A stretch of DNA of 64,000 nt from Blastocatellia bacterium (GTDB lineage Bacteria > Acidobacteriota > Blastocatellia > DASRDY01): assembly GCA_035652355.1 (NCBI GenBank), contig DASRDY010000170.1:9037-73036 (forward strand), given 5' to 3'. Below are positions 1 to 64,000 of this stretch, piece by piece. The notes under the pieces are model-generated. The model did not search any database, was not told where the DNA came from, and worked only from the letters and a program-made list of their open reading frames with translations. The position numbers were made by a program, and so were the translations under genes. How positions within the stretch are numbered: position 1 is the first letter of the stretch; the number at the start of each line of letters is the position of its first letter.

Positions 1-296
1 TATAAATTGACCATGCTAAAAAGTACCAATCAAGTTTTGCAGAACTCGTCTGAATGCTCTTCTTCCATCTCCATGGCGCTTTCATAACTTGCTGAAATTG
101 TATCGCGATATTTTACGACCTTAATCCAGCTTGAAACTGGCATTTTTCGTCGTTAAACTTCGTTTTCTTTGCATTAGCCCATTTCGCATCTGTCATATCC
201 AAAATTTAAGAAACATAGTTGGGTCCCCAGATCGCTCCAACGAGCGACAACAGTGTGGGTTGGGTTCCTTCCTGTGTATTGGGGGTAATCTGCACT

Positions 297-1256
297 ATGT
301 TGCTCAGACAAGCAATTCTGGATTTTCTCGAAGGCTATTTCTCAACTCATGACCGTGGATGGAAAACGAAAAACGCATACCGGTCAGATTTAGACCAGTT
401 TCAAGTTTTCGCCGGAAATGATACGGACATTTTTTCTCTGAACGGATCACTTATTGAGCAATGGGCCTCTCACCTAAGGCAAGAGGGCTATTCGCCAGCC
501 TCAATGAGGAGAAAGATAGTGGTTCTGAAGGTATTTTGCTCATATTGGGTGAGAAAAGGGATTTTATCTGAATCTCCTTTTTGGCGAGTCAAAATTAGTT
601 TCGGACGCATATTGCAACTTCCACGAACATTGACCGAAAACGAGATGAGATCTTTGCTTATGCAGGCTCGGAAAAGCGAGTCGATTATGGTCAACAACTG
701 TAAAGTCCCTCAAGCGCTCCAAGCGGCCTCCCTCTCTTACCGAACACTTAGAAATTTAGCTCTTGTGGACCTTCTTTTCGCGACCGGTATGCGGGTCGGA
801 GAGGTTTCTGCGCTCAACCTTCCAGACTTTCTTATCGATGAGGCCGCTTTCAAAGTTAAAGGAAAAGGGGGGAGAGACAGATTAGCCTTTGCTGTTGACA
901 AGGAGACTTTGAAAATACAAAAGAGACACGCCGAAATTCGGCGACAAATCCAAACAGAAAGCTTAGCTTTATTTTTGAACGCATCAGGCGACAGGCTTTC
1001 GACACAAGGTATAGCCAACGTTATCGCTCAACTACGTAAGGACGCCGGAATTGAAAGGACTATTACTCCCCACATGTTGAGGCATACAGTAGCAACATTG
1101 TTGCTCCGCAATGGCGCTGACATACGAATTGTACAAGAATTTCTAGGGCATTCTTCAATTGCCACAACACAACGTTACACTCATATTACAAAAGAACATT
1201 TAATCGGTGTATTGCGAAAACGGCATCCGTCTTTGGTTCTTCTGACAAACATTTAA
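297..1256 (+). CDS. Tyrosine site-specific recombinase/integrase (XerC/XerD-like phage integrase family)
   Basis: ORF 219..1256. The C-terminal catalytic box reads HMLRHTVATLLLRNGADIRIVQEFLGHSSIATTQRYTH (R...HxxR...Y). An N-terminal SAM-like core-binding region is present. The start is probably the internal Met at 297 (MLLRQAILDF). Confidence 0.85.
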   Translation: MLLRQAILDFLEGYFSTHDRGWKTKNAYRSDLDQFQVFAGNDTDIFSLNGSLIEQWASHLRQEGYSPASMRRKIVVLKVFCSYWVRKGILSESPFWRVKISFGRILQLPRTLTENEMRSLLMQARKSESIMVNNCKVPQALQAASLSYRTLRNLALVDLLFATGMRVGEVSALNLPDFLIDEAAFKVKGKGGRDRLAFAVDKETLKIQKRHAEIRRQIQTESLALFLNASGDRLSTQGIANVIAQLRKDAGIERTITPHMLRHTVATLLLRNGADIRIVQEFLGHSSIATTQRYTHITKEHLIGVLRKRHPSLVLLTNI

Positions 1257-1302
1257 TGTTGAAGCGTCGCACGAGTTCCTGCAATAAAACGCCCGTGGAT
1301 AA

Positions 1303-1338
1303 AAAGTACTGTACTTATAAACGAAGTACAGTAACTTT
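1303..1338. terminator. Near-perfect inverted repeat AAAGTACTGTACTT-7nt-AAGTACAGTAACTTT followed by TTTTAT, directly after the integrase gene. It is a putative intrinsic terminator or a recombinase binding site.
   Basis: Hairpin seen directly in the sequence, followed by a T-rich tail. Confidence 0.35.
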
Positions 1339-1648
1339 TATCAATCGCGTAAAGGAGGCAAGATTTTACCCGCGTAAAAACGTGTGAGTTAGCTCGCTTT
1401 CCCTATGTCTGCGTGCTTAAGCTAATAATAGATTGCGCCGTATATTTGTTCAAAACTGAAAGTAGGGGAATCCCTCCAAGATTTCCGCAGGGCTGCCGCC
1501 CTTCTTGAGGCGATATATGATTGATCCAAGGTTTATTCTCGTGCCTTTGATCTTTATTGTGCCATCACTTGTCTGCGCGGGTGGCACTTCAAGCTTTTCT
1601 CCGCACCTAACCATAATTTGGAGTATACATCACATCGGCATCGAGCTT

Positions 1649-2836
1649 TCAGGGATGCAACCGAAGCGTTGCAGCGCTAAATGGCTTGGAAACCATTCCT
1701 TTGATCAACAGTTTCAAGTAAATCTGATGATTTGGTAGATTCATCAAATCAATTTCAGAGAATTCTGGTTGGAATTCTTTGGCCAAAACTTCGGCATCAG
1801 CCACGCCAAGCCGAAAGGAAATAATAGTTCCGACATTACCAAGAATTGCATCACGCACCGGCAAATCAAGTTGAGCCAGATGCTGGTGCGCAAGCGTAAT
1901 CCCTACTCTGTATTTTCTCAGTTCCGAAAGCATGCTTACGATACTGAGCGTGGTGAAGCTTTGAAACTCATCCAGGTACAGGAAAAATGGTGTGCGATTA
2001 TCTTCGGCGATATCAGCCCTGCTCAATGCGGCAAGACCTATTCTCGAAACAATCATTGCACCGAGAAGTGACGCGGTATCTTCACCGATCTTTCCTTTCG
2101 AAAGGTTGACGAGCAATATTTTTCCTTCGTCCATGACGCGACGTAAATAAAAGGAGCTTTTTCGTTGAGTCAAAATCCGGTGCAGTATCGGGTCTGCCAG
2201 GAACGCTCCCACTTTGTTTTGTATTGGAGCAATTGCCTCAGCCCGGAAACGGGCCGGGTAGCCTTCATATTCCTTGAGCCAAAAATCGCGAACCCGAGCG
2301 TTTTGGCTGTTTTTCGCAACTTGTTTTCTGAAGCTGTTGTCATCAAATATCCGCAGTATGTCGGCAAGCGTTGACTCCGGTTGATCGAGTAAGGCAAATA
2401 AAGCATTGCGTAGGATATGTTCCAACCGTGGTCCCCAGCTATCAATCCAGAGCTTTTTGAACACTTCTAAAAGTCCTGAAGCGGCAAGTGGCCGTTTTAA
2501 CGGCGCAATCTGTTCCAGCGGGTTGAAGCCAAGCGTATTGGATGGATCAGGCACATTGAAATAGATCAGGTCGGCTTTCCGATGTGCCGGAATGACGCTT
2601 TCGATTTTTTCGACCAGATCGCCGTGGGGATCGAGCAGAGCCATGCCCTGTCCGGATTCAATGTCCTGTCTCATGAGGGTTTCAAGCAGCGTTGATTTGC
2701 CAGTGCCGGTTTTGCCGATGATGTGAATATGTCCCATCCTGTCGGACTGCCGAATACCGAACCGTGTTTGCCGGCCGCGATAGTTGGTTTCGCCAAAATA
2801 TGCAATTGTGCTGGGATTAGTGGTGGGAGGGGTCAT
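1649..2836 (-). CDS. TraD/VirD4-like P-loop ATPase (FtsK-HerA superfamily; putative conjugative coupling / TraG-D_C type protein)
   Basis: Walker A IIGKTGTGKST is followed by ALLDPHGDL. Walker B is FLYLDEFQSF. The C-terminal region has the TraG-D_C-like pattern RKYRVGITLAHQHLAQL. It is a paralog of the central part of ORF 31819..34890. Confidence 0.6.
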   Translation of the reverse strand: MTPPTTNPSTIAYFGETNYRGRQTRFGIRQSDRMGHIHIIGKTGTGKSTLLETLMRQDIESGQGMALLDPHGDLVEKIESVIPAHRKADLIYFNVPDPSNTLGFNPLEQIAPLKRPLAASGLLEVFKKLWIDSWGPRLEHILRNALFALLDQPESTLADILRIFDDNSFRKQVAKNSQNARVRDFWLKEYEGYPARFRAEAIAPIQNKVGAFLADPILHRILTQRKSSFYLRRVMDEGKILLVNLSKGKIGEDTASLLGAMIVSRIGLAALSRADIAEDNRTPFFLYLDEFQSFTTLSIVSMLSELRKYRVGITLAHQHLAQLDLPVRDAILGNVGTIISFRLGVADAEVLAKEFQPEFSEIDLMNLPNHQIYLKLLIKGMVSKPFSAATLRLHP

Positions 2837-3056
2837 GGTGTATCACTGTGGGTTTAAAACCTGTGAACTTCAAACATTGAAATGATCGTGATTTCTAATT
2901 GTATGAGAAAAGGGGGCAAGAACTGTAAGAACAGGTTGCCCCATGAGTTGTCACTGAGGAACACTCCGGCCGCTTAGGCCAGAATCATTACTGGTTCTAT
3001 CTTTTGTGTTCGGTGATTAAATGAAACAAATGTAGCAACGCTGGCAGGACTCAAGA

Positions 3057-4094
3057 CTAACTTGCTTTCTTTGGTCGGTCTGCCTCAAAGACTTGCTCGA
3101 CATTGATATACCGGCCATCAGAACTGGGTTTCGTGGTCACAAGACAAGGAATATTAAGGATCTTCCCTTCCGTAATTTGCGATACCGGCACAGCGTAGCC
3201 AGCATCAGCAATCCGGGCGGAGAGCTGCTTTTCTGTGCCAAAGAGTTTGATGACTTTGCCCGCGACTTCCACATTGATGAAACATCGCCTCCCCCACTTA
3301 CTTTCCGTCGAACCAATATCTTTCAGGAGGGCTTGCTGGAAGACCGGACCTTGTGCGGGCGGTACTGGTTTAAGTCCCTTTCCATTATCTTTCTGACTTA
3401 CGGGTTGAGCCGGTGGCGGACCAATATCCAGGAACTCGCGAATGATGGTGGTTTGTAGTTCGAGGGCAGATGCAGCCTTGGATTTGATGTCATCGGTTCG
3501 CTCTGGATCAACGGGGAAATCAAGTTCGACTGACACAGAATCAATCCGGCCATCAGGACTGAGACTACGCTTAATGAGCATGCGGGATCTAGGAATTACT
3601 GTAATGGATTCCGGGCCGTACTTTGATGGTGGGCAAAACTCGGTGGCTTCTGCTGCTGCTTCGGCCTCATCGCGTTCAATGGCTTGTTCTTCGTACCAGG
3701 CGTCAGTCGCTTCATCATCAATCTCAACCGTGGTTTCGGCGTAGTCGTATTCATCATCTGGGCCTTGAGGCTCGGTTTTTTCGCTGTCGAATTCAATCAC
3801 TGCGGCAATATGCCTACAGGAATAGTTTGGATCAGCTCTTTTGACTTGAAAATCAGAACACGTGCAGTGCAGTCGACCGTGATCAATGGTGACGAGATAA
3901 CTCTTTGCCGGATCAAAAGGCAATCTCACTCGGTATCCTTCATCTGTTTTGACAACAGACAAGTACGTGTCCTTTCGTTCCGTCCGTTTCTTTCGTAACT
4001 GGGAACTCATGCGATACTCTCCTTTGCTTGGTATGGTGTATAAAAGAAATTGCGGTTTCGGGGCAGTTTTTAGGCCGGGTGACATTTGGGCCAC
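3057..4094 (-). CDS. SWIM zinc-finger domain protein with an acidic linker and an uncharacterized C-terminal domain
   Basis: The CxC..CxH SWIM signature reads HGRLHCTCSDFQVKRADPNYSCRHIAAVIEF. The central stretch is rich in D/E. The true start is probably an internal Met (MSSQLRKKR). Confidence 0.55.
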   Translation of the reverse strand: MAQMSPGLKTAPKPQFLLYTIPSKGEYRMSSQLRKKRTERKDTYLSVVKTDEGYRVRLPFDPAKSYLVTIDHGRLHCTCSDFQVKRADPNYSCRHIAAVIEFDSEKTEPQGPDDEYDYAETTVEIDDEATDAWYEEQAIERDEAEAAAEATEFCPPSKYGPESITVIPRSRMLIKRSLSPDGRIDSVSVELDFPVDPERTDDIKSKAASALELQTTIIREFLDIGPPPAQPVSQKDNGKGLKPVPPAQGPVFQQALLKDIGSTESKWGRRCFINVEVAGKVIKLFGTEKQLSARIADAGYAVPVSQITEGKILNIPCLVTTKPSSDGRYINVEQVFEADRPKKAS

Positions 4095-4168
4095 ACGAAT
4101 CCTATAGAACTGCCCTACACTGGTGCGACGGTGATCAAACTGGCGGGTTTCTAATGTGGCGCTATCAT

Positions 4169-4912
4169 CTAGCTGAATTGCGGCAAGAAACCGGCAAGGC
4201 GGGACGTCATTCGGAACTGGGCAACAGGACTGAGGTCCTTAAAGGCTGAGGTAAAGGCATTAGACAGTGACCAGAGATTTCGGCCCGAAAACTCCTCATA
4301 GTGCGGATTGAAGTAGTAGTCGTGGACCGTGTTCATCAGTTGCTTGGGGAAGTCAGACTGGATGAATGCCTGATAGATGATGAGCTTGGCCTGCGAATCG
4401 TAGAGCCCTCGCCGCTGCCAAGCAGCGATCTGGTGTTCAAGCGAAGCGAAGTTCCGCTGAATCTTATCCACTCCGACTGAGATTGCCTGGGAGAGTTCAA
4501 GTCCTGGCGTGTGTTTGTGCTGGATCGGCAGGAAATCGCCGTGGAACGCCATGTTTGCACAAACTAAAACACGGTATCCTGCAGTGAGCGCTAGCCGCAT
4601 GCTTTTATCATTTCCATGCCTGAGGCCAATGGCGAAGTTGACGCCACTGGATTCTACTGCAAGGGTCATAATGCCAAAGAGCTTCATGCCGTTCGGCGAG
4701 ACTGCATATTCATCGTGCTTGACGTGAATATGGCGAAACGAAAGCGTTTCGATGAGTAAGCCCACAACCTCATCATGCGGGATTGGCCGATGAGTTGCCG
4801 TGGGAGTGGGTGCCGAAATATCCTTCAGCTCCTCCCGGGTGATCTTCGAAGTGCCGCGCTGGGCGATAAGCACAGCTTGAGCCATATCGTTATTCCTCCT
4901 TTCAACGTTCAT
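4169..4912 (-). CDS. DUF932-like (phage/plasmid-associated) domain protein
   Basis: A 247 aa ORF whose overall pattern resembles DUF932/DUF945 proteins found on ICEs and plasmids. It overlaps the upstream small ORF by 4 nt (ATGA). The family assignment is from memory and not verified. Confidence 0.45.
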   Translation of the reverse strand: MNVERRNNDMAQAVLIAQRGTSKITREELKDISAPTPTATHRPIPHDEVVGLLIETLSFRHIHVKHDEYAVSPNGMKLFGIMTLAVESSGVNFAIGLRHGNDKSMRLALTAGYRVLVCANMAFHGDFLPIQHKHTPGLELSQAISVGVDKIQRNFASLEHQIAAWQRRGLYDSQAKLIIYQAFIQSDFPKQLMNTVHDYYFNPHYEEFSGRNLWSLSNAFTSAFKDLSPVAQFRMTSRLAGFLPQFS

Positions 4913-5145
4913 TGCGCCTCCTCAGCAATTCTATTGACCACTGTTTCTGCCGTAGCGTGGACTTCCTTCAATCGATTGAGGCGTAGTTCCTGCAATCGCT
5001 TGTTGAGGCCAGCCATTGCTTCGCGGTCATCAGAGCTGGTGATCGGTTGTTCCTTGGCCGCTGCCGACAAAGCAAGTCCGATGAGACGAAATTCTTGGCT
5101 CGTCAGGTGCGTGACATACGTAATCGATACCTCAATGTGAGGCAT
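4909..5145 (-). CDS. Small hypothetical protein (about 79 aa), translationally coupled to the DUF932 gene
   Basis: ORF 4909..5277. The internal Met at 5145 is preceded by GGAGGA 9 nt upstream, so the shorter start is preferred. Confidence 0.4.
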   Translation of the reverse strand: MPHIEVSITYVTHLTSQEFRLIGLALSAAAKEQPITSSDDREAMAGLNKRLQELRLNRLKEVHATAETVVNRIAEEAQ

Positions 5146-5389
5146 ACCATTTATTCCTCCTATGAATGTGATTGGAAGCTTTGGAATCAAAGCTCCAGGT
5201 GAACTGAGGGCAGCATAACAAGCAGACAGAATCTGAATAGTGAGGAAAATTTGCCGCATCCGGCAAATTTTCCTCACTTATATTTTCTATACCCCACTGC
5301 TACGGTATTGATATCCAGTCGGAAAGTTCATAGTCACATCTGCCACTGAATACGTCTGTCATCACTTCGCAAGTAACCCATTCCTCTCA

Positions 5390-6385
5390 ATGCCTCTTGA
5401 TTTTCAACAATCGATCAATCGTATTATGTGCGGGGATGCTTCCGAGGTCTTACGGCAATTCCCAAGTGACTCGATTGACTGCGTGGTTACGAGTCCACCT
5501 TACTGGCGGCTGCGTGATTATGGGGTTGCTGGGCAATTAGGACTCGAACCGACATTTGAAGAATATATCGAAAACCTTTGCAAAGTCTTTGATGAAATTC
5601 GAAGAGTCCTGAAGCCTTCCGGTACCTGCTGGGTGAATTTAGGCGACACGTATGCCAGCGGTCGAAACAGGAACAAAAATTTCAGTCCGCGCTATGGACA
5701 CGCTTCAGGTGCACGAAAGCGGGAAGCGATTCGGCCGAGTGCTACAACATCGCTTCCTCCAAAATGCCTCCTTCAATTGCCGTCCCGGTTTGCTTTGGAA
5801 ATGACAGCGCGTGGCTGGATTCTGCGCAACGAAATCATTTGGCATAAGCCGAATGCGCTACCGGCAAGTGTCCGAGACCGGTTTACGGTCGATTTCGAAA
5901 AGTTATTATTTTTCGTCAAAGGCAAGCGCTATTATTTTGATCAAGATGCAGTCCGAGAGCCATACCAAGCGCAATCAATTGCACGAATGAATCGCGGAGT
6001 TTCGAACAACCACAAAAACTTGCACGTACCCGGCCAAACGGTGCAAGGAATGCACAGGTCCAGGGCTCGCGGTGATGGTACTAAAGTGAATCCTTTTGGA
6101 AGGAATAAACGCTGTGTGTGGCGGATTCCGACGCAACCGTTCAAAGAGGCGCATTTTGCTGTATATCCAGCATCTTTGATTGAAACGCCTATTGTGGTCG
6201 GCTGTCCGAAGGATGGGATTGTCTTGGATCCGTTTATGGGCAGTGGCACAACAGCGGTTGAGGCTCTGCGACTCGAACGGCGCTTTGTGGGAATCGAACT
6301 TAATCCTCAATACATCAAAATTGCTCAACGAAGAGCCGCTGACATCATCCTTCGGCCGGACTACATCAATTCGGCGTGTATCTAA
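5390..6385 (+). CDS. DNA methyltransferase (N4-cytosine/N6-adenine, beta-class, DNA methylase N-4/N-6 domain). It is apparently an orphan, with no restriction endonuclease gene adjacent.
   Basis: Motif IV is DCVVTSPPYWRLRDYG (SPPY). The C-terminal AdoMet motif I is LDPFMGSGTTAVEA. Confidence 0.85.
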   Translation: MPLDFQQSINRIMCGDASEVLRQFPSDSIDCVVTSPPYWRLRDYGVAGQLGLEPTFEEYIENLCKVFDEIRRVLKPSGTCWVNLGDTYASGRNRNKNFSPRYGHASGARKREAIRPSATTSLPPKCLLQLPSRFALEMTARGWILRNEIIWHKPNALPASVRDRFTVDFEKLLFFVKGKRYYFDQDAVREPYQAQSIARMNRGVSNNHKNLHVPGQTVQGMHRSRARGDGTKVNPFGRNKRCVWRIPTQPFKEAHFAVYPASLIETPIVVGCPKDGIVLDPFMGSGTTAVEALRLERRFVGIELNPQYIKIAQRRAADIILRPDYINSACI

Positions 6386-7349
6386 AGATTTCGTCAAACT
6401 TCATGCCTTCCGAGTCAAACTGGGTTTGCCCCACGTGCTTTGAATAAATGAGCTTCCCATCCTCCATCACCTGAAATGTGCCGCTCCACCCGCCAGGAAT
6501 CGATGCGTTCCACAGCGTAAATTGAAAGAGATTTTCTTTTCCCTTCAGGATTTGATTCGAAACGTCGATCCATTGGCCGACACCTTGATGACTTCCGTTA
6601 TTGGGATCGCCCCATTTTGTTTCCGTGATCATCGTTCCGTTGAGGAAGCAGCGTGCGACATCGTCAGCGTCAGTCACCCGAATTTGCACCTCGTGTGTCC
6701 AATTGGCGAGTCGTTCGTTGGCCTTATTCCCCCACTCTGTTCCAGGAAATTGCGCTGCAGTTTGACGAAAGTAGTCTCGCGCTTGCTGTTTCTGTCGAAG
6801 TTCATATGTGGCATCAGCCATTGTATAACTTGCCTCGGCGGCATGAGGTCCTGAAGGGTAAAGTGTGAGATACCGTTTGGCTCCGTCAACTTTATTTGAC
6901 AACCCGTATTCGGCTTGGACATAGGCGGCAAAAAAGAACTCCCCATCATTATCCAATGACGGATTGAACGTCTTTGCCTTCATCAAGGCCGCATAGGCAT
7001 CGACTTGTTTCGTCTTCATCAGATATTTGGCAATGTCATAACAGCGCTTGCTGGCAGCGGGTTTTAATCCTTCATCGAGAACGAAGGCTGTGTTGAACTC
7101 CTGATCAGCAGCACTTGATTGGCCCAAGCCAAGATAGGTTACCCCCAGCAGCATGTGAGCTTCCGCATTTTTCGGATTGGTTTGAATCTCTTGCTTGAGC
7201 AGAATTGCAGCCTGATCAAACATTCCGGCATCAAGAAACTCTTTAGCCTTGGCAACCTCTTTTGAACCAGAGCACGAGGTGAGTGATAAGGCGATTAAAA
7301 GCATCACAATAGCGTTTAGACAAGGCCACTGCTTCATAAAACTCCTCAA
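6366..7349 (-). CDS. TPR-repeat lipoprotein
   Basis: Signal peptide plus lipobox LTSC. TPR-like A/L/Y-rich repeats are present (MFDQAAILLKQEIQTNPKNAEAHMLLGVTY). Confidence 0.6.
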   Translation of the reverse strand: MRSFMKQWPCLNAIVMLLIALSLTSCSGSKEVAKAKEFLDAGMFDQAAILLKQEIQTNPKNAEAHMLLGVTYLGLGQSSAADQEFNTAFVLDEGLKPAASKRCYDIAKYLMKTKQVDAYAALMKAKTFNPSLDNDGEFFFAAYVQAEYGLSNKVDGAKRYLTLYPSGPHAAEASYTMADATYELRQKQQARDYFRQTAAQFPGTEWGNKANERLANWTHEVQIRVTDADDVARCFLNGTMITETKWGDPNNGSHQGVGQWIDVSNQILKGKENLFQFTLWNASIPGGWSGTFQVMEDGKLIYSKHVGQTQFDSEGMKFDEIFRYTPN

Positions 7350-7575
7350 TTCGTTCGTGAACCGCTGTACTTAAATCCCTGCGTAAGAATGAATGCGGAG
7401 GTCCAGTCCTGACAGCCGCCTTCTCTTTATCTCAGGTATTCTGTTATTCTTCGCTGCAATGATCGATCCGCCAGGATTGGCCACGTGTTGAACACGTCCT
7501 GCCTGCGTCTCTTTTTGGCAGATCAATTAAGAACCCACATTCTATGGAGAAATATCCATAACGACAAGCAAAAAG

Positions 7576-7884
7576 ATGCCTCTGACCAGGAGGTGTCTGA
7601 TGGGGCGTAAACAGCGAGAGCGGCCCGAGAAGCTCGCCGAAAAACTGCTGACGATCAGACAAGCGCTTGGATTTTCGCAGACGCAAATGTGGAGAGCCCT
7701 CGGTCTTGAAGAGAAAAGTAGCTATCACATCATTAGCTACTTTGAAAACGGGAAGCAAGAGCCTTCAATTCTGGATTTGCTGAGGTATGCTCGCTTGGCA
7801 CACATTTCTCTGGAGATACTCGCTGATGATGAACAAGAATTACCGGTAAGAATTACAAAGAAAAAGAAAGTTCCCCGCGAATAG
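7576..7884 (+). CDS. Small HTH (XRE-like) DNA-binding protein, paralog A
   Basis: The sequence LLTIRQALGFSQTQMWRALGL...ISYFENGKQEPSILDLLRYARLAHISLEIL is clearly paralogous to the convergent ORF 7914..8186. Confidence 0.6.
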   Translation: MPLTRRCLMGRKQRERPEKLAEKLLTIRQALGFSQTQMWRALGLEEKSSYHIISYFENGKQEPSILDLLRYARLAHISLEILADDEQELPVRITKKKKVPRE

Positions 7885-7913
7885 AATCGCTTTTATTCAA
7901 TTGCTGTTCAGTT

Positions 7914-8186
7914 CTATTTTCTGTGCAGCAGATGCTTTGGCAGGTCAACCTCATCATCAATGAGCACCTCTGCGTTTACCTTCGCAAGCCTGGCGTACTT
8001 TAACAAAGTAATATACGAAGGTTGCCGTGTACCTTTTTCAAAGTGACTTATATGAGCATTATGAACCGGTGATTTTTCGGTCGTCAGCTGTGCTGCCATC
8101 TGAGGCTGGCTTAATTCAAGGCTCTCGCGTATTTGTTTCAGCTTTATAGCCAAGCGATCCGGTTGCGGTCTTACTTTACGTCCCAT
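7914..8186 (-). CDS. Small HTH (XRE-like) DNA-binding protein, paralog B
   Basis: The sequence LKQIRESLELSQPQMAAQL...ISHFEKGTRQPSYITLLKYARLAKVNAEVL has the same architecture and length as 7576..7884. Confidence 0.6.
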   Translation of the reverse strand: MGRKVRPQPDRLAIKLKQIRESLELSQPQMAAQLTTEKSPVHNAHISHFEKGTRQPSYITLLKYARLAKVNAEVLIDDEVDLPKHLLHRK

Positions 8187-8371
8187 CAGGACCTCCTGAG
8201 GGACTTTCTATGTGCTTAACGCTTCGTAGATATTTCAGTTGCTTTCTTCGCCTATTTAGGCGACGATATTGTTTGTTGAATCGGTCCGCCGCCATGAGCA
8301 GGCAGAACTTACCGTGCAAGCTTGCCAGCCGGATCGATCATTTTTGCAGATCATAGCATAAGGCCAGCGCG

Positions 8372-9130
8372 ATGCAGGACCTGAAGGCGCATTTACATCA
8401 TTGCTTTTGTCTTCTACTGACAGCGCTCCTGTTCCTGCAAATCCCCTATCCAGTGCAGCCCAAGGACACGGCAGATGACGCAGCGATTAAACATGTCCTT
8501 GCGCCATTTGCCGGTCGCACTGTTGACGGCATCTTTATCTACCTCGATCAAATCAGACCAGCACCCGTCAAAGACAGTGATAAACAGTTTCTGATGCGCA
8601 ATATGTCAATCCTCACTGGAGAAACCGGCGTCCGTGATCCAGCGTTGCTTCAGAAACTCAGACAGAAGATCCGCCCTGCTTTGGCACTCCACCGGCGTAT
8701 CCAAGTAGTTGATCTCTATGTTTTCCGTTATCCCTATCCAGTTGCCATGAACAAGCCTGGAGCATTTGTAGCGTTAAGCACTACGATGCTCGATTTGATT
8801 GGCGACGATGAATCGTCCCTATTGGGCACAGTTGCTCACGAATTAGCTCACGAATACGTTGCCTCAGAACACTTTGAAGCTTTGCAGAAACACGATCTTG
8901 CAAAAATGCGGGAATTGGAATTGTTCTGTGATGTCGTAGCTACGGCGACGCTCGTTGCTCTTGGACTTGATCCAGCCCATTATGCATCGCTGCTTGAGCG
9001 GGCAGTGAACTCTTCGCCAGAAGCGGCAAAGATGAATAACGGCGAGAGAGAAATGCCAAATGTTGTGGTGCGAAGACGGTTAATTGCCGAGGTCGCTGCA
9101 CAGCTTACCACCTCAAACTCCTCACATTAA
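8372..9130 (+). CDS. Secreted HExxH-motif protein, a putative zinc metallopeptidase-like protein
   Basis: An N-terminal hydrophobic signal region. The HExxH motif reads VAHELAHEY. No confident family assignment. Confidence 0.4.
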   Translation: MQDLKAHLHHCFCLLLTALLFLQIPYPVQPKDTADDAAIKHVLAPFAGRTVDGIFIYLDQIRPAPVKDSDKQFLMRNMSILTGETGVRDPALLQKLRQKIRPALALHRRIQVVDLYVFRYPYPVAMNKPGAFVALSTTMLDLIGDDESSLLGTVAHELAHEYVASEHFEALQKHDLAKMRELELFCDVVATATLVALGLDPAHYASLLERAVNSSPEAAKMNNGEREMPNVVVRRRLIAEVAAQLTTSNSSH

Positions 9131-9468
9131 GATATCGCTCTTATGTACTCAACGCTTTTCCGCATCAAAGGTTCTCGCACTCAGTCTGTATTGACAGACC
9201 GTTCTGATACATATTCGATATTGACCTATGTTAAGAATGGGCCATAAAATACTTTGCGGCCTACGTTCACCCTGGTTTGAGCCCAGAACAGGTTAGTCCT
9301 ACCGTGAAGCCTGAGACCGTAATATTCAATTAGGAAATCAATTCGCCGCCTTTAACTAAAACAGACGGGTTCATCGAAATCAAGCCTGAAATAAGCCGTT
9401 TGGCCCAGTGATGTGTGGGAATAATGAATACGGTATTATCATACGTTGCTGCTGCCGGGAGGTGCTAA

Positions 9469-12078
9469 ATGCCGTTCAAATTACCGGAAAGTACAACAAT
9501 TTGTCCTGATGATCCAGAAGCGTTATTTCGTGATCTACGAAAGCGCACGATTCCTGGTCTTCTATCGCACCAAGCAGATCTTCTGCGTAGTTATGTGCTG
9601 GTACATACCAAATATCCGGACATCGCCTTGCAGCTACCAACTGGCAGCGGAAAGACGCTCGTAGGATTGCTCATCGCAGAATGGCGGCGCAGAAAATATG
9701 GCGAACGTGTAGTGTACCTATGCCCGACAAGACAACTTGTAAACCAAGTTGCTCACCAGGCCAACCAGAAATATGGCCTTGATGTCCATGCATTCACGGG
9801 ATACAAGAAGAACTATGACGCCAGGAAATCTGCTGATTGGCAGAGCGCTGAAATAGTTGCGGTGACCAGTTATAGCAGTCTGTTCAACATTAACCCTTTC
9901 TTTTCTGATCCAAACTTAATCATCCTCGATGATGCCCATTCGGCGGAAAATTACATTTCGGCTTTTTGGTCTTTGCTGATCGAAAAGTCGAACGCGAATC
10001 ATGAATCAACATTTGCGGCACTGATGAGCATAATAATGCGTTTGCTGCCTAGCTACGATAAATCCCGGCTATCTGCTAGATCTAGCGGACCTGAAGATCA
10101 GCAGTGGGTCGAGAAATTGCCAACTCCAGTGTTCCAAAGCGTTGTGGATGAAGTTATTCCCTTACTCGATGAGTATACCCAGCAATCCGAACTGAAATAT
10201 CCATGGAGGTTGTTACGAGATTCGCTGTCGGCTTGTCATCTTTACGTCTCAAGACAAGCAATTCTCATTCGACCATTAATCCCTCCTTCAAATAATCACT
10301 TACCGTTTTCCGGAGCGAAGCAACGTCTTTACATGTCGGCAACACTCGGAGCAGGCGGCGACCTTGAACGAGTCACGGGTCGTCAACCAATACACACAAT
10401 CCCGGTTCCAGTAGGTTGGGATAAGCAGGGTATTGGCAGACGATTTTTCGTCTTTCCTCGACGTTCTTTTGATGACAGTGAAGCCGAAGGTTTCGCATTA
10501 AAAGCGATTGACCTGGCATGCCGGGCTCTATACCTCGTACCCGACGAGCGCTCTGCCGAGAAGGTCAGGGCACTTATCAAGAGCAGTCTTTCCTGCACTA
10601 CATTTGATGCTACTCAGATTGAGGAATCAAAGGAGCCTTTCGTGCAAAGCAAGAACGCCGTCGCTGTGATTGCAAACCGCTACGATGGTATTGACCTTGT
10701 TGATGACGATTGTAGGCTTCTTTTGGCTGACGGGCTCCCAGGTGGCGCAAATCTTCAGGAGCGTTTTTTCGTTCTTCGGGTAACTGCTCAGCTACTGTTA
10801 GAAGATCGAATCCTAACTCGTCTTGTCCAAGGGTTCGGCCGCTGTACTCGTTCACCAAACGATTATGCCGCTGTTGTGATCTTAGGTGAAAATCTAAATA
10901 AGTATTTACTCGATAAATCCAGAAGACGGTTTTTTCATCCCGAGATTCAGGCTGAACTCGAGTTTGGTATCGACCAGTCAAAGACCGACTCAATCGATGA
11001 TATGCTTGATCAACTTAAGCATTTTTGGGGGCAGGACGGTGATTGGGAGCAAGCAGATAACGCAATCGTAGCACTCAGAAACGGATTAACACAACACACG
11101 CTCCCTGCTACCAGAGAACTGGCGGATTCAGTGATTCCGGAGTTGGCCTACCAATATGCACTTTGGAATGCTGATTTCATTACAGCTCTTGAGCAATGTC
11201 GGGTGGTAATAAGCAAACTTACACATGAAGATCTTCGGGGATATCGTGCTCTTTGGTTGTATCTGGCCGGTTCGGCAGCGTGGCTAGCGTGCCAGAATGG
11301 TCAACTTCAAGACAATGAAATCGCTAAGGATTACTTCCGTAAGGCTCAGGCCGCAGCTCCCGTACTACGCTGGCTAATAGGGTTACAAGCAGACAGCGCT
11401 GATGCTAATTCTTCCTCCATCGTGATCAATACACAGCTAGTGACGATGATTGAGAGATTGGAATCCATATTAGAGAATATGGGCACAATACATGATCGAA
11501 GATATGCATCTGAAGAAAGCGCGATTCTCAACGCCCTGTTACAGAATTCAGATGGCAGGCTTTTTGAGAACGGTCGAGAACGGTTGGGGCGGTTGCTTGG
11601 TTACTCTACTGGAAATTCCTCAGAAGATGGAGCGCCTGACCCTTGGTGGATTGCAGACGATTCACTTTGTTTCGTATTCGAAGACCATGCCGAGGGAAAT
11701 CCCGAAACTGTATTTTCTGTTACTAAAGCCCGTCAGGCGGCTTCACATCCAGACTGGATAATGATAAATTTGCCGGAATGTCAGTCTGCCGAAGTCATCT
11801 CTGTGCTCGTCACTCCTTGCACACGTGCTACAAAGGGTGCAATTCCATCGCTGAAGAAAGTGCGCTACTGGAATTTGGTTGAATTCCGTTCGTGGGCACA
11901 AAATGCACTCCGTGTTTTGAGGGAAATTCGCCGAGATTTTCCTGGGCCTGGCAATTTGAAGTGGAGAACCGCCACCGCTCGAAAGCTCAGCGAAGCTAAC
12001 ATAGCCCCGCAGCAACTCAAGCTCATGCTGTCGCAAACAGCAGCAGACGCTATGATGTTGGTTGGTAGCAAGGAATAA
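9469..12078 (+). CDS. SF2 helicase, DinG/Rad3(XPD)-like DEAH-box type, with a roughly 400 aa uncharacterized C-terminal extension
   Basis: Motif I is LQLPTGSGKTLVG and motif Ia is LCPTRQL. Motif II is IILDDAHSAEN (DEAH-like) and motif III is YMSATLGAG. The Rad3-type motif VI is QGFGRCTRSPNDYAAVVILG (helicase C_2-like). There is no Fe-S Cys cluster between motifs Ia and II. A strong SD (GGGAGGTG) precedes the ATG. Its stop lies 5 nt before the next gene. Confidence 0.75.
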   Translation: MPFKLPESTTICPDDPEALFRDLRKRTIPGLLSHQADLLRSYVLVHTKYPDIALQLPTGSGKTLVGLLIAEWRRRKYGERVVYLCPTRQLVNQVAHQANQKYGLDVHAFTGYKKNYDARKSADWQSAEIVAVTSYSSLFNINPFFSDPNLIILDDAHSAENYISAFWSLLIEKSNANHESTFAALMSIIMRLLPSYDKSRLSARSSGPEDQQWVEKLPTPVFQSVVDEVIPLLDEYTQQSELKYPWRLLRDSLSACHLYVSRQAILIRPLIPPSNNHLPFSGAKQRLYMSATLGAGGDLERVTGRQPIHTIPVPVGWDKQGIGRRFFVFPRRSFDDSEAEGFALKAIDLACRALYLVPDERSAEKVRALIKSSLSCTTFDATQIEESKEPFVQSKNAVAVIANRYDGIDLVDDDCRLLLADGLPGGANLQERFFVLRVTAQLLLEDRILTRLVQGFGRCTRSPNDYAAVVILGENLNKYLLDKSRRRFFHPEIQAELEFGIDQSKTDSIDDMLDQLKHFWGQDGDWEQADNAIVALRNGLTQHTLPATRELADSVIPELAYQYALWNADFITALEQCRVVISKLTHEDLRGYRALWLYLAGSAAWLACQNGQLQDNEIAKDYFRKAQAAAPVLRWLIGLQADSADANSSSIVINTQLVTMIERLESILENMGTIHDRRYASEESAILNALLQNSDGRLFENGRERLGRLLGYSTGNSSEDGAPDPWWIADDSLCFVFEDHAEGNPETVFSVTKARQAASHPDWIMINLPECQSAEVISVLVTPCTRATKGAIPSLKKVRYWNLVEFRSWAQNALRVLREIRRDFPGPGNLKWRTATARKLSEANIAPQQLKLMLSQTAADAMMLVGSKE

Positions 12079-12083
12079 ATCTA

Positions 12084-15000
12084 ATGACCAATTTTGTCCT
12101 CCCATTGGATGCTTTTATCCGTGCTGTAGGAGCAAGTCGTAATGTTCCACATGCGCTTTTCCTCGGTGCTGGCGCTTCAATAACGTCGGGAATGCCTTCG
12201 GCTCAAATGTGTATCTGGGAATGGAAACGGAATATTTTCCTAACGAACAACCTCGGCCTTGAACCCCAATTTGCAGAGTTGTCTCTTGTCAGCGTCCGGG
12301 ACCGTATACAGCGTTGGCTAAATCGGCAAGGGATCTATCCGCCTAATGGCGCACCTGAAGAATACAGTGTCTATATCGAGGCTTGTTTTCCGATTGCAGA
12401 AAGTCGACGATCCTTTTTTCAAGAGAAAGTTCGCGCGTCGGTACCACATATAGGTTATAAACTCCTTGCCCTCTTAGCATCTAAATCACTGATAAAATCT
12501 ATATGGACCACTAATTTCGATCAGCTAGCAAGCCGATCGGCTTCGGCATCGAATGTTGTGCCGGTTGAGATTGGTCTGGACTCTGCTCATCGCATAGTGA
12601 GGCCCACTAGAGCCGGTGAGTTGCTCATTGTGTCCTTACATGGCGATTATCGCTATGATCATTTAAAGAACACAAGCGAAGAGATAAAACGACAGGAGCA
12701 GGATCTTGAACTCGCATTAATTGAAGTAGTGCGAAGCTCCCCTGTTATTATCTCAGGATACAGCGGACGAGATGAGTCGATAATGGTGGCATTATGTTGT
12801 GCCCTAGAACAGAAGGGGTCTAGTCCTTTGTTCTGGTGCGTTCAGGATTCGGATAATGTGCCTAAATCTGTTCTTGATTTGATTTCTAATGCTCGCGCTT
12901 GTGGACGTGAGGCATATATCATCCCAACACAAGGATTCGATGACGTCATGATTCGACTCGCGCTCCATTGCCTTGACGGAGATACTCAAGCTCAAGCAAC
13001 ACGACTAATCGCACAGAATAGTGGGAGTCTAGGCACATCACGGCCTGCCTTCCGAATCACTACTTCCACTCCAATAACGGTCCTTAAAAGTAATGCTTTT
13101 GAAATTGAATGCCCATCGGAGCCGATAGCCTTTGAGCTAAAAAATTGGCCGAAGGAAAAGGTTTGGACGTGGGTGCGAGAGCAAACAGCGGAAAAGACTG
13201 TGACGGCGGTGCCGTTTAAAGGGAAGATCTTTGCCCTTGGGACAATTGAGGATGTGCGAGCCTGTTTTGGGAACAATATCAAAGATATTCCTCGGCCTAC
13301 GCCTCTTCCGGAGGGAAGCCTTCGGTTTGAAGATGGCGCTATCACCTGTTTAATGCGTGAGGCGTTGGTTCACTCCATAGTTCTGGCCACCGGACTTCGT
13401 TCGGATGGATCACGTGAATTATGGGCTGAGGACACGGTTCATGACGAGTCGTTAGAGGGCGAATTGTTTCGAATTTTTGAGTCGGTTCATTTAACCCTTC
13501 GTCAGATTGACGGACGGTCATTTCTCATACTTAAGCCCTCAATCAAAGTGCTGACCATTTCAGGAGATACCGTACCTACTTTGAAGTCCAATGCTTTGAA
13601 GTTGCGGATTCTCGGCTGGCAACACAATAAGGAATTTAATCAAGCTGTCAATTTCTGGCGGAAAAGGCTTTTGACGACTGACCGCTCGGAGAGAATCTAT
13701 GAATATCCTTTTAAGAGCGGCGCTCCGTTCAGGTTCTCAATTCGTCGATCACCCGCTTTTGCGGAGATCACCAGTGATAGAGGAGCACGTGGTATTAATG
13801 TCGACACAAAAATCCGTCCACTGCTTATACAAAAAGGACTTCAAATTGATGAACCGAGACTAGTGTTTTGCAATAGGTCTGGAACGGGTAACGTCAAGAA
13901 CGTACATCCGGTCAGAGGATTGTTGAGTAATCGGCCATTCGATTTTCCGCTTACTATGCGAGGATTAAGCAGCGAAATCCGGATGGGAGTTGTGTGTCCG
14001 AAAGCAGAGGCGAAGGCACTTCAATCGTATCTGATGCGGTCGGAACAACAGATTGAGCCTAACCGTCAAGAGTTAGATTATCTCCCGTCTTATCCTGGGT
14101 TTAAAAATGCTTTCGGTTTGGAACTCAAAATTGGAGATCAGGGTAATGCCGGATGGGTCATCTGCCCTGAACCAAATGGACAAAACGATCAAGCCAATGC
14201 ATTGGAGATCGGTAAAAATATTAACAGATCAATTGATACTCTTCAGGCTTCCTTTGCACCAAACCTTGTGCTCATTTTTTTTCCTGAACGGTGGTCGCGT
14301 TTTCGCGGATACAATACAGACCACGAACATTTTGACGTTCACGACTTTGTCAAAGCCAGCAGTGTTCAAAAAGGCATCGGGACACAGTTTTTGGACCAAA
14401 GTACTTTGGCTGATGGACTTCAATGCCGAGTGTGGTGGTGGCTGTCACTGGCATTTTATGTCAAAGCGATGCGCACGCCCTGGGTTCTCGATGAACTCGA
14501 CAGAAACACTGCATTCGTCGGGCTCGGGATGAGCTACGACTTTAGCCGCGATAAAAATAAACATATCGTTCTCGGATGCAGTCATATATACAGTTCACGC
14601 GGCGAAGGACTTCAGTATCGCTTGAGTCCAGTCGAGAATCCAGTTTTCTTCGGAAAGAATCCGTTCTTATCGCGAGACGACGCAAGACGTGTCGGAGAGC
14701 AGGTTCGTGAACTGTTCTTTGAGTCCCGGTCAACCCTGCCCGACCGAGTTGTAGTTCATAAACGCACAAGATTTACAAAGGACGAACAGCAAGGACTGAG
14801 AGAAGGGCTTAGCGGCGTGTCGGAGATCGACATGCTGGAAATCATAATTGATGATGCCTTACGCTACGTAGCTTCGGCCGCTGATGCGCGAGGACTTCTG
14901 CACGAAGACAATTATCCGGTTCAACGAGGAAGTGTTGTTCGACTTGACGATTTTACAGCCCTCTTGTGGGTACATGGCGCCACTTCGGCAATCGGCAATC

Positions 15001-15242
15001 GCCGTTATTATCAAGGAAAAAGGCGAATACCGGCTCCTCTTAGGATCAGACGCCACGCAGGGCAATCTGACGTAAAGATTCTTGCAGAAGAAATTCTGGG
15101 TCTTTCAAAAATGAACTGGAACACATTTGATTTATATACGAAGTTACCGACGACGGTTCAGTCATCAAACGAAATCGCCAGGATCGGATCACTCCTTACT
15201 CCTTTTCACCCTCGGGGGTACGATTTCCGATTGTTCATCTAA
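12084..15242 (+). CDS. Fused SIR2-APAZ-PIWI protein (short prokaryotic Argonaute with an N-terminal SIR2 NADase-like domain; SPARSA-like, single polypeptide)
   Basis: The N-terminus has the SIR2-like Rossmann motif HALFLGAGASITSGMPS. The C-terminal about 450 aa has a MID/PIWI-like pattern: FVKASSVQKGIGTQFL, AFVGLGMSYD, RVVVHKRTRFTKDEQQGL and RRIPAPLRIRRH at the C-terminus. There is no RDG/DEDX catalytic pattern, which fits an inactive short pAgo. The 1052 aa length fits SIR2-APAZ-Ago fusions. Confidence 0.6.
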   Translation: MTNFVLPLDAFIRAVGASRNVPHALFLGAGASITSGMPSAQMCIWEWKRNIFLTNNLGLEPQFAELSLVSVRDRIQRWLNRQGIYPPNGAPEEYSVYIEACFPIAESRRSFFQEKVRASVPHIGYKLLALLASKSLIKSIWTTNFDQLASRSASASNVVPVEIGLDSAHRIVRPTRAGELLIVSLHGDYRYDHLKNTSEEIKRQEQDLELALIEVVRSSPVIISGYSGRDESIMVALCCALEQKGSSPLFWCVQDSDNVPKSVLDLISNARACGREAYIIPTQGFDDVMIRLALHCLDGDTQAQATRLIAQNSGSLGTSRPAFRITTSTPITVLKSNAFEIECPSEPIAFELKNWPKEKVWTWVREQTAEKTVTAVPFKGKIFALGTIEDVRACFGNNIKDIPRPTPLPEGSLRFEDGAITCLMREALVHSIVLATGLRSDGSRELWAEDTVHDESLEGELFRIFESVHLTLRQIDGRSFLILKPSIKVLTISGDTVPTLKSNALKLRILGWQHNKEFNQAVNFWRKRLLTTDRSERIYEYPFKSGAPFRFSIRRSPAFAEITSDRGARGINVDTKIRPLLIQKGLQIDEPRLVFCNRSGTGNVKNVHPVRGLLSNRPFDFPLTMRGLSSEIRMGVVCPKAEAKALQSYLMRSEQQIEPNRQELDYLPSYPGFKNAFGLELKIGDQGNAGWVICPEPNGQNDQANALEIGKNINRSIDTLQASFAPNLVLIFFPERWSRFRGYNTDHEHFDVHDFVKASSVQKGIGTQFLDQSTLADGLQCRVWWWLSLAFYVKAMRTPWVLDELDRNTAFVGLGMSYDFSRDKNKHIVLGCSHIYSSRGEGLQYRLSPVENPVFFGKNPFLSRDDARRVGEQVRELFFESRSTLPDRVVVHKRTRFTKDEQQGLREGLSGVSEIDMLEIIIDDALRYVASAADARGLLHEDNYPVQRGSVVRLDDFTALLWVHGATSAIGNRRYYQGKRRIPAPLRIRRHAGQSDVKILAEEILGLSKMNWNTFDLYTKLPTTVQSSNEIARIGSLLTPFHPRGYDFRLFI

Positions 15243-15402
15243 GGTTGCTGGTGCGAATGCCATAGAATGATATCCCTGATCTGACGATCCAGAGATGAGA
15301 GATCGGTGATATGCATTTCGGTGCGGCCTACACTCATATTGAACTAGCCCAACCAGTCTATTCCCGCAGTTTCCTCCGGTTACATTCTGAAGAACACATC
15401 GT

Positions 15403-15700
15403 GTCTTGTTGCTTTGTCTCCAGCGTTAAAAAGGCGGGATTGGCCGGGTGCCCACGGTCACCGGAATCGATGCTCACGCCGCCGGAATTAGTTGCTCACG
15501 ATGAGCCGGAATATGCAGTAATGACTGATGATATTTTTAAAGTGCGAGTTTTCTTGAATGCTGCTTTTCGAATAACACACAATTAGAGCGCGAGTCTTAT
15601 AGCTTTGTCCCCAGCATTAAAACAGTGGAGGTGCTCGCGTCGCCGAAGCGAGTGCTCACGATGAGCCGAAATATGCAATCGATTGCCCGCATCACCAATT
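15403..15700. repeat. Tandem imperfect direct repeat. Two copies of about 105-125 nt lie at 15403..15530 and 15594..15700 and are roughly 70-75% identical. They sit immediately downstream of the pAgo gene.
   Basis: The blocks GTCTTnTnGCTTTGTCnCCAGCnTTAAAA and GTGCTCACGATGAGCCGnAATATGCAnT are shared between the copies. Seen directly in the sequence. Confidence 0.5.
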
Positions 15701-15776
15701 CTAAACCGTTTCAATCTGAACGCGGTCATACCAGTATTGGATAAGGCTACGACAACTAGTTCAAATTATGAGGGAG

Positions 15777-17243
15777 TCACTGAATCCACAAGCCAAACCC
15801 GAGCGGATCGAGTAGGCCACTGTTGACACCTTCGCCAACAAGAAGCCGTCCCAGACCCCCTGGCAGTGACAAGAGACGTTCTTTTGCGAGATTCGCGACC
15901 AGAACCAACCTACCCGCAATTCGCCTAATTATAATCCCACTATCACCGAGTTGTTCAATGGAATCGCCTTTTATTAGTCGTTCAATATTGAATTCATCAT
16001 TTAATGAATCAAGCACTCTAAGGAGCTCAATTACACTCTTGTGATCGATTGAAGTCGCTACGTTTGCGACAAAATCCTCCAGCATGGGAATTCTATTAAG
16101 GCCCCTCGGATCCGTTTTAGGACCACTATCGGTTCCCTGCTCAGGCCGAAAGCCGTATAGGATTGGAAGATATATATAACATACCCCCGGAAGAAAGGCC
16201 GTAATAGCTATGGCTATCTTAATTCGACGCCACATTCCTTCGATAGTCGTGCCTAAAGTGCAACTGAACGGAAAGGAGCTGTTGAATTCGTATGGACGGC
16301 CTTCGATCACTCGCGGGCTCACTTCATGTTCCTCGAAAGCTGTTACTAACATACGACGTTCACTCTCCTTAAGCAGTGACGTTTTTAATAATATGCCGTC
16401 GTGAGATCGCAAAGCTCGCAATACCGGTATATCTGCACGTAACATTCTGTTTACATGTGAGATTAATGAACCAGGTCTGCCCGTGAGTATTGCCAAAATA
16501 AGGGCGGCAGAGTATGCAAAGTCCGTTAGGGGTGCGTCAAATGAGCCTCTACCGGAAAAATATCGTCTGCCCCAACTATCACAGTTTAGTTGCGGCAGGA
16601 TTTTGAATCCGTACTTTTGTGCGTTTGCCACAATATCCCTCGCATACTGAATGCCGAGGGGGTGGTGCCTTTGACGCTCTCCAAGCTTCTTTCCGTAATA
16701 TGCAACGCTGTCGAGGCGAATGCCCCAGACACCGAGTTCGGCGATAAGAGCTTGGTGTTGCTGTATTGCTGCCTGTACTTCTCCATTGGCCAGCTGAACA
16801 TCAATTGCTCTGCTAGAGAATGTCTGCCATGCCCACCAAATATCCCCCTGTACCGAATGTGGGACAAATACAGACCCTCCTCGCGGCGACAATACACGTT
16901 GCGAAGGGCGAAAAGGGAAAACATGAAGGCGTTCGGCACCCGCCCCTGTTTCAGTCCATTCGCGGCACCATTGATGATTCAATCCAACATGATTATAGAT
17001 CCCGTCAATAATGATCCTTCTCTGCCGCGCCAATCTCCGAACATCCTCCCAAGTTCCAAAGGTAGGATCAACTTTGAACCAGTCAGTAGAGGCAAACCCT
17101 CCGTCTCCATCGGCCGGACCGAAAGGTAATATATGTAAAGCGATACCGGGCGGCAACTCCGTAGCAACCTCGTACAAGGTACCTAATGGCGACTGAATGT
17201 CGCTCCGGATAATACTCTTTGGATAAGCACCGACTATTATCAT
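15777..17243 (-). CDS. Glycoside hydrolase family 13-like protein (alpha-amylase / sucrose-phosphorylase-like catalytic domain)
   Basis: A region I-like IDGIYNHVG and a region II-like GIRLDSVAYY. The family call is tentative. Confidence 0.45.
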   Translation of the reverse strand: MIIVGAYPKSIIRSDIQSPLGTLYEVATELPPGIALHILPFGPADGDGGFASTDWFKVDPTFGTWEDVRRLARQRRIIIDGIYNHVGLNHQWCREWTETGAGAERLHVFPFRPSQRVLSPRGGSVFVPHSVQGDIWWAWQTFSSRAIDVQLANGEVQAAIQQHQALIAELGVWGIRLDSVAYYGKKLGERQRHHPLGIQYARDIVANAQKYGFKILPQLNCDSWGRRYFSGRGSFDAPLTDFAYSAALILAILTGRPGSLISHVNRMLRADIPVLRALRSHDGILLKTSLLKESERRMLVTAFEEHEVSPRVIEGRPYEFNSSFPFSCTLGTTIEGMWRRIKIAIAITAFLPGVCYIYLPILYGFRPEQGTDSGPKTDPRGLNRIPMLEDFVANVATSIDHKSVIELLRVLDSLNDEFNIERLIKGDSIEQLGDSGIIIRRIAGRLVLVANLAKERLLSLPGGLGRLLVGEGVNSGLLDPLGFGLWIQ

Positions 17244-17292
17244 TTCAATGCGACGATTTTATTCGAATTGAAGCCCAAAGCGCGAGAGCAAG

Positions 17293-18783
17293 TCATGACA
17301 GTCTTGCAAGCTTATTAGCCAGTATTGATATTAATGCTCCTAGCATTACATACCCGGCCATCACCAGAGCAACAACTATTACCTTCCCCGAATTGCTAGC
17401 AGGAGACATTTCACTGAACCCCAACGTTGTGAACATCGCCGCAGAAAAGCAGAGAGAGCGAAAAAATGAGGGCTTTGAAATCACGATATGCTGCGAGAGT
17501 TCATGTCTTGGAAGCCGTATCGACTGCGGGTTCATCGCCCCGTCTCCGTCGGCCTGCTGGCCTGTGCCTGACTCTGTAACGGGCCGATTAATTTGGGGAG
17601 GACTAGAAAGCTCCTCGTATTCAGGGACATAGAACGGAATTCTAGTCAAGATTGTCGCAAAAATGAACAAAACGCAGCATGTGAAGATTGTCCAGCGTGC
17701 TATACTTTGACCGTAATTGCAGGTTATTCCCCAGAGGCGAATGATCAGTCTTTTGCTCTTGCTTTCTGAACTCTGATTCCAGTATTCCATTATTAATTGT
17801 GCGTCCGCCACTCTTCGCCGAATTGAGGGTGTCAACCCCATTATGTCCTGGACCGAATGCGAAAATATGCTATCCGATATAATCGGCGCTCCAAGCAGGG
17901 TAGATTGTATAGGCTCTAACGTCCACATTGGGTCAACAATTCTGGTATTGAATAACGTCGCTAAGTGTAAATTAAGAGAGTCCAGTGAAGGTCTAACCAG
18001 AATGGCTGAGCTTAAGTCCAAACCCACCGCATCAGTGTTGCTAAATTCAACATCTTCGATGCGTGAGCAATCTAACCTTGTATTGCGGATAGAGCACACT
18101 AGAAAACTGGAGCGGCTGATAGTGGAACCAGACAGGATTGCTCTATCAAGATTACATGACTGTAACTCGGTATTAATAATGCTAGCACTGGACAGGTAAC
18201 TTCCGCCCATTCTGCAGTCTGTTAATACTGCGTCGACGAGAGATGCACTCTCAAGATTAGTTTCAGAAAGACTCACGTTAATCAATTTTGCGTTGTCCAA
18301 TACTGCACGTCGACAATCCGAATGACTTAGATCGCAATTCGTGATTACGGCATCTGTTAAATCAATATCTGGAGCTGTTATTCGTGCAAGCGTAGTCCCC
18401 GAGAAAGATGAGTGATGGAATTTCGAATTGGATAGATCGGCCCCAGAAGCATCGGCGCTGGAAAAATCGGCTGATGTCGCGCTTACATTTCTGAGAACCG
18501 CTTCTCGGAGATGTGCTCTTCTGAAGTCCGTACCATCCAGCAGAGCGCCCGTGAGATCGATTCCAGCAAGATCTTGATCGCTTAAATCGGCGGCAATAAG
18601 GTCTGGTATTATCCCAGATTGCCGTCTCCAGACATTCCATTTGTCGACACCCTGCAAAATTTTGTCCAAATGTTCGGCGTTTGCCATTCGCCTCCTTTGC
18701 TTGTGAGTCTTAATTAAGAGTAGAGTAAGTACTAGTAAGCACCTGACCCAACAGACTTGCCGTTTACGATAATAACTGCTCAA
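17293..18783 (-). CDS. Pentapeptide-repeat protein fused to a C-terminal two-TM pore-loop (ion-channel-like) domain
   Basis: Numerous A(D/N)LSxx pentapeptide repeats. The C-terminus has two hydrophobic helices flanking FTTLGFSEM, a pore-loop-like sequence. The likely start is the internal Met at 18687 (MANAEHLDK). Confidence 0.55.
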   Translation of the reverse strand: MSSYYRKRQVCWVRCLLVLTLLLIKTHKQRRRMANAEHLDKILQGVDKWNVWRRQSGIIPDLIAADLSDQDLAGIDLTGALLDGTDFRRAHLREAVLRNVSATSADFSSADASGADLSNSKFHHSSFSGTTLARITAPDIDLTDAVITNCDLSHSDCRRAVLDNAKLINVSLSETNLESASLVDAVLTDCRMGGSYLSSASIINTELQSCNLDRAILSGSTISRSSFLVCSIRNTRLDCSRIEDVEFSNTDAVGLDLSSAILVRPSLDSLNLHLATLFNTRIVDPMWTLEPIQSTLLGAPIISDSIFSHSVQDIMGLTPSIRRRVADAQLIMEYWNQSSESKSKRLIIRLWGITCNYGQSIARWTIFTCCVLFIFATILTRIPFYVPEYEELSSPPQINRPVTESGTGQQADGDGAMNPQSIRLPRHELSQHIVISKPSFFRSLCFSAAMFTTLGFSEMSPASNSGKVIVVALVMAGYVMLGALISILANKLARLS

Positions 18784-18873
18784 ACGCGGAAAACCAACTA
18801 GCTACCAAATGCTCTAGCCGCAAGCTTTCTGAGGATAATAGATTACTCATTAACAACCTGATGAATGCTCTAC

Positions 18874-19662
18874 CTATGAAATTGTTCGGGACTCACTTTG
18901 ATCGAGAAGCGTGCCATAGTTTATCAACTCAATTCCATTTCGCCGAAGGCATGTCACTAACTCCTTGGAGCATAACACCTCTAACTCTTTGCCACGCTGT
19001 TCCGAATAGCGTGTCACTTTGTGTAATCCGTCATCAACAAATCCAGGGTGCGTTACAATTTCAACTGTGCCATCACCTCCTAGCTGATCAAAATCTTCTA
19101 GCAGAAGATTCACAAAGCGATCAACTGTTTTCTCTCCTCGCAACCAACGGCTATCGCACAAATCTGTTGTAACCACACCATTGTCGCTTAATCGTCTACA
19201 CACCTCTTGGCTTCCTCCGCGGGCCGCAAGTCCATAGCGTTGTGCAAGACGAACATAAACATCGATCAGCCTATCGCAACGGTGATGCCCATGATGCGAA
19301 TCTAAATGCGTAATGGCCCGACCACCTTCCATAACGGCTTCGATTTGTGCACTCCACTCTTTTTCGACTTCATCGACGCTGAGATCTTCAACCGCTTCTA
19401 CGTCAACTGGGAAGGCGTTGTTAACCAATAGAGAATTAATCGTCTCAATTGGAGAACGCGGCTTGCCGCAAGTCAATTGTAGATGCACTCCTAATGAACC
19501 TGTAATCCTAGACTCCCATTGCTCCAACCGCTCCATTGCCCCATCGACGCATGGCATTATAGTGGTAGACGAGACGCAGCCGTGATGCATACAGTGAACA
19601 ATTCCTGACGAAATCCCATCCGATAACCCAAAGTCGTCTCCGTTGATAATAACTTGCTTCAT
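18874..19662 (-). CDS. YdjC/ChbG-family carbohydrate deacetylase
   Basis: The motifs IINGDDFGLS and HLDSHHGHH are typical of the YdjC/ChbG/HpnK family. Confidence 0.75.
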   Translation of the reverse strand: MKQVIINGDDFGLSDGISSGIVHCMHHGCVSSTTIMPCVDGAMERLEQWESRITGSLGVHLQLTCGKPRSPIETINSLLVNNAFPVDVEAVEDLSVDEVEKEWSAQIEAVMEGGRAITHLDSHHGHHRCDRLIDVYVRLAQRYGLAARGGSQEVCRRLSDNGVVTTDLCDSRWLRGEKTVDRFVNLLLEDFDQLGGDGTVEIVTHPGFVDDGLHKVTRYSEQRGKELEVLCSKELVTCLRRNGIELINYGTLLDQSESRTIS

Positions 19663-19726
19663 CTATTGCTTCCCCGTTATTTTTATTCGATAATCGTGGC
19701 TGACCTTATCTGGTTACATTGGCCCC

Positions 19727-20674
19727 CTACTTTTTAGCCGCCAAGAGGGCGGCCCCAACTAATCCTCCATCATTACCATATTTTGCCCTTTGAATTAGCG
19801 TAGTGGCAGCGACTCTTCGTAACGCCAATGATTCGGCGCTCCGAATAGCCGCGTCGAGGAATATATTCTTACTGTTGTTTTGACTGATTGATTCAGCAGC
19901 TAAAACAACGCCACCGCCAATCGTCACAATTTGAGGGTTCAAAATGTTCATTACATCACTCAATGCTACGCCTAACCAAGTTCCAGCTTCCCGAAAGACT
20001 TCCTTCGCGGTTACATCATCGGTCTTGGCCAAGAGCGTAATATCTTTGAAATTTTTTGGCTCAGGAGTATCTTGATCCTGACTCTTACGTTTGAATGCTC
20101 TTACGATAGCCGGTGCGGACGCTACAGTCTCGACGCAACCGACGCGGGTACAACTACAATGAATGTCACTTTCCTCACAGACCTTTATATGGCCAAATGA
20201 ACCTGCTGCTCCCTGACTCCCGTGAAGCAATGCACCATTTATTACTATGCCCCCTCCAATACCTGTCCCCACAACGATATGCGCAAAAGATGTGCATGCG
20301 TTGTTTGCCGTATACTCGGCCCAAGTCGATGCTTTTCCATCGTTCACGGTTATTACACGTGAAATACGAGTAAACTTACTACAGAGAATGTCCTGCCATG
20401 AAACATTCTCGTATCCATCAAAGTGGCCCGCCCGCCGTACCAATCCTGTCTCGTCAACATTACCGGTGGTGCTTATAGCAACGGTCGAAATGTCAGACTC
20501 GACTCTCAGCGCTTTTTCCGTTACGCTGACAACAATTTCCCGCAAATCGGAAAACAGATTTGTTGACAGTTGTAGAGGAGGAAAACCCTTAACAATTAGA
20601 GCTTCCATAGCGTTGACATTTATTAAGGCTTGTTTCAGTGATGACCCTCCAATGTCTAGAGCATAAATCTTCAT
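19727..20674 (-). CDS. ROK-family sugar kinase (glucokinase / N-acetylglucosamine kinase-like)
   Basis: N-terminal LDIGGS. The ROK zinc motif is HCSCTRVGCVETVAS and the glycine-rich segment is VGTGIGGGIVINGAL. Confidence 0.75.
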   Translation of the reverse strand: MKIYALDIGGSSLKQALINVNAMEALIVKGFPPLQLSTNLFSDLREIVVSVTEKALRVESDISTVAISTTGNVDETGLVRRAGHFDGYENVSWQDILCSKFTRISRVITVNDGKASTWAEYTANNACTSFAHIVVGTGIGGGIVINGALLHGSQGAAGSFGHIKVCEESDIHCSCTRVGCVETVASAPAIVRAFKRKSQDQDTPEPKNFKDITLLAKTDDVTAKEVFREAGTWLGVALSDVMNILNPQIVTIGGGVVLAAESISQNNSKNIFLDAAIRSAESLALRRVAATTLIQRAKYGNDGGLVGAALLAAKK

Positions 20675-20888
20675 ATGGTAGTTCCTCTCATGAGGCTACA
20701 GCGCTCAAGATTCATCATAGTTCTTATGTTATTCGAGTTATTAATCTTTTTCGATAAATGCAAATGGGCAAACCGCGATGTCTGGATTGTTTGCGAGCGA
20801 AAGTATAAGATCTCCAGGAAGCGCTGTCTTTTCATGGCTTGATTCTTGTGGTTACAAGATGTTAAATGCTTACGAAAAATACGTTTAA

Positions 20889-21962
20889 TCATGTTATTGG
20901 GATGCCCTGTTTAGAATCCAGGAATATCGAAGCTAACTCAGCAGCACCTAGAAACTGAGCATCCACTCCCTGCGAAGCTTTGACTAGCTTTGTCGTCTCC
21001 CAAGCAAGTCTTGATGAATAACGTTTGGCGGATGAAGCAGCTCTATCAAAATAGGTGGACAGCCCATCGATCAGTTCCCCTCCCACAACAATCAGATTGG
21101 GATTTAGTAATGTAATAATATAGCTAATGCACTGACCAAGATATCTAGCAGCGTCGTCAACTGCTTCGGTGACTAATGGATCTCCCTGATCTAAGGCTGT
21201 GGCGATTTCTGGGATCCGGACATCAAGTGGCCTCTTTGCGGCTTGAAGGATTTGTCGGAACCTAAAATATGGTTTCCGCCTTAATTGCTCGTCAGACGTC
21301 TTCTCCATTTCATTTTGATGTTCCCCGATAAGACGTTGAACTATCGACTCGTGCGATGTATACGATTCCAGAGTCCCTCTCTGATTGAATCTCTGACTAA
21401 TTGGTCCGTCAGGGTTCACGACGATTCTGCCGATATGACCCCCCGCGCCGGCGCCCGCGTATAGCTCTCCGCCTAAATATATGGCGCTGCCAACCCCTTG
21501 TCCTACCATTATAAATACTGCGGAATCCGGAATCTTGCCCCCGCTCATATTTCGTAGTTCTATTCGCGCTATACAGATCGCATCGTTAAACAAGTATACA
21601 CCAATACCACGAGTTTCGTTGAGCAGTTCACCGCAGTTGAGCGGCTGTAATATACCTAGTCGACTTGATCTAATAATCGTTTGACAATGGATATCGATTG
21701 TTCCAGGACAGGAAACGGACACAATGTCTGGGCGCACATTTAGCTCGCTCATTGCCTGATTAGTAAATGATGCTATCACTTCGTTTATTCGGTTCGAATC
21801 TTCTGAGCCGCGAACAGTTCGCATATCTTTTGGTCCCAGCTTTGCTTCTATTAATGATGCAACGCCTTTATCCACCTTGACGAGTCGCGCAGTTGCAATG
21901 TCCGATTCCAAACGTACCACTAAAACGTTCCGTGAGTCTGAAGATGATCGTGCGAACATCAT
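20889..21962 (-). CDS. ROK-family protein (kinase-like, lacking the cysteine zinc motif)
   Basis: The glycine-rich ROK core is MVGQGVGSAIYLGGELYAGAGAGGHIGRIV. It is the first gene of the minus-strand sugar operon. Confidence 0.6.
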   Translation of the reverse strand: MMFARSSSDSRNVLVVRLESDIATARLVKVDKGVASLIEAKLGPKDMRTVRGSEDSNRINEVIASFTNQAMSELNVRPDIVSVSCPGTIDIHCQTIIRSSRLGILQPLNCGELLNETRGIGVYLFNDAICIARIELRNMSGGKIPDSAVFIMVGQGVGSAIYLGGELYAGAGAGGHIGRIVVNPDGPISQRFNQRGTLESYTSHESIVQRLIGEHQNEMEKTSDEQLRRKPYFRFRQILQAAKRPLDVRIPEIATALDQGDPLVTEAVDDAARYLGQCISYIITLLNPNLIVVGGELIDGLSTYFDRAASSAKRYSSRLAWETTKLVKASQGVDAQFLGAAELASIFLDSKQGIPIT

Positions 21963-23328
21963 TATCGTCCCCAGTTAAATAGGCGTACACGACTCGGATC
22001 GCAATCTATGTTGATTTAATATCCTACAGATACATGGCGTTTGCGAATTCGAGTATAAAACGCCTCTCTGTCATTATAGCCTGCAGCTTCTGTTAAGTCC
22101 CCGATTCGGAAATCAAAGTTGGACAATAATCCTTAGGATCTTCTGCCAACCCTAGATCGCGCTAGAGAAGCTACCTAGTCTGATTATATACATAATCAAG
22201 ATTTTGTACATTTTTGCTGGACAGATCGGGCCTTCCTGACTTGATAGGGGGACCGCTCACCTATTTCTGGACTCTATTGCCCAGGACCGATCTGTGAGCA
22301 CGTTATAGGCTTCCGTCGACGACTCATTACAATTTGCTTAATGTTTCGGCTGATTAGTTTAGGCCGTTCGCTTCGCAAACAGGCATTATTCGCCGTCACC
22401 CTTAGCCCAAGGCACTTAGGCCAGAACAGATCACATTGCTGACAAGATTCTGTTTGAGCTACCTTAAAGCCCATTTCGACTACCTGAATACGTGGAGCCC
22501 ACGTCTTTAGATTTTCATATCGTCAAGATCAATCGATAAGAATTATTTTGCAGAGTCTCTTAATACGGCTACGCAGGATTACACATCAAATGCTGCTGGA
22601 GAAACTTAGGAGATTTCGCTCTCAGTGTTTCTCGTGTAATCAGTCAATCATCTCCAAAATACGCAACCAAGTTGTTTATCAAAGAGAATGAAAGTTCTAT
22701 ATACGCCTCATTGCAGTCCACCAAAAGGGGCACGGCAATGTTTTGAAAGATAGTTGGTCAACGTGACAGAACAATTGCCACGGTACCCAATCCTGCAACG
22801 AGAAGGCCGTAAATCAGCGTGAATTCGAAAATTCTTTCGATAATCCGATAGTGCACGTGAATTGTAGGTTCCCTACGATGATTATTAATAACCGGGCTAA
22901 GAGGGCCGGTTCGACGTGTGAGATAGTTTCCTGTTTCGTAATTCATTGTTGTCGATACTTAATGGTGAGATTGTTCGTTGAGTGATTATAAGATTAACGC
23001 TTTAACCTGATGGCTTGCTGGTAGGTTTCCCTTTGTCAGTCGGAAGATTATTAATCAGGTAGATAACGGTTGCAGAAAGCGACGACAGTCTGAGTTTGTC
23101 GCGCGCTTCTTCGAGGCGCTGTTTCACCTCGGCCTCGAGAATGACTCGCTCATAATGTTTGGGCATAAATGATTTTGATTAATGATGACATGGACATGCT
23201 AGCATGTGATATTCACCTGGCCAAGCGTAAATAGCTGCGAATAAATGATTTGCCGTATAAACAAGCTGATAAATATTTCTTTCCTTTTATTTAAGCCATA
23301 TAAAATACATTGGGATCAGGTCGCGATC

Positions 23329-23898
23329 TCAGTCTCCGTAGATGTGAGATGTGAGATTTGAGCTTTGTTGTAGATGGGCCGGACGCTGTTGCTTCGGCAT
23401 TCTTTGATTCGGCAGTCGCAGCACGATTAGTCCTCGCTTGGTCTGACCTTCCGGCTGAAAACCAGCTTTGCGAAAACAACGACCGAAGTCACGCTTATGT
23501 CTCACCCGACGCGGATTAATGAAGGTAATCATTCCTTGCCGTGGAGGCTTACCCCAGATCCATCTTGTTGCTGCCACAGCAGAACGAATGAGCTTGCCTG
23601 ACAACAGATTCGATTCGTTACGAAAAAGACTGCAGACCCAAGCGCCAGGCCAGTCGTGCTTAACAAACTTCGGATATTGCCAAGACGAAACCCACAGCGC
23701 GTCTGTCTGTTCGGTGAGTAGTACAATGCAGCGTCCAGGAGCAACGAACTGCGGTGTGCCTGGCTTTTGCCTGCTGTAGTGTCGATCAGCGAGCGCTGCT
23801 GCACGGGGATCGGCGCGATGTGAGATATGCCAGAAGGATTTGTGGTTAAGCATTTTTGTTGAGTCGTATGATGAAAGTGATATGAATCTGGCGTCCAA
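23329..23898 (-). CDS. Hypothetical protein (189 aa)
   Basis: An ORF with ordinary protein-like composition. No family recognised. The overlapping alternative-frame ORF 23529..23915 is S/L-rich and judged spurious. Confidence 0.35.
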   Translation of the reverse strand: MDARFISLSSYDSTKMLNHKSFWHISHRADPRAAALADRHYSRQKPGTPQFVAPGRCIVLLTEQTDALWVSSWQYPKFVKHDWPGAWVCSLFRNESNLLSGKLIRSAVAATRWIWGKPPRQGMITFINPRRVRHKRDFGRCFRKAGFQPEGQTKRGLIVLRLPNQRMPKQQRPAHLQQSSNLTSHIYGD

Positions 23899-24011
23899 TT
23901 CGGGAGCCGAACCATCTTCGAGTGCAGATCATTGACGAATCATAACGGTTTGTTATTATGCAAATAAGAGGGAGATCTCTCGTCTATCATTAATCTCTAA
24001 GACCCACAGCG

Positions 24012-24287
24012 ATGAGCCATAAAACGTTGACAATAACACTCCCACCGGAGGCAACGCAGGCGTTGGAATCAATCAGCAAAGTGCAGCATCGAAAGCCTTC
24101 TGACTTGGCGGTTGAAGCGGTGCGCGCCTATCTCGCCATTCCTGCTGTTGCTGCTACCAAGGCTGAAATACGCGCAATTCGTCGCGGTCGCGCTGAATAC
24201 AACCGAGGCCAGTATGTGAGCTTAGACCGCGCGCTCCATGCCTTGGAACGTAGAACTCATTCGATCCGCAGAAAAAGCACTCGCTAA
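24012..24287 (+). CDS. Ribbon-helix-helix (CopG/ParD-like) antitoxin
   Basis: A short N-terminal beta-strand followed by helices (TITLPPEATQALESISKVQHRKPSDLAVEAVRAYL). It lies immediately upstream of a RelE-like gene. Confidence 0.55.
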   Translation: MSHKTLTITLPPEATQALESISKVQHRKPSDLAVEAVRAYLAIPAVAATKAEIRAIRRGRAEYNRGQYVSLDRALHALERRTHSIRRKSTR

Positions 24288-24495
24288 AGTCCCTGCCAAA
24301 GATCAAAAACACCTTATTGCTGCACTGAGATCAATGTCCAATGATCCTTATGGTGGTGATATCGTCAGGCTACATAACCAGCCTGGTGCTTGGCGCAGGC
24401 GTGTCGGAAATTGGCGAATTCTGTTTGATCTGTATCCTGACAAACTCCTGGTTATTATCACTGGAATCAAACGCAGAACATCGACAACCTACTAA
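24238..24495 (+). CDS. RelE/ParE-family type II toxin
   Basis: The sequence RSAEKALAKVPAKDQKHLIAALRSM...WRRRVGNWRILFDLYPDKLLVIITGIKRR is typical of RelE/StbE. It overlaps the antitoxin ORF, so the true start may be downstream. Confidence 0.65.
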   Translation: MPWNVELIRSAEKALAKVPAKDQKHLIAALRSMSNDPYGGDIVRLHNQPGAWRRRVGNWRILFDLYPDKLLVIITGIKRRTSTTY

Positions 24496-24506
24496 ATTGC
24501 TTAAAT

Positions 24507-24917
24507 ATGCCCAATAAATCGCACTATAACCTTCGGGCTTCTGCCTACAATCTCTATCAGGAATTTGACAAATACACACAGACTCAGCCAGAACTGTGGC
24601 AACAATCCTGGCATGGTGAAAATCAACAAACTATTCTTTCCGTGGCCGAATACGAAGAGATCATTAACTTGCCAGAGGTCAGGCAGGGCTGGGCACTGAC
24701 TAGCGAAAAGACCATTGACCTTATACCGCACATTCTGGTGACAAAGTTCAACGTACACAGCAAAGGTGGTCAGATGTCTTACGAACTGTTCCTGCTCAAA
24801 CTGGCCGTACTTGCAAAGAGCTCGGCTATAATGGTGCTCCGCAATTCTGAAACAGCAACAGACCAGCGTCCAAACGGTCAATTTGAAATGATTAGTCAAC
24901 CTTTCATCCAGTTGTAG
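24507..24917 (+). CDS. Hypothetical protein
   Basis: ORF only. Confidence 0.3.
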   Translation: MPNKSHYNLRASAYNLYQEFDKYTQTQPELWQQSWHGENQQTILSVAEYEEIINLPEVRQGWALTSEKTIDLIPHILVTKFNVHSKGGQMSYELFLLKLAVLAKSSAIMVLRNSETATDQRPNGQFEMISQPFIQL

Positions 24918-25260
24918 AGAGCAGCCAACATCAAGCAGCGACCTGTTCTTTATCTTTTCTTGATGCGAAATATGCGATCAATTCGATTATCAGCATCCTC
25001 GGGATAATTTTCAATGGGCACCACGTGATACTAAAGTTTAGCGGTATCTCGCTCATTACTGGCCAAATAGCGGTTGCTCACACGAAGCACGCAGGGACAT
25101 TTTGGCATTTAATGATTTCGGTATTGGATGTCACCACAATCGGTGACGGCTATCACAGTATTTTATCTTCACCAGGATTATACTTTCAGTGAAAATTACT
25201 CTCAATAAGGCCGACCAGATCGGGCAATCGTCGGAGACTCAGTAGAGTAACACCTAAGCA

Positions 25261-26406
25261 TTGCACCGCAGTGCTGAAGGAGGTTTTTCCATGCAAACCG
25301 CTCAGAGTGCGAAAACGAATGAAACCACGGTTGGCAGCTTATTTGACCGACTTCCTCAGTATATACTCGCCGCAACAGGCATAATCTATGCAGCAGGGTT
25401 TCTGGTGGTAATCGCATTTCTCGACCGTTTTGGTATACGTGAACCGGGGTCAGATTTTTGGAAGACGAAATACATCCATATAGGCATTCTCTGTGTCTCG
25501 TTTCCAGTGATCCTTAATGGAACTATCTACTCACTTTCGCATCTCATTTTTCATGGCAAGTTTCAAAAGCCGTTGATGTGGCAACGCCTGCTGCCAATTG
25601 GATTGCTCGGTATTAACTTGGAGATCGTTTGCTTTATTTTGCTTATGTTGACCCGCCGGGTTCCGGGCAGTACCGAGATTGTTGGCATAGCTCCGCTGCA
25701 ATGGATTATCGGCGTCACACTTATTGGCATTCCCTTAATTCTGGGATTTGAGCGTATTTTGGAACGGTACTCAGGCAAAGTCCCACCATCTGATACGGAG
25801 TTGGCGACATTACCACAGACGTTTACGGTCATCCTACGCTGGATTTTAACAGTGATTGTGGCTGGTCTTGATGTCTGGTACTTTTTGGATTTTAGATACA
25901 GTGTTGGCTTGGCTAGCCCCTGGCTTGCCTTAGTTTATATTGCCTTCTGTCTGGTGCTGGGAGTTACGATCTCAACTGTCGCGATCTATGAGAAGCGACA
26001 GGTAACCGAAGGTCGAAGACGAGCAATTTGGGTGCTTGCCTTGTCCATCATCGGGCCATTTTTTTATTTTGTTATCCTATCATTTGCCTATGGCGTCTAT
26101 CAAAACATTCCGTCAACCCGTAACGGTGGTGACTACACAGAAGCTCCAAAAGTTACGTTGGTCTTAAAGAGCAATCAGTTCATTACTCAATCTGATCAGA
26201 AATTCTTTCAGAAGGATAATCCCAATATTACGGTACCACTCATTGTTATTGAAGAAGCATCGTGGGGAATTTATTGCGCCGATCCGACTGAAGCCGGTGG
26301 CCCCAATGAGTGGAAACTCATCGGCGGCAGAAAACCGCAGATCCTAATCATTAATAAATCTGAGATAGCAAGGATTCAATCTGAATCGCGGGTTCCGACA
26401 AATTAA
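25261..26406 (+). CDS. Polytopic integral membrane protein of unknown function
   Basis: About 8 hydrophobic helices. A stem-loop AAACGCTAAAGG-TGCAAC-CCTTTAGCGTTT lies downstream at about 26484..26515. Confidence 0.5.
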   Translation: MHRSAEGGFSMQTAQSAKTNETTVGSLFDRLPQYILAATGIIYAAGFLVVIAFLDRFGIREPGSDFWKTKYIHIGILCVSFPVILNGTIYSLSHLIFHGKFQKPLMWQRLLPIGLLGINLEIVCFILLMLTRRVPGSTEIVGIAPLQWIIGVTLIGIPLILGFERILERYSGKVPPSDTELATLPQTFTVILRWILTVIVAGLDVWYFLDFRYSVGLASPWLALVYIAFCLVLGVTISTVAIYEKRQVTEGRRRAIWVLALSIIGPFFYFVILSFAYGVYQNIPSTRNGGDYTEAPKVTLVLKSNQFITQSDQKFFQKDNPNITVPLIVIEEASWGIYCADPTEAGGPNEWKLIGGRKPQILIINKSEIARIQSESRVPTN

Positions 26407-26550
26407 TGATCAGCAGCACCAATGTTCCGATCAAAAGTTTTTGTTTGGCTATTTCCTCAATTGGCGTAGGGCGATTTAGATACAAAAACGCTAAAGGTGC
26501 AACCCTTTAGCGTTTGATGGTGAGTCTTAGCCGTCTTCCTGCGTACGAGT

Positions 26551-26655
26551 TAATCAAGGCATAGAAAAAGTTCGAGGAGATTGATAACGGCCCACGTAGC
26601 TAATATTCCGATTGAAACCGGCAAAACAAACTGAACCAATACCAGCTTTTTCATG
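26551..26655 (-). CDS. Small hydrophobic peptide (34 aa, MKKLVLVQFVLPVSIGILATWAVINLLELFLCLD)
   Basis: A strong SD (GGAGG) lies 8 nt upstream of the ATG. The ORF is not in the supplied track (below 60 aa); I translated it by hand. Confidence 0.3.
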
Positions 26656-27102
26656 TTTTAAAAGCCTCCTTTCAGGTGATTTCCAAACCCGCTTCCCTAC
26701 TGGCGGATTCGTAATCTGAGGCTAATTACCGAAATCGAATATAAGTCTGGATATCGTCAGATTCGCGTGAACGCTGAGAAGGCTTCGTTGGTGTACTCGC
26801 CCAGGAAAGTTATCGGGAGCGGCCTATTCTTTGTTGCCGGAGACACCGGTTAATACCTTGTAATATTCGGTGTGATGCGCTTGAATACTGCCAGTTAAGC
26901 ACTGATTTGTCAAGTAGTTGCAAGGGCCCATGGATTTTGATTTTTGAGTCCTTTGGAATAGGTTAATAAGCAAAACAAACTATCCACCCCCCCCATCAGT
27001 TCATACTTGATTCCGAAATTGCCCGACAATTGAGAGAAAAAGAATTGTGATATGTACAAACGAGACGGAATAAAAACCGTTTCTCTTTCTACATTGTTTT
27101 GA

Positions 27103-28650
27103 TTATGCAGCAACCTTCTCTTTATCTTTCTCTTTATCTTTTCTTGATGCAAAATACGCTACCAGATCGCATACCAATGCGGAAACCGTTCGAGGTGCGG
27201 TCCGTTGTGGGCTACCAGAGGGAACATCTCGGCGTTCTGCGACCATCTGAAATGTATAATTCAGCTTAAATAAGACCGTTTTTCCGTTGGCAGTTGAGTT
27301 CGAGGTAACGATTTTGATCATTTCACGTTTTTCGTCGGGATTTGCCCATTCATAGCTTAAACAAGCGTTGTTTACAAGTTCGACAAAGTGCTCTACTCGT
27401 TCAAGTGCAGACTGTTCTCCGGCGTTTATGTTCTTCAGCCTTTCTTTTATCTCAGTCTCTTGCTCAACCAACTCATTCTTTTTGTAGATATAGGTTTCCT
27501 TTTCGAGCATTCCGTCAATATATAGGTCGGCAAGCTTAGACTGTCTTATTTGCAATTGGTCTAACTGTAATTGGAATCCCCTCGTTTGGCTCTGCACGAG
27601 CTCAGAGACATTCCCGTAGGCCTTTTTCAATTCGGTCCTGATTTGCTCGTTCTCCCTCTCGCTGAATTCTAGGGCGCCTAATAGTTCTTTGAATTGAGCT
27701 TCAATGATATCCTCGCGCAGGGGTTTCTGAGAACAGCCTTTGGTATGGCAGCGGTAATACCGGTAGCCTTTCTGCTTTTCGCCAATTAGTTTTGTTTGAC
27801 ACTGAGAACACGTGATGAGAGTTCGCCAAAGGAAATGATGCTTCTGCTTCTTGTCATTCCGTTTGCCGGAGCACACATCCTGAACCTGATCAAACAATGA
27901 TTTAGGGATGAGCGGCTCGTGTTGCCCTTGGAATAGTTCGCCTCTGATCTTAATTCGGATCAAGCCGCAATAGAACGGGTTGTGCAGCAGCGTTGCCAGA
28001 CCGTGTCGGGTAATGAACTTGCCGGACTTGGTTCGAAGACCTATTTCAGTTAGGTACTCTTTTAGGCTGTCTAACCCCCAATCACCAGTTGCATAGAGTT
28101 CAAAGGCACGGCGCACGAGAGGTCCTCGCACAGAATCAATTTTTTTGGGCTGGCCTTTACCGCAATCGATATAACCAATGGGTGCAGGACGGGGGTAGAG
28201 CCCTTGTTTGAGCCGTCCGTAAAAGCCCTTCTTTGTCTCTTCTCGCAAATTTCTGATGTAGTCAGCGGCAACTACCGCTTGAATATCAGCAGAGAGCCTT
28301 CCCCCTCTCGACTGAAGATCAATGCTTTCATTGGCAAAGTGAATTTCGATACCATTGTCAATCAATTCCTGGAGATGTACCCAATCCTGAAGGTTTCGAG
28401 CGCTGCGGTCGATCTTGTGGATGATGACGCCCTTGGCTTTTCCAGCTTTGAGCGCTTTCAGCATATCATTAAAAACTGGACGTCCGAGCTTGGCCGCGGT
28501 TTCTTTCTCTTCATATTCAGCAATAATGGTAAACCCTGACCGCTCAGCATAGCGATTAATGGCACCCTGTTGTTCAGACAGCGAGGTACCAGTCTGACCT
28601 TGCCGCAATGTCGAGACACGAATATAGGAAAAGTAAGGGTTGAGAATCAT
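27103..28650 (-). CDS. Large serine recombinase (resolvase/invertase catalytic domain + recombinase domain + zinc ribbon + coiled coil)
   Basis: The N-terminal catalytic motif is YIRVSTLRQ (nucleophilic Ser). The Zn ribbon reads CSQCQTKL...YRCHTKGC. The C-terminal tail is K/E-rich. Confidence 0.85.
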   Translation of the reverse strand: MILNPYFSYIRVSTLRQGQTGTSLSEQQGAINRYAERSGFTIIAEYEEKETAAKLGRPVFNDMLKALKAGKAKGVIIHKIDRSARNLQDWVHLQELIDNGIEIHFANESIDLQSRGGRLSADIQAVVAADYIRNLREETKKGFYGRLKQGLYPRPAPIGYIDCGKGQPKKIDSVRGPLVRRAFELYATGDWGLDSLKEYLTEIGLRTKSGKFITRHGLATLLHNPFYCGLIRIKIRGELFQGQHEPLIPKSLFDQVQDVCSGKRNDKKQKHHFLWRTLITCSQCQTKLIGEKQKGYRYYRCHTKGCSQKPLREDIIEAQFKELLGALEFSERENEQIRTELKKAYGNVSELVQSQTRGFQLQLDQLQIRQSKLADLYIDGMLEKETYIYKKNELVEQETEIKERLKNINAGEQSALERVEHFVELVNNACLSYEWANPDEKREMIKIVTSNSTANGKTVLFKLNYTFQMVAERRDVPSGSPQRTAPRTVSALVCDLVAYFASRKDKEKDKEKVAA

Positions 28651-28885
28651 AAATAGACGCGGAGATTGATAATCTTCGGTGGGAAATATTTGATTGCGGC
28701 CTCATGTTAGGGCCGCTTGCGCGATCCTGTCAAATCAGTCAACCGATGGCTATTGCGTTCAAAAATGCGCCTGACCAGATCGACATAACGAGAGAAGTAA
28801 TAGGCTGCTTCCTGTTGCTGTTCCGGCGTGAGATCCGGATAGAGATCAACAAAGGCGTTCCGTTGTTTATTTTTGTCCATAGTTT

Positions 28886-39364: not shown

Positions 39365-40018
39365 CTAGATTTCGGATTTATGGTCAAAGGCAAATTTGAC
39401 CAGCGCGTGGCTGCCCTGCAGGTTCAACTTTTCGCAGATGCGTGCGCGGTGATTTTCTATCGTGCGGTGACTCAAGCACAATTCGTTTCCGATCTCTTTG
39501 CTGGTTTTGGCTTCGGCGATCAATTTCAAAATGCGGCGTTCTGTTGGGGTCAAATTATGAACACCAGGTTTGGTTTGTTCGAATGATGTTGCGTGCGAGC
39601 TTCGATTCAAGAGGTGTTTCGATAAGGCAGGGCTGATATAAGGCTGGCCGGCGGCCACCGATTTAATACTGCTGACGATCTCTATAATCGCGCTGTCCTT
39701 CAGAATATATCCGTCAACCCCGAGATCCATTGCGGCATTAAACATGAACTCCTTTTTATGCATGCTCAGATAAATGATTTTGACTTGAACGCCTTGTTCT
39801 TTTAAAGCTCGTACAACATCGAAGCCATCCATTTTAGGCATGTCTAAGTCGAGAACCACGACATCCGGCTTATGAGTCTGGATTTGCAACAGAGCAACTT
39901 CCCCATCATCGGCCTCAGCGACTATCTTCAAATGCCGATCTGATTCAATTATTTGCCGCAAGCCGTGGCGAAAGACGGGATGATCGTCAGCAATCACAAT
40001 CCTGATTTCATTTTCCAT
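39365..40018 (-). CDS. NarL/FixJ (LuxR)-family two-component response regulator
   Basis: The receiver reads IRIVIADDHPVFRHGL. The LuxR HTH reads LTPTERRILKLIAEAKTSKEIGNELCLSHRTIENH. It lies 4 nt downstream of the kinase gene. Confidence 0.85.
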   Translation of the reverse strand: MENEIRIVIADDHPVFRHGLRQIIESDRHLKIVAEADDGEVALLQIQTHKPDVVVLDLDMPKMDGFDVVRALKEQGVQVKIIYLSMHKKEFMFNAAMDLGVDGYILKDSAIIEIVSSIKSVAAGQPYISPALSKHLLNRSSHATSFEQTKPGVHNLTPTERRILKLIAEAKTSKEIGNELCLSHRTIENHRARICEKLNLQGSHALVKFAFDHKSEI

Positions 40019-40021
40019 CCT

Positions 40022-43000
40022 TCATCCCTTTATATCAATTGCTATCGCTATCGATGTTCCTTCGCCTGGTGCCGAATGAATGACATGTTTACCACCGAGC
40101 ATGCGCACGCGTTCTGATATACCGATTAAACCAAAGCCCGTCGTAGTCGAAGATTCCGCAGCTTTCTGCCCTTTGTCAAATCCGCAGCCGTTATCCGCAA
40201 CCTCGACATGAATCGCATCGGGGTCGCGAGTGATGGTGACGCTGGCTTCAGTCGCTTTCGAATGCTTTATTATATTGTTAATACATTCCTGGATAATACG
40301 ATAAAGATTGATTTCCTCTTCCTTGGAAAAGATTCCGTCTATAGGTTCAATCGCTACGGAGAATTTAATCGGCAAAGATTCTGAAGCGTCCGACACCAAC
40401 AATTGAATTGCTTTTGTGAGACCAAGTCGATCCAGTTGATATGGGCGCAAATTATATGCAATCTCGCGCACCTCATCTATGGCTTGCGAGGCAGAGTCTG
40501 ATATTTCAGTTAACTGCTCAATCGCTCGATCGTGATCTGCCGGAGTTGTCAGGCTGAACAGGGCGCGGTTTTTTATGATCAGCAGATTCTGACCCAGGCT
40601 GTCGTGCAATTCGCCGGCGATTCTTCGTCGTTCGCCTTCCTGCGAAGCCAGCAACTGGCGCGAGAATGTTTCCTGGGCAATCCTTGCGCGGTCCAACTGC
40701 CGGACGCGATAGTTATAACCAATCGCAGCGAAACCTATTACTGCTGCCATAGACAAACCGATAAACCACCACGTGCGATAAAACGGAGGATAGACAATTA
40801 TTCGCAGGGTCGCCCCTTGATTGTTCCAAACGCCATCGCTGTTTGCGGCAATAACCCTGAACGTGTAATCGCCCGCTGGCAGATGCGTGTAATAGGTCAC
40901 GCGTCTGTATCCTGCCGTGGTCCAGTCGTTGTCCAGTGGCTCAAGTTTATATTTGAATTCGACATTCTCCGGCTTGATGAAACTGAGCGCGGCATAATCG
41001 ATTTCAAGATCGTCCTGACCAGGTCTCAGCTCAATTGGTTTTTGCAGATCCACATCATTGCGGTCCAGCAACGCCTTTTCAATTACCACTGGTGGAGCGA
41101 CGGGATTGAAGGAAACCGCTTCCGGGTTGACAACCGCGACGCCGTTAGATGTTGGAAACCAGATTCGACCATCATGGGCTTTAAGCGCCGAAGGATTCCG
41201 GCCGCCATTGCATTCGGTATTGAGCATGCCGTCGGCCTTGCCATAAGACACAGTATTAATATTGGTAATCTTTCCGTTTGCAAAATCATTCAGATCCTGT
41301 TTGCGAGCGCGATAGATACCCTGATTGCTGCTCATCCAAAAGTTGCCGTGGGCATCTTCGACTATCGCAAAGACGCCATTGCTGAACATTCCTTCTTTTG
41401 TTGTGTAGCGTGTGAATTTGCCATCCTTGAGGCGATTCAATCCGCCATCGTAAGTGCCTATCCACAAAACACGATCGCTGTCTTCATAGATAGACCGGAT
41501 TCGATTGCTGGAAAGTCCATCTTTCTCTGTATAGAAAACCAATCGTCCATCCACGTATTGCGCAAGACCGTTATAACTGCCTATCCAGATTCGACCGTTG
41601 CGGTCTTCATATATTGGCTGAACCATCCCAGTCAATCCATCTTTATCATCAAACCATTTTCTTTGACCATCCTTAACACGCATCAACGCACTACCAAGGC
41701 CCACCCAGAACGCGCCACTCTGGTCCTGGTAAATCGCGTCTGGCCATGCGGATGTTTTCCAATTGGCGCTCATCTGTGTGTCGTAAACAAATTTTTCGTC
41801 CGTAAACCGGCACAACCCCCAGGCTTGGCCGAACCACAAATTACCCTCGCGATCCTGGTAAATAGACCATACCGCTGTTGTTGGCTCGTGACCTTTCTGG
41901 CTTTGAGGGGCAAAGTTGAATGGATAAAAGGTAAATTTACCGTCTTTGAATCGATTGACCCCTTGACCGCCAATCCAGATGTTCTCAGCTTTGTCTTCGA
42001 AGATTGGATAGAATATTTTCCCGTGCATTCCGTCCGCTTCTGAGTACGTAGTTATAACCTGACGCGTTAAATGCGTAATCCCGTCATCATATGTGCCTAC
42101 CCATAAGGTTCCTTCGCGATCCTCAAAGATCGTTTCAATCTGATTGGTAGGAAGCCCCTGAGTCGTTGTATAGGTAGTAAACTTGCCGTCTCTGAAACAT
42201 ACAAGTCCGCCGCCGCTTCCGAACCACATTGTGCCTTCGTGATCCGCAAAAAACGAAGTGAATCGCGAGTGCGGCAAACCATCTTCACTACCAAAGCGAG
42301 TCGTCACTCCATCTTTGAAAGTAAACAACTCACCATCATTCCAGGTTCCGATCCAAAGGCGACCTTGATGGTCCTCGTATATCTGGTCCGTAATAAATGT
42401 TTCTTTACCGCCGGGCGGAATCGTATACTCAGTCGCCTTTCCGTCCTTTACTCGCCGCAAATGCGAGCCCACCCGATACCACTCGTCCCCTGACGGACCC
42501 AGAATGCCAAGGTCATTATCCGGACTTGATTTATCTGTGGTGATTGAAACAAACCTTTCGCCTTCTTTGCGTCCGACGCCGTTTGATGTCTGAACCAGCA
42601 AGTCACCGTTTGGACGGCGGCGCACTTTAGCGACCAGATCGGCTGGCACACCGTCATCGGTAGTGTAAGTTTTAAATGTGTTGTTTTGATAATGCGTTAC
42701 GCCGCCATCTTCTGAACCGATCCATAATGAGCCATCCGTGTCTTCGTATACGCATCGAAGGCGATTGCTCTTCATCCCCTTTGAATTGGCTTTATTGAAT
42801 ACTGTATAGCTTGCTCCGTCGTAGCGCACCAATCCATCAAGCGTCGTGAACCACAAAAACCCGTCACGTGTTTGCAAAATGTCATAGATAGAATTCTGCG
42901 GCAATCCGCTGTCGGTGTTCCAGTTGTGGAAACGATACTGAGCCGGCGTCACTGCGGATGAAATGAATAACATCGCGGAGAAAAGGAATGCACAAAATAA

Positions 43001-43084
43001 CCACCAGCCTTTAAACCGGCGACGTGGGATAATGAAATCCCAGGGGAGCTTTTGGCTCACCAGCTTGGAGAATGATGAGATCAA
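40022..43084 (-). CDS. Sensor histidine kinase with periplasmic two-component-regulator-propeller (Reg_prop) repeats, a Y_Y_Y domain, one TM helix, a HisKA_3 domain and an HATPase_c domain
   Basis: Repeated DGxLWIGTxxGL propeller motifs. A TM helix follows WWFIGLSMAAVIGFAAI. The H-box reads ELHDSLGQNL (HisKA_3). The C-terminal ATPase G-boxes are present. Confidence 0.8.
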   Translation of the reverse strand: MISSFSKLVSQKLPWDFIIPRRRFKGWWLFCAFLFSAMLFISSAVTPAQYRFHNWNTDSGLPQNSIYDILQTRDGFLWFTTLDGLVRYDGASYTVFNKANSKGMKSNRLRCVYEDTDGSLWIGSEDGGVTHYQNNTFKTYTTDDGVPADLVAKVRRRPNGDLLVQTSNGVGRKEGERFVSITTDKSSPDNDLGILGPSGDEWYRVGSHLRRVKDGKATEYTIPPGGKETFITDQIYEDHQGRLWIGTWNDGELFTFKDGVTTRFGSEDGLPHSRFTSFFADHEGTMWFGSGGGLVCFRDGKFTTYTTTQGLPTNQIETIFEDREGTLWVGTYDDGITHLTRQVITTYSEADGMHGKIFYPIFEDKAENIWIGGQGVNRFKDGKFTFYPFNFAPQSQKGHEPTTAVWSIYQDREGNLWFGQAWGLCRFTDEKFVYDTQMSANWKTSAWPDAIYQDQSGAFWVGLGSALMRVKDGQRKWFDDKDGLTGMVQPIYEDRNGRIWIGSYNGLAQYVDGRLVFYTEKDGLSSNRIRSIYEDSDRVLWIGTYDGGLNRLKDGKFTRYTTKEGMFSNGVFAIVEDAHGNFWMSSNQGIYRARKQDLNDFANGKITNINTVSYGKADGMLNTECNGGRNPSALKAHDGRIWFPTSNGVAVVNPEAVSFNPVAPPVVIEKALLDRNDVDLQKPIELRPGQDDLEIDYAALSFIKPENVEFKYKLEPLDNDWTTAGYRRVTYYTHLPAGDYTFRVIAANSDGVWNNQGATLRIIVYPPFYRTWWFIGLSMAAVIGFAAIGYNYRVRQLDRARIAQETFSRQLLASQEGERRRIAGELHDSLGQNLLIIKNRALFSLTTPADHDRAIEQLTEISDSASQAIDEVREIAYNLRPYQLDRLGLTKAIQLLVSDASESLPIKFSVAIEPIDGIFSKEEEINLYRIIQECINNIIKHSKATEASVTITRDPDAIHVEVADNGCGFDKGQKAAESSTTTGFGLIGISERVRMLGGKHVIHSAPGEGTSIAIAIDIKG

Positions 43085-43257
43085 AAGGACGAGACTCCAT
43101 CAAAGATGATAAAAAACTTAATATAATGCGCTGAGGCATTTATGGCAATCCGGGCATGACCTTCCTGGACGAATGATAACCAACAGAGTCAAAAGAGCAT
43201 AAGGAAAATTGCTCGGCGTCAATTGTCGCGTCTCTAGCGTTTAGTCCGCCCACCTGC

Positions 43258-43384
43258 AGCCACTGCATAGCATATTCTGCGAAGTCGGAGAAAATCTCGA
43301 CGGGTTTGGATACTCAGGAGCAAAACTCCTGTCAAAGGTGCGCAAAACCTTCATTCATCGGTTCGATTCCGATCGCCGCCTCCA
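43258..43384 (+). repeat. Copy 2 (contiguous, 127 nt) of the tRNA-like repeat. It has an anticodon-like arm AAGGT-GCGCAAA-ACCTT, a T-arm ATCGG-TTCGATT-CCGAT and acceptor strand CGCCGCC-T-CCA.
   Basis: The 3' half folds like a tRNA, but no complementary 5' acceptor strand is present, so it is not a complete tRNA. It lies exactly at the junction where the C25 peptidase fragment is truncated. Confidence 0.5.
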
Positions 43385-43385
43385 G

Positions 43386-43702
43386 TTCTTTAGGAACCAA
43401 TGGTTCGCCCAATGTAAATAGGTCCAGTTAAGGAAGTCCTTGACTGCTTGCGGTGAGTGAACTCCATAACTGAATTCATTATAGATACTCTCCACATCGG
43501 CAATCGCAATCTTGTAACCTTGGCTTCGTCTGAGTTCTGCCAGTGGCCGGATACTCTGCGCAAAATCTTTGTGAGTAATGATTACAAAGTCTGCTCCCGC
43601 ATCTTTATTAAGCATCGACGGTTGACTGGCAGTGATCGACAGCGGGCGCATCATCTGATCCGTGGCGAATACCAGCAGATTGCGTTTTCTTCGCCCCTGC
43701 AA
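43386..43702 (-). pseudogene. N-terminal fragment of a peptidase C25 (gingipain-like) family gene, truncated at the tRNA-like repeat
   Basis: The sequence DFVIITHKDFAQSIRPLAELRRSQGYKIAIADVESIYNEFSYGVHSPQAVKDFLNWTYLHW matches the conserved C25 N-terminal region. The ORF then reads through into repeat sequence, ending WRRRSESNR*. Confidence 0.45.
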
Positions 43703-44146
43703 TACTTACTGAATAGACGCCGTTTTCGCCGCCCTCTATCATTCCCTGTAATTCTACAGGCTGCGACGCGCTGGCTACATCGATTGCTCTGATCTGATTT
43801 GATGTGAAACCATCTACGATGATAGATTGATAACAATTGCGCTCCCTGAGTCTCTCCCTCAGCAATAGCCCCACGCAAGGTTTTGCCGTCCATTGCCAGC
43901 ACTTCATCGATAGTTGTCTCTGGTTTTGGGCTTGCCTGCTGGCACAGATAAAGTCAAGCTTTCTCCTCTAACTGCTCCACTTCGATAAAGCTGTGCAGCA
44001 ATCCTCGATAGGTGCTTTCGTGCGGCATCCTTCCAGCTCAGGCAAAGCGCTTCTTTGAGTCTCTGAGCACGCTCTGTTATTCGGTCAGCGATCTCTGTCG
44101 GCTTGTTTGCTCCACATAATTTGGCAAGCAGGATTAAGATAATCAA
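43608..44146 (-). pseudogene. Degraded ISAs1-family transposase remnant (N-terminal DDE_Tnp_1_assoc-like region and the start of the DDE domain, in two frames)
   Basis: The sequences LLAKLCGANKPTEIADRI and MLAMDGKTLRGAIAEGETQGAQLLSIYHRR resemble ISAs1 transposases. It is frameshifted and truncated to about 170 aa. Confidence 0.4.
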
Positions 44147-44443
44147 TGCTTAGAGCTGGTAGCGCAGACCGCGAGCTTTACGCTGGTCTTTAATCTCACC
44201 TAATAATTCAGCTAAAGTTCGGTACGAAGCACTCGCTATGATGGTTGTTCTAGGCTATATTGCATTTAGACCTTCCTTTGACTGGCTATTCTGGTTTTTT
44301 TGATTTAAACAGCTATCTCAGGAAGGTTCCACGCTTATTTGTCAAGGTTCCACACGTTAAAGCGACTTTGCAAGGACCCTGCTGCCTGCTGATTGGAAGG
44401 TGGACAAAAACGCTGCATTACCTTATCATTACAGGCTTTTGCG

Positions 44444-44899
44444 ATGACCGAAACTAACAGCATATATCAGGCTGCTTTCTCAAACGACGTCCCGGATATA
44501 AAGAACGATCCATGGGTGATCTCGTTTGAGCGCAGGTTGTTTCGATACCTGTACGCCACTGTCGGTCTGACGGTTCTGATTGGCGCTATAGCGACGCGGA
44601 ACGTTTTACTGACAGCGGCAATTGCGCTGGGCGCGGCACTGGGTATATTTAATTATCGCTGGATGCGGTCGAGCCTTCTGGTAATTCTCGGTTCTGGCTC
44701 GTCAAAGCCGCCACAAGGCACGGCGTTTAAATTTATCTGGCGTTATCTGGTGATCGCTGCGATTATTTTTGCTGCGCTCAGCATCGGTCATCTGAATCTG
44801 GCGGCGATAATAGCTGGATTGCTTGCAGCGATGATCGGACCGCCGATAGCGGAAGCTGGCTACCAGTTTTTTACGGTTATAAGAGATCGCAATTGGTAA
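44444..44899 (+). CDS. AtpI/AtpZ-like small membrane protein preceding atpB
   Basis: A hydrophobic protein with 3-4 TM helices, directly upstream of atpB. ORF 44393..44899; the internal start at 44444 is preferred. Confidence 0.45.
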   Translation: MTETNSIYQAAFSNDVPDIKNDPWVISFERRLFRYLYATVGLTVLIGAIATRNVLLTAAIALGAALGIFNYRWMRSSLLVILGSGSSKPPQGTAFKFIWRYLVIAAIIFAALSIGHLNLAAIIAGLLAAMIGPPIAEAGYQFFTVIRDRNW

Positions 44900-44926
44900 C
44901 ACACTTGACGGAGTGATTACTCACTT

Positions 44927-45871
44927 ATGTTTTTATCTTATCTCCTCCAAGAAGGCGGCGAAGCCACAAAAGCCGCGGCCGAACACGCAGAAAAAGCGGG
45001 CGCCGAAGTGCCCTGGCTGGTCGAGCAGGTAAATCACCTGCTAGGACCGCTCGCATTCGACATCGAGAAATCGATCATGCCGCCGATCTATCACGCGGTG
45101 AAGATATTCGGCGCCGAATGGCCGGGTGCGCGCTTTACTGACGGTCACGACGCGCTTGCGCACGGTTATTTGCCGATCCCGACGCACGTCGTTATGGCGA
45201 CGATAGCTTTTCTGGTTTGCACTGTTGGTCTCTACTTGTTTCGCGGAAAGCTTTCGGTCGACAAGCCCAGCTCGCGCCAGCACGTTCTGGAGTTGATCGT
45301 CCTGCAGGTTCGCGAGATGCTGACGCAGATCGTCGGTCCTTTTGGCCCGCGTTATCTTGCAGTCATTGCCTCGTTTACATTGTTTATATTGATTTCGAAC
45401 CTGATGGGATTGTTGCCCGGTTTAACCGCACCGACCGTCAGCATCAATGTTACCCTGGCGCTGGGCATCACATCATTTCTTTATTATATAGGGATGGGAT
45501 TCAAGCAGCAGGGGCCGAAATACCTGATGCACTTTTTTGGCGGACTGACCGGGATACTGCTGATAGGGATTGGTCCAATCATTTTCGTCGTCGAGCTGGT
45601 CAGTAACTTTGTCAGACCGGCAACGCTTGGCATTCGTCTTTTCGTCAACATTTTCGCCGACGAGAAGATCGCCGAAGCATTCGCCAACATTCTTCCGATC
45701 GGTCTGCCCATAGCGACAATGGCGCTGGGCACATTCGTAGCAATAGTTCAGGCTTTCATTTTCATAACGTTGTCGATGGTGTATTTGAGCGAGACCGTGC
45801 CTCACGAAGAGCACGATCACGAGCATGGCGCGGCAGAGCACGGCGAAGTCGCCCACGCTGCGGCTCACTAG
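44927..45871 (+). CDS. atpB: F0F1 ATP synthase subunit a
   Basis: A polytopic protein with the conserved C-terminal region LGIRLFVNIFADEKIAEAF (the R of aTM4). It has a His-rich C-terminal tail. Confidence 0.85.
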   Translation: MFLSYLLQEGGEATKAAAEHAEKAGAEVPWLVEQVNHLLGPLAFDIEKSIMPPIYHAVKIFGAEWPGARFTDGHDALAHGYLPIPTHVVMATIAFLVCTVGLYLFRGKLSVDKPSSRQHVLELIVLQVREMLTQIVGPFGPRYLAVIASFTLFILISNLMGLLPGLTAPTVSINVTLALGITSFLYYIGMGFKQQGPKYLMHFFGGLTGILLIGIGPIIFVVELVSNFVRPATLGIRLFVNIFADEKIAEAFANILPIGLPIATMALGTFVAIVQAFIFITLSMVYLSETVPHEEHDHEHGAAEHGEVAHAAAH

Positions 45872-46094
45872 GATCAGAGCGGCAAATACGAAGATTTTAT
45901 ATTTTCATAATAACCGATTCGTGTGCGCTGTTTCTGATTGTCGTCAAATTCTCAGAAAAGATGAAAACGGGTCATTAATAAAACAGGATCTTGCAAACGT
46001 CGCTGGAGCTTGGCTGTTATCGTTGAAAGTATACCGGGCGTCGATCTAATCCCTGATCCGTTTCATTGCCTCTGAACAAAAACAGGAGGATTGA

Positions 46095-46406
46095 ATGCGT
46101 AAATTCAGGTTTTTCTTTTTAACGACGGTTGCGATTCTCGCGGCCAGTATCGGTGTGTTCGCTCAGGCTACCGGAACTCCGCCTGCGGGTCACACGTCCT
46201 ATGTTGATTTCGCTCCGTTCGCAGTGGCAATTGCAGCCGCAATCGCTTCACTGGGAGACGGACGCGCAATCGCTGCCGCCTGCGAAGGTACGGCGCGCAA
46301 CCCCACTGCTGGTGGACGTATCTTCACGATGATGATTCTTGGTCTCGCACTGATCGAAACACTCGTGCTGTTTACGTTTCTGACCGTCGCTCTGTGGTTC
46401 CACTAA
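46095..46406 (+). CDS. atpE: F0F1 ATP synthase subunit c
   Basis: The sequence reads [25 protein letters not shown]...[17 protein letters not shown] (proton-binding E). It has an N-terminal extension; the true start may be later. Confidence 0.8.
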
Positions 46407-46428
46407 AGAGAAGGTTAGCTGGACAGCA

Positions 46429-46457
46429 AAAAGGCTCGCCACGGCGAGCCTTTTTGC
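46429..46457. terminator. Bidirectional rho-independent terminator (AAAAAGGCTCGCC-ACGG-CGAGCCTTTTTG)
   Basis: A perfect GC-rich hairpin flanked by A-run and T-run, between convergent atpE and the M16 peptidase gene. Confidence 0.65.
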
Positions 46458-46545
46458 GCATTGAAGTTCAGAGTACAAGCTTTAGCTTGCGTGTCTCCGA
46501 GAGCAGCAGCCTAAAGGCTGTACTCTAAACGTTATTCGTCTTCGA

Positions 46546-49344
46546 TTAATTATTCGACCCCTTCTCTCCGCGAACCTCTCCGATTGCCGCTTTGCCTGGA
46601 TTGAAGGTTTCAGCAGCGATGCGCTTCATATCACTCTTATCAACCAGCTTAATCTGATCGCCAAGAGCATCGACTTGTTCTACAGGGTGTTTGAAGATCG
46701 TCGCTTTCGCGTATTCCAGCGCGTGAAACCGCTGCTGTTGCAGCGCGATATTGTAACGGCTGACCGTCAGGCTCTTTGCCAGATCGAACTGCTGATCGCT
46801 GACATCCTGTGTCGCCAGCTTTTGAAACTCGGCCATAACCTGACCTCGCGCCGCCGATTCATTATCAGGAGTCGATGCTACCGACACAGCAATAGCTCCG
46901 CCCAGGAAACGCGGTCGATCAAACGCGAAACCTGATTGCCCAAGCAAATCTTCGCCAATTTGCTCTCCGATCAAAGTTCGCAATAATAGCAGCGCATTGT
47001 GATCCGCGCTCTCGCCTTTCGGAGCGGGAAATCCGATTATCTGAACTGAATCTTTGCGAACACGCGGCTCGACCATTTCCTTGAATGGCGGAGTCGGGGT
47101 TGGAACTGACGCTTTGAAACTAGTGTCGAGCTCGTTCCTGACAAAACCTTCAGTCATATACCGGCCTACCAAGGCAGAACCGTCGGTATCGCCAACAAGA
47201 ATCGCCAGCGGCAGTTGCCGTTGGATTGTTTTGTTGTACCAGGCTTTGATCGAATCGTCAGTGGCATTTTTTATTACTGTTTCATCACCAAGACGATCTC
47301 GACCGTATGCGTGACTCGGATACATCGAGCGCCAGAACAATTCCATTGATCTCGCCTGACTGTCGTCTCTCTCTCGTTTCATCTCAGCCAGCAACAATGT
47401 TTTTTCTCGCGCGACTGATACTTTGTCAAACTCGGGATGCTCCAGCAATTCAATCATCAGCGGCAGAGCCGATTCTGCATTCCGAGAGAGAACGCTCATG
47501 GTATATCCATAGAAATCGGGCTCGTTGACCTCGTCGATTGTGCCGCCAAGCTGCTCGATCTCAAACGCGACGTTCGGGTGATCTTTTGTGCCTCTCAGCA
47601 TCGTGCGCAGCATCAATTCTGTTATGCCATTGTCGGATGCTGTCTCGGTCAGGCGTCCGCCTTGGAAATAAAAGCCAATTGTCACCGTTTGCTGCGAGTG
47701 ATCTTCGCGGACCAGAACGTGAGGTCCGTGCAGCGTGTCAAAACTCCTCACGGGTTGCGGCGCCAAATCGTAGACGATGCCGGGCGTTCCATTCTGTTTA
47801 TCTTCGCCTTGTGAAAGAGCGGGCATATCCAGCGTGGATTTAGTGTCATTTTTCGTGACCGTTTGACGCGAGCCACCGATCCAGTACTTTACCGTTTCGG
47901 CATAAGCTTCCGCATTCGGGAAAGTCCTCGGCGCGGCATTCTTCGCTTCGTATTCGACAACAGTTGCGCCGCCGACAGTCAAATATTTATTTGCAGCAGC
48001 GGCGATATCATCGGCCGAGACCGCTCGAATTTTTGATATGTAGGACAAAGCGTTTTTGTAATCGCCGGTCATTGCCTGGAAATAAGCCATGACCCTGGCT
48101 TGACCTTCAACTGTTGCCCAGGAATCGATGAACTGTTTTTCCAGGTAAAGTTGAGCGCGCTGCAACTCGCCGGTTGAAACCTGCGCACGGCGTAGTTTTT
48201 CAACTTCACCAAAGTATGCTGCTTCACCATCGTCGATTTTGTCAGGCTCGATTTGAAGCTGTACAGTCAGGCACCCCGCATCAATGCTCGATGCATAATC
48301 GGCGGTTGCCGCCGTTATTAGTCCCCTCGAAAACAGGGTAGATCTATTCAACCACGACCCATATCCTTTGCCGATCAGCGAAGCCAATACATCAACGGCT
48401 GCGGCCTCAGGGCTCTTCAGGTCAGGAACACGGTAACTGATATCAACTATAGACTGGTTGTAGTCGCCTCGATCATAAAAATAGCGTAGATCCGTTTGTT
48501 GCGGGGTTTTTGATGGTTCACTGCCTCCTGCCGCCAGCGTTCCAAACAATTGCCGAGCTCGCTGCAAAATGGCGGATGTGCGGACTGCACCTGCGATGCT
48601 GATGACGATATTGCCAGGTCGATAATTAGCTTTGAAGAAATTATTTACCTGATCTGTTGTTGCTGATTTGATTGATTCGCTTGGATCGGTGGCTGATGGT
48701 TTTGCCTGACCCTGAAGCGAAATTGCTTGCGCTTTCAACGTGGCATGTCGCACTTGATTGTCGTCATAATATCGCAGTTGAGCAACCGTTGTTGTTATGG
48801 CCTTCTTAAGCTCTGCGCCATCGAAGACCGGATGCGAGAGCATCTCTGCCTGATTCGCAAGCGCTGCGTCCAGTTTTTGCGAAGGCACTGTGACGCCGAA
48901 CACTGTTCCTGACACATTTGTTTCCGCCGAAAAGGTACCTCCCAAACCATCGATTCCGCCACTGTTGTTTGTGCTGGTGCGATAAAGCAGATTCGTCGTC
49001 AGCGTCGCGATTCCTTTTGAATTATCGTCTTCCTGGAGCGGTCCGGCTTTAACATAGGTAACAACAGAAGCGAGTGGAACGGCCTGCGCCTCGCGAATAA
49101 CGATTGTGATTCCGTTCTTCAGAATGAACCGTGAGTTTATGCCATCGCCTTCCTGTTTCACGATTCTGCCGCCTTCGGGTATGGGACCGATGTTGGGTTG
49201 TTGCGGCGTCGGAGTTTTATCTTCTGATTTTTCCGGTTCGGCTTTTCGCCCGCGTCCGCTTTGCGCAAGTGTGGCGCTGTTTATATATAGGCTGCTGAAA
49301 ATAAGATTTATTAGAATGAGGATGACTTTGACAGTCTTATTCAT
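46546..49344 (-). CDS. Secreted M16 (pitrilysin/insulinase) family peptidase-like protein, with the two-module duplicated architecture
   Basis: Signal peptide. A 932 aa two-domain organisation with M16-like segments (e.g. LMLRTMLRGTKDHPNVAFEIEQLGGTIDE). An HxxEH active-site motif was not clearly located. Confidence 0.6.
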   Translation of the reverse strand: MNKTVKVILILINLIFSSLYINSATLAQSGRGRKAEPEKSEDKTPTPQQPNIGPIPEGGRIVKQEGDGINSRFILKNGITIVIREAQAVPLASVVTYVKAGPLQEDDNSKGIATLTTNLLYRTSTNNSGGIDGLGGTFSAETNVSGTVFGVTVPSQKLDAALANQAEMLSHPVFDGAELKKAITTTVAQLRYYDDNQVRHATLKAQAISLQGQAKPSATDPSESIKSATTDQVNNFFKANYRPGNIVISIAGAVRTSAILQRARQLFGTLAAGGSEPSKTPQQTDLRYFYDRGDYNQSIVDISYRVPDLKSPEAAAVDVLASLIGKGYGSWLNRSTLFSRGLITAATADYASSIDAGCLTVQLQIEPDKIDDGEAAYFGEVEKLRRAQVSTGELQRAQLYLEKQFIDSWATVEGQARVMAYFQAMTGDYKNALSYISKIRAVSADDIAAAANKYLTVGGATVVEYEAKNAAPRTFPNAEAYAETVKYWIGGSRQTVTKNDTKSTLDMPALSQGEDKQNGTPGIVYDLAPQPVRSFDTLHGPHVLVREDHSQQTVTIGFYFQGGRLTETASDNGITELMLRTMLRGTKDHPNVAFEIEQLGGTIDEVNEPDFYGYTMSVLSRNAESALPLMIELLEHPEFDKVSVAREKTLLLAEMKRERDDSQARSMELFWRSMYPSHAYGRDRLGDETVIKNATDDSIKAWYNKTIQRQLPLAILVGDTDGSALVGRYMTEGFVRNELDTSFKASVPTPTPPFKEMVEPRVRKDSVQIIGFPAPKGESADHNALLLLRTLIGEQIGEDLLGQSGFAFDRPRFLGGAIAVSVASTPDNESAARGQVMAEFQKLATQDVSDQQFDLAKSLTVSRYNIALQQQRFHALEYAKATIFKHPVEQVDALGDQIKLVDKSDMKRIAAETFNPGKAAIGEVRGEKGSNN

Positions 49345-49844
49345 GAATGCTCGCTCTCATCACCTGGCCTGATTTACGTGCGTATCAAAAGTGTAGCAAG
49401 TGAGGCTGTCAGAGGGAAGAAATCGCACCTGCTCTATAGCCAAATAAGATTGGTGAGTCCAATGAGAAAGATTCGCAACCGAGGAGACAGAGAGCATAGA
49501 GGAAAGACATTCTAAATCTTCGTGTGCTCTGAGTCCCGATAACGAATCAGCTATCTTCCCATTGAATGGCTGCACCCCCGCTTCTGCGCGCTTCCACCTA
49601 GCCGTGACATTAATGTCTTAAGCCGGTTACGGTGGCAAAAGCGCCACAATCCGACAGTACCGTTGCGAGCGCCACGAAAGGGTAAAATGCCGCTAAGAAC
49701 CTTACGTCATAGCAATTGCGTGATGCGGTTGCATAACACTAATCTGGCATATATATTGCACCTATCCCTATGATAGTTCGCGAGTTATACACGATTTAGA
49801 AGCTGAAACCGTTCTTTTTTCATCTGTGCGCGTGGTTCAGCAGA

Positions 49845-50612
49845 GTGGCTTTGCGAGCGAATATTACAGACATGGAAAGGCTAAAGCTAACACCATTAAC
49901 TGGCCTTTTGCTGATACTGCTTATCAGCGGTCTAACGTTCTATGCCTGTCATCGGGAACAGCCACGACGCGTTGAACCGTCCAATAAGGACGTTAATAAA
50001 GAGAAGCCGGTAACCCCACTGGATAAAGAGCATCAGGTTCAGCTGCTTAAGAATGCCCACGCCGCCGCAAACTCAATTCTCAACAGTCTGGAGGGCGATG
50101 ATTACGACGGAGCGCTCCAGCAATTGGAACCGCTGCAATCGGCTGCAAAGAATCTTCCCAGTCCGCAGTTGAATCATCCCGACATTAACCCGGACCTTGG
50201 GGACTTGTTTCAGCTCTACGTCGTTCAACTTGAAAGAAGCTTGAACAACGAAGACAAGGCCAGTGCTCGATTCGAAGCGACCTGGTTGTATGGCATTTCC
50301 GGCGATTTCCTGAGTCGATTACAGGTCGGCGAACCCCCTGATCTGGAACGGTTTATCTTGTTAACGCGTGAGTTTAGCATCTGGGCGGACAGTCGCGACG
50401 AAGAGATGCTGGAAATTCGCGCGACAGCGATCCGCAATGCATGGAATGATCTGCGACGTTCGATCATCCAGAAGCGCAATGCTCAGGCTACCGCAGAATT
50501 TGATGGGATCAGCCAGCAATTGGAACAGGCGGGTTCCATTGATGATTACATTAATCTGGTCCAACCTATGCACGATGCGACCGATCATATTGAAGAGCTC
50601 TTCCGCCAATAA
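49845..50612 (+). CDS. Hypothetical membrane-anchored/secreted protein
   Basis: An N-terminal TM helix. The remainder is helical and Q/L/E-rich. Confidence 0.35.
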   Translation: MALRANITDMERLKLTPLTGLLLILLISGLTFYACHREQPRRVEPSNKDVNKEKPVTPLDKEHQVQLLKNAHAAANSILNSLEGDDYDGALQQLEPLQSAAKNLPSPQLNHPDINPDLGDLFQLYVVQLERSLNNEDKASARFEATWLYGISGDFLSRLQVGEPPDLERFILLTREFSIWADSRDEEMLEIRATAIRNAWNDLRRSIIQKRNAQATAEFDGISQQLEQAGSIDDYINLVQPMHDATDHIEELFRQ

Positions 50613-50654
50613 CCTGAATCCGACGACAAAGCTGTGGTACTATTTGGCGCACGT

Positions 50655-50752
50655 GGAGGTGCGGGGGTTCTGGTGAATCTCGCGGGCTTCAAACCCGTTG
50701 CGCCCTGACGAGAGTTGGGGTGGGTCGGTTCGATTCCGACACGCCTCCGCCA
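50655..50752 (+). tRNA. selC: tRNA-Sec (selenocysteine tRNA, anticodon UCA)
   Basis: 98 nt. The extended acceptor stem GGAGGTG(C)/(A)CGCCTCC has a T:G wobble at position 6. The anticodon loop is CTTCAAA (UCA). A long variable arm is present. The T-arm is GTCGG-TTCGATT-CCGAC. Discriminator G followed by CCA is encoded, the same 3' pattern as E. coli selC. Confidence 0.7.
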
Positions 50753-51071
50753 TCAGGTTTGCTCAAATCATCGGATTTGGCCAACTGGTGTCACACCGGT
50801 CACGGTTCAATAACTGCTTTGTTCCCTGTTATTAAGGCTGTGACACCTGGTGTGACACGGACGTCAGACGGCCAAAACTTCGACTACTGATGTCACAGTT
50901 TTTTGATCCTGCGGTAACAAATCATTCATGATGGCCGGCGGAGGTTTGGGGCTTACGACTAAACTGGTTTGCTAGCCAAATCCTCCCTTGTCAGGTTTGT
51001 TACATGCTTGTAAGATAACCGTTTGCTTATAAACAACCTATCGATATAGTGAATCAGGAGAGTAAGTCCTA

Positions 51072-51947
51072 ATGGTAAAGGCAACGATCGGCGTTATCGG
51101 CGGCAGTGGTCTGTACGCGATGGCTGACCTGAAGGATGTCGAAGAGGTGTCAGTCGACACACCGTTCGGGAAACCGTCTGACAGTTTCATAATAGGGACC
51201 TTGGACGGCGTCAGAGTAGCCTTTCTTCCTCGTCATGGTCGTGGACATCGCTTGCTACCGACGGAACTGCCATTCCGTGCAAATATTTACGGAATGAAAC
51301 AATTGGGCGTGGAGCGCATCCTATCCGCCAGCGCGGTCGGCTCTCTGAACGAAAATCATAAACCACTGGACATCACGATCCCTGATCAATTTATAGACCG
51401 AACTCGCGGCAGACAAAAGGAATCGACATTTTTCGGAGACGGACTGGTTGCGCACATTGCCTTTGCGAATCCTGTCTGTCACGAACTGGGTGATGCACTT
51501 GAAGAAGCGGGCAAGTCGCTGAATACGGTGACAATCCATCGCGGCGGCACTTATGTTTGTATGGAAGGTCCCGCTTTTTCAACCAAGGCGGAATCGAATC
51601 TATATCGGTCGTGGGGCGCCGATTTGATCGGTATGACCAATCTGCAGGAAGCAAAGCTGGCGCGCGAAGCAGAGATCTGTTATGCCACGCTGGCGCTTGT
51701 CACTGATTTCGACTGCTGGCATCCGGATCACGATTCGGTAACCGTTGAGATGGTTATCAGCAACCTGGTTCAGAATTCAAGCAATGCTCAGAAAATAATC
51801 AAAGGAGCAATTAAGCGGATCTCTGAGCGTGAGGCTTCTTGTAAGTGTCAATCCGCTCTAAAACACGCTATCATGACGCAGGCGAAGGATATACCGCCGA
51901 CGACAAAAGAGAGGCTTTCAGCCATAGTCGGCAAATACCTGCAGTAA
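51072..51947 (+). CDS. mtnP: S-methyl-5'-thioadenosine phosphorylase (PNP/MTAP family 2)
   Basis: The sequence reads [10 protein letters not shown]...[42 protein letters not shown]. Confidence 0.8.
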
Positions 51948-51965
51948 CCAATAGGAGATTGTCGA

Positions 51966-52406
51966 ATGCGAAAGACGAAAGCTGTCTCTGCGTTTCTCGC
52001 GTTAGTATTCAGTTTGTGTCTGGCTGGAAGTGCCATGGCGCAAGTTGGCTCCGGTCCAAAATCGCCGCCACGCGACCCAGAATTAGAGAAGAGCTCGAAG
52101 ACAAACCTGGAGGCCGGCGAGTTTTACATCAAGAATCGAAAAGCGTACAAGGCCGGCATCGATCGTTTGGAAGAGGTTGTAGCGACTTATCCCGAATACT
52201 CAAGAATGGATTTGGTCTATTACTGGTTGGGGATTGCCTACACCGGTCTTTCAAACCAGGCCGAAAAGGCTAACAAAAAAGATGAGGCCGCCAAGAATCG
52301 CGCCGTAGCTGTTAAGTACTACAAGCAATTGTTGAAGGAATTTCCTGAGGGCGAATTGACTGCGGATACCAAAAAGGCGCTGAAGGCTCTTGGAGAGGAA
52401 AACTGA
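51966..52406 (+). CDS. TPR-like lipoprotein (YbgF/BamD-like)
   Basis: Signal peptide with LAGSAMA. TPR-like helices are present (YYWLGIAYTGL). Confidence 0.5.
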   Translation: MRKTKAVSAFLALVFSLCLAGSAMAQVGSGPKSPPRDPELEKSSKTNLEAGEFYIKNRKAYKAGIDRLEEVVATYPEYSRMDLVYYWLGIAYTGLSNQAEKANKKDEAAKNRAVAVKYYKQLLKEFPEGELTADTKKALKALGEEN

Positions 52407-52445
52407 ATCGGAGACACAAAGAAGGACGCGGAGAGTCGGGGAAAC

Positions 52446-52511
52446 GGAGACGCGGAGAAAGACAACCATTCCCCGCGTCACCGTGTCCCCGTATCTCCGC
52501 GTCTTTTTTTA
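52446..52511 (+). terminator. Rho-independent terminator (stem GGAGACGCGGAGA...TCTCCGCGTCT + TTTTTTT)
   Basis: An inverted repeat with a T7 run after the lipoprotein gene. Confidence 0.5.
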
Positions 52512-52529
52512 TAAAAGGGGGATTGATAA

Positions 52530-53465
52530 ATGTCGGTTTTGGTCGTGGGGTCGGTTGCTTTTGACGCTGTGAAAACGCCGTTTGGCGAGCGCACAAAGGC
52601 ATTGGGAGGAGCCGCTACTTATTTTTCACTGGCAGCTTCGTTTTTCACAAAAGTCAAAGTGATCGCGGTTGTTGGAAATGACTTTACCGACAAAGAACGT
52701 TCGGTCTTTCTCGAGCGCGACATAGACATCTCGGAAATGCAGCATGTTCCGGATGGCAAAACGTTTTTCTGGAAAGGTGAGTACGGATACGACCTGAATA
52801 CCGCACACACGCTGGATACCCAGTTAAATGTATTCGGCGATTTCAACCCCGCTCTTTCTGAAGATGCGCGTAAAACTCCTTACGTATTCCTTGGCAATAT
52901 TCTTCCCGGGCTGCAACAAACAGTACGAGAGCAAATGATCAATCCCCGACTTGTTGCACTGGACACAATGAACTACTGGATCGAAAACCAGCGTGATGCT
53001 TTGCTGGAAACTTTGCGCGGAATCGATATGCTGTTAATCAACGATGCCGAGGCGCGCGAGCTTGGCGGCAGCTCAAATCTGATTCGGGCAGCGCGCAGCA
53101 TCCTGAACATGGGACCAAAAACGCTGATCGTAAAGCGCGGTGAATACGGCGCGGCGATGTTCCGCGACGGATCGTACTTTGCAATGCCAGCTTACCCGTG
53201 CGAAGACGTAGTTGATCCGACCGGTGCCGGCGACACTTTTGCCGGCGGATTTATCGGTTATCTGGGCGCCACGGATAATCCAGACGAAGCTGCAATCAGG
53301 CGCGCCATTATTTATGGATCCGTCATGGCGTCATTTACCGTTGAAGATTTCAGTTGCGATCGTCTGCGCCAGTTGAATCCGAAAGAGATCAACCAGCGAT
53401 TCCGCGAATTCAAAAAGATCACCCATTTCGAAGAGTTGGAATTCGCGCATACGGTTTCGGCCTGA
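52530..53465 (+). CDS. PfkB-family carbohydrate/nucleoside kinase (ribokinase-like)
   Basis: The C-terminal signature is DPTGAGDTFAGGFIGYL. It has an N-terminal GG-type phosphate-binding region. Confidence 0.8.
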   Translation: MSVLVVGSVAFDAVKTPFGERTKALGGAATYFSLAASFFTKVKVIAVVGNDFTDKERSVFLERDIDISEMQHVPDGKTFFWKGEYGYDLNTAHTLDTQLNVFGDFNPALSEDARKTPYVFLGNILPGLQQTVREQMINPRLVALDTMNYWIENQRDALLETLRGIDMLLINDAEARELGGSSNLIRAARSILNMGPKTLIVKRGEYGAAMFRDGSYFAMPAYPCEDVVDPTGAGDTFAGGFIGYLGATDNPDEAAIRRAIIYGSVMASFTVEDFSCDRLRQLNPKEINQRFREFKKITHFEELEFAHTVSA

Positions 53466-53475
53466 AGCGCCCCAT

Positions 53476-54318
53476 ATGCATTTCTGCAAACTACACGGTT
53501 GCGGCAACGATTATCTTGTCATCGAAGAATCAGAATGTCGCGACCGTGATCTGTCTGCACTTGCTCGCGCGATTTGCGACAGACATTTCGGCGTTGGATC
53601 GGACGGAATAGCGATCGTTAGGTCAGAAGATTCATCGAAAGAATATAACGTCCGAATCTTTAATCCCGACGGCAGTGAAGCGGAAGTCTCCGGTAACGGT
53701 ACCCGGTGTGTCGCTGGGTATCTTTACTTCTCAAACCAGCAGCATGAACCAATCTTGCGTCTGCGCACGTTGTCAGGGGTAAAGATCTTTCGATTGATCG
53801 AGTGGGACAATTTGCGATATGTGTTTGAGACCGACATGGGCTCTCCTCACTTGAATCCAAAAGAGATCCCGATCAAGGTAAACAGCGATGGTCCGGTGAT
53901 CGGGTACGATTTAAAAGTCGGCGAAAAAACGATTCAAATCACATCCCTGTCAATGGGAAATCCGCATTGCACCCTGTTTGTTGAAAACTTGAATGGGATC
54001 GATATAGAGCACATCGGAAAACGCATAGAATCGCACCCGCTGTTTCCGAATAGAACTAACGTGGAATTTGTTCAGGTAATAGATCGCAACAATATCGAAG
54101 CCAGGTTTTACGAGCGCGGGGCAGGAATGACATTATCCTCGGGATCAAGTTCCTGCGCTGCTGCTGTTGCTTCCATTCTTAATGGATTCACCGACAGGAG
54201 AGTGCATGTTCATACGGCTGCTGGTATGCTAGTTGTCGAATGGCAAGAAGACGGTTCGGTAAAGTTGACCGGACCGGCCGAAGTTGTTTATGAAGGTAAT
54301 TGGCTTTCCAAAAGCTGA
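53476..54318 (+). CDS. dapF: Diaminopimelate epimerase
   Basis: The N-terminal motif is FCKLHGCGNDYLVIEE. A second active-site Cys region is present. The length fits. Confidence 0.85.
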   Translation: MHFCKLHGCGNDYLVIEESECRDRDLSALARAICDRHFGVGSDGIAIVRSEDSSKEYNVRIFNPDGSEAEVSGNGTRCVAGYLYFSNQQHEPILRLRTLSGVKIFRLIEWDNLRYVFETDMGSPHLNPKEIPIKVNSDGPVIGYDLKVGEKTIQITSLSMGNPHCTLFVENLNGIDIEHIGKRIESHPLFPNRTNVEFVQVIDRNNIEARFYERGAGMTLSSGSSSCAAAVASILNGFTDRRVHVHTAAGMLVVEWQEDGSVKLTGPAEVVYEGNWLSKS

Positions 54319-54342
54319 ATAGCGAAAATAAACGGAGATCAA

Positions 54343-54720
54343 ATGTACTGTCCAAATTGCGAAGCTGAATATCAAAGCGGAATAACAACCTGCAAAGACT
54401 GCGGAATCCCATTGGTTGAAAAGCTGACGCCATCAACAACGATTCACGATCACAGCAATGCGACGATGGTGCCGCTGGCGTCGTTCAAATTCCCGGGCGA
54501 AGCGCAAATGCTGGAGGAATTGCTGCAGAAAAACAACATCAGGTCATTTGTGCAGGGCGCAACAGATACGATAGCGATTCCCAGCGGATTCAGCGAGGTT
54601 TCGGTTTTTGTCGACGAACGCGATTTGGAAAAAGCCAACGAGTTGTACCAGGAGTTTTTCGAAGCAGAGATCGATATGCCTGATGGCGATGACGACGACG
54701 AGGAGGAAGAATCGTCTTAG
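54343..54720 (+). CDS. Zinc-ribbon protein with a DUF2007-like domain and an acidic tail
   Basis: The sequence reads MYCPNCEAEYQSGITTCKDCG. The C-terminus is DGDDDDEEEESS. Confidence 0.4.
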   Translation: MYCPNCEAEYQSGITTCKDCGIPLVEKLTPSTTIHDHSNATMVPLASFKFPGEAQMLEELLQKNNIRSFVQGATDTIAIPSGFSEVSVFVDERDLEKANELYQEFFEAEIDMPDGDDDDEEEESS

Positions 54721-54756
54721 GCTGTAGTTAAATCCGTTACGGTGTCGAGCTAATCC

Positions 54757-55086
54757 ATGGCCGAAGAAATAGTCGTTTTAGTGACCATAAACGAACTCGA
54801 AGAGGCGCGCAAACTTGCGGAAGAGCTGGTGCAGAATCGATTGATTGCATGCGCGAATATCATTTCGGGAGTCGATACCATCTACAGGTGGAAGGACGAG
54901 ATTCAGCGCGACCGCGAAGTTATGATAATCCTGAAGACCACTCGCGAACTGTTTGCAAAGGTCGAAGAAGTGGTTAAAGAGCTTCACAGTTATGAATTGC
55001 CGGAAGTTATAGCTCTGCCGATCGCGGAAGGGTCTGAGGAATATCTTCAGTGGCTCAGATCCTCGCTAAGCAAAGAGACGCCGTAA
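54757..55086 (+). CDS. cutA: Divalent-cation tolerance protein CutA
   Basis: The pattern VLVTINELEEARKLAEELVQNRLIACANIISGVDTIYRWKDEIQRDREVMIILKTT is CutA1 family. Confidence 0.8.
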   Translation: MAEEIVVLVTINELEEARKLAEELVQNRLIACANIISGVDTIYRWKDEIQRDREVMIILKTTRELFAKVEEVVKELHSYELPEVIALPIAEGSEEYLQWLRSSLSKETP

Positions 55087-55096
55087 ATAAAGAGAC

Positions 55097-56140
55097 ATGA
55101 TAGAACCTTCGTATTTAAGACTTTATCAATCAGGCGAGTTGAAGCGTCGCGTCGATCGACTCGAAGCAATGCTTGAAAGTTGTGATATCTGCCCGCGCGA
55201 TTGCCATGTCAATCGTCTGAAGGACGAAGTGGCGATCTGTTATTCAGGTTATCTGCCTGTGGTCTCCAGTTACACGCCCCATTTTGGTGAAGAGCCAGCG
55301 CTCTCCGGAACCCATGGCGCCGGAAATATATTCATGGGATTGTGCAATCTTCGCTGCGTCTATTGCCAGAATTTTCAGATCAGCCAGAATTTTAAAACCG
55401 AACGTCAGAACGAAGTCAGCTTTGAGCGATTGGCAGAGATGATGTTGGAACTTCAGGCTCAAGGCTGCCATAACATCAACTTCGTTTCGCCAACTCATTT
55501 TGCTTCCCAGATTATTAAGTCAGTTTATCTTGCAGTTGAACGTGGACTGCGACTGCCGATCGTTTACAACACAAATGCTTACGATTCGGTTGAAGTTCTG
55601 AAACTTTTAGACGGCATTGTCGACGTTTATCTGCCCGATTTGAAATACAGCGAAGAATCGGCGGGCAAGGAATATTCGAAGGTTCCCGATTATGTAGAAC
55701 GCGCTCGGGCGGCGATCAAAGAGATGTATCGCCAAATGGCCGAAAATCTTGTGTTTGATGAAAACGGATTATTAAAACGCGGGCTCGTCATTCGTCTGCT
55801 GGTGCTTCCAAACGATATTGCGGGAATCGAGGAATCGCTTCAGTTCATTCATGACGAGTTGTCGCCGAAAGTTGCGCTTAGCTTAATGGCGCAGTATTAC
55901 CCGACAAACAAAGTTACGGATGAGCGATATGTCCTGATCAGTCGCCGAATACGCGACCGCGAATGGATTCGAGCGGTCGAAGCAGCCGAAGCTCTGGGAA
56001 TGAAAGAGGGCTGGCAACAGGAGCTGGAGACGGCGTCAGAGTATTACCGACCGGACTTTACGCACCGCGAGCAACCGTTCAAAGACATTTCTGATTTCAA
56101 AGGGAAACTACCTGTTATTGGCAAACCATTATCTGTCTAA
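55097..56140 (+). CDS. Radical SAM protein (PflA-like activating enzyme fold)
   Basis: The CxxxCxxC motif reads [10 protein letters not shown]. It is preceded by a Cys-rich N-terminal segment. Confidence 0.75.
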
Positions 56141-56162
56141 ATAATTTTTACCAAACAAAGGC

Positions 56163-57239
56163 GTGAGCAATCCTTCTCTCATCAACTCTGCCACTTCAAG
56201 CAATGGTGATCGTACGCTGCTCAGTATCCGAAATCTTACGAAGCATTTTTCCGTCGGCAGTAGTGTGCTTGGCGGAAGCGAAGCCGTCGTTAAGGCAGTA
56301 GACGGTGTTTCTTTGTCTATTAACAAAGGTGAGACATTCGGTCTGGTTGGCGAGTCAGGATGCGGTAAAACAACAGTGGGTCGCTGTGTCCTCAGACTCA
56401 TTGAGCCTACTTCAGGCGGGATTCATTTCGATGGTGTCGATCTGTTGAAATTGAATACCCGTGAGTTGCGCGAAAAACGCCGCGACATGCAGATCATTTT
56501 CCAGGATCCGTTCGCTTCGTTGAATCCGCGAATGACCATCGGACAAATCGTCGGAGAACCGTTGATCATTCATTCGATGAATGAAGACAGCTCAAGCAAT
56601 CCGTTGCGGGCTGTTGCCAGAGTAACTGGACTCGATTCTCTGGTTCAAACTAAACAACAAAAAGAACGCGTCGCAGAGCTTTTGCGGGTTGTAGGTTTAC
56701 AGCCTGAATACGCTAAACGCTATCCGCACGAATTTTCCGGCGGGCAGCGACAAAGAATCGGCATAGCTCGTGCACTGGCGCTGAATCCAAAGCTGATAGT
56801 CGCGGATGAGCCCGTTTCCGCGCTCGACGTCTCGATTCAGGCACAGGTGGTAAACCTGTTACAGGATCTTCAGCAGCAGTTTGGACTGACCTATCTTTTT
56901 ATTTCGCATGGATTGGCAGTTGTCGAGCACATATCGACAAGAGTCGGCGTTATGTATTTAGGCAAACTGGTCGAGGTCGCCCCGGCAGAAGAGATTTATC
57001 GCAATCCTTTGCATCCATATACACAGGCCTTACTATCGAGCATTCCGCTTCCCGATCCGGACGCAAAGAGAGAGAGGATTCATTTGTCGGGTGACGTGCC
57101 GACGCCGATCAATCCCCCGACGGGATGTCGATTCAATACCAGATGCCCGCAGGTGATGGAGGAATGCCGAAGAGAAGAACCGCAACTGATCACGATTGGT
57201 AAAGATCATCAAGTCGCCTGTTACCTGCATAAATCCTGA
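56163..57239 (+). CDS. ABC transporter ATP-binding protein, oligopeptide/dipeptide (OppF/DppF) type, with a C-terminal oligopeptide-transporter domain. It has no adjacent permease genes.
   Basis: Walker [10 protein letters not shown]. The signature is [14 protein letters not shown]. Walker B is [14 protein letters not shown]-terminal Cys cluster is present. Confidence 0.85.
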
Positions 57240-57417
57240 CGCGAGATAACCATCGGGGAACGCAAAACAGCGCATCACTCGGGCAAATTGTGTTAGTATT
57301 CCTGGCAGCGTCCAGGATACTTGTGATTGTCGGATTTTCAGAACAAATGGCGGTTCGTCGTCGTTTGAGTCATTTGCCATCAGTTGAATCACAGTCTTAA
57401 TCAATCAGGAGCGAGAT

Positions 57418-58215
57418 ATGAGCAGCCAACCTCCGGCTTACGCCGCCGTAGATTATCAGAATACCCCAAGTGAACCGCCAAAGCTCGGCTTTGGTGCGAG
57501 ACTAATCAATGTTCTATTTTCACCATCAGAAACATTTGCCGATGTAAATCGCGCCCCCAAACCTGTATTACCCATTATCGCCGTGATCTTGCTGGGAATA
57601 ACGGGCGGATTTCTCATACAAGCCAGGCTACATCTAGATGCAGGCGCGATTATGCTTCAGAAGGTCGATGAATCACTGGCTCGACAAGGGAAAACCAGGG
57701 ACGATATGCCGCAACAACAGAAGGACGCAATTGAAGCTCAGGCTAAATTTTTCACGAAATATGGCTGGTTAACCCCTTTTCTAGCGGTTTTCGCTCCTAT
57801 AAGTTTAGCCTTTTTTGCGCTTTTGTTCTGGGTCGGAAATCTGGTTATGCAAGGCAAAGCGCAGTTTCCAAAAGTTCTTAGTGTTGTTGCTTGGTCAACG
57901 CTAGTAACAGGAATTATTCAGCTACTGTTGAATTTCGGTGGAACGTTTATCAGGAATCCCAGTGATATCGATGTGACCGAAGGAGTCATTATAACCAATC
58001 TCAGCCCGCTTGTACCGGCAAGTAACAATATAGTTTTGCATATACTTCTACAGCGGTTTGATCTTTTCACGATCTGGTTTCTGATTCTCTGCGCGATTGG
58101 ATTGGCCGCCGTTTCAAGGAAGAAGACTGCCGGCCAAATGGCGGTCATTACATTTGGATGGTGGGCGCTTTGGGTTGTTGTCCGTGTTGGATGGGCTGCG
58201 ATCTTTAAGAGTTAA
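57418..58215 (+). CDS. Yip1-like integral membrane protein
   Basis: Five TM helices. An N-terminal motif typical of Yip1/DUF1282 is present (LINVLFSPSETF). Confidence 0.5.
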   Translation: MSSQPPAYAAVDYQNTPSEPPKLGFGARLINVLFSPSETFADVNRAPKPVLPIIAVILLGITGGFLIQARLHLDAGAIMLQKVDESLARQGKTRDDMPQQQKDAIEAQAKFFTKYGWLTPFLAVFAPISLAFFALLFWVGNLVMQGKAQFPKVLSVVAWSTLVTGIIQLLLNFGGTFIRNPSDIDVTEGVIITNLSPLVPASNNIVLHILLQRFDLFTIWFLILCAIGLAAVSRKKTAGQMAVITFGWWALWVVVRVGWAAIFKS

Positions 58216-58218
58216 AAA

Positions 58219-59055
58219 CTACGCCAAAGTCAGATCAACAACCAGCGGGCGGTGATCCATTTTACCCATCGCCGCCTCGCTGACCACCCTTGATTCCTGT
58301 ACTCCCGCAACATCGACTGAAGGGCCGAAGATATAGTCGATTCGCCTGTTGTTGACCGCAGTGTAACCGGCATCTTTTCCAAGGTCCCGAAAGTATTTCA
58401 ACAGATAGTTATAAGATTCGCTGTCGTTCTTTGCATTGTCGGTATAAAGGTCCTCAGGCTTATCAGGATCGATTTCAAGGTTGAAATCTCCGGCGATAAA
58501 TACCCGATCCGTGTTGAGTTTCGATCTTGCCCAGTCAACTATATCGCCCACGAAAACGCGACGTTTTTTTGAGTTATACGTGTCGGCGTGAACGCTGATA
58601 AAAGTTACGGGAGGACGATCGTCGCTTAATTGAAAGTGAGCCGCTATCGCGGTTCTGCCTGTCTCGGTCTTGATGGTCTCAAAGCTGGCCGACTGATTCT
58701 TCACCAAAACGGCGACGGTTCGATCATCATCGCCGAGCGGAGCTACTGCACCACGGTATTTTCCATTCAGGTGGCGCAGCAGCATTTGCAATTGAGGCTC
58801 GCCCGTGATTTCCTGCAAGCCAATGACATCAGGATCGTTGTCAACGATTACCTGAGCAATATTCGGAATGTCTTTGTTATGGGCGCGATTATCCTCTTCG
58901 AGATCTGCGTACCCAATATTCCAGGTCATGACCTTTAGCTTTACGCCGGGCTTGCTCCGCTGTCCGACAATTGATCTGTCGACGCCGGGATCGAAATAGT
59001 AGGTCCCCAGAATCATCAGACCCAGCAAAACTATTAATGCGATCTTGCCAATCAT
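58219..59055 (-). CDS. Endonuclease/exonuclease/phosphatase (EEP) family protein, membrane-anchored
   Basis: The sequence reads VMTWNIGYADLE...DPDVIGLQEITGEP. It has an N-terminal TM helix. Confidence 0.7.
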   Translation of the reverse strand: MIGKIALIVLLGLMILGTYYFDPGVDRSIVGQRSKPGVKLKVMTWNIGYADLEEDNRAHNKDIPNIAQVIVDNDPDVIGLQEITGEPQLQMLLRHLNGKYRGAVAPLGDDDRTVAVLVKNQSASFETIKTETGRTAIAAHFQLSDDRPPVTFISVHADTYNSKKRRVFVGDIVDWARSKLNTDRVFIAGDFNLEIDPDKPEDLYTDNAKNDSESYNYLLKYFRDLGKDAGYTAVNNRRIDYIFGPSVDVAGVQESRVVSEAAMGKMDHRPLVVDLTLA

Positions 59056-59162
59056 AAATTCAGTGCGAAGAGTTCAGCGTCAAAAACCTCGGCGCGGTTA
59101 ACCGCCACCGAGGTAATGATACTCCACGAATGTTCCCCGCAAAACAAGCGCAGCGAATTGAT

Positions 59163-59570
59163 TTATTTTCCTGTTCGTTTTAATTCGAATGTTCCGAGGC
59201 TGTCGCCCATTGTCCAGGTGCCGCTCATCACGTCCGCCTTGACTGTTGCCGTGACCTTGGCATTCTCGCCATCAGGAGTGCTCCAGATAATTGTCCATTT
59301 GCCGTCGCCGAAAGAGACGTTGCTTGTAGTCCAGTTCCCCGCCTGGCTGAATATCTCAGCGACTATGCTCTTTCCATCTTCCTTAAAATTCACCGTGATC
59401 GATTGCTCTTCTCCGCTGGCGGTTTCCTTCCCTGTCCCTTCCCATTTCCCCAGGATCGTCTTGTTGCCTGTATTTTGAACAGCGAAGGTCGCGGCAGCAC
59501 AAACTAAGATCGCTGAAATAGTTACCAGCATCACCGTAAATCTAAATCTAGTCATATAGTTCAACCTCAT
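59163..59570 (-). CDS. Hypothetical secreted protein
   Basis: Signal peptide only. Confidence 0.35.
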   Translation of the reverse strand: MRLNYMTRFRFTVMLVTISAILVCAAATFAVQNTGNKTILGKWEGTGKETASGEEQSITVNFKEDGKSIVAEIFSQAGNWTTSNVSFGDGKWTIIWSTPDGENAKVTATVKADVMSGTWTMGDSLGTFELKRTGK

Positions 59571-59894
59571 TAAATTTTTTATCCGACGGTTTGGCGCGGC
59601 TCATTAGGAAACACGAGAATAATAAATTCAACCTTTTGAAAGCGACACGGATCTCTTGTCGCTGAAATAAAGACGGTTGGTTAATGGATAAATGTTAACG
59701 TCATCTGAATAGATTTTGGATAAATCGAAAAGATCCTCGTTTTCAAGATCTATCCATCTCGCAAAGAACAGCCTAACACCACGGTTCTTTGGGGCCGATA
59801 TACATTGGGTAGACGTGCAGGGGAAGACGTGTGCGCCGGTTACAAGATGTGTCTCGTATGCGCGCGTCGGTTAAACCCGTAACATAAATGATTT

Positions 59895-60536
59895 ATGAGG
59901 CTTAACAGGGGACGAGCAATTCTATTTACCTCGATCGCTTTTTGGCTGTTTGCCATAGGGATCGGTCTGAAATACGTTTGGAGTTACGAAATCGCGCCGG
60001 GAACGCCCGCTATCCCTTCTGCACAATGGCCTGTCGACAGTAAGATACCGAGAATCGAGGGACAGGCGACTTTGGTTTTGCTGGCTCATCCGCATTGTCC
60101 CTGCACCAGAGCTACTATTGGCGAGCTTGCCATACTGATGGCCCATTGCCAGGGCAAGGTGTCAGCCTACGTACTTTTTTACAAGCCCGCAGATTTTCCT
60201 GACGACTGGGAACAGACAGATCTTTGGCACAGTGCCGCTGCAATACCGGGTGTGAAAGTGCTGGTTGATAACGACGGCGCGGAGGCGCACATTTTCGGCG
60301 CCGCGACGTCGGGACAGGCACTGCTTTACAGCAGGAATGGGAATCTGCTGTTCAGCGGAGGCATTACAGGTTCGCGTGGGCACTCCGGGGACAACGCAGG
60401 ACGCGATGCGATAACGTCCCTGCTGCTGAGCGGAACAGCAGATCGAAAGTCGACAAATGTTTATGGATGTGACCTGCTCGGAAAGGACACAAACCCCAAT
60501 AATAAGGACGCTTGTTACGCCACAAAAGCGAAATAA
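59895..60536 (+). CDS. Hypothetical membrane-anchored protein with an HCPC motif
   Basis: An N-terminal TM helix. It ends 7 nt before the hybrid kinase gene, so it is probably co-transcribed. Confidence 0.35.
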   Translation: MRLNRGRAILFTSIAFWLFAIGIGLKYVWSYEIAPGTPAIPSAQWPVDSKIPRIEGQATLVLLAHPHCPCTRATIGELAILMAHCQGKVSAYVLFYKPADFPDDWEQTDLWHSAAAIPGVKVLVDNDGAEAHIFGAATSGQALLYSRNGNLLFSGGITGSRGHSGDNAGRDAITSLLLSGTADRKSTNVYGCDLLGKDTNPNNKDACYATKAK

Positions 60537-60542
60537 ACCACA

Positions 60543-63317
60543 ATGCCTCTTACAGCAACCGAAGAGACAGCTCGGACACTCCTCACCGAGTCACAACAGA
60601 TAAACTATAAACGAACCGATAGAATGTTCGCGGTACTGATGGCTATTCAATGGATGGCAGGTATTGGGGCAGCGTATTGGGTATCTCCGCAAACGTGGGC
60701 AGGATCTGAAAGTCATACTCATCCTCACATATATGCCGCAATCTTTCTTGGCGGAGCGATCAGCTTTTTGCCAATCGTGCTGGCTTTTGTCCGACCAGGT
60801 TTTGCTTCCACAAGATATGTAATCTCAATCGCGCAGATGCTGATGGGCGCGCTATTTATCCATTTAAGCGGCGGACGAATCGAAACCCATTTTCACGTTT
60901 TCGGCTCACTCGCGTTTCTGGCGATCTACCGCGACTGGCGTGTTCTGGTCCCCGCGACTATCGTTGTCGCACTGGATCATTTCCTTCGCGGTGTCTTTTG
61001 GCCTCAATCGGTTTATGGCGTCTTGACCGTCAGTAGCTGGCGCTGGGTCGAGCATGCCGCCTGGGTATTTTTTGAAGATACGTTCCTGGTCATATCCTGC
61101 CGCCGCAGCGCAGAGGATATGTGGCAGACAGCCCAGCAAAAAGCAGAATTGCAAAAAGCGAACGATCAGCTCGAGGTTCGAGTGGCGGAGCGCACCGCCG
61201 CACTGGCGGGCGCCAATAGCGAGCTTCAGGCCGAAATCGTCGAGCGTAAGAAGCTGGTAAAAACATTGCGTAATTACCAGAAAATTTTCCATAACGCTAA
61301 CACTGGCATCTACCAGACGACGATCGACAATAAATGTATTACAGCGAATCCGATGTTAGCCACGATCCTTGGCTATAACTCAGAGGAAGAGCTCAAAACC
61401 GGGCCTATTGCCGAGAACTCTATTTACGTGAAGTCCGATCGTCGAGATGAGTTTAGACGCCTCGTTGAGGAGCAAGGGTCGATAACGGACTTTGAATCGG
61501 AAGTCTATCGAAGAGATGGAAGCACAATCTGGGTCTCGGAAAACGCTCTCGCTCTTCGAGACGCGAAAGGGGTCTTGATCGGTTTCCAGGGGACAATGAC
61601 CGATATTACCGAACGAAAGCGGATGGAGTCTGAGCTCGAGATGGCGCGCGATATGGCGCTGGAGACGGCTCGGATGAAATCGGAATTCCTGGCCAATATG
61701 AGCCACGAGATTCGCACGCCAATGAATGGCGTGATCGGTATGACCGGTTTGCTGATGGATACGAAGCTGACCAGAGAGCAGAAAGAATACACAGAAACGA
61801 TACAAAACAGCGCCGATCTACTGCTGACGGTCATCAATGACATTCTCGATTTTTCAAAGATGGAAGCTGGCAAGCTTCATTTCGAGTCGATCGATTTCGA
61901 TTTCCGCCACGTTGTAGAAAGCTCGGTCGATCTTTTGGCAGAGCGTGCCTACGATAAAGGTGTTGAACTGGCTTCGCTGGTTTATAACGATCTGCCTGCC
62001 GGGCTTCGAGGTGATCCGAGCCGCTTGCGCCAGGTACTGGCTAATCTGATTGGCAATGCTGTGAAATTTACGGACACTGGTGAGGTTATCGTCAAAGTTT
62101 CGAAGGAAAGCGAAACCGATGACGCTGTCGTCGCGAAATTCGAAGTTATTGATACCGGAATCGGGATCAAGGATGTCGCGCAGCGGGACTTATTTCAGCC
62201 ATTCACGCAGGCCGATGGTTCGACGACTCGGCGTTATGGAGGAACCGGACTTGGCCTGGCTATCGCAAGACATTTAGTCAGCCTAATGAACGGAGATATA
62301 GGTTTTGAGAGCGAATATGGCAAAGGCTCGACTTTCTGGTTCACAGCCAAATTCGAAAAACAAGCTAGCGCCGATCCATCAATCGATTCGATGCGCGAGA
62401 ACCTTCGCGGCGCGCGCGTGCTGATCGTTGATGACAATGCCACAAACCGAAAGATACTTTTGCATCAGACCAGCTCCTGGCAAATGTTACCGTCAGAGGT
62501 CGAATCAGGACCGCTTGCGTTACGTCGATTGCGCGAAGCTGCCCAACAGAAAATGCCATATGATCTGGCCATTCTGGATTTGATGATGCCTGACATGGAT
62601 GGTTTTGAAGTCGCCAGAGCTATCAAAAATGATCCCTTGATCCGCGATATCAGGTTGGTAATGCTTACTTCCTATGGAAAACGCGGTCATAACGAAATGG
62701 CACAGGAAGTCGGAATCATGGCCTATCAGGCAAAGCCGGTTCGCCAGTCTCAGTTATTCGACTGCCTGGTTCAGGTAATGAAAGTCGGCGCTCAGAATCC
62801 GCGCTCAGCGATCGGTGATGTAATATCGCCCCTCCCATTTGAGAAACCTGCGGCACATCCACAATACAGCAGCAAGCGAATACTTCTTGCTGAGGATAAC
62901 GCCGTTAATCAACGAGTCGCAAAAAGGCAGTTGCAAAAGCTAGGATACAATCCCGATGTCGTCGCGAATGGTCGCGAAGCACTAGCCGCAGCAAAGGAAC
63001 AGTCTTACGATTTGATTTTCATGGATTGCCAAATGCCAGAGATGGACGGTTATGAGGCGACGGCAGCAATACGCCGGATTAAAACCGACAAACGAATCCC
63101 AATCGTTGCGCTAACGGCGCATGCTCTGCTCGGAGAACGGGAGAAGTGCCTGGCCGCAGACATGGACGATTATCTTACCAAGCCAGTGAATGTCGAAGAG
63201 TTGAAAGCCATGCTGGAGAAGTGGCTTTCAACCGGGTCTTGTTTGATCGGTGCTATTCAAAGTGGTCCGAGTCTCGTTAACGGTAACCAACAGGGTCCGC
63301 AAAACTATCCGATCTGA
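60543..63317 (+). CDS. Hybrid sensor histidine kinase / response regulator (membrane sensor, PAS, HisKA, HATPase_c and two receiver domains)
   Basis: 6 TM helices, then a PAS region. The H-box reads MSHEIRTPMNGVIGM. N/G1/G2 boxes are present. The receivers read VLIVDDNATNRKIL...DLMMPDMDG and ILLAEDNAVNQRVA...DCQMPEMDG. Confidence 0.85.
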   Translation: MPLTATEETARTLLTESQQINYKRTDRMFAVLMAIQWMAGIGAAYWVSPQTWAGSESHTHPHIYAAIFLGGAISFLPIVLAFVRPGFASTRYVISIAQMLMGALFIHLSGGRIETHFHVFGSLAFLAIYRDWRVLVPATIVVALDHFLRGVFWPQSVYGVLTVSSWRWVEHAAWVFFEDTFLVISCRRSAEDMWQTAQQKAELQKANDQLEVRVAERTAALAGANSELQAEIVERKKLVKTLRNYQKIFHNANTGIYQTTIDNKCITANPMLATILGYNSEEELKTGPIAENSIYVKSDRRDEFRRLVEEQGSITDFESEVYRRDGSTIWVSENALALRDAKGVLIGFQGTMTDITERKRMESELEMARDMALETARMKSEFLANMSHEIRTPMNGVIGMTGLLMDTKLTREQKEYTETIQNSADLLLTVINDILDFSKMEAGKLHFESIDFDFRHVVESSVDLLAERAYDKGVELASLVYNDLPAGLRGDPSRLRQVLANLIGNAVKFTDTGEVIVKVSKESETDDAVVAKFEVIDTGIGIKDVAQRDLFQPFTQADGSTTRRYGGTGLGLAIARHLVSLMNGDIGFESEYGKGSTFWFTAKFEKQASADPSIDSMRENLRGARVLIVDDNATNRKILLHQTSSWQMLPSEVESGPLALRRLREAAQQKMPYDLAILDLMMPDMDGFEVARAIKNDPLIRDIRLVMLTSYGKRGHNEMAQEVGIMAYQAKPVRQSQLFDCLVQVMKVGAQNPRSAIGDVISPLPFEKPAAHPQYSSKRILLAEDNAVNQRVAKRQLQKLGYNPDVVANGREALAAAKEQSYDLIFMDCQMPEMDGYEATAAIRRIKTDKRIPIVALTAHALLGEREKCLAADMDDYLTKPVNVEELKAMLEKWLSTGSCLIGAIQSGPSLVNGNQQGPQNYPI

Positions 63318-63358
63318 TAAATAAATCGTATTGTGACGCCAACCAGGTCTTCGACACA

Positions 63359-64000
63359 TCAGTTATGAGCCGCGAGGCTGGAAACGACGGTTGCGATTTC
63401 CTTCGGATCGACAGGTTTCGGCACGTGCATCTGATAGCCGGCCGCCAAAACTTTCAGTTTATCTTCCAGGCGGGCGTAGGCAGTTAAAGCTGCTGCCGGA
63501 GTTCTTCCACCCTGTTCTGGTGAAAGCGACCGCACTTTATTGATTAACACATAACCATCTTCACCTGGCATTCCTATATCCGACACCAGCACATTCGGCC
63601 GCCATTGCGAAATCATCTCCAGTGCTTCCTGAGTCGATGATGCCGTTTGAACCTCGGCCCCGCATTGAGTCAACACAACAGAGATCAAATCCAGAGCATC
63701 CATCTCGTCATCAACAACCAGAACGCGCAGCCCCGCAAGATCCGGATTGAAATCCGGGGTTTTATCGTCACATGTTTCGTAAGCACGCAGCGCAGATCCA
63801 CCCGTATTGAAACTGTCATCATTCCCAATCCCTGTCGCCTTCCAGGTCGGCAAATGAATAGTGAAAGTCGCGCCCTGGTCACTGCCGTCGCTTTCCGCTC
63901 GAACACTGCCGCCGTGCAACTCCACAAGGTTTCTGACGACCGCCAATCCAAGCCCGAGTCCACCATATTTGCGCGTAATAGACGAATCAGCCTGCGTGAA
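63359..64000 (-). CDS. C-terminal part of a second hybrid histidine kinase (end of HATPase_c plus a receiver domain), truncated at the window edge
   Basis: The sequence reads LVELHGGSVRAESDGSDQGATFTIHLP, followed by the receiver VLVVDDEMDALDLISVVL...SDIGMPGEDG. The N-terminus lies beyond position 64000. Confidence 0.7.
   Translation of the reverse strand, partial: FTQADSSITRKYGGLGLGLAVVRNLVELHGGSVRAESDGSDQGATFTIHLPTWKATGIGNDDSFNTGGSALRAYETCDDKTPDFNPDLAGLRVLVVDDEMDALDLISVVLTQCGAEVQTASSTQEALEMISQWRPNVLVSDIGMPGEDGYVLINKVRSLSPEQGGRTPAAALTAYARLEDKLKVLAAGYQMHVPKPVDPKEIATVVSSLAAHN

Follow-up and report, generated by a model that had tools for sequence, protein, structure and literature searches.

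Associations of an Argonaute with a helicase and/or a nuclease are already known, and the closest described systems differ in how the activities are distributed among their genes. In DdmDE, a plasmid defence system of Vibrio cholerae, two genes encode DdmD, which combines an SF2 helicase and, at its C-terminus, a PD-(D/E)xK nuclease acting on ssDNA and is held as an autoinhibited dimer, and DdmE, a catalytically inactive long-C pAgo that uses DNA guides, carries an INS docking domain and lacks an enzymatic effector of its own. The pPIWI-RE/REase/DinG triads (Burroughs et al., 2013) are tight three-gene operons with overlapping gene termini, predicted to perform guide-dependent restriction, in which an RE-type PIWI protein is joined by a restriction-endonuclease-fold nuclease and by a DinG helicase with a Cys-rich Fe-S region. 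A further precedent is ACE1, an accessory PD-(D/E)XK nuclease of the Cas4 family, which is co-encoded with long-A pAgos and acts jointly with them against invading DNA. Other systems are known to work alone. Hna, a single gene, has been validated as an abortive-infection system; its product is a 3'-5' exonuclease on ssDNA that is restrained by ATP and held as an autoinhibited dimer, halts at duplex junctions and leaves RNA uncut. SPARSA systems use RNA guides with a 5'-phosphate and ssDNA targets; they belong to short pAgo clade S1A, with single-chain forms such as PgSir2-Ago, which needs no partner, and the two-gene GsSir2/Ago, and those described consist of one or two components without a helicase or nuclease.

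Here, we report on a two-gene locus found in a stretch of 64,000 nucleotides from a Blastocatellia bacterium (the window), in which an Hna-type gene is followed by a single-chain SPARSA gene. The original prediction was that it may be an undescribed helicase-plus-Argonaute system. The pairing itself is indeed unpublished as far as could be found in the literature, whereas the concept is not new, being known from DdmDE and the pPIWI-RE triads.

Both open reading frames lie on the forward strand and begin with ATG, the first at 9469..12078 (869 aa) and the second at 12084..15242 (1052 aa). The gene boundaries and the 5-nt spacer proved exact, as did the assignment of a separate Shine-Dalgarno sequence to each gene: GGGAGG (9457..9462, +) stands 6 nt upstream of the helicase ATG, and AAGGAA lies within the 3' end of the helicase gene, in a junction (12065..12086, +) that also contains the TAA stop codon (12076-12078), the spacer and the pAgo ATG at 12084. 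In the other 19 loci in which the two genes are linked, stop and start overlap by 1, 4 or 8 nt and a GGAGG Shine-Dalgarno is present (19/20 overall). The two genes constitute a conserved, translationally coupled defence operon. The 338-bp intergenic region upstream of it includes a sigma-70-like sequence, TTGACC-18-TAAAAT (9221..9250, +; 10/12 match), which is a candidate promoter only, as the total count of promoter-like sites in this region is not above shuffled expectation.

The product of the first gene is a complete member of the Hna family, a known autonomous defence family, and not the new accessory that had been proposed. It matches the PADLOC PDC-S28 HMM over residues 10-825 (E = 1e-104), whose proteins are named Hna in DefenseFinder, and the sequence of Sinorhizobium meliloti Hna (PDB 10uj; E = 2.8e-37); the top fold match of its AF2 model (pLDDT 87.9) is the Hna monomer 9yhn, along the entire chain (E = 4e-38, TM 0.64/0.68). 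S. meliloti Hna (PDB 9YHN/9YKJ/10UJ) has a similar length (845 vs 869 aa) and the same order of domains, a HEL1-HEL2 DinG/XPD-type SF2 ATPase followed by a C-terminal PD-(D/E)XK nuclease, and both proteins lack the Fe-S cluster and have a reduced Arch, although they share only ~21% identity.

The ATPase core, HEL1 and HEL2 (about aa 1-482; 9469..10914, +), is DinG/XPD-like, with XPD, CasDinG and DinG as fold matches to this part (E ~1e-11), and contains the Pfam domains DEAD (50-162), ResIII and Helicase_C_2 (360-477) as well as a reduced Arch-like helical insert (aa ~179-255). The expected Rad3/DinG-type motifs are all present and invariant in 90 relatives, namely PTGSGKT (57-63, with the Walker A K62), DDAH (154-157), SAT (290-292) and motif VI QGFGRCTRS (454-462, Q454-R461). 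Between helicase motifs I and II no conserved 4-Cys cluster occurs, the sole conserved cysteine there being C85, which agrees with a helicase devoid of an Fe-S cluster. The long C-terminal region, initially considered unique, is instead composed of an Hna-family linker and a nuclease domain that had been missed. The linker (about aa 483-710; 10915..11598, +) is all-helical in the AF2 secondary structure and has matches to PDC-S28 only. The PD-(D/E)XK nuclease domain (about aa 711-869; 11599..12075, +) has its alpha/beta core at residues 713-822 of the AF2 model, and the Hna PDxxW...FECK motif aligns weakly to it. The proposed nuclease site, which has invariant residues, comprises D724 (in PDPWW), E738, K753, Q756 and H760. 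K753 would be a migrated catalytic lysine, placed on the next helix, whereas that of Hna belongs to the ExK motif, and the covariation of K740 and K753 is perfect (18/18 and 73/73). On these residues, both the ATPase site and the proposed nuclease site are intact.

The second gene encodes a SIR2-APAZ-MID-PIWI short pAgo, as originally predicted. The fused architecture is recovered end to end by the PADLOC pAgo model PDLC02384 (residues 4-1052, 1277 bits), by the Aga_SIR2-PNTD1-PNTD2 model over the full length and by SPARSA-type PDB chains (8in8/8jkz). The SIR2 NADase (about aa 1-300) and APAZ (about aa 300-565) regions (12084..13778, +) match PDLC02419 at residues 20-561, Pfam SIR2_2 at 139-257 and the Sir2 superfamily chain at 21-359 (E = 5e-34). 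This part includes the FLGAGAS motif (GAGAS at 28-32) and the residues N144, H186 and D230, which are invariant in A2 and of which H186 and D230 correspond to functional residues of GsSir2. The MID-PIWI module (about aa 583-1052; 13830..15239, +) matches PDLC02436 at 583-1052 and the Piwi domain protein 8in8_C at 590-1051 (E = 1e-43). Its 5'-phosphate pocket, H753, K757 and Q768, is invariant, with the same H/K/Q spacing as GsAgo H166/K170/Q181. In architecture, in GAGAS, in the three SIR2 residues and in this pocket the protein agrees with clade S1A, and it is a bona fide single-chain SPARSA with a catalytically inert MID-PIWI, in which the NADase residues and the guide 5'-phosphate pocket are intact.

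With regard to the known Argonaute systems, the operon resembles DdmDE in its two genes and its catalytically inactive Argonaute, and DdmD is of the same general type as Hna. However, the first protein has no PADLOC match to DdmD, which is absent from its top 50 fold matches as well, and the pAgo, unlike DdmE, is short, carries a SIR2 NADase in the same chain and lacks the insertion. The combination of a PIWI-family protein, a DinG-like helicase and a restriction-endonuclease-fold nuclease recalls the pPIWI-RE triads, but here helicase and nuclease are united in one Fe-S-less Hna-type protein and the PIWI belongs to a classical short pAgo that carries SIR2-APAZ.

The two genes had been described as strictly linked. 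This holds within one sub-clade of each family and not beyond it, the majority of Hna-like genes, like the majority of single-chain SPARSA genes, being found without the other. A pAgo locus was taken as informative if it had at least 200 bp of sequence upstream; among such loci, the helicase is directly upstream in 15/15 with a pAgo of at least 59% identity and in 0/57 with a pAgo of 58% or less (Fisher p = 9e-16). Of the helicases checked, the four at 63-76% (P0001, P0024, P0052 and P0057) are all linked to a pAgo, none of the four at 54-61% (P0061, P0066, P0072 and P0076) is, and a pAgo occurs at 1 of 80 more distant helicase loci (L074). The latter juxtaposition, the only other one found, is not conserved and is coincidental, so the pairing has arisen just once, in one sub-clade per family. 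The linked sets form exclusive clades in both neighbour-joining trees (18/18 and 15/15) and the divergence of one gene tracks that of the other (r = 0.80, Mantel p ~2e-4). The pair is kept in about 11 unrelated contexts and is unseparated in 19/19 informative loci, despite ~40% amino-acid divergence, in hosts that include Blastocatellia, another Acidobacteria MAG, Schlesneria and Pirellulaceae and thus cover at least two phyla (Acidobacteriota and Planctomycetota); flanks are unrelated among the linked loci, and no third gene is conserved beside the pair. These patterns show strict co-inheritance and horizontal movement between phyla as a unit, and the pair is very probably a selected unit.

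Chance adjacency of two unrelated genes in the defence island of a single genome is in keeping with the habit of Hna-like genes of adjoining other defence genes and with the coincidental juxtaposition to a SIR2/pAgo system at L074; it is refuted by the synteny counts, the conservation of the pair in unrelated contexts, the overlapping codons, the co-divergence and the exclusive clades, and its probability is negligible. The helicase might instead be an upstream accessory of the Argonaute, as first proposed, which unwinds invader dsDNA so that ssDNA targets are laid bare, or which turns nucleic acid into guides for loading on the pAgo; NADase activation would then depend on it. SPARSA requires ssDNA targets and 5'-phosphorylated guides, ACE1 is a precedent for a nuclease acting jointly with a pAgo, the helicase is the first gene of the operon and the linkage is strict within the clade. 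However, the characterised Hna does not unwind but degrades ssDNA, stops at duplex junctions and is restrained by ATP instead of being driven by it, which also conflicts with the helicase-driven target sensing first envisaged, and SPARSA guides are RNA, which Hna cannot make. Furthermore, since pAgo relatives at 55-58% identity have an identical architecture without the helicase and PgSir2-Ago is active alone, the pAgo would have no intrinsic need for a loader, and such an accessory role is improbable.

A more serious, if still doubtful, alternative is that two autonomous defence systems were welded into one operon and have only the promoter and the translational coupling in common, without biochemical cross-talk. 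The Hna-like protein would sense phage proteins such as SSB and degrade ssDNA, and the SPARSA would sense invader nucleic acid and deplete NAD+, as complementary sensors or layered defence. In fact, experiments show members of both families acting alone, and Hna-like genes settle promiscuously in defence islands, with neighbours as varied as Hachiman, Qat, R-M genes and integrases. The linked proteins are architecturally complete in the same way as their standalone relatives: neither has gained a domain, no clade-specific indels distinguish them, and the diagnostic substitutions of the linked clade (14 in the pAgo, 19 in the helicase) are scattered. No counterpart of the DdmE INS docking domain is present in them, no Hna-pAgo fusion occurs among 1.84 billion representatives (within the best 150 relatives of the pAgo, the greatest length is 1160 aa), and the single origin of the pairing likewise speaks for autonomy. 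Co-divergence and non-separation are likewise expected of independent genes welded by overlapping codons. Against this stands the lack of any separated pair across such divergence, since over such times genes in defence islands usually change their neighbours, as standalone Hna-like genes do, while overlapping stop and start codons with a conserved internal Shine-Dalgarno are typical of subunits of fixed stoichiometry.

We therefore favour, with a probability of roughly 0.57, a dual-effector Argonaute defence module made of two complete immune proteins, each autonomous in other lineages. Because neither protein has gained a domain and no fusion was found, cooperation, through DdmDE-like recruitment or NAD+/ATP coupling, is something that we infer, and we consider it somewhat better than an even bet. 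In such a module, the Argonaute part would load 5'-phosphorylated small RNA guides and recognise complementary invader ssDNA, and target recognition would activate NAD+ hydrolysis by SIR2. The Hna-like partner, normally restrained by ATP, would be unleashed on DNA as part of this response. Once bound to its target, the Argonaute could recruit it or pass DNA to it, as DdmE does for DdmD, although physical recruitment of this kind is less likely than not; alternatively, a collapse of NAD+ could bring ATP down and so lift the ATP-dependent autoinhibition of the nuclease, possibly with the help of phage SSB. Either route would combine metabolic arrest with DNA destruction. Described Hna is a single-gene system and described SPARSA has no helicase/nuclease, whereas in the linked clade the Hna-like gene is always upstream of the pAgo and translationally coupled to it; the joining of an Hna-type helicase/nuclease and a single-chain SPARSA in one operon points to a dual-effector Argonaute defence of a kind not described before.

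The two genes discussed here, located at 9469..12078 (+) and 12084..15242 (+) of the window in a Blastocatellia (Acidobacteriota) MAG, encode a Hna-like helicase of 869 aa (gene 1) and a prokaryotic Argonaute (pAgo) of 1052 aa (gene 2). They have the same orientation, the TAA stop of the former is followed by 5 nt before the latter, and each has a Shine-Dalgarno (SD) sequence of its own, GGGAGG 6 nt 5' of the helicase ATG and AAGGAA 5' of the pAgo ATG; the co-oriented pair with a 5-nt gap that the original prediction had described is therefore borne out by the ORF listing and by the reading of the sequence. In 19 of the 20 loci in which a Hna-like gene is paired with a pAgo (linked loci), there is an overlap of 1, 4 or 8 nt between the stop codon of the helicase and the start codon of the pAgo, in TAATG, TGATG, TAGTG or ATGA-type arrangements, with a GGAGG SD within the helicase 3' end. 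The junction at 12076-12086 of the window, with its 5-nt spacer and weaker SD, is the sole non-overlapping one among the 20. Promoter and terminator scans returned counts no higher than the shuffled expectation, and no third gene kept in the linked loci was found, the flanks being unrelated save between near-identical contigs. In GenBank the helicase is HZS45839.1, and the pAgo (12084-15242) is deposited as HZS45840.1, a 689-aa ‘hypothetical protein’ beginning at an internal GTG, at residue 364, so that the whole SIR2 domain is absent from the public protein record; the JGI/ENA copy has the full 1052 aa.

Gene 1 encodes a Hna-type protein, namely an SF2 ATPase with a DinG/XPD-like fold, no Fe-S cluster and a reduced Arch domain. 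The PADLOC model PDLC04987, which describes the single-gene defence candidate PDC-S28, matches residues 10-825 (profile positions 14-811 of 846, E = 1.3e-104), and the DefenseFinder name for PDC-S28 proteins is Hna; furthermore, phmmer aligns the protein with the PDB chain of Sinorhizobium meliloti Hna, 10uj_A, at E = 2.8e-37. The top Foldseek match of its AF2 model (pLDDT 87.9, pTM 0.85) is Hna 9yhn, over the whole chain (E = 4.3e-38, 881 columns, TM 0.64/0.68), and the next matches, XPD, CasDinG and DinG, cover the helicase core only, with TM ~0.35. The Rad3/DinG-type motifs PTGSGKT, DDAH, SAT and QGFGRCTRS are all present and invariant across 90 relatives, and no four-Cys (Fe-S) cluster is conserved, as had been read originally. 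DinG/Rad3 (XPD) helicases proper, in contrast, have an Fe-S domain (DEAD_2) and a full Arch domain. The original reading was of a new DinG-like helicase whose C-terminal tail was unique; instead, the protein belongs to PDC-S28/Hna from end to end, and the tail corresponds to the helical linker and PD-(D/E)XK nuclease of Hna.

Hna is a validated abortive-infection system. The S. meliloti protein (845 aa), the one Hna for which biochemistry is available, is a HEL1-HEL2 SF2 enzyme of the DinG/XPD type, without Fe-S and with a reduced Arch, which ends in a PD-(D/E)XK nuclease having K729 as catalytic lysine. It acts as a 3'-5' ssDNA exonuclease, forms an ATP-stabilised autoinhibited dimer that is released by phage SSB, and its nuclease is repressed by physiological ATP. 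In the AF2 model of gene 1 the alpha/beta core of the nuclease is found at residues 713-822, and the conserved residues of this C-terminal region are D724, E738, Q756 and H760. His740 occupies the position of the ExK lysine K729 of S. meliloti Hna, and a lysine is found instead at 753, in the next helix. An inactive nuclease, which was first suspected from this replacement, was rejected because of the perfect covariation of K753 with position 740: in the 91 family members the lysine stands at one and only one of the two positions, 740 or 753 (18/18 and 73/73). This either/or pattern, which spans window positions 11686-11727 (helicase aa 740-753, a shift of 13 residues) and was followed in the relatives L001-L173, is a classic catalytic-lysine migration, and because of this covariation the site formed by D724, E738, K753, Q756 and H760 looks functional.

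Gene 2 is a single-chain SPARSA (SIR2-APAZ short pAgo), in which SIR2-APAZ is fused to MID-PIWI. The PADLOC fused pAgo model PDLC02384 covers residues 4-1052 with 1277 bits, Aga_SIR2-PNTD1-PNTD2 (PDLC02420) residues 9-1052, SIR2-APAZ (PDLC02419) residues 20-561, and the MID-PIWI models residues 583-1052. In the PDB, residues 21-359 match a chain of the SPARSA-type Sir2 superfamily (E = 5e-34) and residues 590-1051 the Piwi domain chain that is its partner (E = 1e-43). The fused SIR2-APAZ-PIWI protein of the original prediction is hence borne out. In Pfam only SIR2_2 was found in this protein (E = 3.4e-10); taken together, the profiles confirmed SIR2_2, APAZ and PIWI, as well as Helicase_C_2, which Pfam finds in gene 1, and of the expected domains DEAD_2 had no Pfam match in gene 1. 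The Rossmann motif GAGAS 28-32 and the residues N144, H186 and D230 are invariant in the relatives of gene 2, and D230 and the H186 loop are functionally defined in GsSir2. Likewise invariant are H753, K757 and Q768 of the MID domain, whose spacing is identical to that of H166/K170/Q181 in the 5'-phosphate pocket of GsAgo. The PIWI domain probably lacks the catalytic DEDX tetrad, on the grounds of family membership and of end-to-end homology to the SPARSA-type Piwi chain, in which the catalytic residues are reported to be substituted.

The association of the two genes is absolute within one clade and not at the level of the family. In fact, among 80 genomic Hna-like loci with 34-53% identity to the window protein, a pAgo was present at one (L074) and no neighbour recurred, so that linkage was rejected as a property of the whole Hna-like family. 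A 1053-aa SIR2-pAgo lies directly downstream of the helicase homologues P0001 (76%), P0024 (71%, Acidobacteria MAG), P0052 (67%, Schlesneria chromosome) and P0057 (63%); no pAgo was found beside P0061, P0066, P0072 and P0076 (54-61% identity), whose neighbours are Qat, type I R-M, Hachiman or integrase genes. For the pAgo, the analysis covered 80 metagenomic loci, those with upstream sequence being informative: the helicase is directly upstream in all of the 15 informative loci with at least 59% identity vs none of the 57 at 58% or less (Fisher p = 9e-16). Some two dozen more pairs can be deduced from entries of the two homologue lists whose longest contigs have the same length. The pairwise identities of the two genes correlate (r = 0.80, Mantel p ~2e-4), and NJ trees place the linked helicases (18 of 94) in one exclusive clade and the linked pAgos (15 of 70) in another. 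The pairing thus had a single origin, after which it was retained and transferred as a cassette of two genes through at least Acidobacteriota and Planctomycetota. Hna (PDC-S28) is known as a stand-alone single-gene system; in the linked clade, however, it comes with a coupled pAgo in every case, and its relatives at 61% identity or less stand alone. The synteny expected originally is thus present in one clade, on the evidence of the 15 pAgo loci and the four helicases, and absent from the family at large, and the chance adjacency that would have spoken against it did not hold, since homologues adjoin a pAgo elsewhere.

The L074 locus (3353-9485, Mesorhizobium intechi) was considered as an independent recurrence of the pairing. 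There, the Hna-like gene is divergent from a two-gene SIR2-APAZ (938 aa)/pAgo (499 aa) system, with 343 bp of intergenic sequence, and no Hna-like gene accompanies the relatives of this pAgo system that have 91%, 79% and 71% identity; the recurrence was rejected, the juxtaposition being probably a coincidence. Hna-like genes also occur on 106 PLSDB plasmids (Enterococcus, Streptomyces, Mycobacterium, Sinorhizobium and others), and none of these belongs to the linked clade, since all of them are less than 60% identical to the gene 1 protein. One E. coli plasmid copy is interrupted by an IS91 transposase.

Other observations concern the surroundings of Hna-like genes. In the window, four genes precede the operon at 5390-9130: an N6/N4 DNA methyltransferase (5390-6385, classed by PADLOC as a type II MTase) for which a partner endonuclease is not apparent, two XRE-type HTH genes with their ends facing (7576-7884, +, and 7914-8186, -), and a 252-aa ORF (8372-9130) that carries a metalloprotease-like HELAHE motif and matches no family. 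These genes and the operon give the impression of a small defence islet flanked by housekeeping genes. At L166 (9617-14426) and L167, P0061 (61%), the nearest unlinked relative of the linked helicases, adjoins a Qat-like QatB/TatD/KAP-NTPase cluster. At L170 (3198-10573) only 4 nt separate a HamA-HamB (Hachiman) pair from the start of the Hna-like gene, and a TIR/Mrr_cat gene comes next, in what may be another composite operon around a Hna-like gene.

On all the criteria that could be tested, gene 1 belongs to Hna/PDC-S28 and gene 2 to the SPARSA clade S1A, with the exception that neither stands alone, and the locus joins two defence systems of known kinds rather than being a categorically new one. 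In its predicted working the operon resembles DdmDE and the pPIWI-RE/REase/DinG triads, while being a member of neither. DdmD is an SF2 helicase with a PD-(D/E)xK nuclease, an autoinhibited dimer and ssDNA nuclease that is opened by target-bound DdmE. The homology to DdmD that marks the helicase-nuclease of DdmDE was not found here: no PADLOC DdmD model matched gene 1, either in full or in its C-terminal half, and no DdmD chain was among the top 50 Foldseek PDB matches. Moreover, DdmE is a long-C pAgo with an INS domain and without an enzymatic effector, whereas gene 2 is a short pAgo fused to SIR2-APAZ with no clade-specific insertion. The triads combine an RE-type PIWI, a separate REase gene and an Fe-S DinG, whereas the module described here has two genes and no Cys cluster; PprPIWI scores 7e-17 on gene 2 vs E = 0 for the classical pAgo models. 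Orthogroups of helicases and nucleases near pAgos in general have been reported, with no defined operon compositions (Ryazansky et al., 2018). No paper linking Hna and Argonaute was found in the literature covered, outside which lay the neighbourhood analysis of the original Hna paper (Sather 2023).

The two genes, translationally coupled and co-inherited, encode two enzymes or sensors with intact functional sites. In GsSir2/Ago, RNA-guided recognition of ssDNA activates the NADase; by analogy, the pAgo would act like SPARSA, its SIR2 NADase being switched on by an ssDNA target together with a 5'-P RNA guide, and the Hna-like partner would be a second, DNA-degrading effector. The coupling could be a DdmDE-like recruitment, in which target-bound pAgo opens the Hna-like dimer, or it could be metabolic, the NAD+ collapse driven by SIR2 releasing the ATP-repressed nuclease with no protein contact, which would explain why no new domain is needed. 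Functional cooperation by one or the other route is the reading that we favour, with a probability of roughly 0.55-0.6. We propose only tentatively that the operon is an independently evolved DdmDE-like dual-effector system, in which target-bound SPARSA physically recruits or de-represses the Hna-like protein, by breaking the autoinhibited dimer or through NAD+/ATP collapse. If so, one guide-dependent recognition would lead to both destruction of invader DNA and NAD+ depletion, and the operon would be a convergent pAgo/helicase-nuclease partnership, in which a short pAgo would for the first time have a second effector acting in trans.

Evidence for integration beyond linkage is not abundant in the sequences, linked and unlinked relatives differing only by scattered diagnostic substitutions (14 in the pAgo and 19 in the helicase). 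No clade-specific insertion, deletion or docking domain was found in either protein, nor any helicase-pAgo fusion of the Rosetta-stone type among the 150 top-ranked representatives of 1.84 billion proteins, and both families are autonomous in published experiments. All this speaks for an arrangement without cross-talk, in which the two systems provide complementary sensing only; we regard it as possible, though clearly less probable than cooperation. The idea that the helicase unwinds DNA or loads guides for the pAgo, namely the helicase-driven target sensing of the original prediction, is improbable, since Hna does not unwind duplexes or cut RNA and ATP inhibits rather than drives it, and close helicase-free relatives of the pAgo share the same architecture. 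Overall, the observation from which that prediction started is confirmed and its interpretation is supported in part.

The activation of SPARSA and the source of its ssDNA target are under study and the mechanism of Hna was solved in 2025-26; the two are not known to have been connected so far. For genome annotation, the rule would be to treat a PDC-S28/Hna gene directly upstream of a single-chain SIR2-pAgo as one unit with it. The locus merits an experiment, since effector cross-talk might come to light, and the operon would offer a natural system to test whether there is a link between abortive NAD+ depletion and nuclease effectors, such as an ATP-gated release of Hna. Should the two proteins turn out to be independent, the locus is still a clean case of two systems welded together genetically over a long time. 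An Hna-SPARSA operon of this kind, conserved and mobile, would join DdmDE and the pPIWI-RE triads as the third independent case of an Argonaute with a helicase-nuclease, a recurrence that speaks for a general principle of design, and it would show complete defence systems fusing into higher-order modules.

Follow-up and report, generated by a model that had tools for sequence, protein, structure and literature searches.

Is the gene at positions 12,084 to 15,242 that of a short Argonaute (pAgo) that signals through a SIR2 effector, and does this protein work alone or with the product of the neighboring gene? The gene lies in a 64,000-nucleotide stretch of a Blastocatellia contig (hereafter, the window), and a preliminary description had read it as a SIR2-APAZ-PIWI Argonaute on a single polypeptide with an apparently inactive PIWI domain. 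It is one intact ORF with an ATG start, 1,052 codons and no internal stops, and PADLOC, the SPARSA chains and the predicted fold all agree with the single-polypeptide reading. The sequence blocks quoted in that description are all present, namely GAGAS (aa 28–32), FVKASSVQKGIGTQFL (aa 755–770), RVVVHKRTRFTKDE (aa 888–901), and IPAPL (aa 982–986). The product is a short pAgo of clade S1A (SPARSA-A) with four domains in one chain (Table 1). An adjoining upstream helicase-nuclease gene was absent from the preliminary description. We consider it highly probable that the locus as a whole is explained by a SPARSA-A protein with a non-slicing PIWI domain, encoded by the distal cistron of a two-gene cassette.

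Table 1. Features of the cassette in the window (window coordinates).
Feature	Position	Strand	Basis
Promoter-like site TTGACC, 18 nt, TAAAAT	9221..9250	+	10/12 consensus matches; lies in the 338-bp gap that precedes the helicase gene
First cistron, 869-aa Hna-like DinG/XPD-type SF2 ATPase with C-terminal PD-(D/E)XK-like domain	9469..12078	+	Pfam, PADLOC, PDB, AF2/Foldseek
SF2 ATPase core of the helicase, aa ~32–500	9562..10968	+	SF2 motifs
Stretch of the helicase gene bearing conserved P, D, E, K, and Q residues	11554..11934	+	AF2 secondary structure, 113 homologues
Cistron junction: AAGGA Shine-Dalgarno in the helicase 3' end, stop TAA 12076–12078, then pAgo ATG 12084	12069..12083	+	Sequence read
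Second cistron, single-chain SIR2-APAZ-MID-PIWI short Argonaute, clade S1A (SPARSA-A)	12084..15242	+	ORF, profile, sequence, and fold matches
SIR2 domain, predicted NADase, aa ~20–300	12141..12983	+	Pfam SIR2_2, GsSir2 alignment, residue conservation
APAZ (Argonaute N-domain-like) region, aa ~325–585, approximate boundaries	13056..13838	+	PADLOC, profile, Foldseek
MID domain, aa ~590–800, predicted HK-type 5'-phosphate pocket	13851..14483	+	hhalign to TtAgo
PIWI domain, predicted catalytically inactive, aa ~801–1052	14484..15239	+	Tetrad alignment, residue counts, AF2 model

The family assignment was obtained from profile, sequence, and structure searches. The PADLOC pAgo model PDLC02384 covered aa 4–1052 of the window pAgo with profile positions 3–1030 of 1030 (1277 bits, E = 0), and Pfam SIR2_2 matched at 3.4e-10. 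The phmmer search matched the Ago chain of Geobacter SPARSA over aa 590–1051 (1.1e-43) and its SIR2-APAZ chain over aa 21–359 (5e-34), and these matches were strengthened by a family profile to 8.7e-63 and 2.6e-46, respectively; in both sequence and Foldseek comparisons, the two SPARSA chains map to consecutive stretches of the window pAgo. The AlphaFold2 (AF2) model (pLDDT 84, pTM 0.83) had SPARSA Ago 8y7z_B among its best Foldseek matches (TM 0.84 on target) and was also aligned with SPARSA SIR2-APAZ 8jl0_A over 612 columns and with long-B RsAgo over 823 columns; the PDB matches included no single-chain S1A structure. The APAZ region was delimited by the PADLOC Aga_SIR2-PNTD1-PNTD2 models, which span aa 20–561, and by the GsSir2-APAZ profile match, which reaches aa 435. 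No PAZ domain was found by Pfam or PADLOC, and the conserved C-terminus reads YDFRLFI. Database proteins matching at E ≤ 1e-10 numbered 1788, with full-length relatives of up to 73% identity, and 76 genome loci carried full-length fused relatives with 39–71% identity. In a neighbor-joining tree, the window pAgo sits among S1A sequences; its placement in this clade rests on architecture and model scores, because the tree was built without an S1B or S2 outgroup.

By itself, the pAgo gene is an ordinary member of the well-populated SPARSA-A family, which includes tested proteins. PgSir2-Ago and JomSIR2-APAZ-Ago share with it the one-chain SIR2-APAZ-MID-PIWI architecture, the length, and the conserved residues. 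Single-chain PgSir2-Ago of Paraburkholderia graminis confers about 400–500-fold phage protection, and the single-chain S1A fusion of Joostella marina lowers NAD in E. coli. However, the window pAgo shares only about 41% identity with the Paraburkholderia lineage (locus L053), its clade is mostly known from MAGs, and a preceding Hna-like gene has not been described for tested SPARSA-A members. Both halves of the protein are matched best, in sequence and in structure, by the Geobacter sulfurreducens SPARSA (GsSir2-APAZ with GsAgo, S1B; 8in8, 8jkz, 8y7z, and 8y80), which has in common the SIR2 N, H, D, S, and R residues and GxG loop, the MID pocket of the HK type, the lack of the tetrad, and the conserved C-terminus. 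It differs in consisting of two polypeptides that are fused in the window, in its identity of about 24%, and in having no reported helicase partner. SPARTA (TIR-APAZ with a short pAgo, S2A) resembles the window protein in coupling a sensor to an NADase and in the fold of MID-PIWI (Foldseek TM about 0.8 on target), but it belongs to a different clade and has two chains and a TIR effector instead of SIR2.

The upstream gene encodes an Hna-like protein, a putative helicase-nuclease. Pfam DEAD, ResIII, and Helicase_C_2 were matched, as were the PADLOC family PDC-S28 (349 bits, aa 10–825) and, by sequence search against the PDB, the Hna entries 10uj, 9yhn, and 9ykj (2.8e-37). The AF2 model (pLDDT 86) gave the Hna monomer 9yhn as the top Foldseek match (E 1.2e-36 over 886 columns), with XPD and DinG next in rank. 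Walker A GSGKT (aa 59–63), DDAH (aa 154–157), SAT (aa 290–292), and motif VI GRCTRS (aa 457–462) were identified, and all four are invariant in the 13 helicases of the fetched loci and in a 41-sequence alignment (A2). An XPD-type four-Cys Fe-S insert is absent from this protein because the translation contains only one Cys (C85) between Walker A and DDAH. The P, D, E, K, and Q residues of the PD-(D/E)XK-like domain vary little or not at all in 113 homologues. The position of the Hna catalytic K729 corresponds to H740 and is H, Y, or N in these homologues, in a region where the local Hna alignment is weak (−2.9 bits), and an invariant K753xxQ756 lies on the helix that follows. When the C-terminal 269 aa were searched alone against the PDB, no significant sequence match was obtained.

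Hna of Sinorhizobium meliloti (9yhn, 9ykj, and 10uj) shares the SF2 motifs and the whole-length fold, in which two DinG/XPD-type RecA-like domains without an Fe-S cluster are followed by a C-terminal PD-(D/E)XK-like domain. It is only ~20% identical to the window helicase, however, and the position of its K729 is aligned with H, Y, or N in the 113 homologues; Hna stands alone and is activated by phage SSB, whereas the helicase clade is in an operon with pAgo. DdmDE of Vibrio cholerae follows a similar gene logic, pairing the gene of a catalytically dead Argonaute with that of a DinG-like SF2 helicase that has a PD-(D/E)XK domain at its C-terminus, and it is the only known precedent of a pAgo handing targets to a helicase-nuclease. 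No homology of DdmDE to the window pair was detected beyond the superfamily level: PADLOC returned no DdmD or DdmE match at E ≤ 0.01, and the 50 best structural matches of the helicase model did not include DdmD. DdmE has an INS docking domain and no SIR2; in the window pAgo, SIR2 is present and no insertion specific to the clade was found.

The association of the two genes was determined in the genomes of relatives. In 12 of the 76 genome loci, the helicase gene is directly upstream of pAgo on the same strand (10 full-length and two remnant), with one further match on the opposite strand, which makes it by far the most frequent pAgo neighbor. A metagenome scan with the helicase yielded four loci only, and the same arrangement was found in the metagenome loci L078, L079, and L082. 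Four further relatives, selected solely for their long contigs, all carry the helicase upstream of pAgo; the two ORFs overlap by 1 or 4 nt, and the flanking genes are unrelated. At least 24 additional contigs appear to carry both proteins, since contigs of identical length occur in the two homologue tables. All intact close relatives that were checked keep the pairing; they come from several phyla, and the contexts are otherwise unrelated. The helicase-linked pAgos group in a single clade, as do their helicases, and the pairwise identities of the two proteins are correlated with r = 0.99 over 78 pairs. The spacer in the window is 5 nt; that in relatives ranges from −8 to +5 nt, with overlaps of 1 or 4 nt in independent gene calls. 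The helicase gene is translationally coupled to the pAgo gene in this clade, and in this lineage the two genes are inherited together and transferred together.

Co-inheritance leaves two readings of the pair to be weighed. We lean slightly toward the helicase-nuclease working in the same pathway as the pAgo. The other reading is that two self-sufficient systems, an Hna-like single-gene abortive infection system and SPARSA-A, were juxtaposed once in a defense island and have since hitch-hiked without cooperation; this is a plausible account, though not the one we favor. Hna does work as a single-gene system, PADLOC lists PDC-S28 as a single-gene candidate, and PDC-S28 helicases occur alone, the homologues of at most 57% identity standing by themselves in islands and mobile elements. 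Single-chain PgSir2-Ago and two-chain SPARSA likewise work alone in E. coli. Independent systems, however, normally keep their own promoters, and the tight spacing with overlapping stop and start codons recurs in more than 15 loci of Planctomycetota, Acidobacteriota, and Alphaproteobacteria in which the other neighbors all differ. The strict co-divergence also argues against mere juxtaposition, as does the locus L063, where an other-branch helicase precedes an other-branch pAgo in the same order and orientation in what looks like a second, independent juxtaposition. In L004, L010, and L034, on the other hand, the pAgo gene is retained behind a helicase remnant only (its ORF is full-length in L004 and L010 and runs off the contig in L034), and no clade-specific insertion able to act as a docking domain was found in the helicase-linked pAgos. 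Koopal et al. (2022) found APAZ to be the sole specific partner in 283 RefSeq short pAgos, but DdmDE shows that a pAgo is able to use a DinG-like helicase-nuclease. The stronger version of the same-pathway reading, in which this SPARSA-A subclade recruited the Hna-like ATPase-nuclease as an integral partner that provides a dual output or supplies ssDNA or guides, is tentative and rather doubtful, and a dedicated recruitment in the style of DdmDE is a less likely subset of the same-pathway reading.

The SIR2 domain was compared with that of GsSir2, for which the roles of individual residues have been described (PMC11452484; bioRxiv 10.1101/2021.12.14.472599). In the alignment, N144 and H186 of the window pAgo correspond to the catalytic N142 and H186 of GsSir2, and D230, S227, R229, and the G28xG30 loop pair with D230, S227, R229, and G25–A37, which bind NAD+ in GsSir2. 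These positions are conserved in 63–64 of 64 relatives. GsSir2/Ago is an RNA-guided, ssDNA-activated NADase, and its activity is lost in the D230A, N142A, and H186 mutants (bioRxiv 10.1101/2021.12.14.472599; PMC11452484). By analogy with these homologues, the window pAgo would be expected to deplete NAD+ and to cause abortive infection. It is very unlikely that the gene is a decaying or non-functional relic or that its SIR2 domain deacetylates proteins or has a regulatory role outside defense. NCBI annotates only residues 364–1052 in the identical MAG sequence, and some related loci are clearly degraded, but the window ORF is intact across all 1052 codons, its catalytic and binding residues are all conserved, and the gene stands at the edge of an island with an integrase and a methyltransferase. 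The SIR2 domain of SPARSA has a closer resemblance to the NADase ThsA than to deacetylases. A clear case of such degradation among the related loci is L060.

The slicer site of the PIWI domain was located by aligning a profile of 64 S1A sequences with the TtAgo family in hhalign (probability 83%, E 9e-6), which paired aa 616–1037 of the window pAgo with TtAgo 285–672. The GxDV.H and RDG signatures are absent, as had been claimed, and the equivalent strands read FVGLGMSYD (aa 811–819) and RVVVHKRTRF (aa 888–897). TtAgo D546 aligns to R894 (R in 56 of 64 relatives), E512 to P860, and D660 to N1029 (N, S, or G in relatives) or to a gap; D478 falls on the invariant G815 when the strand is kept ungapped and on D819 in the gapped path. 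The mapping of D478 and E512 is ambiguous by a few residues because the TtAgo homologue search gave only 15 close relatives and the long-pAgo profile is shallow. In the AF2 model, β1 comprises aa 809–818, β4 comprises aa 888–893 and is followed by R894, and a helix extends over aa 1023–1035. IPAPL is a conserved PIWI motif that aligns to TPRPL of TtAgo and is not the fourth catalytic position, which falls in KLPTTVQSSNEIAR. Two other comparisons with TtAgo were less productive: a global-mode hhalign run against the single TtAgo sequence gave a meaningless alignment and was discarded, and hmmsearch with the S1A profile reached only the last 55 residues. The tetrad positions are acidic at one of four at most. 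The PIWI domain lacks the DEDX tetrad and, judged from its residues, is predicted to be non-slicing, in line with the preliminary description. That the protein is a slicing Argonaute with an accessory SIR2 domain is effectively refuted, for although D819 is kept in 57 of 64 relatives and can be aligned to D478, the other three positions are R894, P860, and N1029, Pfam Piwi found no match in the protein at E ≤ 0.01, and the characterized short pAgos, GsAgo among them, are all described as non-slicing. The structural SPARSA papers, in their accessible text, also give the tetrad as absent and do not name the replacing residues. Slicing long pAgos of the TtAgo type, in contrast, have an intact tetrad together with N and PAZ domains.

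In the same alignment, H753, K757, Q768, and K794 correspond to R418, K422, Q433, and K457 of the TtAgo MID pocket. None of H753, K757, and K794 varies among 64 relatives, nor does Q768 in a 41-sequence alignment; the 5'-phosphate pocket is of the HK type and appears intact from these residues. The proposal that SIR2 acts as an NADase effector holds by homology because the tetrad is absent and the MID pocket and SIR2 residues are intact.

The mechanism proposed here as the most likely one is modeled on Geobacter SPARSA and the two tested single-chain systems (PgSir2-Ago and the Joostella marina fusion), from which we infer the guide type, oligomerization, and NADase output; any helicase–pAgo cooperation is likewise conjectural. 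The MID pocket would hold the 5'-phosphate of a small guide, probably RNA, and the MID-PIWI-APAZ channel would pair this guide with single-stranded DNA of the invader. The paired target would be left uncleaved because the DEDX tetrad is absent. Duplex binding may instead lead to oligomerization that aligns N144 and H186 of SIR2, upon which NAD+ would be hydrolyzed and the infected or plasmid-bearing cell would halt growth or die. The helicase-nuclease could expose or process invader ssDNA or serve as a second effector. If the output is dual, the target-bound pAgo would deplete NAD+ and, in a handover like that of DdmDE, also load or release the helicase-nuclease onto the DNA of the invader; in another variant, the ssDNA or guides that the pAgo needs might come from the helicase-nuclease.

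Within the literature searched, a defined and conserved two-gene cassette joining an Hna-like helicase-nuclease with a single-chain SIR2-APAZ-pAgo is new, as searches for SPARSA with helicase and for Hna with Argonaute returned no description of it. A previous study noted DEAD/ResIII helicases with PD-(D/E)XK motifs in pAgo operons, but operon types could not be defined (Ryazansky et al., 2018); the supplements of that study contain no entry for og_34 or og_37. An APAZ protein alone was reported to be specifically associated with short pAgos (Koopal et al., 2022). If the pair cooperates, it would link NADase-signaling short pAgos with helicase-nuclease recruitment of the DdmDE type and would bear on how short pAgos reach single-stranded invader DNA and guides. 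Were the helicase-nuclease truly an integral partner, the system would be the first among short pAgos to have a specific protein partner other than APAZ.

The surroundings of the cassette were also searched for regulatory elements. A divergent HTH gene (7914–8186) and an HExxH ORF (8372–9130) were considered as CapH/CapP-like regulators of the cassette and rejected, as both are absent beside pAgo in the 76 other loci and the HExxH ORF has no family match. An Rfam search of positions 7000–16,500 gave no matches. Promoter-like sites in the region are not more numerous than expected from shuffled sequence, and the site listed in Table 1 is a candidate operon promoter on the basis of its position, which may weakly point to this role. 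The helicase ATG at 9469 is preceded by a GGAGG Shine-Dalgarno sequence.

The pAgo gene is a single reading frame of 1052 codons that begins with ATG. All of the sequence blocks quoted in the preliminary description were located in its translation, with GAGAS at residues 28–32, FVKASSVQKGIGTQFL at 755–770, RVVVHKRTRFTKDE at 888–901, and IPAPL at 982–986. The architecture proposed there, a single-polypeptide SIR2-APAZ-PIWI Argonaute, was borne out by this one ORF, by the PADLOC fused pAgo model PDLC02384, which spans residues 4–1052 end to end (1277 bits), and by matches to both chains of the Geobacter SPARSA system. Further PADLOC models assigned residues 20–561 to a SIR2-PNTD1-PNTD2 part and 583–1052 to a MID-PIWI part. 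Pfam analysis detected SIR2_2 only (residues 139–257; E value, 3.4e-10), and Pfam Piwi gave no match at E ≤ 0.01. When searched by sequence against solved structures, residues 590–1051 matched GsAgo (8in8_C; 1.1e-43) and residues 21–359 matched GsSir2-APAZ (8in8_B; 5e-34); these values improved to 8.7e-63 and 2.6e-46, respectively, with a 41-sequence profile. The AlphaFold2 model (pLDDT 84.1, pTM 0.83) had SPARSA Ago chains among its best Foldseek matches (8y7z_B, TM 0.84 on target), together with SPARSA SIR2-APAZ (8jl0_A, 612 columns) and long-B RsAgo (823 columns), the last indicating that the APAZ-MID-PIWI part can be superposed on an entire long Argonaute. No single-chain S1A structure was found among these matches. 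The family comprises 1788 matches at E ≤ 1e-10, and full-length relatives share 54–73% identity. Judged by its sequence, in which each testable defining feature is present, the gene belongs to clade S1A/SPARSA-A, and by itself it is a further member of this known kind. The NCBI protein for the same sequence (VFC63_12110, a “hypothetical protein” of 689 aa from a Blastocatellia MAG) covers only residues 364–1052, at 100% identity, and starts at an internal GTG. The deposited annotation thus appears to lack the SIR2 domain and some of APAZ, although the window ORF is continuous.

The catalytic tetrad was mapped onto the slicing Argonaute TtAgo, whose sequence was taken from plasmid pTT27 and in which D478, E512, D546, and D660 were verified. 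Alignment of a 64-sequence S1A MID-PIWI profile with a TtAgo-family profile by hhalign (probability 83%; E value, 9e-6) paired pAgo residues 616–1037 with TtAgo 285–672. TtAgo D546 (RVLLLRDG) aligned to R894 (RVVVHKRT), which directly follows β-strand 888–893 of the AlphaFold2 model and is R in 56 and K in five of the 64 relatives, and E512 aligned to P860. D660 corresponded to N1029 in an ungapped alignment, at a position that varies among N, S, and G and falls in a gap of the profile alignment. The counterpart of D478 is ambiguous: pairing strand FVGLG ungapped with AVGFD gives the invariant G815, and the gapped hhalign path gives D819 (D in 57/64 relatives), at the end of strand 809–818 of the model. 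Because at most one of the four positions (R894, P860, N1029, and G815 or D819) is acidic, the protein is not expected to be a slicer, in agreement with the inactive PIWI anticipated earlier. GsAgo likewise lacks the slicing tetrad, according to the SPARSA structure paper.

The two other sites of interest are intact. H753, K757, Q768, and K794 align to TtAgo R418, K422, Q433, and K457; H753, K757, and K794 are invariant in the 64 relatives and Q768 in a 41-sequence alignment, and the predicted MID 5′-end pocket is of the HK type typical of short pAgos. In the SIR2 domain, N144 and H186 align to the catalytic N142 and H186 of GsSir2, whose NAD+-binding residues have their counterparts in D230, S227, R229, and the G28xG30 loop; these catalytic and binding residues are kept in 63–64 of the 64 relatives. 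The roles of the homologous GsSir2 residues were established by mutation (PMC11452484; bioRxiv 10.1101/2021.12.14.472599). The absent tetrad and the intact MID and SIR2 residues support the earlier proposal that SIR2 would be the NADase effector of a non-slicing pAgo. NAD+ depletion by the window pAgo is inferred from its homologues. GsSir2/Ago is an RNA-guided NADase activated by ssDNA, the single-chain PgSir2-Ago confers approximately 400–500-fold protection against lambda and SECphi27, and a single-chain S1A fusion from Joostella marina causes NAD to fall in E. coli.

The preliminary description was sound in its reading of the pAgo and left out the partner gene directly upstream, which encodes a helicase. 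An AAGGA Shine–Dalgarno sequence lies within the last codons of the helicase gene. The 338-bp gap upstream of this gene contains a promoter-like site and a GGAGG ribosome-binding site. The helicase contains DEAD, ResIII, and Helicase_C_2 Pfam domains and belongs to the PADLOC candidate family PDC-S28 (349 bits). Among solved structures, its nearest relative is Hna of Sinorhizobium meliloti (10uj, 9yhn, and 9ykj; 2.8e-37), a one-gene abortive-infection system that combines a DinG-like SF2 ATPase lacking an Fe-S cluster with a PD-(D/E)XK 3′–5′ ssDNA exonuclease and forms an ATP-autoinhibited dimer activated by phage SSB. The AlphaFold2 model of the helicase (pLDDT 86.4) had the Hna monomer as its top structural match (886 columns; E value, 1.2e-36), followed by XPD, DinG, and CasDinG, and DdmD was absent from the top 50 structural matches. 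The SF2 motifs are invariant, as are P723-D724 and E738 of the nuclease-like domain. The residue at the position of the Hna catalytic K729 is H740. Across 113 PDC-S28 homologues it is H, Y, or N, and K753xxQ756 on the following helix is invariant. The site could be a migrated-lysine PD-(D/E)XK variant or an inactive nuclease; on these residues, nuclease competence is plausible. The helicase resembles Hna in fold but differs from it at the catalytic lysine and, within its clade, in not standing alone.

To survey the neighbors of fused pAgo relatives, unbiased neighbor clustering was applied to 76 genome loci. The helicase was by far the commonest neighbor, present at 12 loci; 11 copies lay upstream on the pAgo strand at a median distance of 0, and the twelfth was a distant homologue on the opposite strand. 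The helicase-linked pAgos were exactly the close relatives of the window pAgo (63–71% identity) and formed one clade, as did their helicases, and pairwise identities of the two proteins were strongly correlated (r = 0.99 over 78 pairs). The same arrangement occurred in three metagenome loci (L078, L079, and L082) and in 4/4 further relatives chosen solely for long contigs, where independent gene calls overlapped by 1 or 4 nt and all remaining flanking genes differed. Contigs of identical length in the two homologue tables suggested that at least 24 more carry both proteins. Helicase homologues of ≤57% identity stand alone, in defense islands or beside integrases. At locus L063 (7274–13153), a helicase of another branch precedes a pAgo from another S1A branch in the same order and strand with a spacer of approximately 75–115 nt; the nearest relative of this helicase, P0236, stands alone beside an integrase, and the locus is possibly a second, independent juxtaposition. 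At another locus (L089:7862–9898, minus strand), the stand-alone homologue P0226 adjoins an oppositely oriented gene for a 678-aa protein with DUF4365, the nuclease domain found in SPARDA effectors; in the stretch displayed, no pAgo gene was apparent.

The cassette hosts belong to Planctomycetota, Acidobacteriota, and Alphaproteobacteria, so the two genes move together as a cassette. Co-transfer of the two genes, instead of cooperation between their products, is the slightly less likely alternative. In three degraded cassettes (L004:8937–9986, L010:9588–9992, and L034:9078–9971), the only helicase sequence left is a C-terminal remnant, which lies upstream of the pAgo gene. The pAgo ORF is complete in L004 and L010, and that of L034 runs into the end of its contig. 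In place of the lost helicase region, L004 carries a Phd/YefM antitoxin gene. At L060 (8917–12747), a deletion across both genes joins helicase residues 1–379 to the pAgo from about residue 435. The remnants, the lack of any clade-specific insertion in the helicase-linked pAgos, and the known ability of both component types to work alone argue against obligate cooperation. Cooperation of some form is still slightly favored, and an integrated dual-effector mechanism like that of DdmDE is rather unlikely.

Among pAgos, only DdmE, with DdmD, is known to employ a helicase-nuclease. The cassette is analogous to DdmDE in its logic but falls outside that family. APAZ has been described as the sole specific partner of short pAgos (Koopal et al.), and DEAD/ResIII helicases with PD-(D/E)XK motifs have been noted in pAgo operons without defined operon types (Ryazansky et al.). 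Literature searches on SPARSA with a helicase and on Hna with an Argonaute gave no account of an Hna-like/SPARSA-A cassette, and the conserved cassette is a variant not described in the literature searched.

The cassette lies at the right edge of an island that also includes the genes tabulated below from the tyrosine integrase to the HExxH ORF. The left flank (219–7349) looks like a mobile or defense island, and genes further right look like housekeeping genes. The divergent HTH_3 and HExxH genes just upstream of the cassette resemble a CapH/CapP-type regulator pair, a candidate that was rejected since neither gene adjoins the pAgo in the 76 other loci. The HExxH ORF had no match in Pfam, NCBIfam, PADLOC, or PHROGs.

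Coordinates of features in the window
Feature	Position	Strand	Remark
Tyrosine integrase	219-1256	+	
TrwB/HerA-like ATPase	1649-2836	-	PADLOC mad8 match
Three ORFs without family assignment	3057-5277	-	
Type II N6/N4 DNA methyltransferase	5390-6385	+	
TPR protein	6366-7349	-	
HTH_3 regulator	7914-8186	-	90 aa; weak capH-like and RstR-like matches
HExxH ORF	8372-9130	+	252 aa; motif HELAHE
Helicase gene	9469-12078	+	869 aa; stop 5 nt before pAgo ATG
Nuclease-like site of helicase	11635-11745	+	aa 723-759
pAgo gene	12084-15242	+	
Pentapeptide-repeat protein	17293-18783	-	496 aa
tRNA-SeC	50655-50752	+	anticodon TCA

No Rfam family matched in the cassette region, and no tRNA was found at the island edge; the 64-kb window contains a single tRNA gene, tRNA-SeC. 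Immediately to the right of the island, amid the housekeeping-like genes, lies a gene for a protein with long pentapeptide repeats and a C-terminal ion-channel (Ion_trans_2) domain.
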